A stretch of 32,000 nucleotides of DNA, from contig JANQNC010000001.1 of the NCBI GenBank assembly GCA_028279745.1, positions 300,001-332,000 on the forward strand. Reading direction: 5' to 3'. A program made the translations under genes and the position numbers. Numbering within the stretch: the first letter of the stretch is position 1; every line of letters begins with the position of its first letter. The notes beneath the pieces are model-generated. The model worked only from the letters and a program-made list of their open reading frames with translations, was not told the origin of the DNA and searched no databases. Positions 1 to 32,000 of this stretch are shown in pieces. The DNA comes from Candidatus Nanoarchaeia archaeon (GTDB lineage Archaea; Nanobdellota; Nanobdellia; Woesearchaeales; JANQNC01).

Positions 1-855
1 ACTTACACCAAACAAGACCAGGATTGAGCTAAGACTTAATTCGGTTATACCTATACCCCCAACAGTTAAAGGCAACCAGTTAAGGATGTATATTAAAGGA
101 AGCACAAATAGCAAAGAGAAAAAAGGCAATAACTCACCAACCGACAGACCTAAAGTGAACAGCATCAATGTTGCTATGAAAGCACTTAAAATATCTATCA
201 AACCCAATATAACTAAGTCTAATCTGTTAAACTTATTGGTGCTCAAATCTATCTCCCCAACTAATTTTTGTAATCTGACCCAGTTCTTAAAACGCACCTT
301 AAGAAAGTTTATTATTACTTTTCTATTAATCGAAAGAAGCACAAAAAAAGCCAACATAACTACAAACATAAACACAAATAATACATAGTTTATCTGAAAA
401 TTAAACCCCCTGCTTAGTACCACTAAAATACCTGTTGCTGCAAGAGAAAAAGTTATCATCAGTCCAACAATCAAGTCTATAGATATTGCTGCTGCAGACC
501 TCAAAACTTTAATGCCAAGAAAACTTTTCATAACATAAAACCTATACAAAGAACCCATCTGGGACGGCAAAGTCTCAGACACAAAAAAAGAGGACAGAAT
601 AACCCTAAACGAGGAAATCTTTCCAACTTTGAACCCGACCAACTTCAAAACCCGTTTGAATATCAATGATTTTGCAAACAAATATACCATAAAAAAAACA
701 AATGCTAAAAAAACCAGTAAAAAATTTGCTTCAAATAAAGAAGGGATCAACTTGTCTAAATCCTGTTTGGAAAACAAGAAAATTGTGCCTATAAGCAACA
801 GCAAACCTATAACATACAAGTGAATATACTTCTTTAGCTTGACAAGTAACTTCAT
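1..855 (-). CDS. Polytopic membrane protein, UPF0104 / lysyl-phosphatidylglycerol-synthase TM-domain (flippase-like) family; C-terminal part runs off the window
   Basis: Absent from the supplied ORF track because there is no stop inside the window. My reverse-strand translation from ATG (855-853) stays open for 285 codons down to position 1: MKLLVKLKKYIHLYVIGLLLLIGTIFLF...TLPSQMGSLYRFYVMK...NWLPLTVGGIGITELSL. It has several hydrophobic helices and the LP-x-x-G...R and LP-x-x-GG-x-G-x-x-E motifs I associate with this family. Confidence 0.55.
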   Translation of the reverse strand, partial: MKLLVKLKKYIHLYVIGLLLLIGTIFLFSKQDLDKLIPSLFEANFLLVFLAFVFFMVYLFAKSLIFKRVLKLVGFKVGKISSFRVILSSFFVSETLPSQMGSLYRFYVMKSFLGIKVLRSAAAISIDLIVGLMITFSLAATGILVVLSRGFNFQINYVLFVFMFVVMLAFFVLLSINRKVIINFLKVRFKNWVRLQKLVGEIDLSTNKFNRLDLVILGLIDILSAFIATLMLFTLGLSVGELLPFFSLLFVLPLIYILNWLPLTVGGIGITELSLSSILVLFGVS

Positions 856-891
856 GTTACATATAGTTAGTCGATATATTAAAAAGCTTTC

Positions 892-1761
892 TCATTCAAG
901 ACTATCAAGCAATGGAGAAATGTCAATACTTTCAATATCCTGTTTAGCGACAGAGGACTTGTCCCCTATTTTTAACTCGTCACTATATGTTGGCTTATCT
1001 TCCTTATAGAATATACCCGTAGCAACTTTGCCATCGTATATATCATGCTCCAATAAAAAATTGAGTACATTAGATCTGTTTGTTGTGTCAAATTTCTCAT
1101 CAGCAACATCATATAATATATCTTTGTAGAAATCAAATGATTTATCTTTTCTCCAAGACACACAAGGCTGTAATACTTCGATAACCGCAACACCATGATG
1201 ATTAATTCCTTTCTTGATCAATTCTGTAAGCTGTGGGATGTTACCAGCGTAACCTCTCGCAACAAATGTGCTTCCTGCAGTTACAGCAACCGCCAAAGGA
1301 TTAAATGGGATCTCAATTGATCCATGAGGTGTTGTTGGTGAAACATACCCTTTTTCAGTTGTCGGAGAGTACTGAGATTTAGTCAACGCATAAATTTGAT
1401 TATTGTGGATTATGTAACAAAGGTTAACATTCCTTCTTAATGTATGTAAGAAATGAGCTGAACCTATACTGCAAGCATCACCATCGCCTGCACACACAAC
1501 AACATTTAAGTCTGGGTTTGCTAACTTAACACCTGTCGCAACAGGCAACGCTCTTCCATGAATACTTTCAAAACCATAAGTCTTAATGTAATGAGGTATT
1601 TTACTATTACACCCAATACCTGAGACAACAACTGTGTCTTTAGGGTCTAGGTTAAGTTGAGCAAACGCTTTCTGAATGCTCATCAAAATACCAAAATTGC
1701 CGCAACCTGGACACCAAGTGTTGGTGTGAGTTGGTTCTTGAAAGTCTTTTATATCTGCCAT
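892..1761 (-). CDS. 2-oxoacid:ferredoxin oxidoreductase, beta (TPP-binding) subunit of a two-subunit enzyme
   Basis: 289-aa ORF with the N-terminal CPGCGNFG signature and the GDGD TPP/Mg motif (CAGDGDACSIG). Its start lies 1 nt after the stop of the upstream partner gene. Substrate specificity cannot be read from the sequence. Confidence 0.9.
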   Translation of the reverse strand: MADIKDFQEPTHTNTWCPGCGNFGILMSIQKAFAQLNLDPKDTVVVSGIGCNSKIPHYIKTYGFESIHGRALPVATGVKLANPDLNVVVCAGDGDACSIGSAHFLHTLRRNVNLCYIIHNNQIYALTKSQYSPTTEKGYVSPTTPHGSIEIPFNPLAVAVTAGSTFVARGYAGNIPQLTELIKKGINHHGVAVIEVLQPCVSWRKDKSFDFYKDILYDVADEKFDTTNRSNVLNFLLEHDIYDGKVATGIFYKEDKPTYSDELKIGDKSSVAKQDIESIDISPLLDSLE

Positions 1762-1762
1762 T

Positions 1763-3478
1763 TTACTTGTTTAACAATTTTCTTACTTGTTCAACCACAT
1801 CTTCAGGATAGATAGGCCTTGAATCATACTTGCCGTAAAAGTTTTCTAATAAAATTCCTGTGTTCTCTCTAATCACTCCTCTTAGCTGGCCGCTCTTGTT
1901 ATGTTCTAAAATCAATATAGGTTTATCGTTGTCAAGTATATCCCCAAACTGCTGTGTGGGAAATGGAAGTACATACTTTACCTGTATGATTCTCGCCTTT
2001 ATGCCTAGTTCTTCCAGTTCTGGAAGTGCATCTACACATGCGCCCTTAGTTGAACCCCAAATAATCAACTGAACATCAAATTCATCCTCCCCATAAACTT
2101 CGATCCCTTTAACAAAATCAAAAATGTGATCTAGCTTTCTAGCTCTCTTGTCCATATGGTCAATGTGGTTCTGAGCACCTTCAGAAGTAAACCCTGTTTC
2201 ATCATGCTCATAGCTTGAGCCCACATGCAAACCATTCGGTTGGCCAGGAACAGATCTTGGTGAAATCCCATCTTCTGTCAATAAGTGTCTTTTGAAATCA
2301 ACTGAAGACTTCATATCTTCATCAGACATCAGTTTGCCTCGGTTAATTTTTAAGTTATCTGTGTTAAATTTCTCAATCGTAGTTTTTGCACTTGCCAATT
2401 CTTTATCTGAAACTAAGATTACAGGAGTCTGATAAATTTCTGCTAAGTTAAATGCATTAAACCCTTCATAAAAGCACTCTTCAGCATCTCCCGGTGCGAT
2501 AACAATTCTTGGGAACTCTCCTTGTGAAGCGTGCATAACAAATCTTAGATCATCTTGCGCAGTGTAAGTTGGGATTCCTGTACTTGGACCCCCTCTTTGC
2601 ACTTCAACCATAACCAAAGGAACTTCAGCTAAAGCAGCCATCCCCAAAGCTTCGGACATCAAAGCAAAACCTCCTCCAGATGTGGCAGTCATAGCTCTTA
2701 CACCTGTAAAAGCTGCACCGATTGCCATATTTACAGCAGCAATCTCATCTTCTGTTTGTTTTACAACAATGTTATAATCCATCTCATTCTTTGCTAGAGT
2801 TTGCATTATAGAAGTTGCAGGTGTCATAGGATACGCAGAGATAAATTTACAACCTGCTTTAATTGCCCCGTATGACAAAGCTGTGTTGCCATCAATCATT
2901 ATCCTGTTATTATCTTCTTGTTTCTCAACCTTAGTGTCAAATTCCTTTTCTCTTGCAATATCAAAACCTTTCTTCAGTGCTTCAATATTTTGTTTAACAA
3001 TTTCATCTCCTTTCTTTTGGAATGTAGATTTTAGAATATTTGTAGTTATTTCTTCATCAGTATTAAGTAATCCACAGATTGCACCCAAAGCAACAGTGTT
3101 TGCATAAATCTTATTGCCAACTTCTTCAGCCAAGCCTTTAAGATGAACAGGAACAATATGAATATCTTTTCTGTCAATGTTTAAATTCTTTACAGCTCCG
3201 CTGTCATAAATTAAAGCACCGCCTTCTCTTATACTTTGAGCATGTTTAGTTATAGTTGTTTCATCAATAGCGACAAGAATGTCTAGTCTATAGATGTTTG
3301 AATTGATCTTATGGTTTTCAGCATAAACCATAACTTGGTTATGGCCTCCTTTAATCAAGGAAGGGTGATCTGTACAAGTGTATACATATAATCCAGACTT
3401 TTTTAGAATTTTAGCTATAGTGGTGCCTACAGTCATAACTCCTGATCCAGCAGGACCCCCAATCTTTATCGTTACCAT
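1763..3478 (-). CDS. 2-oxoacid:ferredoxin oxidoreductase, fused gamma-alpha subunit
   Basis: 571-aa ORF. The N-terminal part resembles the gamma subunit (IGGPAGSGVMTVG) and is fused to an alpha-subunit body (SAYPMTPATS...). This is the architecture of two-subunit Sulfolobus/Aeropyrum-type OFORs. Confidence 0.9.
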   Translation of the reverse strand: MVTIKIGGPAGSGVMTVGTTIAKILKKSGLYVYTCTDHPSLIKGGHNQVMVYAENHKINSNIYRLDILVAIDETTITKHAQSIREGGALIYDSGAVKNLNIDRKDIHIVPVHLKGLAEEVGNKIYANTVALGAICGLLNTDEEITTNILKSTFQKKGDEIVKQNIEALKKGFDIAREKEFDTKVEKQEDNNRIMIDGNTALSYGAIKAGCKFISAYPMTPATSIMQTLAKNEMDYNIVVKQTEDEIAAVNMAIGAAFTGVRAMTATSGGGFALMSEALGMAALAEVPLVMVEVQRGGPSTGIPTYTAQDDLRFVMHASQGEFPRIVIAPGDAEECFYEGFNAFNLAEIYQTPVILVSDKELASAKTTIEKFNTDNLKINRGKLMSDEDMKSSVDFKRHLLTEDGISPRSVPGQPNGLHVGSSYEHDETGFTSEGAQNHIDHMDKRARKLDHIFDFVKGIEVYGEDEFDVQLIIWGSTKGACVDALPELEELGIKARIIQVKYVLPFPTQQFGDILDNDKPILILEHNKSGQLRGVIRENTGILLENFYGKYDSRPIYPEDVVEQVRKLLNK

Positions 3479-3634
3479 TTAAACCCCTTTTTTAGTTGAT
3501 TTGGGCTTATTTGGTTTTTAAATGTTTCTAAAATAAACTTAACCCTTGAGGGCAGCATATTAGGCCAATAACTTGTTTGATAAAGTTTAAATATTACTGC
3601 CTGATGTTTATATTGGGGGGTAATTTTAATTAAT

Positions 3635-4687
3635 ATGAAAAAAGAATTAATGAAAGGAAGTCACGCACTTGTTCACGCAAGTATTGAAGCAGGCTGCACA
3701 TTTTTTGCAGGCTACCCCATAACACCCCAAAATGAAATACCTGAACTGATGTCAAAACTTATGCCGAAAAGCAACGGAACTTTCATTCAAGCAGAATCGG
3801 AAGTATCTTCAATCAACATGATTTTTGGTGCTGCTTCTACAGGAGCCAGATCTATGACTTCCTCAAGTTCGCCAGGAGTATCTCTGATGCAAGAAGGAAT
3901 ATCTTATATTGCTGCCGCAGAACTCCCTTGCGTCATAGTTAACATGGTTAGAGCAGGACCGGGGCTTGGCAATCTAAGAGCATCCCAAGCAGATCTTTTT
4001 CAGTCCGTAAAAGGAGGAGGTCATGGCGATTATCGATTGATTGTACTTGCACCGTCCACAAACCAAGAAATATACGATCTTACGATGGCTGCATTTGATT
4101 ATGCCGACCATCATAAAAACCCCGTTTTAATTCTTGGAGATGGAATCATTAGCCAAATGATAGAGCCAGTTGAATTGAAAAAATATAAACCAATACTGCC
4201 TTTACCATCAAAAGATGATTGGGCTCTAACTGGATGTAAAGATAGGCAAAGACATTTGGTGAAGACTACCCGATTAGATCCTCCTGACCTTCTAGTCAAA
4301 CACAACCTACATCTCAAAAAAAAGTATAAAAAAATATCTGACGAACTAACTCTATTTAAGGAATTTGAAACTGAAGATGCAGAAATTATCATTGTTGCTT
4401 ACGGCATAACTGCAAGAGTTGCTCAAGAAACTGTTCATCTTGCAAGAAAGGAAGGGATGAAAGTGGGATCGATACAACTAATAACACTTTGGCCATTTCC
4501 AAACAAGATTCTAAAAAAATATAGAGGACGTGATTTCTTGGTTGTTGAAATGAGCAACGGTCAACTGATCGAAGATGTTAAACTCGCACTTGGTTGTAAA
4601 GGGAGAATACTGCATTTTGGATACGGCGGCGGTTGGTACCCCGATACAGACCAGATACTAACAAAACTTAGGAACATGAAAAAATGA
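3635..4687 (+). CDS. 2-oxoacid:ferredoxin oxidoreductase alpha subunit (three-subunit type)
   Basis: 350-aa ORF with the alpha-subunit signature AGYPITPQNEI. ATGA overlap with the following beta gene. Confidence 0.9.
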   Translation: MKKELMKGSHALVHASIEAGCTFFAGYPITPQNEIPELMSKLMPKSNGTFIQAESEVSSINMIFGAASTGARSMTSSSSPGVSLMQEGISYIAAAELPCVIVNMVRAGPGLGNLRASQADLFQSVKGGGHGDYRLIVLAPSTNQEIYDLTMAAFDYADHHKNPVLILGDGIISQMIEPVELKKYKPILPLPSKDDWALTGCKDRQRHLVKTTRLDPPDLLVKHNLHLKKKYKKISDELTLFKEFETEDAEIIIVAYGITARVAQETVHLARKEGMKVGSIQLITLWPFPNKILKKYRGRDFLVVEMSNGQLIEDVKLALGCKGRILHFGYGGGWYPDTDQILTKLRNMKK

Positions 4688-5415
4688 CTTCACAAAAAAC
4701 ATTAAAAGATGTAAAGATGCATTACTGCCCTGGTTGCGGCCATAGAATGATCAATAAACTAATTGCCCACGTGATAGATGAGATGGGTCTGAGAGAAAAA
4801 ACTATAATGAGTTCTCCAGTGGGTTGCTCGGTTCTGGTTTATGACTATCTTGATCTTGATGTTATCGAATGTGCGCACGGCAGAGTTCCAAGCGTGTTAA
4901 GTGCAATAAAAAGATGCCTTCCTGACAGATTTGTGCTAGGATATCAGGGGGATGGTGATCTTGCAGCGATTGGAACAAATGAAACAATCCATACTGCTAA
5001 CCGCGGAGAAAATATAACAATCATTTTCATAAATAATGCAGTTTATGGGATGACTGGGGGGCAGATGGCACCAACCAGCTTGCCCGGACAGGTATCAACA
5101 ACAACCCCAAAAGGCAGAGGGGCTAACTTTGAAGGCAACCCAATAAAAATGTGTGAGCTGTTAGCAACTCTTGATGGCCCAACCTATATCGAACGTTTAG
5201 CCATGAATAGTGCAGGCAGTTTAAAAAATATAAAAGAAGCCCTAAAAAAAGCATTTCAATGTCAACAGGATGGAAAGGGATATTCATTCATTGAGATATT
5301 ATCACCTTGTCCTACAGGTTGGAAGAATGACATAAAAGAGTCCTTGAACTTTGTTGATAAAATGCAGGAATTTCTCCCTGTTGGAGTTTTCAAAGACGAA
5401 CGGAAGAACAGATAA
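4684..5415 (+). CDS. 2-oxoacid:ferredoxin oxidoreductase beta (TPP) subunit
   Basis: 243-aa ORF with YCPGCGH and GDGD (YQGDGDLAAIG) motifs. Translationally coupled on both sides. Confidence 0.9.
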   Translation: MTSQKTLKDVKMHYCPGCGHRMINKLIAHVIDEMGLREKTIMSSPVGCSVLVYDYLDLDVIECAHGRVPSVLSAIKRCLPDRFVLGYQGDGDLAAIGTNETIHTANRGENITIIFINNAVYGMTGGQMAPTSLPGQVSTTTPKGRGANFEGNPIKMCELLATLDGPTYIERLAMNSAGSLKNIKEALKKAFQCQQDGKGYSFIEILSPCPTGWKNDIKESLNFVDKMQEFLPVGVFKDERKNR

Positions 5416-5945
5416 TGAAAGAAAAAATAATAATTGCAGGACACGGAGGGCAAGGCATAATATTGGCAGGGAGCCTGCTGGCAAATACTGCTATGAACCA
5501 GAATTTGCAGATCTGCGGCACAATTTCATATGGTGTTCAGATGCGTGGAGGAACAACAAACTCTTCGATGATCCTATCTGACAAAAAAATTGAAAGCCCA
5601 ATCATAACTAAACCAACTGTGTTACTGATACTTAACCAACCCGCACTAGATAAGTATGAGAACCTAGTTGAAAAAAATGGACTGGTAATCCTAAACACTT
5701 CTGATTGCAAAACCAAAGTGTCTAGAGATGATGTATGTGTTGTTGAAGTTGATGCAACCAAGATAGCAGAAAAACTCGGAAATAAAAAAGCAACCAACAT
5801 GGTCATGGTTGGAGCGTACCTAAAAAAAAATAGGACATTAGACATTAAACTTGCTAAAAGCATGGTTAAGAAAGTGTTACCAAAAGCAAGCGAAGAGCTG
5901 ATTGAGCTTAATAAAAAAGCCCTATTGCTAGGGTATACCCAATAG
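5415..5945 (+). CDS. 2-oxoacid:ferredoxin oxidoreductase gamma subunit
   Basis: 176-aa ORF with the gamma-subunit motif IIAGHGGQGIILAG. Its ATG overlaps the beta stop by 1 nt (TAATG). Confidence 0.85.
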   Translation: MKEKIIIAGHGGQGIILAGSLLANTAMNQNLQICGTISYGVQMRGGTTNSSMILSDKKIESPIITKPTVLLILNQPALDKYENLVEKNGLVILNTSDCKTKVSRDDVCVVEVDATKIAEKLGNKKATNMVMVGAYLKKNRTLDIKLAKSMVKKVLPKASEELIELNKKALLLGYTQ

Positions 5946-6042
5946 CTAATTTTAGTGGTTTATCATTACCTTTATAAATAACCTATAAGTTCTTCTCATT
6001 AGAGGGATTTTCGGGAGATAGTCTCAGAAGATCTAAATTAAA

Positions 6043-6963
6043 ATGAAATGTACTAAATGTGAAAGGGAAGCAGTATACTGGACTACAAACCATAAACTAT
6101 GCAAAGAACACTTCTTTGATTATTTTGAATCAAAAGTTTTTAGGACGATAAATAAGTATAGACTGTTTAATAGGGAAGATAAAGTCTGCGTAGCTACATC
6201 TGGTGGAAAAGACTCAATGTCTTTACTCTATGTAGTCAACAAGTATTGTAAGAAACGAGGCATTAAATTCTTTTCTTTAGCGATAGATGAAGGGATTAAT
6301 GGATACAGGAATGAGGCATTAGACAATCTGAAAGACTTTTGTAAAGAATATGATATTAAACTAGAAATATTTTCTTTCAAGGACAGATATGGCAAAACAA
6401 TGGACCAGCTTAGAGAAAAAGCCATAAATGAATTTGGAAAAACCCCCTGCACCATATGCGGAACATTCAGACGATCACTGTTAAACAAGAAAGCTCGTGA
6501 GTTGGGAGCTACAAAACTAGCAACAGGACACAACATGGATGATGAGGCACAGAATTTCCTGATGAACCTGTTTAAGGGGAACATGGGAAATAATGCTTCA
6601 TTAGGACCAATAGTTGGAGTATCTGCTAATGAAAAGTTTGTCCCAAGAGTAAAACCTTTGTATCACATACTAGACATAGAGGCAAAACTCTACGCAAAAT
6701 ACAAAGAATTCAACCTATGTTTTTGTGATTGCCCACATTCAGACATGTCATTCAGAAAAAAGATTAAATTGAAGTTACATGAGATAGAAAAAGAAGTCCC
6801 AGGAATAAAAAATGGAGTTGTGAATTCTTTTATGGAAATCATGCCTACTTTGAAAGAGAGGTACAAGAACAAAAAAGAGTTCAAATACTGTTCTAAATGT
6901 GGAGATGCATGTGTAGGTGAGAAGTGCAATGCTTGTCTGTTGGAAGAGCAGTTATGCAAATGA
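6043..6963 (+). CDS. tRNA 2-thiolation PP-loop ATPase, TtuA / NcsA (Ncs6/Ctu1) family
   Basis: 306 aa. PP-loop ATSGGKDS; N-terminal CTKC...CKEH and C-terminal CSKC...CNAC zinc-finger-like motifs; central CTIC and CDCPH cysteines where this family binds its Fe-S cluster. I cannot tell s2U34 from s2T54 specificity by eye. Confidence 0.85.
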   Translation: MKCTKCEREAVYWTTNHKLCKEHFFDYFESKVFRTINKYRLFNREDKVCVATSGGKDSMSLLYVVNKYCKKRGIKFFSLAIDEGINGYRNEALDNLKDFCKEYDIKLEIFSFKDRYGKTMDQLREKAINEFGKTPCTICGTFRRSLLNKKARELGATKLATGHNMDDEAQNFLMNLFKGNMGNNASLGPIVGVSANEKFVPRVKPLYHILDIEAKLYAKYKEFNLCFCDCPHSDMSFRKKIKLKLHEIEKEVPGIKNGVVNSFMEIMPTLKERYKNKKEFKYCSKCGDACVGEKCNACLLEEQLCK

Positions 6964-6972
6964 TTTGTTAAG

Positions 6973-7278
6973 ATGGCTGAAAAAACATTTAATGAAAAAT
7001 GTTATTCTTTACTCAAGAAAGTTCCTAAAGGAAAAGTTACAACTTATGGAGAGATTGCAAAAGCACTTGGGGGTAAAGCATACCAAGCAGTAGGCAATGC
7101 AATGAACAAAAACCCTTATGCACCTAAAGTTCCATGTCATAGAGTTGTTAATTCAGATGGTTCTATTGGAGGGTTCGCTTTTGGAGTTAGTGAGAAGGTC
7201 AAGATCTTGAAATCTGAAGGTGTCGATGTTATTGATGGAAAAATAGTTGAGTTTGAGAAGAAGTTGTTTAAGTTCTAG
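6973..7278 (+). CDS. ogt: Single-domain MGMT-family protein (O6-alkylguanine-DNA alkyltransferase C-terminal domain only)
   Basis: 101 aa. Active-site PCHRVV is retained and the usual N-terminal domain is absent. The last 4 nt overlap the convergent Elp3 gene. Confidence 0.8.
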   Translation: MAEKTFNEKCYSLLKKVPKGKVTTYGEIAKALGGKAYQAVGNAMNKNPYAPKVPCHRVVNSDGSIGGFAFGVSEKVKILKSEGVDVIDGKIVEFEKKLFKF

Positions 7279-8948
7279 ATCTTCTTTGTCATATATGGTC
7301 CTTCTTTAGAATAACCTTGGTTCTTGTAATACTCTCTAACGCCAATGCCGCTTATGACAACAACTTTGTCTTTGTTGTGTTGTTTAGAAAGTTCTTCTGC
7401 AATTTTTAGAAGAGTTTTACCAATGCCTCTATGCTGGGTTGTTCCTTTACCTTTTATGGCTAATGCCTGACCGTAAACATGCAGTTCTCTGACGATCGAT
7501 GATTTAGTTGTTATTTCGTCTCTTAATGATTCTGAAGGAAATCTTAGCCTGCAAAATCCTAAAAGTTTATCATCTTCAGTGGTTGCTTCAATAAAATATT
7601 CAGTTCCTCCCGATGCTTCATACTTAGTTGTTTCGTAAGAGATGTCTTCATCTTCTTTTAACGTGTCTTTGATTTCTCTGCATCTGATGCAATTACATGT
7701 AACACCTTTCTCTTTCTTTAGGTTATCAACGTACTGTCTTAGGTTAGTCTTATCAACACCTGCTTCAGTCCTATAAGTTGGGATGTCTCTCTGCACCCTC
7801 ATTATCCTGCAATATTTAGGAACATACTTTTTGCATTCTACAATCAGTTCTGCTGCTTCAATTGTTGTTAATGGTGTGTAGTTCCCTTCTTTCCAATCTC
7901 TGTAAAGTTTTGTGCCTTTCATAACCATACAAGGATATATCTTAAGCATATCCGGCTGGAAATCTGAATTTTCAAATAGTTGTTTGAATAATTCTAAGTC
8001 TTGTTCTTTAGTTACACCTGGCAGACCAAGCATGTAATGAAAATTAAGCTTGAAACCTAAGTCTTTCAATTCTTTTATCGATCTAATGTTATCTTGGATG
8101 GTGTGGCCTCTTTCAATTGCTTTTAGTGCATTATCATCTGTTGATTGTATCCCCAGCTCAACTCTTGTACAACCAAGTTTTAACATCTCGTTTCCATGCT
8201 CCTTAAAACCCCAATCAGGTCTTGTTTCTATTGTTAATCCAACACATCTGATGTTAGAGGTTTCGTTCTTAGTTTGTTCTTCTTCAAGAACGCAGTCCTG
8301 CTTTAGCTCGTTTAACTTCTTATGAATATTAGCAACTCTGTCTTTTGAGCCCACTTCACCAGGCATCTCAAAAAATTCTTTGAACTTGTCTATGTTGAAT
8401 TTCTTGTCTTCGTAGAAAATGTCTGAAAAGTCATTCATCGCTTTGAACGCATATTTTGTGAAATTCTCAATGTACTCTTTGTCTTGCGCTATGAATGTTC
8501 CACCCATGATAATCAGTTCTACTTTTTCAGGGTTATGGCCAAGAACAACAAACTGTTCTAGTCTATTAAAAACCTGAATGTAAGGATCAAAATTTGCTCT
8601 AATAGCTCGCATAGTAGCTGGCTCTTTACCAGTATATGATTGAGGCACACTGCCAAATTCAGAATTTAGGCCGCCAGGACACATCTTACACTTTCCGTGA
8701 GGACACTTACTTGGTTCAGTCATTATAGCAACAGGCACAACACCTGAGATAGACCTTGTTGGTTTTGATTGCAGTAAATGTTTTATTTTAGGATCTGAGT
8801 TAGATAGATATATTTCAATATCTGTAGGAATGTTTTTCAGGCTGTATTTCTTACATAGCTTAACCTTTAGTTTAGATATCTGAGTCTTGTCCAGACTATT
8901 GTCTTTTAGCTCTTTGTACAGTTCTTCTATGTATTCTTGTGGTATCAT
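7275..8948 (-). CDS. elp3: Elp3-type tRNA U34 carboxymethylation enzyme (radical SAM + GNAT)
   Basis: 557 aa. Radical-SAM C-x4-C-x2-C (CPHGKCKMC) followed by a C-terminal GNAT domain with the acetyl-CoA motif QHRGIGKTLL. Full Elp3 architecture. Confidence 0.92.
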   Translation of the reverse strand: MIPQEYIEELYKELKDNSLDKTQISKLKVKLCKKYSLKNIPTDIEIYLSNSDPKIKHLLQSKPTRSISGVVPVAIMTEPSKCPHGKCKMCPGGLNSEFGSVPQSYTGKEPATMRAIRANFDPYIQVFNRLEQFVVLGHNPEKVELIIMGGTFIAQDKEYIENFTKYAFKAMNDFSDIFYEDKKFNIDKFKEFFEMPGEVGSKDRVANIHKKLNELKQDCVLEEEQTKNETSNIRCVGLTIETRPDWGFKEHGNEMLKLGCTRVELGIQSTDDNALKAIERGHTIQDNIRSIKELKDLGFKLNFHYMLGLPGVTKEQDLELFKQLFENSDFQPDMLKIYPCMVMKGTKLYRDWKEGNYTPLTTIEAAELIVECKKYVPKYCRIMRVQRDIPTYRTEAGVDKTNLRQYVDNLKKEKGVTCNCIRCREIKDTLKEDEDISYETTKYEASGGTEYFIEATTEDDKLLGFCRLRFPSESLRDEITTKSSIVRELHVYGQALAIKGKGTTQHRGIGKTLLKIAEELSKQHNKDKVVVISGIGVREYYKNQGYSKEGPYMTKKI

Positions 8949-9022
8949 GTGATGAAAGATTAGGGTTAGTTATAAAAAGGTTTAGGGCAAAAGTTAAAAA
9001 GCGCAGGCACTAGTTAAGAAAA

Positions 9023-9772
9023 ATGGCTGAATTAAGACACTCAACACTAGAAGAAAGAGAAGAGTATTATTCTAATGAATTTGACCTGGCAAAAGTGGAA
9101 AAATGGTTTTCTGAAAATAAAGTTAAGAAAGCACAGATCTTTGCGGTTGATTGTGGGACTGAGACAGGCATAATTAAAGATAAGAGTAAGATAAATAAGT
9201 TGATTCATTTGCGACCTGAAGGTTTAAAGAAGAAATTTGTTAATTACCTACCCGAAGATGCTTACTACGATAGAAATGTTTATGTGGATCCAGAGTTACA
9301 GCTTAAGATAAAGAATTTTACAAAAAGTTTTGGCGGGCCAAACGTTGAGTGTCAACAGCTAGTTTTTGATATCGATCCAGAAAACATGAACTGTTCCTGT
9401 GAGAAAAAGTTTCCAAACTTTTGCGACAGATGCATAAGAAAAACTGTTGAAAAAGTGATAAAATTGTATGAACATCTTGAAGATAAGTTTAACAAACTGA
9501 GAATAGTGTACAGCGGGAGGGGGATGCATCTTCATGTGTTTGATAAATCTGCTTTTGAGTTAACGATGAAAGAACGAGAAGAGCTAAATGACACGCTAAA
9601 AGAGTTTGCAATAGACCCTTGGGTGTCAAGGGGTAGAATTAGGTTAGTAAGATTGCCTTATTCACTAAATGGGTTAGTATCTAGAATTGTAACACCTTTA
9701 ACTTTCGATGAAGTTTTAGAATTTGATCCAGTAAGTTCAGAAAAAACAGTTCCTAATTTCTTAAAAAATTAA
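9023..9772 (+). CDS. priS: Archaeo-eukaryotic DNA primase catalytic (small) subunit, compact form
   Basis: 249 aa. AEP motifs LVFDIDPEN (DxD), YSGRGMHLHVFD (SGxGxH) and RLVRLPYSLN (motif III), plus a C-x-C-x7-C-x2-C zinc knuckle (CSCEKKFPNFCDRC). No PriL gene in the window. Confidence 0.8.
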   Translation: MAELRHSTLEEREEYYSNEFDLAKVEKWFSENKVKKAQIFAVDCGTETGIIKDKSKINKLIHLRPEGLKKKFVNYLPEDAYYDRNVYVDPELQLKIKNFTKSFGGPNVECQQLVFDIDPENMNCSCEKKFPNFCDRCIRKTVEKVIKLYEHLEDKFNKLRIVYSGRGMHLHVFDKSAFELTMKEREELNDTLKEFAIDPWVSRGRIRLVRLPYSLNGLVSRIVTPLTFDEVLEFDPVSSEKTVPNFLKN

Positions 9773-9775
9773 AAT

Positions 9776-9798
9776 AAGGTTGCTTTATTCGCAACCTT
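9776..9798. terminator. Hairpin between convergent genes (possible bidirectional terminator)
   Basis: AAGGTTGC-tttattc-GCAACCTT: perfect 8-bp arms with a 7-nt loop. It starts 4 nt after the priS stop, and the right arm lies inside the last codons of the convergent acidic-protein gene. Confidence 0.3.
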
Positions 9799-10069
9799 CA
9801 CATTTATCATCTTTGCAATCTTCATCATCGCAGTTTTCGTCCTTGCAACCTTCACAAGTCTCATCTTCAGACTCTTCCTTCTTCTCGTAATACTCTTTCT
9901 TTTTTTCCTCTTCTTCGCCGTCTTCGTCCTCTTCTTCTGCCTCTTCTTCCTCTTCAGATGTTGTCTCTACATCTTCTGCGCCTTCTTCTTTCTTCTCTTC
10001 TTCTTTTTCTTCTTCAGTCTCTTCGTCTTTATCGTAGTACTCCTTCTTTTTCTCTTCTTCCTCACTCAT
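9785..10069 (-). CDS. Extremely acidic E/D/K-rich protein with a symmetric six-Cys C-terminal tail; function unknown
   Basis: ORF with the context GAGGTGA-N5-ATG. The ORF-track GTG at 10078 lies inside that SD, so I start at ATG 10069. Internal repeat EEEKKKEYY(D/E)K occurs twice. The C-terminus is CEGC-x4-C-x4-C-x4-CEGC. Confidence 0.6.
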   Translation of the reverse strand: MSEEEEKKKEYYDKDEETEEEKEEEKKEEGAEDVETTSEEEEEAEEEDEDGEEEEKKKEYYEKKEESEDETCEGCKDENCDDEDCKDDKCEGCE

Positions 10070-10117
10070 TTGATTCACCTCGTTAAATAATATTAGTTTA
10101 GAACTAGGAAATCGAGT

Positions 10118-11206
10118 TTATAACTTTTTTGGTTTAAATATACTATTCTTAAGAAGACTTACGCCTAATGAGACCAGTCTTGGTTCCCTTAATACCAGTT
10201 TGAACAAGAACTTACTAGGATAATCTCTATCATGAGTTGAAAGAACATCTTTATTTTGCTTCTTTGAGAAAATAGTTATCAGAGCATTCTTTTGCTTAGT
10301 TGTCATGACATTCATCAACTGCCTCATCTTAAGACTAATCCACAACTCTTTGTTTAGATGTTTGAAATTCTTTTCGTAAGTGTTTTTGTTATTTGCAAGG
10401 TACTTTGCTGCTTGTAACCCAAACACCAAACCCCCATGAGTTGTTGCTTTTAGTTGAGAAGCAGCATCACCTATCAGAAAGATATTTCCCTTTCTTAATT
10501 GTTGTTTTGGGTCGAATACCGGGATCGCGCCAGATATGTTTTGGATTATCTTCCTTTTTCCTATCAGGTTCATATAATCCTTCCATAATCTCTTGGAAGG
10601 TTTGCCTAGGACTCCAACTCTTGCTATTTTATCATCTTCAGGAATGACCCATGCAAAATCTCCTTTGTCTAAGAAGATTGTTGTTGTACCTTCTTCAAGA
10701 TTTTTGTACTTGCATCTTGATTGAAGCCCGGTGATTGACTTTCTTTCTTTGAAAATCTTGGCAGACTTAGCAACCTGACTGAAAGGACCATCCGCACCAA
10801 CAATCATGTTTGTATCGTAGGTTGATTTAGATGTTTTAATTTTGTATGCATTGTTTTCTTTTTTGTAACCCAAGAACTTTTCATTTAAGTGAGAGGTTGC
10901 ACCATTATCTATTGCTTTGTCAAAAAGCCACCTGTCAAACTTAGTCCTGTCAATAATCAAGTTAGGATGTTTTAATGGGACATAGATCGCTTTTTTATTT
11001 GGAGCAACTATTTTGAATTGTTTAATCCTGCTTATGATCAGTTCATCAGGGATCTTTACTATCTTACTAATTGAGTTTGTTAATACACCCGAACAAGAGA
11101 AAGGCTTTCCAACTACTTTATGTTCTTCAAACAAATGTACATCATCATGCTTTTCTTGTGAAGCATAAAATGAGCCCGCAGGACCTGCACCTATAACACT
11201 AATCAT
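10118..11206 (-). CDS. Geranylgeranyl reductase family FAD-dependent oxidoreductase
   Basis: VIGAGPAGS dinucleotide-binding motif and FLIGDAASQ motif. I moved the start to ATG 11206 (MISVIGAGPAG). The ORF-track TTG at 11245 would place a TATA-like box inside the CDS. Confidence 0.8.
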   Translation of the reverse strand: MISVIGAGPAGSFYASQEKHDDVHLFEEHKVVGKPFSCSGVLTNSISKIVKIPDELIISRIKQFKIVAPNKKAIYVPLKHPNLIIDRTKFDRWLFDKAIDNGATSHLNEKFLGYKKENNAYKIKTSKSTYDTNMIVGADGPFSQVAKSAKIFKERKSITGLQSRCKYKNLEEGTTTIFLDKGDFAWVIPEDDKIARVGVLGKPSKRLWKDYMNLIGKRKIIQNISGAIPVFDPKQQLRKGNIFLIGDAASQLKATTHGGLVFGLQAAKYLANNKNTYEKNFKHLNKELWISLKMRQLMNVMTTKQKNALITIFSKKQNKDVLSTHDRDYPSKFLFKLVLREPRLVSLGVSLLKNSIFKPKKL

Positions 11207-11225
11207 AACATTTGTCTTTATTGTA

Positions 11226-11236
11226 TAATATAAAAA
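11226..11236 (-). promoter_or_regulatory. TATA-like box for the reductase gene (leaderless-type spacing)
   Basis: The reverse strand reads TTTTTATATTA, centred about 25 nt upstream of ATG 11206. Confidence 0.35.
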
Positions 11237-11278
11237 TTTAACCAAAGCTTTAAGAATAAACTCTTATTCTTTCGTCCC

Positions 11279-11533
11279 ATGAACTACGACTTAGAAGTTG
11301 ATAAACTGATAGCAGAAATCAAGAAAGAAAAACACAAAACTGTGCTGATCCAGCTAGCTGATGGGTTAAAACCAATGGCTAAAGAGATAGTGGATCAAGT
11401 TAGAGATCAGACTAATGCAGAAGTGCTAATATGGATGGGTTCGTGTTTTGGAGCATGTGACATTCCGTCAGTTGATGCAGATCTAGTTGTACAATGGGGA
11501 CATAACTTATTCAAGAAAGAGGAAAAATGGTAA
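11279..11533 (+). CDS. dph2: Diphthamide synthesis radical-SAM enzyme Dph2, N-terminal fragment
   Basis: 84 aa. VLIQLADGL...GACD...VVQWGH aligns by eye with the N-terminus of archaeal Dph2, including the GACD Fe-S cysteine. It ends at TAA 11531-11533, in a different frame from the continuation. Confidence 0.85.
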   Translation: MNYDLEVDKLIAEIKKEKHKTVLIQLADGLKPMAKEIVDQVRDQTNAEVLIWMGSCFGACDIPSVDADLVVQWGHNLFKKEEKW

Positions 11534-12225
11534 AATTTATGGTGCTACCCGCAAAATATAACAAAGAAGTTAAGTTAAGCAGTTCTGTAATTGACAAATG
11601 TAAAGGTAAAAAGATAGCAATCTATACTGCAGTTCAGTTTTTAGAACAGATAGAAGATGTTGTTATACAGTTGCAGCAGAATAATGTTAAAGTTGTTAGC
11701 TCTCAACCCGCTCGAACAGAATCTGAATTCCAGATATTAGGTTGTGATTGCAACTGGGATAATTTGAAACTAGAAGGCGAAGTTGATGCGTTCTTATATG
11801 TTGGAGATGGAATGTTTCATCCTACTGCGTTAGTGCTTGCGCAACGTGAGCAAGATAGTTTTAAGGAGGTCATAGTATATGATCCAACATCTGGAAATGA
11901 TAAAGTGTTAGGCCTTAAAGATATGGACAAAGTTTTGAAAAAATACAAAGGGTCTTATGTTAAATTTTTATCATCTGATGTGATTGGTGTGTTGGTTTCA
12001 ACTAAACCAGGACAGAAACAATATGAAGTTAGCAAGAAATTAAGTTCTAAGTATCCAGATAAGAAGTTTTACTATTTCATTTCAAATGATATCAACTTTA
12101 GTGAGTTTGAAAACTTTAACTTCATTCAGTGCTGGGTAAACACAGCTTGTCCAAGAATTGGTTTTGAGGACAGTTCTGAGATTAAGAGATCTATTGTGAA
12201 TCTGAGTGATGTTTTAAGAGAGTAA
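11527..12225 (+). CDS. dph2: Dph2, C-terminal fragment (domains 2-3)
   Basis: 232 aa. ILGCDCN and NTACPRIG carry the second and third Fe-S cysteines of Dph2. It has its own ATG preceded by GAGG (11519-11522) and overlaps the upstream fragment by 7 nt (ATGGTAA). Confidence 0.85.
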   Translation: MVKFMVLPAKYNKEVKLSSSVIDKCKGKKIAIYTAVQFLEQIEDVVIQLQQNNVKVVSSQPARTESEFQILGCDCNWDNLKLEGEVDAFLYVGDGMFHPTALVLAQREQDSFKEVIVYDPTSGNDKVLGLKDMDKVLKKYKGSYVKFLSSDVIGVLVSTKPGQKQYEVSKKLSSKYPDKKFYYFISNDINFSEFENFNFIQCWVNTACPRIGFEDSSEIKRSIVNLSDVLRE

Positions 12226-12245
12226 GACCAAAAATTAGTCTTACT
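12221..12245. terminator. Hairpin embedding both stop codons of a convergent gene pair
   Basis: AGTAAGAC-caaaaatta-GTCTTACT: perfect 8-bp arms. The left arm contains the dph2 TAA and the right arm contains the TTA (reverse TAA) of the 12241-12645 gene. Confidence 0.3.
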
Positions 12246-12645
12246 TCTTAGCGTAATCACAGATGTAAAGGCTTGGTTTGTTCACCGTAAGTATAAGATA
12301 GTTATCTTTAGGTATCACTAATTTCTCATACTTAGATGGGATGACTAAACTTTCTTTTCCAACTCCCCACATCAAATTACCCAATAAAAAATGCATAGTC
12401 TCTTGATTTTCTCCTGTGTTGAATTCAAATTTACCAATAGGAATATAGCCAAATGTGGAAGGCATCTCGTTACCTGATCCTTCAATCACCACACTAACAA
12501 CACCATTATCATATTCATTAACCTTGCCAGGATTTGTTCCATCAAAATAATTTGAGACTCCAGGGAATTCTACTGCAAGCTGGCCAAAATCTATGTTTCC
12601 ACTCTTTAACTCTTTAAGCAGTTCTTCTAGTTGTTTTCTGTCCAT
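12241..12645 (-). CDS. Hypothetical protein
   Basis: 134-aa ORF with non-repetitive composition. A TATA-like CTTATATATTT sits about 27 nt upstream on its strand. I recognise no family. Confidence 0.6.
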   Translation of the reverse strand: MDRKQLEELLKELKSGNIDFGQLAVEFPGVSNYFDGTNPGKVNEYDNGVVSVVIEGSGNEMPSTFGYIPIGKFEFNTGENQETMHFLLGNLMWGVGKESLVIPSKYEKLVIPKDNYLILTVNKPSLYICDYAKK

Positions 12646-12858
12646 TTTAAGATTCTCGGATCAAACCTAAATATATAAGTTTTATCCATAGGGCAATATA
12701 TTAAGCCTATAATTAATAGTCTCTGATTTGATGATTCTTATAAAAAATAGAATAATTAATTGGATTAAATTGAAAATTAACTATCACAATATATGAAAAT
12801 GCGTTAAAATGCTTATTAAAAATAGGTTATATACTAAAATATCTTATAAAAAATAGAA

Positions 12859-13407
12859 ATGTTTATAAGGAAGTTCGTTCCTCCAAAAGAGCGGATGTTA
12901 AAAGAGAAATTGGGGGTGGACGAGAGAGATGCAGTTATACTCTCCATGTTTGCTAAAAATCCAGAAGTTAGTCAAACAGATTTAGCTGAAGCTTTGAAAC
13001 TGAGCCAGCCTTCTATCAATGCGCGAGTACAGAAACTAAAGAAAAAAGGACTATTATCATTAACAGCAGGGATAGAGTTCAACAAAACAGATATGTACAT
13101 GGCAAGAGTTGACTTTACCGCACCAAATTCTGAAGAAATATTGAGTCAGTTGCAGAACTGTTCTTTCTTCGTAAATGGATTCATAATGTCCGGAAGCAAT
13201 AATGTATCAGTCTTTATTGTAGGACATGATCTGCAGAGGATCGAGAACATAATCAGCATGCACCTAAGATCCAACCCAGACATAAAAGACATAAACATGA
13301 GTGTTGTCGTAAGTTCAGCAAAACCATTCATATATTCAGTAGACATAGAAAAAGAAGAAAATTCTGATTGTGAGAACTGCGACAAGTGCAAAAACAAAAA
13401 GGAATAA
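12859..13407 (+). CDS. Lrp/AsnC-like winged-helix transcriptional regulator with a Cys-rich C-terminal tail
   Basis: 182 aa. HTH segment VSQTDLAEALKLSQPSINARVQKLKKKGLL, then a RAM-like alpha/beta region, then the tail CENCDKC. ATG 12895 is an alternative start (see the finding on the 17-mer repeat). Confidence 0.7.
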   Translation: MFIRKFVPPKERMLKEKLGVDERDAVILSMFAKNPEVSQTDLAEALKLSQPSINARVQKLKKKGLLSLTAGIEFNKTDMYMARVDFTAPNSEEILSQLQNCSFFVNGFIMSGSNNVSVFIVGHDLQRIENIISMHLRSNPDIKDINMSVVVSSAKPFIYSVDIEKEENSDCENCDKCKNKKE

Positions 13408-13414
13408 ATCGTAA

Positions 13415-13888
13415 ATGAACCAACTAGCACATATATTCATAAGTTATCTCGTAGTTGATCTAATAATCCCAGATGCACAGCAGTACTTATTGCCAATAAT
13501 TCTTATATCATTATTTATGGATATAGATCACATTCCAGGATATTTTAAGATGTTCAAGATGTCAAAGAAAAAAAGAAAATCTTTGAACATGGATCAGTTG
13601 AACAAACTAGTTAGAAGCGGGATACAAGAACCGTTGGGTGTTTTGGTCATGTTAATAATTTTGGGTGTGTTGTACCTTCTGGGAATTAGAGACCCAGTTG
13701 TTTTGATTGCAGCAATCATAATACCTCTACACTGGTTGGTTGATTTTTTAACTGTGCACACAAGACCACTACTGCCATTTAACAATAAATTAGTTGTTCT
13801 GTTTTTTGATTCGATGAAACAAAGAATCGTGAGTGAGACAGCAATAACAACAGTAACAGGAATACTTTTCTTGATTGCTTACTTCTGA
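13415..13888 (+). CDS. Small polytopic membrane protein, possibly a YdjM/DUF457-like membrane-bound metal-dependent hydrolase
   Basis: 157 aa with several hydrophobic helices. The N-terminal His and the DIDH motif are reminiscent of that family. The family call is tentative. Confidence 0.5.
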   Translation: MNQLAHIFISYLVVDLIIPDAQQYLLPIILISLFMDIDHIPGYFKMFKMSKKKRKSLNMDQLNKLVRSGIQEPLGVLVMLIILGVLYLLGIRDPVVLIAAIIIPLHWLVDFLTVHTRPLLPFNNKLVVLFFDSMKQRIVSETAITTVTGILFLIAYF

Positions 13889-13981
13889 ATCAATCTAGTT
13901 ATAACTAACCTGGGATGATATTTTATAAGAAAAAGACAGCGACAGAAAGTTTTATAATTTAACTAAAAGAAACGAACTTAG

Positions 13982-15352
13982 ATGAATGTACATTCACTTG
14001 AAAAAATATACTTAAAAAGCCCTTTAGCTCTGCAAAACATATTAGTAAGCACTTACGGATTAAGAGAGCAAAGGATAAGATACGGAGGCATCTATAAAAC
14101 ACATCATAACTGGTTGCTTAAAACACAATGGTTACCTAAAGACGAACTAAACAAGATAGAAAGTAACTTATTAAGCCAAACCCTCCAGAATGCATTAGTA
14201 AACGTGCCATTCTATAAAGACTTGACTATAAAGAAAGAAGCTAGTTTAGAAGACTTCCCCACAATTCTAAAAAAAAGGTTTTTTGATGAACCAAACGCAT
14301 TCTTGTCAAAAAAATTTGCAAACAAAAAATTACTAACTCTCCACACTAGCGGCAGCACAGGGACTCCGTTGGCAATAAAAATGAATAAAGATACTAGGCG
14401 AAAATCTTACGCATTTATGTCTCGATTTTACAACACGATTGGTTTCAAGGCAGGTGAGAAAAAAGCAACATTTGTAGGAAGACGAGTTCAACTTCCAGAC
14501 AATAACAAACCTCCCTTCTGGAGATATAATCTTTTTGATAACCAGCTACTTTTCTCTTCATACCATACAAGCAAAAAAAATCTTTGCCACTACTTAAAAA
14601 AACTGGACAGATTTAAACCAAAACTGATAGAAGGATACTCTTCAAGCATTTTAAGAATTGCCCGACACATCCTGGAACACTCAGTAAACCTAAACCACGT
14701 ACCAAACTCAATTGCTGTTAGCTCTGAAACTCTTACAAAAAAACAGAGAGATGAGATAGAAAGTGCTTTTGGATGTAAAGTGTACAACCAATATGGATCT
14801 TCAGAAACTGCTTTATTTGCAAGCGACTGCGAACACCAAAAAATGCACATAAGTCAAGAACACGGAATAATAGAAGTTCTACAAAAAAATAAGCTTAACC
14901 GAAAAGGGGAAGGGGAGCTTATAGTCACAGGATTTATTAACCCTGTAACACCTTTTATACGGTATGCGATTGGAGACAGGGGCTCAATCTCTTACAAAAA
15001 ATGCAAGTGTGGAAGGCAATCACCCATTATTGAAAAGGTTGAAGGTAAGATAAATGACATAATAGTGACCCCTGACGGAAATCATGTTCCTTCTGCAGGA
15101 CTTATCTTGGCGTTTGAGTACTTGAACTCGATCAAAGAATCTCAGGTTGTGCAAGATAAAAAGGATGAAGTTTGTGTGAACATAGTTCCAAAACTCAACT
15201 ATAACAAAAAAGAAGAAAAATTCATGCTATGGGAGCTAAGAAAAAGATTGGGAAGCAAAATGAAGATACACATCCAAAAAGTAAAAGAGATAAAAGTGAG
15301 CTCAAATGGAAAATACAAATTTATAGTTCAAAATTACCTTAAGAAAAAATAA
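13982..15352 (+). CDS. Adenylate-forming ligase of the phenylacetate-CoA ligase (PaaK / CapK / F390-synthetase-like) family
   Basis: 456 aa with AMP-binding motifs TSGSTGTPL and YGSSET and a PaaK-like overall length. Substrate unknown. Confidence 0.8.
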   Translation: MNVHSLEKIYLKSPLALQNILVSTYGLREQRIRYGGIYKTHHNWLLKTQWLPKDELNKIESNLLSQTLQNALVNVPFYKDLTIKKEASLEDFPTILKKRFFDEPNAFLSKKFANKKLLTLHTSGSTGTPLAIKMNKDTRRKSYAFMSRFYNTIGFKAGEKKATFVGRRVQLPDNNKPPFWRYNLFDNQLLFSSYHTSKKNLCHYLKKLDRFKPKLIEGYSSSILRIARHILEHSVNLNHVPNSIAVSSETLTKKQRDEIESAFGCKVYNQYGSSETALFASDCEHQKMHISQEHGIIEVLQKNKLNRKGEGELIVTGFINPVTPFIRYAIGDRGSISYKKCKCGRQSPIIEKVEGKINDIIVTPDGNHVPSAGLILAFEYLNSIKESQVVQDKKDEVCVNIVPKLNYNKKEEKFMLWELRKRLGSKMKIHIQKVKEIKVSSNGKYKFIVQNYLKKK

Positions 15353-16075
15353 TCAGTTCTGAATATCAAAAGAAGTTAGTTCGCCGTCTTTTTCATTCAT
15401 GATAGAAGTTCTGACACTGATCTTGCTTTTAAGCTTGTTTTCAATCAGCCATCTGTCAGAAGGAATCACTTTCTGTTTTTCTAATTCTTTCAAGGTATAC
15501 CACTTAAGCTTGCCATACTCAGAATTCCTAAACTTATCATGAGTTGTTGTGACTTTTGTGAAAAACAAGATAAAATTGTGTTTGACCATATCATCCCCTT
15601 CAACCCTCTCCTGCAGTACTGCGTTCATAGATGAGAATTTTGTGTCTAAGTTTGTCTTTTGTTTAACTTGTCTAAGACTTGCCTGCTCAAAATCTTCTTC
15701 CAAAAGCATCTTCCCTCCGATCAAAGACAGGTAATCTTTGTAAGGACGTCTGTTTCTTTTTATCATTAAGATCTTTTCTTGGTTTTTCTCTTTTCTCATC
15801 GCAGCAACCAGAATAATAGGTAAAGGAGAAAGTTCTTGACCCACTAAATTTGAGAAAAAAGGCAAGTACTTCTCAGAATCTTTAGTAAGATAGTAATAAT
15901 CTCCTTTCTTTTCAACTATCCCTTCTTTTTGCATACGTTCAAGATGGTAGCTTACCATGTTAGATCTAATCTTGATCTTCTTTTCTATCTCACTGAACTT
16001 CAGCTTTATACTGTCTAGGAAAAGTTGGAATATTTTCTCTCTTTCTTCCTTAACTAAGCTTCCTGAATACTTCAT
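15353..16075 (-). CDS. Winged-helix DNA-binding domain fused to a C-terminal, catalytically degenerate Nudix domain (putative ligand-sensing regulator)
   Basis: N-terminal wHTH (FSEIEKKIKIRSNMVSYHLERMQKEGIVEKK). The C-terminal Nudix-box remnant is G-KMLLE-E-DFEQASL-RQVKQKTNL, so G-x5-E-x7-R is kept but the REUxEE glutamates are Q, Q and K. I start at ATG 16075; the ORF-track start at 16084 is a TTG. Confidence 0.7.
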   Translation of the reverse strand: MKYSGSLVKEEREKIFQLFLDSIKLKFSEIEKKIKIRSNMVSYHLERMQKEGIVEKKGDYYYLTKDSEKYLPFFSNLVGQELSPLPIILVAAMRKEKNQEKILMIKRNRRPYKDYLSLIGGKMLLEEDFEQASLRQVKQKTNLDTKFSSMNAVLQERVEGDDMVKHNFILFFTKVTTTHDKFRNSEYGKLKWYTLKELEKQKVIPSDRWLIENKLKSKISVRTSIMNEKDGELTSFDIQN

Positions 16076-16108
16076 TTTAGTCAAATGAATTCGAGGAATT
16101 ATTTAAAT

Positions 16109-16138
16109 ATTAGCAAAAGGTTACGTCCTTTTGCTAAT
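16109..16138. promoter_or_regulatory. Perfect 12-6-12 palindrome, candidate operator
   Basis: ATTAGCAAAAGG-ttacgt-CCTTTTGCTAAT in the 129-nt divergent intergenic region. It abuts the ATTTAAATA TATA-like box (16101-16110) of the regulator gene. Confidence 0.6.
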
Positions 16139-16163
16139 TAGAAAAGGACGCTGCCCTTTTCTA
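16139..16163. promoter_or_regulatory. Second palindrome (9-7-9) sharing the AAAAGG/CCTTTT core, candidate operator
   Basis: TAGAAAAGG-acgctgc-CCTTTTCTA, directly adjacent to the first palindrome. It overlaps the TTCTATATTTA TATA-like element upstream of the Nudix hydrolase gene. Confidence 0.5.
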
Positions 16164-16204
16164 TATTTACAAGCATTTATAACTGACTATCGACGAGGTG
16201 GAAA

Positions 16205-16672
16205 ATGGCAGAAATCAAAGAAAAAGCACATTATGTGGCTGTAACAGGAATAATAAGAAAAGACGGGAAATACCTTATATGTAAAAGAAGCCCGAAAGAA
16301 AAGGCATTCCCAAATATGTGGTGTGTGCCTGGCGGAAAAGTTGAGATGCAAGACTTTATCAACACACCAAAAGACACACAAGACCATTGGTTAGATATTC
16401 TAGAAAAAGTATTGAAAAAAGAGATATTTGAAGAGACTGGGTTGAGTGTGAAGAATATTGGATATGTATCCAGTTTAGTGTTCATAAGACCAAATGGATT
16501 TCCCACCATAATCATCAGTTTATGTGCAGACCATCTTGCAGGAGATATCAAGTTAGCTAAAGATGAACTAGTGGAACATGCGTGGGTGACAGTAGAAGAA
16601 GCAAAAAAGTATGAACTGATAGAAAATATATACGAACAGATAAAGAAGGTAGATGAGACACAACCTTTTTAA
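16205..16672 (+). CDS. Nudix hydrolase (catalytic residues intact, atypically long Nudix-box loop)
   Basis: 155 aa. GGKVEMQD...KKEIFEETGL keeps the (R/K)E-U-x-EE-x-G-U helix. GAGGTGG SD at 16195-16201. Confidence 0.85.
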   Translation: MAEIKEKAHYVAVTGIIRKDGKYLICKRSPKEKAFPNMWCVPGGKVEMQDFINTPKDTQDHWLDILEKVLKKEIFEETGLSVKNIGYVSSLVFIRPNGFPTIIISLCADHLAGDIKLAKDELVEHAWVTVEEAKKYELIENIYEQIKKVDETQPF

Positions 16673-16689
16673 ATCAAAAATTTAGTTAA

Positions 16690-17688
16690 GTGGATATGGA
16701 CTTAATAGTTACTCTAGTTGTACTGGCAGTATTGCCACATCTTATCTGTAAATTAACGAGCAAAGTAAATATTCCGCACGTTATAGGATTAATAATAAGC
16801 GGGTTGATCATAGGGATTCCTCCTGTAAGAGAATACCTAATCGAACCACATTCAGATCTGGTGTTCAAACTAGGGGACATAGCGCTATTCTGTCTTATGT
16901 TTTTAGCAGGGATGAAAAGTTCATTAAAAGAGATCTATTATGAGACAAAAGACGAAACTATAATAGCATTATTTGCAGCAGTGATACCTTTCTTACTGGG
17001 ATTTTTAGTGTTTAAATTGCTTGGGTTTTCTTTACTGATATCAATCATAGTTGGCGTGTGTATGACAATAACCTCAGAAGCGACAAAAGCAGAAGAACTG
17101 CTTGACTTAAGAAAAATAAAAAGCAAAGTAGGGAGTGCGATGCTGGCTTCAGGAATACTAGACGATCTAATAGGCTTAATCATCTTCATACTGGCAACAA
17201 GCGCGTTAGCAATAGTGCCTATAAACGATTATCTATTACTACTGGGAGTGTTGGTGTCTTTCTTTGTTGGGGTAATGGTCCAAAGAAAAGCCAAAAAAAT
17301 AGAAAAAATAGCAGATGTAAACAATTTATTCAAACTAATAATCCCTTTCTTCTTCATCTCCATGGGAATGTACTTCAACTTTGAATCATTAATAGTAAAC
17401 CCAACACTGTTACTTCTTATAATTGTAGTTGCTGTTGTGGGAAAGTTTGTGTCAGTGTTTTTAGCAAAACCATTTACAACATTCAGCTGGGCACAAACTA
17501 AACTTATAGGTTGGGCAATGAACTCAAGAGGTGCAATGGAGCTGGCAATTGCAGTTATTGCACTAAGAAATGGATTAATCCCAACAGACTTATATTCGAG
17601 CATCATAATAATGACACTAATCACAACCATACTGTTCCCATTTGTTTTAGTGAATGCAATCAAGAAAAACAGAAAAATAATGAATTAA
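16690..17688 (+). CDS. Cation:proton antiporter (CPA2 / Kef / NapA-like) membrane domain protein
   Basis: 332 aa, hydrophobic throughout, with Na+/H+-exchanger-like segments and no C-terminal regulatory domain. The ORF-track start is GTG 16690; ATG 16696 is equally possible. Confidence 0.75.
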   Translation: MDMDLIVTLVVLAVLPHLICKLTSKVNIPHVIGLIISGLIIGIPPVREYLIEPHSDLVFKLGDIALFCLMFLAGMKSSLKEIYYETKDETIIALFAAVIPFLLGFLVFKLLGFSLLISIIVGVCMTITSEATKAEELLDLRKIKSKVGSAMLASGILDDLIGLIIFILATSALAIVPINDYLLLLGVLVSFFVGVMVQRKAKKIEKIADVNNLFKLIIPFFFISMGMYFNFESLIVNPTLLLLIIVVAVVGKFVSVFLAKPFTTFSWAQTKLIGWAMNSRGAMELAIAVIALRNGLIPTDLYSSIIIMTLITTILFPFVLVNAIKKNRKIMN

Positions 17689-17689
17689 A

Positions 17690-18337
17690 ATGAAGATTGA
17701 CAATATTTATCGAATCCTAAAAAAGGAAGTAAAAAGCTACAAAGTTCCTATTGTAGATCTAGTACAGATACAGACAAAAAATCCATTTAAAGTTTTATTA
17801 GCAACAATACTTTCTGCCAGGACAAAAGATGAAACAACAACACAGGCAGCAAAAAGATTGTTTAGCAAAGTTAAATCAATGAAATCACTTAGTAATCTTA
17901 CAGTCAAACAGATAGAGAAACTGATATTCCCTGTTGGTTTCTATAAGAATAAAGCAAAGTTTTTGAAACAACTCCCTGTTGTGATAAAAGAGGAATTTGG
18001 CGGAAAAATTCCATCAACCGTTGATGAACTAGTGAAGTTGCCAGGTGTTGGCAGAAAAACAGCAAACTTAGTTGTTGCAGTTGCATTTAACAAGCATGCA
18101 ATATGTGTAGATGTTCATGTACATAGGATAATGAATAGGTTTGGTTATCTGAAGACTAAAACACCTTTCGAGACTGAGATGAAATTAAGGGAAAAACTGC
18201 CAAAGAAATACTGGAAGACAATAAACTCAATACTTGTTGCATTTGGTCAAAACTTATGCACTCCTGTAAGCCCTTACTGCAGCAAATGCCCCGTAAGAAA
18301 ATATTGTGATAGAGTTAATGTGAAAAAGTCAAGATAG
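17690..18337 (+). CDS. nth: Endonuclease III (DNA glycosylase/AP lyase)
   Basis: 215 aa. HhH-GPD motif LVKLPGVGRKTANLV, catalytic Asp context (CVDVHVHRI), and a C-terminal C-x6-C-x2-C-x5-C [4Fe-4S] motif (CTPVSPYCSKCPVRKYC). Confidence 0.92.
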   Translation: MKIDNIYRILKKEVKSYKVPIVDLVQIQTKNPFKVLLATILSARTKDETTTQAAKRLFSKVKSMKSLSNLTVKQIEKLIFPVGFYKNKAKFLKQLPVVIKEEFGGKIPSTVDELVKLPGVGRKTANLVVAVAFNKHAICVDVHVHRIMNRFGYLKTKTPFETEMKLREKLPKKYWKTINSILVAFGQNLCTPVSPYCSKCPVRKYCDRVNVKKSR

Positions 18338-18344
18338 CTATCTT
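18331..18344. terminator. 14-nt perfect palindrome spanning two abutting convergent stop codons
   Basis: AAGATAG|CTATCTT. The nth TAG (18335-18337) and the reverse-strand TAG (18338-18340) are mirror images inside the palindrome. Confidence 0.25.
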
Positions 18345-19645
18345 CTTTTCAAATATAAGAAATCTGTAAAGTTATCTTTAAGACCGCTCAGTCCTTTCTT
18401 CAATATCTGAAGATCGTAAAGTTTTGCAGCATTTGCAGATGCAATAACTACTGTTCCTTTAGGATACTCCCCCTTAGATAATCGTTTTGCAGCCAAAGCA
18501 GTATCCCTTGCAGACACTAGCTTTACTCCTTTGAAATCTTTATCAAGAGTTTTCTTGCTCTGTTTTATCGCTTGGGGATGAGACCTTATTATTTTTACAT
18601 CTTTGATGCTTTGTTCAGGTCTTGCAAGAAGGCAATGCACTGCTTTCATCTTGTGAATGTTTTCTATAACTGATGTTGACTTAGTTAAAGACTCAATAGT
18701 CTCAATCACCATTCCTCCAACAGAATTTTGAACTGCCATCACACCTCTATCAATATCTCCATACGCAAGTGCAGTTGCTACTTTATCTGCAGTGATCAAA
18801 TATTTTATTTCAAACTTTTTTACCTTGTGTTTTTTCATCAGCTCTTTACAAGCCTGCTCACTGAAAGAACCTTCATCGCCCTGTATGCCAACAGTCAAAA
18901 CTTTCGGATTTACTTTAGAAGGTAAAAGTTTAGCAGATATTTTCTGGACTGCCCTCAACACATCCATTCTCATCTGCCTAGTGAACTTGTTCTGAGCTTG
19001 TAAATCACAAAACAACTGCCAGCTATCTCTTGTGGTTTGTTCCCTCACCTCTAAAAGTTTCTTAAAACCTTCAGTGTCTATACTTGAATGTTTAAGGTTA
19101 AGTTCATCAAGAATTCTTCCAACAAAATGGGTTACTCCTTGAGAGTATGCTGCAATCTTATCATGTTGTTTAGGTGTTAACTCAACGACATTAAAACCTT
19201 TCTTGTTAAAATAATCATACCAAAACTTATACCTATCTTCAGATGTACGTTCAGGGTGCATCACAATCCTCAATCCTTTTATGCCTTTCTTTGCAGAGTC
19301 AGGACCAAACATGGGGTGTGTTGCGATTATGTTGATGTCTTGCTGGATGTTCTTCTTCATGTGTCTGACGGGCAGCTCCTTAACAGAACAAACATCTATT
19401 ACAGTTGAACCTTTCTTAAACTTTAGTTTCTTAGTCACTTCATCCATCTTTGAGATAGGCACACAAAGAAATATGTTACTACATTTTAGAACCGCCTTTT
19501 CTGTTCCGTAATAAACTCCGATAGATTTGGCTTCCTTTGATTTGTCTGAAGTGTTGAATGCAACAACCTTAAAGTCTGGTTTGAGAATAGTTGCTAATAG
19601 CTGACCAAACCTTCCAAATCCATAGATCCCCACAGTCTTCTTCAT
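18338..19645 (-). CDS. Bifunctional prephenate dehydrogenase (TyrA) / prephenate dehydratase (PheA catalytic domain) fusion, no ACT domain
   Basis: 435 aa. N-terminal Rossmann GFGRFG and HPMFGP signature. The C-terminal ~185 aa carry VGIQGDEGSFSEQA...NFTDFLYL, matching the PDT catalytic domain. Confidence 0.85.
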   Translation of the reverse strand: MKKTVGIYGFGRFGQLLATILKPDFKVVAFNTSDKSKEAKSIGVYYGTEKAVLKCSNIFLCVPISKMDEVTKKLKFKKGSTVIDVCSVKELPVRHMKKNIQQDINIIATHPMFGPDSAKKGIKGLRIVMHPERTSEDRYKFWYDYFNKKGFNVVELTPKQHDKIAAYSQGVTHFVGRILDELNLKHSSIDTEGFKKLLEVREQTTRDSWQLFCDLQAQNKFTRQMRMDVLRAVQKISAKLLPSKVNPKVLTVGIQGDEGSFSEQACKELMKKHKVKKFEIKYLITADKVATALAYGDIDRGVMAVQNSVGGMVIETIESLTKSTSVIENIHKMKAVHCLLARPEQSIKDVKIIRSHPQAIKQSKKTLDKDFKGVKLVSARDTALAAKRLSKGEYPKGTVVIASANAAKLYDLQILKKGLSGLKDNFTDFLYLKRR

Positions 19646-19678
19646 CTTTGTTATTTTGGTGGTTGTTGTTTAAAAATG

Positions 19679-20677
19679 TTAATGTTTTCTCATCTGTTTA
19701 AGATAAAGACTAAGCTTTTTCTTGATCTTTTCTTTTAGCTCTTCACTGAAGGTTAGTTTGTCAACTACTTCATCCCAGTCAAGGTCTGGCATCTTTGTTA
19801 ATGACCCATTAAATTTTCTTCCTGCAAGTTTAACTTGTTCTTCAACTTTTTTTGCAGACTCAGAATTAAATGCTTTAATTGCTGGGAACTTACTGATAGA
19901 GTTAGCGCCAGCCTTCAACAAGAAAGAAGTATATTCGGGTCTGTCTTCCCAAATACCAAACTGGATGTCAATCTTTGGGAATTCAATTCTTGTTTTGGCA
20001 ATCCATTCACCCTGGTATTCTTTTGTGGGTGCAGGAGTGTTTTCGTAAACAGTGCCTTTATGAGGATTTAACCCATATATGTGAATCTTTTCAATGTTGT
20101 ATTTGTTAATCATGTCTTTCAGATATGTGAAATCAGCTATCTTTTCACCTAACCCGCAGATCATAGTCATAGCATTCTTCAAACCTAACTCGTTAGCATA
20201 CTCAAACATCTTAAAATAAGGAAGCTCAGGTTTTGAGGGACAAACTTTCTTATGCAGTTCAGGGTTAACAGTTTCTATACTTCCAACAACACCTTCAACG
20301 TAAGGTGCGTATTCAGTTAATGTTTCTTTGTCTAATGCTCCAATGTTAATCCAAAACTTTTCACCAGTTGCTTCGTGCATCTGTTGCAATAACTCTTTAA
20401 AATCTTCTTTGCTGAAAGCACCAATCCCCCCAGAGATAAAACCAATGTCCCAACCCATCTTTTTACATATTAGCAATTCTGCAAGCAAAGACTCGTTGCT
20501 TCTTCTGGCAATATTTCCTTTACTGTTCTTTCTAGGTTGAGTTGACATATAACAATACGCACAATCTCTAAGATCACAGTACCAACTAAAGAAAATAGCT
20601 CTCTCAAAACAAGTCTCATTTGGAAAGTTTTCTAAGAAAACTTTATTTGCCTCTTCCATAAGTTCGTTACTGCTCAT
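19679..20677 (-). CDS. Radical SAM enzyme, unassigned subfamily (BioB/ThiH/HydE-sized)
   Basis: 332 aa with the cluster motif YCDLRDCAYC (C-x4-C-x2-C) and a glycine-rich FISGGIG segment. Its start overlaps the U32 stop by 11 nt. Confidence 0.8.
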   Translation of the reverse strand: MSSNELMEEANKVFLENFPNETCFERAIFFSWYCDLRDCAYCYMSTQPRKNSKGNIARRSNESLLAELLICKKMGWDIGFISGGIGAFSKEDFKELLQQMHEATGEKFWINIGALDKETLTEYAPYVEGVVGSIETVNPELHKKVCPSKPELPYFKMFEYANELGLKNAMTMICGLGEKIADFTYLKDMINKYNIEKIHIYGLNPHKGTVYENTPAPTKEYQGEWIAKTRIEFPKIDIQFGIWEDRPEYTSFLLKAGANSISKFPAIKAFNSESAKKVEEQVKLAGRKFNGSLTKMPDLDWDEVVDKLTFSEELKEKIKKKLSLYLKQMRKH

Positions 20678-21929
20678 CGTGACCCTTCTGTTCTTTTTCT
20701 TTATCTATTTCTAAGTATAGTTTGTCGTTTGCTCTTACCTTATCTTTTATCGGAATAGTGATGTCGTTACCTTTACCTGCTTCTTCTGCATCTTTTTCAT
20801 TTACTTTTATAGATTCTACTTTTTGTTTTAATACTCCAGTTGTAGGACCCGTAATAATTATCGTATCACCAATCTTAATTTTTCCAGTTGTTATGTTAAA
20901 GTGTGCAACTTTGGGTTTTTCAAAATAGTTCTCAACAGTGCCTAAGAATTTCTTTTCTTTTTTAGCTTTTGATCCATACGCGTTCGCCCATTCTCCCAGT
21001 TTGTGACCTAAATAATATCCGCCTTGCCAAAATCCTCTGTTGAAAACAGTTTCAAGTTGTGCGATCCATTCTTCTGCTTTTTCTAAAGAGAATGTTTTGT
21101 TGTAATATGCGTCCACTGCTTCCCTGTAACACTTAGTCACAGTATTTACATAGTCTGGTTGCCTGCCCCTGCCTTCAATCTTCAGGATTGAAACTCCCGC
21201 ATCTACAATCTTGTCAATAAATTGTATAGTGCACAAATCTTTAGGGGACATAACATATTTGTTGTCTATATTTAATTCATCTCCTGTTTCTAAATCTGTG
21301 ACTTTGTAAGATCTTCTGCAAGCCTGCAGACAATCCCCCCTGTTAGCTGAGTGATTGTATTGAGCTAGACTCATGTAACACTTGCCAGAAATTGAGACAC
21401 ATAAAGCACCATGGATGAACATTTCTATTTTTATTAATTCGTTGTTTGGGCCTTTGATATTTTCTTCCTTAACTTTAGTGCATATTTCTTTTATTTGGGG
21501 CAGAGTTAATTCTCTTGCTAGAACAACAGTGTCAGCAAACTTCGAATAGAACTTAACTGCTTCAATATTACTTACATTAGCTTGAGTTGAGATATGAATA
21601 GGTAAATTGATTGAGTTAGCATAGTTTATTACAGCAAGGTCGTGTGCTATGACTGCTGTGATACCTGCTTCTTTTGCTGAGTTGCAGATTGTTTTTATGA
21701 GTTCAATCTCATCAGTGTAAACTACAGTATTTAGAGTTAGGTAAGATTTGACATTCTTATCTCTACAAATCTTAGTGATCTTCCTTAGATCATCTAAAGT
21801 GAAGTTATTTGCAGCTCTAGCACGCATATTCAGGTGTTCAACCCCAAAGTATACTGAATCAGCACCTGCATTAATTGCGGCCTGTAACGCCTCATATGAG
21901 CCAGCTGGAGCCATAATCTCTGCTTTCAT
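20667..21929 (-). CDS. U32 family protein ('peptidase U32'; TrhP/YegQ/RlhA/UbiU-like Fe-S protein)
   Basis: 420 aa. N-terminal MKAEIMAPAGSYEALQAAINAGADSVYFG is typical of U32. Four-Cys cluster C-x6-C-x15-C-x3-C (CVSISGKCYMSLAQYNHSANRGDCLQAC). Confidence 0.85.
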   Translation of the reverse strand: MKAEIMAPAGSYEALQAAINAGADSVYFGVEHLNMRARAANNFTLDDLRKITKICRDKNVKSYLTLNTVVYTDEIELIKTICNSAKEAGITAVIAHDLAVINYANSINLPIHISTQANVSNIEAVKFYSKFADTVVLARELTLPQIKEICTKVKEENIKGPNNELIKIEMFIHGALCVSISGKCYMSLAQYNHSANRGDCLQACRRSYKVTDLETGDELNIDNKYVMSPKDLCTIQFIDKIVDAGVSILKIEGRGRQPDYVNTVTKCYREAVDAYYNKTFSLEKAEEWIAQLETVFNRGFWQGGYYLGHKLGEWANAYGSKAKKEKKFLGTVENYFEKPKVAHFNITTGKIKIGDTIIITGPTTGVLKQKVESIKVNEKDAEEAGKGNDITIPIKDKVRANDKLYLEIDKEKEQKGHDEQ

Positions 21930-21975
21930 GCATTCAAAGAATGAGGGTTGTTTTTTAAGGGTTTTGGCAGAAACA

Positions 21976-22001
21976 TTTATATATAAGTAAGATTATCTTA
22001 C
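21976..22001 (+). promoter_or_regulatory. TATA-like box plus 7-1-7 palindrome upstream of the toxin-antitoxin operon
   Basis: TTTATATATAA (21976-21986) sits about 25 nt upstream of ATG 22006. It is followed immediately by GTAAGAT-t-ATCTTAC (21987-22001). Confidence 0.45.
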
Positions 22002-22005
22002 TGCT

Positions 22006-22296
22006 ATGAGAAATGAAATACTAGAAGAAGTGCCTGAGCTAACAAAAATAAGCTCAAAAGGACAGGTAGTGATACCCCAAGAGTACAGAGAAAAATTGCA
22101 CATACACGAAGGAAACGTTTTTGCAGTTACCGCACCGACAGAAGACATGATTGTCCTAAAGAAGATCAAAAACCCCATGTTAAGAGATGACCTAACAACA
22201 CTAAAAAAGATAGATGAAGCATGGGAAGAGATCGAGAAAGGCGAGTTTGAAAAAACAACAAAAAAAGAATTCTTGAAAAAGCTTGATAAATGGTAG
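22006..22296 (+). CDS. AbrB/SpoVT-fold type II antitoxin
   Basis: 96 aa. ISSKGQVVIPQEYREKLHIHEGNVFAV matches the swapped-hairpin AbrB/MazE DNA-binding motif. Overlaps the toxin gene by 7 nt. Confidence 0.8.
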   Translation: MRNEILEEVPELTKISSKGQVVIPQEYREKLHIHEGNVFAVTAPTEDMIVLKKIKNPMLRDDLTTLKKIDEAWEEIEKGEFEKTTKKEFLKKLDKW

Positions 22297-22541
22297 ATTA
22301 CATCATAAGAACCAAAAAGTTTGATAAAGAACTTAAAACAGTCAAGACTAAATCGATAAAAGGAAAAATAAAAAAACAAATACTAAAAATTATTGAAAAT
22401 CCAGAAACAGGCAAACCACTAAAGTATAACCTAAAAGGAGAAAGGACAATCTATGTTAAACCATACCGGATAATATATGCAGTAAAAGACAAAACCCTTT
22501 TTCTACTACGTTTTGAGCATAGAAAAGAAGTATACAAGTAA
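22290..22541 (+). CDS. relE: RelE/ParE-superfamily type II toxin
   Basis: 83 aa. The C-terminal YRIIYAVKDKTLFLLRFEHRKEVYK is typical of RelE/StbE-like toxins. Confidence 0.8.
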   Translation: MVDYIIRTKKFDKELKTVKTKSIKGKIKKQILKIIENPETGKPLKYNLKGERTIYVKPYRIIYAVKDKTLFLLRFEHRKEVYK

Positions 22542-22576
22542 TCTTTTATAAACCGCTTCGAAAAGGTTATATATTA

Positions 22577-22616
22577 TTATGAATATATATTCATTATAAG
22601 TTATGAATAAATATTC
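22577..22616. promoter_or_regulatory. Two copies of a palindromic 16-mer (candidate operator/promoter of the DUF134 operon)
   Basis: TTATGAATATATATTC (22577-22592) and TTATGAATAAATATTC (22601-22616) match at 15/16 positions and their starts are 24 nt apart. The first contains the perfect 16-nt palindrome ATGAATATATATTCAT (22579-22594). Confidence 0.4.
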
Positions 22617-22622
22617 TTAACT

Positions 22623-22656
22623 GGAGGCAAACGGAAAATAAATTTTCCAGGCCTCC
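22623..22656 (+). promoter_or_regulatory. Two-tier stem-loop pairing an SD-like GGAGGC with GCCTCC in the putative leader of the DUF5320-like gene
   Basis: GGAGGC-aaac-GGAAAAT-aa-ATTTTCC-ag-GCCTCC: 6-bp outer stem plus 6-7-bp inner stem. The true SD GGAGG (22676-22680) lies 20 nt downstream. Confidence 0.4.
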
Positions 22657-22687
22657 TCGAATGAAAAACATAACTGGAGGAAACAAA

Positions 22688-22807
22688 ATGGCAAACCGAG
22701 ATGGAACAGGACCAAGTGGAGAAGGGCCCCTAACTGGGAGAAGGATGGGCATCTGTGGAAGGAAACAAAGGAGAGCGATAGACTTAAATAATGAAAAAGC
22801 AGAGTGA
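22688..22807 (+). CDS. Small DUF5320-like protein (39 aa), not in the ORF track
   Basis: My translation is MANRDGTGPSGEGPLTGRRMGICGRKQRRAIDLNNEKAE. The (R/G)DGTGP-x-G-x-GP-x-TGR-x-x-G-x-C signature matches what I recall for DUF5320 peptides, which commonly neighbour DUF134. GGAGG lies 7 nt upstream of the ATG. Confidence 0.7.
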   Translation: MANRDGTGPSGEGPLTGRRMGICGRKQRRAIDLNNEKAE

Positions 22808-22812
22808 AAAGT

Positions 22813-23106
22813 ATGCCTAGACCAAGACTAAGACGAAGAGTGAAAGGAAACCCAAAAATAACTTACTTCAAGCCGGCAGGAGTAAGGATGCAGGAATTAG
22901 AAGAGACAACTCTGACAGTTGAAGAGTATGAGGCTGTGCGGCTAAAAGACTTTGAAGGGTTAGGACAAGAAGAGTCTGCAGCAAAGATGGAAGTCTCACA
23001 GCCAACATTCCACAGATTATTGTTAGATGCAAGAAAAAAGATAGCAGATGCAATAGTAAACGGAAAAGCGATAAAGATAGAAGGCGGCAGTTTTAAGATA
23101 AAATGA
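22813..23106 (+). CDS. DUF134 (UPF0251) family putative DNA-binding protein
   Basis: MPRPRLRRRV...TYFKP...LTVEEYEAVRLKDFEGLGQEESAAKMEVSQPTFHRLL...NGKAIKIEGG has the sigma-70 region-4-like HTH typical of DUF134. I start at ATG 22813; the ORF-track GTG 22804 overlaps an SD-like GAGTGA. Confidence 0.85.
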   Translation: MPRPRLRRRVKGNPKITYFKPAGVRMQELEETTLTVEEYEAVRLKDFEGLGQEESAAKMEVSQPTFHRLLLDARKKIADAIVNGKAIKIEGGSFKIK

Positions 23107-23477
23107 AAACAGTATTAGTGTTTGGATCAGAGGATTTTGAGTTTGACGATGGGGCAGTTAAGCTAGTTCCAGAACTGAAGGAAAAGTTAACAGACTATGT
23201 TGTGTTTAAGCTTTCAAGACCTGAACAGATAATGGACTTCTTAGGACATGACTTTATCATACTAGATGTGGCTGTTGGCATAAAAGAGCCTTGTTTGATT
23301 ACTGATCTAGACCAGATCAAGTATGGGAAAAAAATAACCGCTCATGATATGGATCTGGCAGCTTTCCTGAAAACATTAAAAGAGTTAGGACAGCTTGACT
23401 CTGTAAATATTGTGGCTCTGCCAAACGATAAAAAACCCGAGCTGGATAAGGTTATGCAGTTGATAAGAAGTGTGTAA
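23103..23477 (+). CDS. Hydrogenase maturation endopeptidase-like protein (HycI/HybD family), short form
   Basis: 124 aa. VLVFGSEDFEFDDGA (family pattern GN..-DDG), FIILDVA (metal-ligand Asp) and ITAHDMDL (metal-ligand His) appear in the expected order and spacing. ATGA overlap with DUF134. Confidence 0.55.
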   Translation: MKTVLVFGSEDFEFDDGAVKLVPELKEKLTDYVVFKLSRPEQIMDFLGHDFIILDVAVGIKEPCLITDLDQIKYGKKITAHDMDLAAFLKTLKELGQLDSVNIVALPNDKKPELDKVMQLIRSV

Positions 23478-23531
23478 GGGAAAGTTTTAAAAATAAAAAG
23501 GATACTTTTTGGATCAGAAGGGGTGAATTAT

Positions 23532-24452
23532 ATGAATAAATCAAAAAAGGGGCTATTACTTGTATTAACAACAGCACTGATATCTGGAGTATCAATTTTC
23601 TTAAACGGGTTTGGAGTAAAAGGATTTGACTCATCCGTATTTACATTCTCAAAAAACTTACTTGTAGGCGTATTTTTACTTGCAGTAATAATGGGAGTTG
23701 GACAGTTTAGTTCATTGAAAGAGTTAAGCAAAAAACAATGGCTACAGCTAGTTGGCATAGGATTCATCGGAGGAAGCATCCCTTTCCTAATGTTCTTCAA
23801 AGGACTGCAGCTAACAACAGGAACAACTTCTGCATTCATACACAAAACCCTATTCATATACGCATCAATATTCGCGCTTATCTTTTTGAAAGAGAAACTA
23901 ACTAAATGGGTCTTAATTGGAGCGGGAATGCTTTTAGTTGGAACCTATTTAATGCTAAAGCCAGACTTCAGCTTTTCAATAGGGCACTTGTTAATTATTG
24001 GGGCAACAATATTCTGGGCAGTTGAGAATGTTTTGTCTAAGCACGTACTTAAAGAAGTTAAAGGAAATGTGGTTGCATTTGGTAGAATGTTCTTCGGAGC
24101 AGGCTTTATCTTTGCTTTCTTATTATTTACAGGAAAGGCACCAACCATAATATCAATGTCTCTCGAACAGTACTTATGGATACTTGTAACTACTGTGTTC
24201 TTGATGGGCTATGTGATGACATACTACAATGGGTTAAAGCATGTAAAAGTAAGCACAGCAACATCAGTTCTTGCTTTGGGAGCACCAATAACAACACTGC
24301 TTGGAGTTTTGTTTAAAGGCAGCGCAGTGAGCGTCTATCAAGTATTAGGCATGGTGCTGGTTGTTGCAGGAGTTATGTCAATAACAATACTATCTTACCT
24401 TTCATCATCTGTCGTAAAATCAAGAGATGTGGTTAAAGATGAATGGAATTGA
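23532..24452 (+). CDS. EamA/DMT-superfamily transporter
   Basis: Two-repeat polytopic membrane protein of EamA-like length. I start at ATG 23532 (GGTGA-N5-ATG); the ORF-track GTG 23523 lies inside the SD. Confidence 0.8.
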   Translation: MNKSKKGLLLVLTTALISGVSIFLNGFGVKGFDSSVFTFSKNLLVGVFLLAVIMGVGQFSSLKELSKKQWLQLVGIGFIGGSIPFLMFFKGLQLTTGTTSAFIHKTLFIYASIFALIFLKEKLTKWVLIGAGMLLVGTYLMLKPDFSFSIGHLLIIGATIFWAVENVLSKHVLKEVKGNVVAFGRMFFGAGFIFAFLLFTGKAPTIISMSLEQYLWILVTTVFLMGYVMTYYNGLKHVKVSTATSVLALGAPITTLLGVLFKGSAVSVYQVLGMVLVVAGVMSITILSYLSSSVVKSRDVVKDEWN

Positions 24453-25149
24453 GCTGGCAATCAGATTTTCTTATGTTGTTAATTCATTAAGGTACTGTGG
24501 ACCAGAATCAGAAGATGATTTCTTGAAATATCTCAATGGAGAAAGTAATGAGGAAGAAGTAAAAGAGTTATTCAAAAAATTTGAAGGATTCAGACCATAT
24601 ATGCAGCTAACATCAGAAAAAACAGGCAAAGATATGTTTGATTATGATGTTATAGAAGCATACTGGTTAGGAAATTCTCTTCTTGATGAATTCGATGGAG
24701 AAGATATGAAGAAAATAGTTGAGATGCTGGTTACTCGAGGATTGCCTAAGTCAATTGGGGACGAGTTGGTTAAGAATATGCCTGCAGAAGCATTTCCTCA
24801 CCACAGTTTTCATGTAATGTATGTGGGGCCTGGAAGAACAACAGGTACAGTTCCAACAAATATGGATACAATGAGCAAGTGTATTGCGTCAGAAGCAACA
24901 GTTGTTGAAGTTAACGAGGGAGAGTTAGTTGTTAAAACTTGTCCACTTGATAAGAAAGATGATAAATTTGTATTTGGGGAAGAGATCGAGAAAAAAGTCA
25001 AGTGGAAGAAAGAGATAACTCCTTCAATCAAAGTTGGAGATAAAGTTGCTTTGCATTGGGATTTTGCAGGGTTAGTTCTGACTGAGAGGCAGGTCGAGAA
25101 TTTGAAAAAGTATACCAAACAGACACTGGATACCGTAAACAACCTATAG
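24427..25149 (+). CDS. Uncharacterised protein with a C-terminal HypC/HupF-like segment
   Basis: 240 aa. The C-terminal KCIASEATVVEVNEGELVV...VGDKVALHWDFAGLVL...ENLKKY parallels the HypC of this window (MCLAVPGKIVEIKDDKAIV...EGDYVIIQGGVVV...TALKTY) and the canonical GDxVLVHxGFA motif. I recognise nothing in the N-terminal ~160 aa. ATG 24439 is an alternative start. Confidence 0.6.
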   Translation: MWLKMNGIELAIRFSYVVNSLRYCGPESEDDFLKYLNGESNEEEVKELFKKFEGFRPYMQLTSEKTGKDMFDYDVIEAYWLGNSLLDEFDGEDMKKIVEMLVTRGLPKSIGDELVKNMPAEAFPHHSFHVMYVGPGRTTGTVPTNMDTMSKCIASEATVVEVNEGELVVKTCPLDKKDDKFVFGEEIEKKVKWKKEITPSIKVGDKVALHWDFAGLVLTERQVENLKKYTKQTLDTVNNL

Positions 25150-25303
25150 ACAGCTCGTAATGCCACAATTTATGGGTTTTAGATGCCAGAATTCAGAGGT
25201 TTAAGACTTTCTTTACTACTTATTAGTGACGATATAATGAAAAGATTTAAATACTAGTTATGAATCACCATACAAGGCATTAAACAGTTATGAGGTGAAA
25301 AAC

Positions 25304-26356
25304 GTGATTATCCACTTAAACAAAAATTACTCACAAGACAGTTTAGACAGACTACTTACCAACATAAAAGAAACTGGTTTAAACGCTGAAGTCAGAGAAG
25401 GTAAATTCGAGACAGTAATCGACCTTTTCGGGGACACAAAGACAAGCGGTCTTACACCAGAACAGCTAAAGAACGATTATTCTATCATAAAAGATGTTAT
25501 GGTTATCCAGACACCTTACAAAAGGGTCGCAAGAAGAGATAGAAATGACAAGATAGTGAACTTAGGAAACCTAAAGATACGAAACAAGCACCCGATTATA
25601 ATTGCAGGACCTTGCTCTGTAGAAGATGAGGACACCATGATCGAGATTGCAAAAAAAGTAAAGAAAGCAGGAGCTAATATGCTAAGAGGCGGCGCATATA
25701 AACCAAGAAGCTCATCCTACTCATTCCAAGGAGCAGGACTAGAAGGACTTAAGATACTAGCAAAGTGCAGGGAAGAAACAGGCCTTCCAGTAGTAACTGA
25801 AGCAACAGGACTTTTTAGGCCAATAAACGGATCAGGAAAAATTGAACACATCCTTGAAAACGTAGTACAATATGCAGACATGATACAGATCGGAGCAAGA
25901 AACATGAAGAATTACGAGTTGCTAAAAATGGCTGCACACCTTACAAAAGAATCAAAGAAACCTATCCTGCTAAAGAGAGGTGAATATGCAAAAATTAGCG
26001 AATTCTTAAACTCAGCAGAATACATAGCTGATAGCGGGAATGATAACATCATACTTTGTTTAAGAGGTACGTTGACAAACGACACAAGACCAGACAAAAG
26101 ATATCAGACAGATGTAGATGACATACCAAGACTTATGAGAGAAACACATTTGCCAATAATATATGACCCAAGCCACGCATGTGGATTTGCGGAAGACGTT
26201 CCATTGTTAAGCAAACAAGCATTGATGGCAAGACCTGCAGGACTTATAGTCGAGGCTCATGTAGACCCAGTTAACGCAAAATCAGACGCAAAACAAACTA
26301 TAGACATAAACACTCTGAAAAACCTCATAGATTACAAAAACGAAAACTATTCTTAG
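25304..26356 (+). CDS. 3-deoxy-7-phosphoheptulonate (DAHP) synthase, class I-beta, with an N-terminal regulatory-type extension
   Basis: IIAGPCSVE, KPRSSSYSFQG, IGARNMKN and DPSHA motifs, with ~90 extra N-terminal residues as in Thermotoga-type enzymes. I start at GTG 25304 (GAGGTGA-N5-GTG); the ORF-track GTG 25295 is inside the SD. Confidence 0.88.
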   Translation: MIIHLNKNYSQDSLDRLLTNIKETGLNAEVREGKFETVIDLFGDTKTSGLTPEQLKNDYSIIKDVMVIQTPYKRVARRDRNDKIVNLGNLKIRNKHPIIIAGPCSVEDEDTMIEIAKKVKKAGANMLRGGAYKPRSSSYSFQGAGLEGLKILAKCREETGLPVVTEATGLFRPINGSGKIEHILENVVQYADMIQIGARNMKNYELLKMAAHLTKESKKPILLKRGEYAKISEFLNSAEYIADSGNDNIILCLRGTLTNDTRPDKRYQTDVDDIPRLMRETHLPIIYDPSHACGFAEDVPLLSKQALMARPAGLIVEAHVDPVNAKSDAKQTIDINTLKNLIDYKNENYS

Positions 26357-26390
26357 TTTTTTTATCTTCTTTTTGATAACAAGAAAGAAG
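26357..26390 (+). terminator. T7 run plus hairpin after DAHP synthase
   Basis: TTTTTTT starts directly after the TAG stop. It is followed by CTTCTTT(ttg-ataa-caag)AAAGAAG (26366-26390). Confidence 0.35.
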
Positions 26391-26437
26391 TATACTCAGA
26401 AGACTATGGACATAGTAAACAAAATAAGTTAAGAATT

Positions 26438-26914
26438 CTAATTAAACATCTTGATAACATAACTGAAAGATATTATTGTAAGAGTAACTATCGTGATCGC
26501 ATATTTATAGAACGGCCTGTACCAGTTCTTGCTTTTTACAGCTAGGAAGTATATGAAAAATGCACTAGTAGTTATCAGAAAAACACCCATCATCTGGTGA
26601 ACAATTACAGGCATGCCATTCCCCCCATAAAGATTGAATGCAATAACCCAATCAGGTGAATTCTCTACCAAATTTGTTAATGGTGCTGTTGTATGAAAGA
26701 AACCATCGCCAATTATGGCAGGCAACATAACATAATCCGAAATGTTAACCTTTTTTGAAAGGATGACAAGACCTATCCCCACAACTAATGCTATAGGGAT
26801 AAAAACTTCAGGACCCAAATGTAACTGGATTTTCTCATTAAGTACAAAGAATAACGAAACAAATACTGCTAGGATTATAATGTAAGAATTGCCTATCTGT
26901 TTTATGTTAACCAT
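26438..26914 (-). CDS. Hypothetical membrane protein
   Basis: 158-aa ORF with several hydrophobic helices. I recognise no family. Confidence 0.6.
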   Translation of the reverse strand: MVNIKQIGNSYIIILAVFVSLFFVLNEKIQLHLGPEVFIPIALVVGIGLVILSKKVNISDYVMLPAIIGDGFFHTTAPLTNLVENSPDWVIAFNLYGGNGMPVIVHQMMGVFLITTSAFFIYFLAVKSKNWYRPFYKYAITIVTLTIISFSYVIKMFN

Positions 26915-26939
26915 GGTTCAATATCTGATCTGTTAGTAT

Positions 26940-27065
26940 TTAAATTTTTTTATTGAATATTCTACTTTTTATACCATTGAAACTTATAATGATTAAGCTT
27001 ACCAAACCTAAAAGAATGACATAAGGGTTAATGCCAAGTTCGTGGTGTGCTTTTCGGTTCACCAT
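26940..27065 (-). CDS. Possible 41-aa single-pass membrane peptide downstream of hypC
   Basis: My translation is MVNRKAHHELGINPYVILLGLVSLIIISFNGIKSRIFNKKI. It has one hydrophobic helix and no convincing SD, and it is below the ORF-track size cutoff. Confidence 0.25.
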   Translation of the reverse strand: MVNRKAHHELGINPYVILLGLVSLIIISFNGIKSRIFNKKI

Positions 27066-27097
27066 TAAAGTGGTGCCAGAAAACCTTGTTTTCTGTG

Positions 27098-27307
27098 TCA
27101 TTTGAAGTTCTCCTGGTATGTCTTTAATGCAGTTATCGCTTCCTCTTCGGGGATCTTCATTACAACAACCCCTCCTTGAATGATGACATAGTCCCCCTCT
27201 TTATAGATATCTTCAACTATTGCACCTTCTCGTTTTTCTACTCCGTAATCTACGATAGCTTTGTCGTCTTTTATTTCAACTATCTTTCCTGGGACCGCTA
27301 GACACAT
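27098..27307 (-). CDS. hypC: [NiFe]-hydrogenase assembly chaperone HypC
   Basis: 69 aa with the N-terminal MCLAVPGKIVEI signature, including the essential Cys2. Confidence 0.9.
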   Translation of the reverse strand: MCLAVPGKIVEIKDDKAIVDYGVEKREGAIVEDIYKEGDYVIIQGGVVVMKIPEEEAITALKTYQENFK

Positions 27308-27309
27308 TT

Positions 27310-28125
27310 TTACACCTTAAACATCATCCTAAAAATCTTATCTAACCACTTATCTGGCATTATCCATTTCAAAAACATAAACATCTTTCCATCCATCGGA
27401 AGAACATATCTTGTTTTTGGATTATTTGACCTGCTTGCTTTATAGATTGCGTTAGCGATAACTTCTCCCGTAGGAGATCTTTTTGCCCTCTTGACAAAAT
27501 CAGTTTTTAATGCATTAGTCAACTTCCTGTAGGGTCTAGTCACTTTAACCTTGCCTAGGTGCTGCCAAGCAACTCGGTATAGATCTGTCTTAATAAAGCC
27601 CGGCTCAATCATCACAACGTTTATACCGAGATCTGAAACTTCTTGTCTTAGTGCATCTAATAATCCTTCTAATGCAAATTTCGAAGCGTTATACCAAGTA
27701 ATTATGCCTGCCGCAGCTCTTCCTGCAGTAGAAGTTACATTTATTATGTGTCCTGATTTTTGTTTACGCATATGTGGCAGGACTTCTTTTATTAATCTAG
27801 CATATGCAAAAGTGTTTGTTTCTAGTTGGGCTCTTGCTTGATCCATCGTAACATCTTCTAATGAACCATACTGAGCATACCCTGCATTGTTTACTAACAC
27901 ATCTATTCTTCCTTGCTCTTTGATTAATTTTTTAACAGCACTTTTCACTTGTTTATCATTTCTTACATCAGTATATAAAGTTTTACCCCCTAACTTTTCT
28001 AGGTCTTTGTCTGATTTTGCTCTAAAGTCAATGGCATATACTATATGCCCTTCTTTAAGAAACCGTTTAGCAGTAGCTTTACCTATTCCAGAAAATGCAC
28101 CGGTTATTAAAACAACTTTTTTCAT
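27310..28125 (-). CDS. Classical short-chain dehydrogenase/reductase (SDR)
   Basis: 271 aa with TGAFSGIGKA (TGxxxGxG), NNAG and the Ser...YNASK catalytic motif. ATGA overlap with the hypA stop; its stop lies 2 nt before the hypC start. Confidence 0.9.
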   Translation of the reverse strand: MKKVVLITGAFSGIGKATAKRFLKEGHIVYAIDFRAKSDKDLEKLGGKTLYTDVRNDKQVKSAVKKLIKEQGRIDVLVNNAGYAQYGSLEDVTMDQARAQLETNTFAYARLIKEVLPHMRKQKSGHIINVTSTAGRAAAGIITWYNASKFALEGLLDALRQEVSDLGINVVMIEPGFIKTDLYRVAWQHLGKVKVTRPYRKLTNALKTDFVKRAKRSPTGEVIANAIYKASRSNNPKTRYVLPMDGKMFMFLKWIMPDKWLDKIFRMMFKV

Positions 28126-28445
28126 TCTTCCACCTCGACACTCTTCAGCACAATGTCTTCGCCTTCTAGTACCTCAGGCACTTCACCACACTTAGGACAA
28201 AAAAATATATTCATATCATGTGAATGAGCCTCTATCTTTGGTTGGCCCTCAAAACCACACTTGCATTTTACTTTTGCAGGAGTCTCAATAACTTCAACTT
28301 CAAAATCTGCATGATCTTTTAACACGTTTTCCATATCTTTTGCAGGCAGATGAGCTAAAGCCCCACACTCAACTGTAATCTTCTTAACTTTACCTTGTTG
28401 TTTAGCTTGCTCGATAATGTTATGAGCCATAGCGTGTTCATGCAT
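28122..28445 (-). CDS. hypA: Hydrogenase nickel-insertion protein HypA
   Basis: MHEHAMAHNII N-terminus (the MHE Ni-binding motif) and the zinc site CKC...CPKC. I start at ATG 28445; the ORF-track start at 28463 is a TTG. Confidence 0.88.
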   Translation of the reverse strand: MHEHAMAHNIIEQAKQQGKVKKITVECGALAHLPAKDMENVLKDHADFEVEVIETPAKVKCKCGFEGQPKIEAHSHDMNIFFCPKCGEVPEVLEGEDIVLKSVEVEE

Positions 28446-29736
28446 CTTTCCTTTTACCTTCAAACTCTACTTCCAAGAAATGTGTTGAACATGAAAAGCA
28501 AGGATCATGAGATCTTATGAGTTCCTCTACTTTTATGATCAATTCTTCATTATTGAGATCTAGGATGTTTGGCAAGTATTCTTTTATTGCATCTTCCATG
28601 CACTTAAGGTTTTGAACTGTAGGAGTTACAATGTTAGCTTTAGTTATTGTGCCAGAATCGTCAACCTCATACTCATGGATCAAGAAACCTCTTGGTGCTT
28701 CAGTAACACCAACACCTCTGCCTGCTTTAACTTCTGCCTTGATAGGTTCCTCATCTTGAACTTTGAAATTTTCTAATCTTTTGATTATCTCTTCAATATA
28801 ATGAACAGTTTCAATACCTTGCGCGAAAGGTATCAAGAAAGGATTATTCGATGGGAACTTAATACCTGACTCTTCAAGAACTTTCTTTGCATTCTCATTT
28901 AATAAGTCAAGATTATTGTTCATCCTTGCCAAAGAACCGACCATATACGACTTTCCATCTTTAGTTATGAAGTTACAAGTAGATCTTTCTTCATGATACT
29001 CCTTAAAAAATTCATCAAACTGTTCTCTCGTATAAGTTTCACCAGTTGAACAGTATAAATCTCCAGTCAGCATAGGATACGTGTTTTCTTCTTTTATTGA
29101 AAAATACATTGTTTCCCTTTCAAAATCAGGATACTCTAAAGTTCCAAACAGCTTAGCTGCTTCAATTGCATCAGGTAATGCTTCTTTCAATCTTTGAACT
29201 AACTGATCAACTTGTTCTTGAGAAGGCGTCTTGTAAAAACCTCCAACCTGTGCAGAAACAGGATGTAAATCTCTGCCAGCAATTGTGAAAATTATGTCAT
29301 TCCCTAACTTCATAAGCTTTAGTGCCCTAAGCACAACGTCTTTATGGGTTTTAGCCAAATCCATACCAGACTCAGCACCCAGATAATCTGGCAAAGATAA
29401 AAAGTGCATGTGAGTAATGTGAGATCTTATCCTTTCTCCGATTGTGAATAGTTCCCTCAATAGTTTAGTTTGTTCGGTTACTTTAACACCCACTGAATCT
29501 TCAATAGCATAGATTGCTGCAATCTGGTGAGCACAAGAACAAATCCCACAGATTCTTGATGAGATCTCTGGAGCTTCATAATAACGTCTGCCTTTAAGCA
29601 TACCTTCAAAATATCTGGAACCTTCTATTGATTCTAGCTCGCATTTCTTAATCTCGTTATCTTCACCAATATTAAGTAAAAGCTTAGCGTGTCCTTCGAC
29701 CTTTGTTATATTGTTTAATTCAACTACTCTAGCCAT
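28438..29736 (-). CDS. hydA: [NiFe]-hydrogenase large (alpha) subunit, group 3b (sulfhydrogenase-type)
   Basis: 432 aa. N-terminal RICGICSCAH and C-terminal DPCFSCSTH Ni-Fe ligand motifs, followed by a 13-aa extension (FLEVEFEGKRKDA) for proteolytic maturation. Confidence 0.92.
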   Translation of the reverse strand: MARVVELNNITKVEGHAKLLLNIGEDNEIKKCELESIEGSRYFEGMLKGRRYYEAPEISSRICGICSCAHQIAAIYAIEDSVGVKVTEQTKLLRELFTIGERIRSHITHMHFLSLPDYLGAESGMDLAKTHKDVVLRALKLMKLGNDIIFTIAGRDLHPVSAQVGGFYKTPSQEQVDQLVQRLKEALPDAIEAAKLFGTLEYPDFERETMYFSIKEENTYPMLTGDLYCSTGETYTREQFDEFFKEYHEERSTCNFITKDGKSYMVGSLARMNNNLDLLNENAKKVLEESGIKFPSNNPFLIPFAQGIETVHYIEEIIKRLENFKVQDEEPIKAEVKAGRGVGVTEAPRGFLIHEYEVDDSGTITKANIVTPTVQNLKCMEDAIKEYLPNILDLNNEELIIKVEELIRSHDPCFSCSTHFLEVEFEGKRKDA

Positions 29737-30491
29737 TTTTTCTTAGCATCCTCTTTCTCTTTATATTTTAAACCTTCGAAAGCATCAATCCTTTGTTTGA
29801 TGAATTTCTCATCATACCCTTTCTCTTTTAAAACTTTGATCATAAGTTCAAAATTAGCATCCTGAGCAGGGCCTCTGCAACCCCAACAAACTAATCCACC
29901 ATTAGTGCAGACTGAGTTACAGCCCCCATTAGTTACAGGACCAAGACACGGAAGACCTTTTTCTAGTAAACAAGGATTTCCGTTATGCCTGCACTCAATA
30001 CAAACGGGTTTTGAGTACATCAAAGGTTTTTTGCCTCTTAATAAGTCATCAATAAACCCAAGAATCTCTTTTTTATCTGGAGGACAGCCTTGGATGTAAT
30101 AATCTACTTTAACATATTTGTCAACAGGACTTGGATCAACATCCGTAATCTCTAAAGCTTTATGGTAAATTAATGGTTGAATGTTTTCAGGAGGTGTGAA
30201 GTTTCTTAATGCTGGAACTCCTCCAGTAGTTGCACACGCACCTAAAGCTATGAAAATATCACATTGATCTCTGATCTTTTTTACCATCTCTTCATCGTGC
30301 TTAGATGTAACAACCCCTTCAAAGAAAACAATGTCTAAATGCCCGTCATACACTTTTTCTTTAATGAACGGAAAACTTTTTACATCTATCTTTTCTAAAA
30401 CTCCCAATAACTCTTCCTCGTTAAATATAACTGAAAGTAGACAACCTTGACATCCTGTCACGCTATAAAATCCTACTTTAGGCTTAGTCAT
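29724..30491 (-). CDS. hydD: [NiFe]-hydrogenase small (delta) subunit, group 3b
   Basis: The MTKPKVGFYSVTGCQGC start is typical of cytoplasmic group 3 small subunits, and several Fe-S Cys motifs follow. I start at ATG 30491, which overlaps the hydG stop by 8 nt. Confidence 0.88.
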   Translation of the reverse strand: MTKPKVGFYSVTGCQGCLLSVIFNEEELLGVLEKIDVKSFPFIKEKVYDGHLDIVFFEGVVTSKHDEEMVKKIRDQCDIFIALGACATTGGVPALRNFTPPENIQPLIYHKALEITDVDPSPVDKYVKVDYYIQGCPPDKKEILGFIDDLLRGKKPLMYSKPVCIECRHNGNPCLLEKGLPCLGPVTNGGCNSVCTNGGLVCWGCRGPAQDANFELMIKVLKEKGYDEKFIKQRIDAFEGLKYKEKEDAKKKWLE

Positions 30492-31287
30492 TTTTGAAAT
30501 TCTCCAGCTCATCCCATCTAAAGACAGGACCATCTAAACAAGTATATTTGCCATGAATCATGCAATGACCACACATTCCTAAAGCACATTGCATCAATCT
30601 TTCAGCACTTAAGAAAATTTGTTCCGATTTGAAACCTTTTTCTTTCAGTAATCCTATTATCTTGTTGATCATGATAGGTGGACCGCAAAGGAATGCAACA
30701 GTGTTTTCGCTGTTTATATCTAGTTCTTTCATCCTTTCCATCAGATAACCCGTTTTCATCTCAAAACAAGCCAGGTCATCACCTTCTTCTGCTTTGTCAA
30801 CAGACATCATCAAATTGTATTTATTTTTCCATTCAGGAGTTTCTCTTCTGAATAAAACATCATGAACACTTCTATAACCGAAGAAAAGATCGATGTTTTG
30901 GTAGTCTTCTCTGTTCTGGTCAACATAATCAATAATCCCTTTTAGTGGAGCAACACCACAGCCGCCACCTATGATCAAAAGGTTGTTGCCTTTTAGCTCT
31001 TGCATAGGATAACCTTTACCGTAAGGACCTCTGACCCATATCTCGTCACCTTCTTTTAGCTTTCCAAGACTGTTTGTTACTGAGCCAATCTCTCTAACGT
31101 TTAGTTTCATGTGATCTTTTGAATATGAACAGATAGAGATCGGAGCTTCACCAATACCTGGGAGAGATACTTGAATGAACTGACCTGGTTCGTGGTCAGT
31201 TTTGAAATCTATCACGATAGAGAAATTATCAGGGCTTTCTCTATAAAATTCTAAAATTTTTACCTTTTGTGGGATGTAGTCATTCAT
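30484..31287 (-). CDS. hydG: Sulfhydrogenase gamma subunit (FAD/NAD(P)H-binding, [2Fe-2S])
   Basis: 267 aa. Ferredoxin-NADP-reductase-like fold motifs (GGGCGVAPL) and a C-terminal CALGMCGHC...C cluster, as in PyrK-type proteins. Confidence 0.85.
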   Translation of the reverse strand: MNDYIPQKVKILEFYRESPDNFSIVIDFKTDHEPGQFIQVSLPGIGEAPISICSYSKDHMKLNVREIGSVTNSLGKLKEGDEIWVRGPYGKGYPMQELKGNNLLIIGGGCGVAPLKGIIDYVDQNREDYQNIDLFFGYRSVHDVLFRRETPEWKNKYNLMMSVDKAEEGDDLACFEMKTGYLMERMKELDINSENTVAFLCGPPIMINKIIGLLKEKGFKSEQIFLSAERLMQCALGMCGHCMIHGKYTCLDGPVFRWDELENFKND

Positions 31288-32000
31288 TTTTTAGCTTCCT
31301 TCTTCATTTCATTAATTTTAGTTACAAAGTCTATCTTTGTAGGACAGTGTCTTATGCATCTGCCACATCCAGTGCATAAAGTTTTTCCAAACTTATCTTT
31401 AAAGTATTGGAGTTGGTGATAAATTCTATGTTTGAACCTGTCAATCTGAGCTTTTCTGAAAATATGATCTCCTGCAACCCTGCTGAAACATTCAAGCTGG
31501 CATTCTGAAAGGAATCTTTTCTTCTCCACAGAACCGTCTTGTTTAGGAACATCTCTAAACTCAAAACAGAAACAGGTAGGACATAAAGCATTACATTGAC
31601 CACATGCAAGGCAGTCTTTAACTAAAGCACTCCAACCTCTGTTGTTGGTGTAAATATCGTCTATGTCATGAGAATCTAACTTAAGCTGATTATCTATTTC
31701 CTTATCTTCTTTGGTCATCTTGTAATCAGACTCTTCAAACAAGTCTTGATTATCTTTTATTATGGTTTTACCTTTATCAGAACCTACTTCAACCAAATAG
31801 TGATCTGCTCTCTTGTAAAAGAAAAGATCATATTCAACTTCTAAGTCAACCGATTGGCAGAAACAATATTCATCACCACATTGTTTCTGATGATATCCAA
31901 AAAGAGTTACTTTTTTTCTTCTTTCGTTATAATAAGGATCTGCATATTTGTTGTTCATGGCGATATCATGCTTCTTGATTGATGCCAAGTCACACATTCT
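31284..32000 (-). CDS. hydB: Sulfhydrogenase beta subunit (4Fe-4S protein), N-terminus beyond the window
   Basis: Ferredoxin-type motifs CLACGQCNALCP and CTGCGRCIRHCP. The frame is still open at position 32000 and typical HydB proteins are longer, so the gene is probably truncated by the window edge. Confidence 0.85.
   Translation of the reverse strand, partial: RMCDLASIKKHDIAMNNKYADPYYNERRKKVTLFGYHQKQCGDEYCFCQSVDLEVEYDLFFYKRADHYLVEVGSDKGKTIIKDNQDLFEESDYKMTKEDKEIDNQLKLDSHDIDDIYTNNRGWSALVKDCLACGQCNALCPTCFCFEFRDVPKQDGSVEKKRFLSECQLECFSRVAGDHIFRKAQIDRFKHRIYHQLQYFKDKFGKTLCTGCGRCIRHCPTKIDFVTKINEMKKEAKK

Follow-up and report, generated by a model that had tools for sequence, protein, structure and literature searches.

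The use of a catalytically dead Nudix domain as the sensor of a transcription factor is a principle already known from bacteria, where it is represented by NrtR, AraR and NadQ. The NrtR of Shewanella is the protein seen in the structures 3gz5 and 3gz8, and BtAraR is the Bacteroides thetaiotaomicron protein BT0354, an arabinose regulator of the NrtR family available as PDB 5bs6. The ArsR/SmtB proteins are dimeric repressors that sit on palindromes over their own promoters.

NrtR has been described as the Nudix-related transcriptional regulator that governs NAD metabolism in bacteria (Rodionov et al., 2008; PMC2330246). In NrtR proteins with a perturbed Nudix signature, the hydrolytic activity was either undetectable or about 1e-4 per second, and restoring the signature made the reaction 600-fold faster (PMC2330246). 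SsNrtR of Streptococcus sobrinus, which controls pnuC, nadR and pncB and responds to ADP-ribose, is composed, according to its authors, of a winged helix-turn-helix (wHTH) at the N-terminus and a C-terminal inactive Nudix domain (PMC12735969, 2025). A review of the Nudix clan reports transcriptional regulation only via NrtR (PMC5389931), and a study of the Sulfolobus Nudix proteins found a helix-turn-helix in none of them (PMC10311068). Our literature search turned up no account of a family of archaeal wHTH-Nudix regulators, the nearest item being the reversed domain order claimed for SsNrtR. Members of the DPANN archaea have not been cultured or are difficult to grow, and their gene regulation is, to our knowledge, almost unknown.

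Here we analyse a putative regulator gene, hereafter REG, which is located in the window (the whole 32-kb stretch of DNA that was analysed), as well as its divergent neighbour and its relatives in other genomes. Our favoured reading, which we hold to be reasonably probable, is that REG works as a dimeric autorepressor that responds to a ligand and controls the divergent hydrolase gene as well: a nucleotide derivative held in its dead Nudix pocket would release the protein from DNA, and the hydrolase would then clear the inducer. That REG binds DNA, that it represses rather than activates, that it binds a ligand and which ligand this could be are points that we infer from the evidence below.

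Domain organisation of REG

REG extends over positions 15353..16075 on the minus strand, stop codon included, and encodes a protein of 240 aa from its ATG, as delimited by the ORF list, by the Pfam NUDIX match and by 194 homologues of about 235 aa. A TTG codon located three codons upstream would give a protein of 243 aa, and the orthologues start with MKYSG.

The sequence-only reading had proposed that an N-terminal wHTH is followed by a Nudix fold. This organisation is borne out by Pfam, by an AlphaFold2 model, by Foldseek and by the HTH_5 and DUF7347 matches of the orthologues. Pfam NUDIX (PF00293) matches residues 93-207 with 38.1 bits (E 1.8e-9; gathering score 21.1). The structure prediction and Foldseek comparison that had been suggested as a check were run, using a model built on 44 orthologues (mean pLDDT 85), and find a Nudix fold at residues 85-214 (15434..15823, minus strand), in agreement with the Pfam match; this domain is the proposed ligand sensor. 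Against the PDB, the REG model yields more than 500 Nudix matches, the first of which is 3gz8 (E 2e-10), the ADP-ribose-bound Nudix domain of Shewanella NrtR, with many other Nudix enzymes nearly equal to it in score. The protein ends with a C-terminal extension (residues 215-240; 15356..15433, minus strand), modelled as a beta-hairpin at residues 223-239. Both this tail and the IPSDxW motif are also found in stand-alone active relatives (P0170 and others).

The ArsR-like wHTH spans residues 1-76 (15848..16075, minus strand), according to the secondary structure of the model, to the HTH_5 and DUF7347 matches of orthologues and to the invariant columns of their alignment. In the model, residues 10-76 are arranged as helix-strand-helix-helix-wing-helix and are followed by a low-confidence linker (76-82). 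The N-terminus of the window protein has only sub-threshold wHTH matches in Pfam (DUF7347 with an E value of 4.5e-4, ArsR HTH_5 with 20.2 bits for a cut-off of 22). Among 44 orthologues, HTH_5 is recognised at E<=1e-3 in 27, with a best value of 5e-8, and DUF7347 in 23. Across the same 44 orthologues, the best-conserved residues of the wHTH are the invariant S38, N39, Y43 and H44, all of which fall in the predicted recognition helix (residues 38-50). Within residues 1-80 there is no Cys, the only His is H44 of the recognition helix, and no Cys/His metal-sensing site is present.

Degeneration of the Nudix box

The Nudix box of REG (15647..15715, minus strand), as read off the translation and compared among orthologues, has the form G121-x5-E127-x7-R135-Q-V-K-Q-K-T-N-L143 or, in full, G121 KMLLE E127 DFEQASL R135 Q136 V K Q139 K140 T N L143. 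The box of a competent hydrolase is GX5EX7REUXEEXGU, which REG fails to match with its R-Q-V-K-Q-K-T-N-L stretch. The scaffold of the box is kept, and Q136, Q139 and K140 stand in place of the canonical REUxEE glutamates, just as had been noticed from the translation at first sight.

The conservation of the box was scored in two sets, namely 44 orthologues taken from databases (53-72% identity) and 80 loci taken from genomes. Position 136, that of the first glutamate, is never acidic in the orthologues (Q/L/I/V/K/H), and position 140, that of the third one, is a lysine in at least 90% of orthologues. The middle position, 139, is a glutamate in most orthologues, its glutamine being peculiar to the window protein. 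E127, R135 and the downstream E156 are invariant, and so are two motifs, RPY..YW, which precedes the box, and IPSDxWL, which follows the fold; the conserved pocket motifs are RPY..YW, HERV and IPSDxW. The sequence-only reading had itself named its weak point, namely that the box might have been misaligned and that orthologues might have intact glutamates. This was checked, and the degenerate box is constant in orthologues and loci. As the pattern of substitutions is constant down to 34% identity, it points to selection on a non-catalytic role rather than to decay. The REG Nudix domain is probably catalytically disabled, judging from its alignment, with two or three of the metal-binding glutamates gone. 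E127, E156 and, mostly, E139 are still present, which would leave room for a residual or altered catalysis.

These acidic residues raise the question of whether REG could still be an enzyme, i.e., a bifunctional hydrolase and regulator that would use its remaining or alternative acidic residues and be under feedback control through its wHTH. Such bifunctional enzyme-regulators exist, as illustrated by NadR, BirA and the NrtR member NuhA. The invariance of E127, R135 and E156 and the retention of E139 in most orthologues would fit with this explanation, as would the existence of a wHTH-fused sister clade with a fully intact box (see below). It is nevertheless unlikely in our judgement, as no acidic residue is ever found at the first glutamate position of the box and a conserved lysine fills the third, as the dead-box clade has gained a separate active hydrolase as a neighbour, and as NrtR proteins with perturbed signatures have little or no detectable activity (PMC2330246).

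The divergent hydrolase NUDIX2

That REG faces an active Nudix hydrolase, as had also been noted from the sequence, holds well beyond the window. The neighbour, NUDIX2 (16205..16672, plus strand), is a NudI-like Nudix hydrolase of 155 aa, which is divergent from REG and is matched by Pfam NUDIX with 48.5 bits. It stands head-to-head with a REG orthologue in 57 of 80 loci from Woesearchaeota, Nanoarchaeota and other DPANN archaea, down to 34% REG identity. The NUDIX2 orthologues of these pairs are 45-76% identical to the window gene. The three glutamates of its box (E..EE; E73, E76 and E77) are invariant across orthologues, and the box holds a conserved insertion of 14 residues (KDT..HW). The other window neighbours checked, which encode an F390-synthetase-like ligase, an Na+/H+ exchanger, endonuclease III, an Lrp-like regulator and a YdjM-like protein, showed no conserved synteny across the 80 loci, except endonuclease III at one locus.

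The nearest solved relatives of NUDIX2 by profile are the NudI structures 6dt3 and 3oga, and by fold NudC and NudI are tied in Foldseek. The NCBIfam equivalog for NudI, NF012016, matches NUDIX2 with 36.2 bits, over the N-terminal part only, for a cut-off of 95. A search for similarity between NUDIX2 and the REG Nudix domain detected none at the sequence level, and the idea that NUDIX2 is a recent duplicate of the REG sensor domain was rejected on this ground.

The conserved pairing of REG with a Nudix enzyme could also reflect a link between proteins. The dead Nudix domain would then bind no small molecule and would be solely a module for dimerisation or protein interaction, e.g., with the partner hydrolase, and the regulation would either report hydrolase abundance or be constitutive. 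It is well established that many Nudix proteins dimerise, and the fact that no ligand can be assigned is in keeping with such a role. However, REG keeps both its operator (see below) and its pocket motifs RPY..YW, HERV and IPSDxW where it has no hydrolase neighbour, and its Nudix domain has no detectable sequence similarity to the hydrolase. We consider an interaction module of this kind very unlikely, and a ligand-binding pocket remains our preferred role for the domain.

Candidate operator

Our candidate operator is a 22-bp palindrome, TTCCTCGAATTCATTTGACTAA (16077..16098, minus strand), which separates the TATA box from the start codon of REG and belongs to a conserved motif. The consensus is TTCCTCRAATT-wwtTYGAGTAA, with the palindromic core CTCRA-N6-TYGAG, and the order of elements upstream of the REG start in the loci is ATATTTAAATA (TATA box), ATTCCTCGAATTnATTYGAGTAAA and ATG. 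Perfect palindromes are CTCGAATTAATTCGAG (locus L001), CTCAAGATATCTTGAG (L066) and CTCAAAACTTTTGAG (L078). The core is matched at 9/10 positions or more in 58 of the 81 REG upstream regions, vs 0.9% of random 160-nt windows, and most of the misses among the 81 regions stem from estimated start codons. At the symmetric pairs T5/A18, C6/G17 and A8/T15, the two halves of the palindrome complement each other in 57-58 of the 58 sites. A loose form of the pattern has 152 matches in 598 kb (both strands), 100 of which are located within 150 bp of REG starts. In the window, the operator has a PWM score of 30.8 for a maximum of 33.3, every other position of the 32 kb scores at most 8, and no further copy was found.

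The palindrome follows REG rather than the hydrolase. It is kept at six loci at which REG diverges from an unrelated operon of two genes (L004, L008, L012, L025, L039 and L046) and at L042, where a DUF429 gene takes that place. In the intact-box sister clade, it is found upstream of HAD-phosphatase-REG operons (L057 and L059). An inverted operator precedes a downstream two-gene operon in L001, L002 and L006. Pfam had no match for the uncharacterised proteins linked to the operator, whose sizes are 267 aa + 145 aa, 153 aa + 121 aa, and 170 aa. Besides REG itself, the operator is borne by the gene of the NudI-like hydrolase, by HAD phosphatase operons and by genes for uncharacterised small proteins, and no NAD genes were seen among them.

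All these results, i.e., a palindrome that tracks REG, a conserved gene pairing, a conserved dead box and a conserved recognition helix, point to REG being a regulator. The wHTH could alternatively have a role other than DNA binding, with some other protein acting on the palindrome and REG not being a transcription factor at all; the wHTH matches of the window protein, which stay below the Pfam thresholds, would agree with this. We nevertheless find it highly improbable, as the palindrome accompanies REG through differing neighbourhoods and clades, as the residues of the recognition helix are the most conserved part of the wHTH and as HTH_5 reaches an E value of 5e-8 in an orthologue.

Two perfect inverted repeats located further into the intergenic region of the window (16110-16137 and 16140-16162) had also been considered as a conserved operator, and were rejected since none of the 57 orthologous intergenic regions contains them. 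They fold as two strong hairpins (z-score -4.7), and an Rfam search of the window found no known RNA.

Promoter geometry

The near-symmetric TATA box, TTATTTAAATAT (16099..16110), is located 24 nt upstream of the REG ATG and is the element conserved as ATATTTAAATA in the loci. In the loci, the operator starts 3-5 bp past the TATA box and stops some 4 bp short of the ATG, and the spacer between TATA box and start codon has a median of 24 nt towards REG and of 30 nt towards the hydrolase. The usual distance from an archaeal TATA box to the start site is about 25 nt. With a spacer of 24 nt, the REG mRNA would thus be leaderless and the palindrome untranscribed, which points to a site acting at the DNA level, at the classic position of archaeal repressor sites, as for MDR1, LrpA, Phr and TrmB.

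The intergenic region is about 61 bp long in most loci and contains a single near-symmetric TATA element, one TATA-like element being found in 34 of the 47 short intergenic regions. One TATA box may thus serve both genes, and the combination of a seemingly shared single TATA box and an adjoining operator would make these loci a compact model of bidirectional promoter control in archaea. In the window, the intergenic region is 129 bp long and contains, in addition to two extra, non-conserved hairpins, a second TATA-like element (TTTATAA, 16176-16182) near the hydrolase gene. The coupling between hydrolase and operator may thus be weaker in the window organism.

With respect to the hydrolase promoter, the operator sits upstream of the TATA box, a place from which some archaeal factors activate.

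The geometry of the shared promoter could also suit a regulator with opposite effects on the two genes. REG would then repress itself and activate the hydrolase, by blocking the polymerase on its own side and recruiting or orienting TBP/TFB toward the hydrolase, and its ligand would flip the direction of the promoter. The single near-symmetric TATA element of 34/47 short regions, flanked by start codons at distances of about 24 and 30 nt, is compatible with this, as is the location of the operator upstream of the hydrolase BRE and TATA box, from where the archaeal factors Ptr2, SurR and TrmBL1 can activate. However, an operator only 3-5 bp from the TATA box probably covers the hydrolase BRE, and REG would compete there with TFB. 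Activation of the hydrolase by REG thus seems rather unlikely to us, and repression of both genes is the reading retained below.

Distribution and evolution

The named relatives of REG all belong to DPANN archaea, namely Woesearchaeota, Nanoarchaeota/Nanoarchaeia, Pacearchaeota, Diapherotrites and Parvarchaeota; the archaeal host proposed by the sequence-only reading fits with these relatives, named as Woesearchaeota, Nanoarchaeota or Diapherotrites. Some of the MAG records among the relatives bear the label 'uncultured Methanosarcinales'. An exhaustive profile search for the REG family among 1.84 billion representatives of clusters made at 50% identity retrieved 74 clusters with E<=1e-30, a number that rises to 574 with E<=1e-10. 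With at least 74 such clusters at E<=1e-30, the family is widespread in Woesearchaeota.

Domain architecture and state of the box were tallied in the best 150 cluster representatives. Among the wHTH-fused relatives, the box is degenerate in 46 and intact in 10; among the stand-alone relatives, of about 158 aa, it is degenerate in 5, which are mostly fragments, and intact in 33. The stand-alone proteins have a REVKEETGL box and have the flanking motifs and the C-terminal hairpin in common with REG. The intact-box fused proteins form a sister clade at 36-45% identity, with the same wHTH as REG and the box REVKEETGL or close variants of it, and are probably bifunctional to judge from their sequences. 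Their 15 loci (L045, L049-L052, L054-L057, L059-L062, L064 and L073) all lack the hydrolase neighbour, which is found at 57 of the 65 degenerate-box loci, and several of their REG genes sit in an operon behind an HAD phosphatase gene.

In a neighbour-joining tree of the Nudix domain, which is without support values, the degenerate proteins form a single derived clade and the intact proteins, fused and stand-alone, are basal. The simplest reading of these sequence comparisons would be a single loss of catalysis in a bifunctional wHTH-Nudix protein, at once enzyme and regulator, which turned into a pure sensor and was coupled to a separate, unrelated hydrolase. A more complete scenario, which is possible but which we put forward as doubtful, is the following. 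The ancestral bifunctional protein, which had an intact box and whose gene often shared an operon with that of an HAD phosphatase, would have been the hydrolase of its nucleotide substrate as well as the sensor. Catalysis would have been lost (E to x, E to K) in one DPANN lineage, and the resulting pure sensor would have been locked head-to-head with an unrelated NudI-like hydrolase. This would have created a self-contained, inducible nucleotide-clearing module with a single shared TATA box, the direction of which is set by one operator. If this splitting of one job is true, the module would be among the first ligand-responsive regulons with a defined operator to be predicted in DPANN archaea of the Woesearchaeota type. 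The intact-box and dead-box clades, with and without a partner hydrolase, in any case constitute a natural series for the change from enzyme to sensor.

Proposed mechanism and ligand

According to the mechanism that we propose, a REG dimer would bind the 22-bp palindrome through its ArsR-like winged helix, just past its own TATA box. Once bound, it would block the recruitment of RNA polymerase at its own, probably leaderless promoter, resulting in autorepression. In most genomes, the single TATA box would also drive the NudI-like hydrolase gene, whose start codon lies some 30 nt off in the opposite direction, and the operator would overlap the BRE and upstream region of the hydrolase gene, placing both genes under the control of one site. 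The Nudix domain of REG would provide a pocket in which a nucleotide derivative, in all likelihood the substrate of the hydrolase if any can be favoured, is held without being hydrolysed. Binding of this ligand would take REG off the DNA, the hydrolase would be made, the ligand would be cleared and repression would be re-established.

To get insights on the ligand of REG and the substrate of the hydrolase, NCBIfam, PDB sequence searches and Foldseek were used, and yielded generic matches only, far below the equivalog cut-offs and split among MutT/MTH1, NudI, NudC and NrtR. For the Nudix domain of REG, MutT/MTH1-like proteins (3fk9) are the closest by sequence and NrtR is first by Foldseek rank. 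The stand-alone active relatives of the sensor domain have 3fk9 as their nearest structure (E 1.6e-15), an uncharacterised 'MutT' of Bacillus halodurans, and they align with MTH1 over their full length. The MutT/MTH1-like relatives of the sensor, the NudI-like partner and the lack of NAD genes nearby weakly suggest, on the basis of sequence relationships, that a nucleoside tri- or diphosphate derivative is a likelier ligand than ADP-ribose, for which we find no specific support.

The loci thus offer a testable triplet of regulator, operator and target for a widespread family of Woesearchaeota. Naming the ligand of REG would show which nucleotide these reduced-genome organisms must monitor.

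Comparison with known systems

The label 'NrtR-like' that the sequence-only reading had given to REG is appropriate for its presumed way of working and not for its family membership, given its ArsR-like wHTH and its score of 17.4 bits against a cut-off of 400 for the NrtR equivalog (NCBIfam NF050029), with a match restricted to the Nudix part. Three likenesses to NrtR can be listed: (i) a perturbed Nudix domain associated with a winged helix and used as an effector sensor, a use that is presumed for REG, (ii) a palindromic site in or after the promoter, with a proposed repressor released by a ligand, and (iii) a mixture of intact-box and degenerate-box members within the family. The differences are the following. 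The domain order is opposite, as the first reading had rightly seen: NrtR has an N-terminal Nudix domain followed by a C-terminal wHTH of the NrtR type, whereas REG has an ArsR/DUF7347-like wHTH (residues 10-76) followed by the Nudix domain (85-214). The NrtR regulon is composed of NAD synthesis and salvage genes that bear NrtR boxes, whereas no NAD genes are found near REG. Finally, the hosts of REG are DPANN archaea, and its Nudix domain is nearest to MutT/MTH1-like proteins by sequence.

BtAraR and NadQ illustrate how a non-catalytic Nudix domain, within a transcription factor, can become tuned to other ligands, and 5bs6 is among the weak sequence matches of the stand-alone REG relatives. 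They differ from REG in being bacterial, in having an N-terminal Nudix domain and in controlling sugar or NAD regulons. If the description of SsNrtR is correct, the reversed wHTH-Nudix order is not unique to the REG family; SsNrtR is nevertheless a bacterial NrtR homologue and NAD regulator, unrelated to that family.

On the DNA-binding side, ArsR/SmtB (HTH_5, PF01022) is the domain type that best matches REG, although REG is devoid of metal-site residues in its first 80 positions and has a Nudix fold as its effector domain. On the enzyme side, NudI (YfaO, a nucleoside triphosphatase) is the nearest to NUDIX2 by profile, with 6dt3 and 3oga, but both REG and NUDIX2 score far below the NCBIfam equivalog cut-offs, and NUDIX2 differs from NudI and MutT by its KDT..HW insertion in the box. 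The dead-Nudix-sensor design of these archaea thus looks like a fusion independent of NrtR, with another DNA-binding domain and in the opposite order. What is new with respect to the bacterial systems is this archaeal version of the design, found in DPANN together with a candidate operator, a candidate target and a series leading from enzyme to sensor.

Promoter architecture of the regulator-hydrolase pair

In most of the related loci carrying homologues of the regulator (15353-16075, minus strand), the intergenic region is about 61 bp long (e.g., L001, 3930-4000) and contains one near-symmetric TATA element, located 24-30 nt from each of the two divergent start codons. This spacing looks like that of a single-TATA bidirectional promoter, whose transcripts would be leaderless on both sides. 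In the window, the stretch that separates the shared TATA box from the hydrolase gene holds two tandem perfect inverted repeats (16110-16162), the first being TTAGCAAAAGG-N6-CCTTTTGCTAA and the second AGAAAAGG-N7-CCTTTTCT. On folding, they give two hairpins (-28.6 kcal/mol, z -4.67). As they are found in none of the 57 orthologous intergenic regions, these repeats look like a lineage-specific insertion. They could possibly act as a 5'UTR structure, as an insulator or as a terminator, or could be a mobile remnant.

Operons linked to the candidate operator and a possible parallel module

Besides the regulator gene, two small operons are predicted to be driven by promoters bearing the candidate operator. 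They are candidate further members of the regulon. One encodes proteins of 267 and 145 aa (L004, L008, L012, L025, L039 and L046; e.g., L046, 3142-3945 and 2738-3175, minus strand) and the other encodes proteins of 153 and 121 aa (L001, L002 and L006; e.g., L001, 4771-5232 and 5222-5587). The proteins of both operons have no match in Pfam.

The same palindrome also precedes operons of the sister clade, in which a wHTH-Nudix gene with an intact REVKEETGL box is located directly downstream of a HAD-family phosphatase gene (L049, L057, L059, L060 and L073; e.g., L057, 3268-3990 and 3992-4675). A PGI-like gene and a gene encoding a DUF4870 membrane protein are found nearby. This organization suggests a two-step pathway, Nudix plus phosphatase, under its own control.

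A parallel regulator-hydrolase module may exist on the contig of the L042 regulator locus (5143-5577, minus strand, and 6035-6730, plus strand). A second protein with a DUF7347-type wHTH (231 aa, E 2e-9), whose C-terminal half has no Pfam match, is encoded there; an RnlA-toxin-like ORF and a further Nudix hydrolase gene (69 bits) are close by.

Other neighbouring genes in the window

The gene convergent with that of the regulator (13982-15352, plus strand) encodes a 456-aa adenylate-forming enzyme, akin to F390 synthetase, PaaK and the DVU_1553 family (106.7 bits, under the cut-off). The two stop codons directly abut, and this arrangement is not kept in other loci. Further away, an Lrp/AsnC-type regulator (12859-13407, plus strand; HTH_24, E 1.4e-11; AsnC_trans_reg, weak match) ends in a Cys-rich C-terminal tail, SDCENCDKCKNKK, possibly an appended metal- or redox-binding element. 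Downstream of the hydrolase gene, and on the same strand with tiny gaps, are the genes of a short, 332-aa Na+/H+-exchanger-family protein (16690-17688, plus strand) and of endonuclease III, an HhH-GPD protein that has an Fe-S motif (17690-18337, plus strand). The latter also adjoins the regulator gene in L041, a proximity that may be due to chance or to a faint link to damaged-nucleotide handling.

Domain order in a streptococcal NrtR

The NrtR of Streptococcus sobrinus was stated in 2025 to carry its wHTH at the N-terminus and its Nudix domain at the C-terminus, an order described as inverted compared to that of S. suis NrtR (PMC12735969). The same study nonetheless superimposes its S. sobrinus NrtR model on Shewanella NrtR, and the reversed order reported there may be a labelling error.

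Follow-up and report, generated by a model that had tools for sequence, protein, structure and literature searches.

Within the window, by which we mean the whole 32,000-nucleotide stretch of Candidatus Nanoarchaeia archaeon DNA that was analyzed, three genes on the same strand encode a U32 protein, a radical SAM enzyme, and a fusion of prephenate dehydrogenase and prephenate dehydratase (TyrA/PheA). These genes and the features that accompany them are as follows.

21976..21986, minus strand: TATA-like box TTATATATAAA, approximately 50 nt 5' of the U32 ATG
20667..21929, minus strand: U32 gene, 420 aa, predicted Fe-S protein of a TrhP-like subfamily
20667..20677, minus strand: overlap of the U32 stop and the radical SAM start, 11 nt, ATGAGCAGTAA, read from the sequence
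19679..20677, minus strand: radical SAM gene, 332 aa, family NF004911 (PRK06267)
19646..19678, minus strand: spacer of 33 nt, from the radical SAM stop to the TyrA/PheA ATG
18338..19645, minus strand: fused TyrA/PheA gene, 435 aa, prephenate dehydrogenase plus prephenate dehydratase
25295..26356, plus strand: DAHP synthase gene, with an N-terminal FXD domain (PF00793, 190 bits; PF18152, 37.5 bits)

An earlier, sequence-only reading of the window had described the three genes as a tight unit, and direct reading confirmed the shared strand, the 11-nt overlap (radical SAM ATG at 20677-20675 and U32 TAA at 20669-20667), and the 33-nt spacer. The first radical SAM ATG was also consistent with the N termini of homologues in an alignment. 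The TATA-like box TTATATATAAA is likely the promoter of a U32-radical SAM transcript, and in this genome the two genes would almost certainly be cotranscribed. What did not hold was the use of tight spacing as the mark of a unit. The median same-strand gap in the window is 1 nt, 11 of 24 junctions overlap, 17 of 24 are no longer than 35 nt, and such short gaps also occur between clearly unrelated genes. Since close packing is the rule in the window, the spacing of the U32, radical SAM, and TyrA/PheA genes is not special.

The U32 protein consists of a U32 domain (PF01136, Peptidase_U32; 241 bits against a Pfam gathering score of 22.4) and a C-terminal beta-barrel region. The C-x6-C-x15-C-x3-C cluster noticed in the earlier reading is present as C177, C184, C200, and C204 (CVSISGKCYMSLAQYNHSANRGDCLQAC); the four cysteines were invariant in a 21-sequence alignment, and the motif was found in all 78 related loci. 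Its spacing is that of the published U32 Fe-S motif (PMC11574389), and by sequence the protein is a bona fide member of the U32 family. The best NCBIfam match was TrhP (NF011996), but the score of 194 bits missed the equivalog cutoff of 534 widely, and we therefore regard the protein as belonging to a subfamily distinct from TrhP. Scores for UbiU (NF047963; 170 bits, cutoff 440) and UbiV (NF047965; 54 bits, cutoff 275) were likewise below the cutoffs. Bacterial and DPANN relatives scored 188 to 203 bits against TrhP, and the subfamily is highly conserved, with 55 to 69% identity among relatives on contigs ranging from DPANN archaea to bacteria.

The characterized proteins closest in kind are TrhP (YegQ) of Escherichia coli and TrhP1/TrhP2 (YrrN/YrrO) of Bacillus subtilis, which carry out prephenate-dependent hydroxylation of tRNA U34 (PMC6599085), and UbiU/UbiV (with UbiT), which serve O2-independent ubiquinone hydroxylation with prephenate as the oxygen donor (PMC10990095). 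Indeed, prephenate has been reported as the oxygen donor in several U32 pathways (PMC10990095, PMC6599085, PMC5727448). The protein in the window shares with TrhP the U32 domain, the C-terminal barrel region, and the Cys motif; however, it is archaeal, whereas Sakai et al. reported trhP orthologues from bacteria only (PMC6599085). With UbiU and UbiV it has in common the U32 Fe-S character and the same Cys motif and, by analogy, it may share prephenate as the oxygen source and a cluster proposed to relay electrons. In contrast to that heterodimer, a single U32 gene is found here, no UbiT-like gene came to notice, and the host, a DPANN archaeon, is an unlikely ubiquinone maker.

In related loci, a 75-aa ferredoxin gene (Fer4_13/15) lay directly 3' of the U32 gene in 32 of the 75 cases with sufficient downstream sequence, a dedicated partner that sets the subfamily apart from TrhP. 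The ferredoxin gene is absent from the window, where the radical SAM gene holds the position downstream of U32. In seven DPANN-like loci (L038, L051, L088, L100, L102, L109, and L115), the U32 and ferredoxin genes were separated by one for a chorismate mutase of the AroQ type (PF01817; 62.8 and 32.4 bits, cutoff 27). A genomic tie between the U32 subfamily and prephenate thus exists in relatives by way of AroQ, which fits the prephenate requirement of TrhP. Moreover, in seven bacterial contigs the U32 gene had as its neighbor the gene for TrhO (NF001133; 254 bits, cutoff 170), the alternative enzyme for ho5U34 formation; in six of them the TrhO gene was directly 5' on the same strand. The window itself holds no gene for TrhO, TrmR, or CmoA/CmoB, and the lack of the last three near U32 is a further difference from TrhP. 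In the locus of the closest U32 relative (L166), the ferredoxin gene is followed by those for two UbiE/MenG-like methyltransferases, both far under the UbiE/MenG cutoffs; their assignment as CmoA/CmoB was rejected (CmoA, 24 bits, cutoff 193). The conserved partner of the U32 subfamily is the small ferredoxin and not a radical SAM enzyme. Because the recurrent partners are ferredoxin, AroQ chorismate mutase, and TrhO, a TrhP-like, prephenate-dependent hydroxylase is supported.

The radical SAM protein matched PF04055 (Radical_SAM) with 43.8 bits (cutoff, 29.5). The only curated family cutoff that it reached was that of NF004911 (PRK06267, a "hypothetical protein" equivalog), with 311.4 bits against 305; a deep-clade relative at L100 scored 276 bits, under the cutoff. 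The noncanonical CX4CX2C motif proposed earlier was borne out as C34, C39, and C42, invariant in 20 homologues, among which one further cysteine, C146, was also invariant. Since only this one extra invariant cysteine was found, no auxiliary cluster of the BioB type is evident. The motif occurred in 78 of the 81 locus ORFs and was kept down to 35% identity; we attribute the three exceptions to putatively miscalled long N termini. Spacing variants of this kind have been catalogued for radical SAM enzymes (PMC9477430). The AF2 model (pLDDT, 94.3) is a full TIM barrel of the BioB/HydE type, and the best PDB folds were those of HydE, HydG, MqnE, BioB, PylB, ThiH, and NosL, all at no more than 21% identity. 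The complete (beta/alpha)8 barrel is shared with HydE, BioB, PylB, and HcgA/HmdB (Foldseek TM-scores, 0.67 to 0.72), BioB-like GLGET and AGANSISKF motifs are present, and the motif spacing is noncanonical in HcgA as well (CX5CX2C).

Profile scores for these enzymes were nevertheless far under the cutoffs. BioB (TIGR00433; 41.5 bits against 225) was rejected, also in view of the single additional invariant cysteine, as were HcgA/HmdB (TIGR03957; 69 against 321, with CX4CX2C rather than CX5CX2C), PylB (35 against 348), and HydE (20 against 255). No family cutoff was reached for ThiH, HydG, NosL, CofH, or MqnE (MqnC, 17 bits; CofG, 16 bits), and the likeness to these aromatic-substrate enzymes was at the fold level only (TM-scores, 0.62 to 0.70; 11 to 17% identity). 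The distribution was also narrow, with only 175 representative clusters at E<1e-3 among 1.84 billion proteins. By profile and structure comparison, then, the protein lies outside every characterized family and belongs to NF004911, an uncharacterized family essentially confined to DPANN archaea, unlike HydE, BioB, PylB, and HcgA/HmdB.

Gene neighborhoods were compared for 80 radical SAM loci, 80 U32 loci, 5 TyrA/PheA loci, and extra U32 and radical SAM look-ups. The physical coupling of U32 to the radical SAM gene, as seen in the window, recurred in part: a U32 gene was within 7 kb in 7 of the 80 radical SAM loci, plus the window, and within 7 to 10 kb in 8 of 81 main-clade loci (about 10%), but approximately 90% of radical SAM loci had none inside 7 kb. 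The closest relatives of the window's radical SAM enzyme (L001 to L037, including its sister, L004) had no U32 gene nearby, and the same was true of L169, L171, L175, and L176, four of the five loci from other lineages that were looked up without bias. In a deep clade, about 40% identical, U32 was near in all four loci (L088, L100, L168, and L173), of which L173 had been chosen without bias, as the 50%-cluster representative P0253. Overall, eight or more different arrangements were seen, spread over several clades of the radical SAM tree. They included three direct tandem or overlapping pairs, covering both gene orders (the window; L059 and L088), and divergent neighbors (L038, L051, and L173). 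In others (L043, L055, and L100), a second radical SAM gene, encoding an uncharacterized CX3CX2C enzyme of about 380 aa, lay between the two. This second gene was found beside U32 in L043, L051, L055, L089, and L100 and directly 5' of the NF004911 gene in L062.

Proximity was seen in 6 to 7 loci against approximately 0.6 to 1.0 expected (Poisson P, 1e-4 to 1e-5, uncorrected for shared ancestry), and yet this is not above the level of unrelated aminoacyl-tRNA synthetase genes. Those for ValRS and CysRS were linked to the radical SAM gene as often as U32 was. U32-linked loci had a mean radical SAM identity of 0.61 and fell into 3 groups, compared with 0.62 and 3 groups each for ValRS and CysRS; because the phylogenetic spread is equal, the linkage is at the level of background synteny. 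The most widely dispersed neighbors were ABC-transporter genes, not U32. A true functional link, however, would likewise give rise to many arrangements in several clades, and a facultative link is possible. The association is best read as weak and lineage dependent rather than as an obligate partnership.

We therefore considered the possibility that the NF004911 enzyme truly serves as an accessory to a DPANN hydroxylation system made up of U32, ferredoxin, and chorismate mutase, with TyrA/PheA as a bystander. The enzyme might then modify the hydroxylated nucleoside, use a molecule derived from prephenate or chorismate, or mature or activate the U32 protein. The main-clade and deep-clade loci with U32 nearby, the varied arrangements, and the second radical SAM gene that links the two argue for such a partnership, as do the structural relatives ThiH, HydG, NosL, and MqnE, whose substrates are aromatic amino acids or chorismate derivatives. 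Against it stand the roughly nine-tenths of radical SAM loci, the closest relatives among them, that have no nearby U32 gene, the four unbiased look-ups, the equal linkage of ValRS and CysRS, the dispersal of the ABC-transporter genes, and the U32-ferredoxin pair, which is widespread in bacteria without any NF004911 protein. On balance, we regard this partnership as a tentative alternative and rather unlikely.

It is improbable that the U32 protein is instead a small-molecule (quinone-like, as for UbiU/UbiV) hydroxylase or a true protease, and not an RNA hydroxylase, with the radical SAM enzyme in the same small-molecule pathway. The UbiU and TrhP scores are close to each other and both far under the cutoffs, two UbiE/MenG-like methyltransferases follow the ferredoxin at L166, and enzymes of the BioB/HydE type usually take small molecules as substrates. 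However, TrhO, which acts on tRNA U34, adjoins the subfamily in the seven bacterial contigs, the methyltransferases at L166 are far below their family cutoffs, and the high identity of DPANN members to bacterial ones is in keeping with a substrate found everywhere, such as RNA. Nor did a UbiT- or UbiV-like partner come to notice. To our knowledge, moreover, quinone biosynthesis is generally missing from DPANN genomes.

The TyrA/PheA protein has both a PDH_N domain (64 bits, residues 33 to 122) and a PDT domain (140 bits, residues 252 to 434), the latter match extending to the C terminus, and from its sequence is a bifunctional TyrA-PheA in one chain. The domain search found neither an ACT regulatory domain nor a chorismate mutase domain, a difference from known TyrA-PheA fusions; Archaeoglobus, for example, has an AroQ-TyrA-PheA fusion. 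Full-length homologues at 40 to 52% identity were present in CPR bacteria and in Melainabacteria-like and DPANN-like contigs. The CPR fusions, annotated as [quoted passage not shown] share the PDH_N, TYRAAT1_C, and PDT architecture and the HPMFGP motif. Even the nearest relative shares no more than 52% identity with the protein, and the architecture is found widely among CPR bacteria, which suggests a separate evolutionary history. In approximately 180 related loci, TyrA/PheA was next to neither U32 nor the radical SAM gene (0 of 80 radical SAM loci, 0 of 80 U32 loci, and none of the extra loci). The U32 and radical SAM genes were absent from the five loci of TyrA/PheA relatives, the nearest of which adjoin genes for an HD hydrolase and an aminotransferase.

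The spacer in front of TyrA/PheA holds a T5 run and TTTTTAAA, centered approximately 27 nt 5' of the ATG; the same octamer occurs 17 to 37 nt 5' of the start codons at 16690 and 23523, also in the window. These elements could be a candidate archaeal terminator and the promoter of a leaderless mRNA, and because the spacer contains them TyrA/PheA may be transcribed separately from its own promoter. The DAHP synthase gene does lie 3.4 kb away as had been noted (3366 nt between its start and that of U32), but on the other strand and beyond six called ORFs. With a DAHP synthase near the radical SAM gene in just 1 of 80 loci, and near U32 in none of 80, it is context only. The sequence-only reading had proposed that all three genes serve one dedicated pathway of anaerobic modification, dependent on prephenate or tyrosine. 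This proposal would draw on the common strand and compact layout (3.6 kb), the prephenate dependence of U32 enzymes (PMC10990095, PMC6599085), the chorismate mutase clustered with the subfamily elsewhere, and the DAHP synthase, but it is very improbable and, as the gene set is not conserved, in large part refuted already; in addition, TyrA/PheA consumes prephenate and does not supply it, its spacer carries terminator- and promoter-like elements, its evolutionary history seems to be separate, and equally tight spacing is normal between unrelated genes of the window.

We lean toward the reading that the locus brings together three genes, each with a history of its own, in the very compact genome of a DPANN (Woesearchaeota-like) archaeon and that it encodes no dedicated three-gene pathway. 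The U32 protein would most likely hydroxylate an RNA pyrimidine at C5 independently of O2; by analogy, the best guess is tRNA U34. We know of no ho5U-type modification reported from archaea. By analogy with TrhP, RlhA, and UbiU/UbiV, the oxygen would come from prephenate, and the predicted [4Fe-4S] cluster would hand the two electrons on to a small ferredoxin. The radical SAM enzyme would cleave SAM at the cluster bound by CX4CX2C and probably has a small molecule as its substrate; the tie to U32 is facultative. TyrA/PheA would be an ordinary enzyme of the Phe/Tyr branch, of a kind that CPR bacteria commonly have, that adjoins the other two genes only in this genome among the loci examined.

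A more speculative reading, which we consider unlikely, is that of a variable DPANN set in which a prephenate-dependent U32 protein is accompanied by a ferredoxin and a chorismate mutase of its own and by one or two uncharacterized radical SAM enzymes (NF004911 and the CX3CX2C enzyme of about 380 aa), with NF004911 as a true partner. If so, a new archaeal RNA modification or cofactor would be made by the NF004911 enzyme, either from the hydroxylated nucleoside or from a by-product derived from prephenate or chorismate.

Three adjacent genes on the minus strand of the window encode a U32 Fe-S protein, a radical SAM enzyme (rSAM) and a fused TyrA/PheA protein, with the prephenate dehydrogenase part N-terminal and the prephenate dehydratase part C-terminal.

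Genes of the trio and the promoter-like element preceding it
20667-21929, minus strand: U32 protein, 420 aa (Pfam Peptidase_U32, 241 bits)
19679-20677, minus strand: radical SAM protein, 332 aa (Pfam Radical_SAM, 43.8 bits)
18338-19645, minus strand: TyrA/PheA, 435 aa (Pfam PDH_N and PDT; ACT domain absent)
21976-21986: strong TATA-like box, TTATATATAAA, about 50 nt upstream of the U32 gene

As read from the sequence, the rSAM ATG (20677-20675) lies ahead of the U32 TAA (20669-20667), giving an 11-nt overlap, and a 33-nt spacer separates the rSAM stop codon from the TyrA/PheA ATG. The cysteine motifs C-x6-C-x15-C-x3-C and C-x4-C-x2-C are present in U32 and rSAM, respectively. The sequence-only reading was thus right about the trio in all details (open reading frames, overlap, spacer and both motifs). 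We infer a common transcript for U32 and rSAM. The TyrA/PheA gene may have its own leaderless promoter; its spacer contains a T5 run and the octamer TTTTTAAA, centered about 27 nt before the ATG, and this octamer recurs 17 to 37 nt upstream of two further start codons in the window. The tight spacing had also been taken as the sign of a unit, and this was not borne out. Among the 24 same-strand junctions in the window the median gap was 1 nt, 11 junctions overlapped, and 17 were at most 35 nt. Two pairs without an evident functional relationship, Na+/H+ exchanger followed by endonuclease III and EamA transporter followed by DUF6390, showed a 1-nt gap and a 26-nt overlap, respectively. Since close packing is common to unrelated pairs, tight spacing is no evidence for a functional unit here. 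Downstream of the DUF6390 gene (24427-25149, plus strand; PF19927, 154 bits), after 145 nt, comes a DAHP synthase gene with an N-terminal FXD domain; the DUF6390 protein may have a part in aromatic metabolism.

The window is archaeal and DPANN-like, and homologues of each of the three proteins were found chiefly in Woesearchaeota and Nanoarchaeota MAGs. Other genes in the window encode 2-oxoacid:ferredoxin oxidoreductases, a diphthamide-synthesis protein, the DAHP synthase, Elp3 (radical SAM plus GNAT; 7275-8948, minus strand), a TtcA/NcsA-like PP-loop ATPase (6043-6963, plus strand) and a [NiFe] hydrogenase. Elp3 and PP-loop ATPases of this kind are typical tRNA modifiers, Elp3 acting at position 34. 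The [NiFe] hydrogenase genes, including maturation genes, occupy 28122-31997 (minus strand) and 23103-23477 (plus strand); four cluster genes encode the large, small, FAD/NAD-binding and 4Fe-4S subunits, HypA is encoded with them, and a weak HycI-like maturation protease gene 5 kb away adjoins a DUF134 gene. A 456-aa open reading frame (13982-15352, plus strand) has no Pfam match, carries the adenylate-forming motif HTSGSTGTP and resembles phenylacetate-CoA ligase or F390 synthetase; it may encode a divergent acyl-adenylate enzyme.

The trio had been proposed to be a dedicated prephenate-dependent module, and conservation of the adjacency did not support this. A genome scan with rSAM gave 80 loci from distinct Woesearchaeota-type MAGs, in which neighbors were identified by tblastn with the window proteins, and a metagenome scan with U32 gave a further 80 loci. 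TyrA/PheA was found at none of the 80 rSAM loci and none of the 80 U32 loci; DAHP synthase was found at 1/80 and 0/80, respectively. The fusion itself is common in contigs of CPR bacteria and in Melainabacteria-like and DPANN-like contigs (40 to 52% identity). Its nearest relatives are flanked by genes for an HD hydrolase and a class I/II aminotransferase, and neither U32 nor rSAM was found beside them. Therefore, the trio is unique to this genome. We regard TyrA/PheA as an ordinary enzyme of the Phe/Tyr branch whose position, in an extremely compact genome, is due to chance. The locus is real, but the earlier interpretation was too far-reaching; the three genes do not represent a biological unit of general occurrence, and pathway models should not include the Phe/Tyr enzyme.

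The U32 "peptidases" are increasingly recognized as a class of hydroxylases that work without O2 and take their oxygen from prephenate. To our knowledge, no in vitro system exists for them so far, nor are their redox partners known. The four cysteines of the U32 protein were invariant in a 21-sequence alignment, and the motif was present at 78/78 loci. For U32 "oxidases," C-x6-C-x15-C-x3-C has been described as the Fe-S motif (PMC11574389). The protein most likely adds a new archaeal member to the known prephenate-dependent Fe-S hydroxylases. With 194 bits (cutoff, 534), a score shared by its bacterial relatives, it falls outside the TrhP equivalog, and trhP orthologues were earlier reported in bacteria only (PMC6599085). 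Identity within the subfamily was 60 to 69% among DPANN-like contigs and 54 to 58% in bacterial-looking contigs, some of which have 56 to 60% GC and come from gut metagenomes. Searching PDB sequences with the U32 profile yielded no match at E<1e-3, and no literature on U32 together with DPANN or Woesearchaeota was found.

Partners of the U32 subfamily were identified by de novo neighbor clustering followed by tblastn and HMM searches. A gene for a 75-aa single-cluster ferredoxin (Fer4_13/15) lay directly downstream of U32 on the same strand at 32 of the 75 loci with enough downstream sequence. At seven DPANN-like loci, a small AroQ chorismate mutase gene lay between the two, so that a prephenate-producing enzyme is encoded within the U32 operon; the two mutases scanned matched PF01817 with 62.8 and 32.4 bits (threshold, 27 bits). 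No description of such an arrangement was found in the literature searched.

AroQ chorismate mutase genes between the U32 and ferredoxin genes (L numbers denote related loci)
L038, 4954-5199, minus strand
L051, 4384-4632, minus strand
L088, 8290-8562, plus strand
L100, 8226-8456, plus strand
L102, 8218-8463, plus strand
L109, 1424-1729, plus strand
L115, 1158-1478, plus strand

Moreover, the gene for the O2-dependent tRNA U34 hydroxylase TrhO (NF001133, 254 bits; cutoff, 170) adjoins U32 in seven low-GC bacterial contigs (L117, at 5949-6980, L120, L132, L135, L150, L157 and L160), in six of them as the directly preceding gene with the same orientation; two alternative hydroxylases are thus encoded side by side. 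TrhP and RlhA depend on prephenate, which is also the oxygen donor for UbiU/V (PMC6599085, PMC5727448, PMC10990095). Together with this published requirement, the ferredoxin, chorismate mutase and TrhO neighbors point to a TrhP-like, prephenate-dependent U32 hydroxylase that would be served by its own ferredoxin. The proposed prephenate link is supported for U32, through the chorismate mutases of its relatives, and is not supported for TyrA/PheA as a pathway member.

The ferredoxin, the chorismate mutase and a second radical SAM protein that accompany U32 elsewhere were not found within the 32-kb window. Lack of the ferredoxin is not unusual, because 16 of 34 close U32 loci likewise lack it. 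The idea that rSAM substitutes for the ferredoxin was rejected, as L038, L051, L061 and L088 have both and those 16 loci have neither. The second radical SAM protein, uncharacterized and of about 380 aa, has a canonical CX3CX2C after a CxxC, matches PF04055 and Fer4_12, and could not be assigned to any named NCBIfam family.

Genes for the second radical SAM protein
L043, 5590-6729, minus strand: adjoins U32
L055, 5774-6913, minus strand: adjoins U32
L051, 2860-4071, minus strand: adjoins U32
L100, 5757-6893, minus strand: adjoins U32
L089, 33-317 (partial), plus strand: adjoins U32
L062, 2998-4155, plus strand: directly upstream of rSAM

At the locus of the closest U32 relative (L166, 69% identity; 12792-14403, plus strand), U32 is followed by an unannotated 87-aa open reading frame with a PIN-domain gene next to it (the two may be a toxin-antitoxin pair), then by the ferredoxin and two methyltransferase genes; the upstream side carries riboflavin genes and a gene for a chorismate-binding enzyme. 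Assignment of the methyltransferases to CmoA/CmoB or TrmR was rejected, as they are generic UbiE/MenG-like proteins scoring far below the cutoffs.

The rSAM protein fell into no characterized family. The only NCBIfam cutoff that it reached was that of NF004911/PRK06267, "hypothetical protein" (311.4 bits; cutoff, 305), and its scores were far below every cutoff for the HmdB, BioB, PylB, LipS1/2 and HydE models. Its confident AF2 model (pLDDT 94.3) is a full TIM barrel, and the best PDB matches were HydE, HydG, MqnE, BioB, PylB, ThiH and NosL at 11 to 21% identity. Besides C34, C39 and C42, just one further cysteine, C146, is invariant, which gives no indication of an auxiliary cluster of the BioB type. 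CX4CX2C was kept in relatives down to 35% identity; comparable spacing variants in the superfamily have been catalogued (PMC9477430). With 175 representative clusters at E<1e-3 among 1.84 billion proteins, the family is small; its named members are DPANN, distant relatives carry no more specific names than "biotin synthase-like enzyme" and "radical SAM protein," and the literature search found no paper mentioning PRK06267. Six full-length representatives with about 30% identity (P0274, P0277, P0278, P0290, P0294 and P0297) lack CX3-5CX2C and may be cluster-less paralogues or use a different motif. MacB/FtsX-type ABC-transporter genes (permease and ATPase), in many cases accompanied by one for a large secreted protein, are convergent to rSAM at 21 to 25 of the 80 loci, in about 10 lineages (e.g., L001, 7948-9159, and L004, 8948-11316, both minus strand).

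Whether rSAM is a true partner of U32 was weighed separately. At 7/80 rSAM loci a U32 gene was located no more than 7 kb away (L038, L043, L051, L055, L059, L061 and L065, the last with a distant U32 paralogue), and rSAM was found at 2/80 U32 loci (L088 and L100). Six to seven co-locations compare with a chance expectation of 0.6 to 1.0 (793 kb of flanks; genomes of 0.8 to 1.3 Mb). In a deep branch of the rSAM family, at about 40% identity, all four known loci are U32 linked (L088, L100, L168 and L173, the last obtained by unbiased look-up of representative P0253). Layouts vary: overlapping tandems occur in both orders (U32 first in the window; rSAM first in L059 and L088), and the genes are divergent neighbors in L038, L051 and L173 or separated by others in L043, L055, L061, L100 and L168. 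The second radical SAM, moreover, adjoins U32 at five loci and rSAM at one. However, about 90% of rSAM loci are unlinked to U32, including the closest relatives of the window protein (L001 to L037, with sister L004), where no U32 gene was found nearby, and in four further independent lineages U32 is absent from the flanks (10 kb except at contig ends). In their rSAM proteins, U32-linked main-clade loci are also closer kin (mean identity, 0.61; 3 groups) than randomly drawn sets (0.53 ± 0.024), and loci linked to the unrelated ValRS and CysRS genes gave the same pattern (0.62; 3 groups each), reflecting inherited synteny. A naive Poisson test looked very significant but was set aside, because ValRS and CysRS match the counts and phylogenetic spread through shared ancestry. 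The widest-dispersed rSAM neighbors are instead the ABC-transporter genes, and the U32-ferredoxin pair occurs in many bacteria without such an rSAM. On balance, therefore, a true functional partnership appears rather unlikely; rSAM represents an orphan family whose association with U32 is weak and facultative.

NF004911 emerges as a well-defined, DPANN-restricted orphan radical SAM family worth characterizing. The more useful by-products are the U32-chorismate mutase-ferredoxin operon of DPANN relatives, together with the two radical SAM families found alongside at some loci. A very conserved U32 subfamily extends into DPANN archaea; the ferredoxin, chorismate mutase and, sometimes, radical SAM enzymes repeatedly encoded with it are concrete candidate partners for reconstitution, and these neighbors provide independent genomic support for the prephenate requirement.
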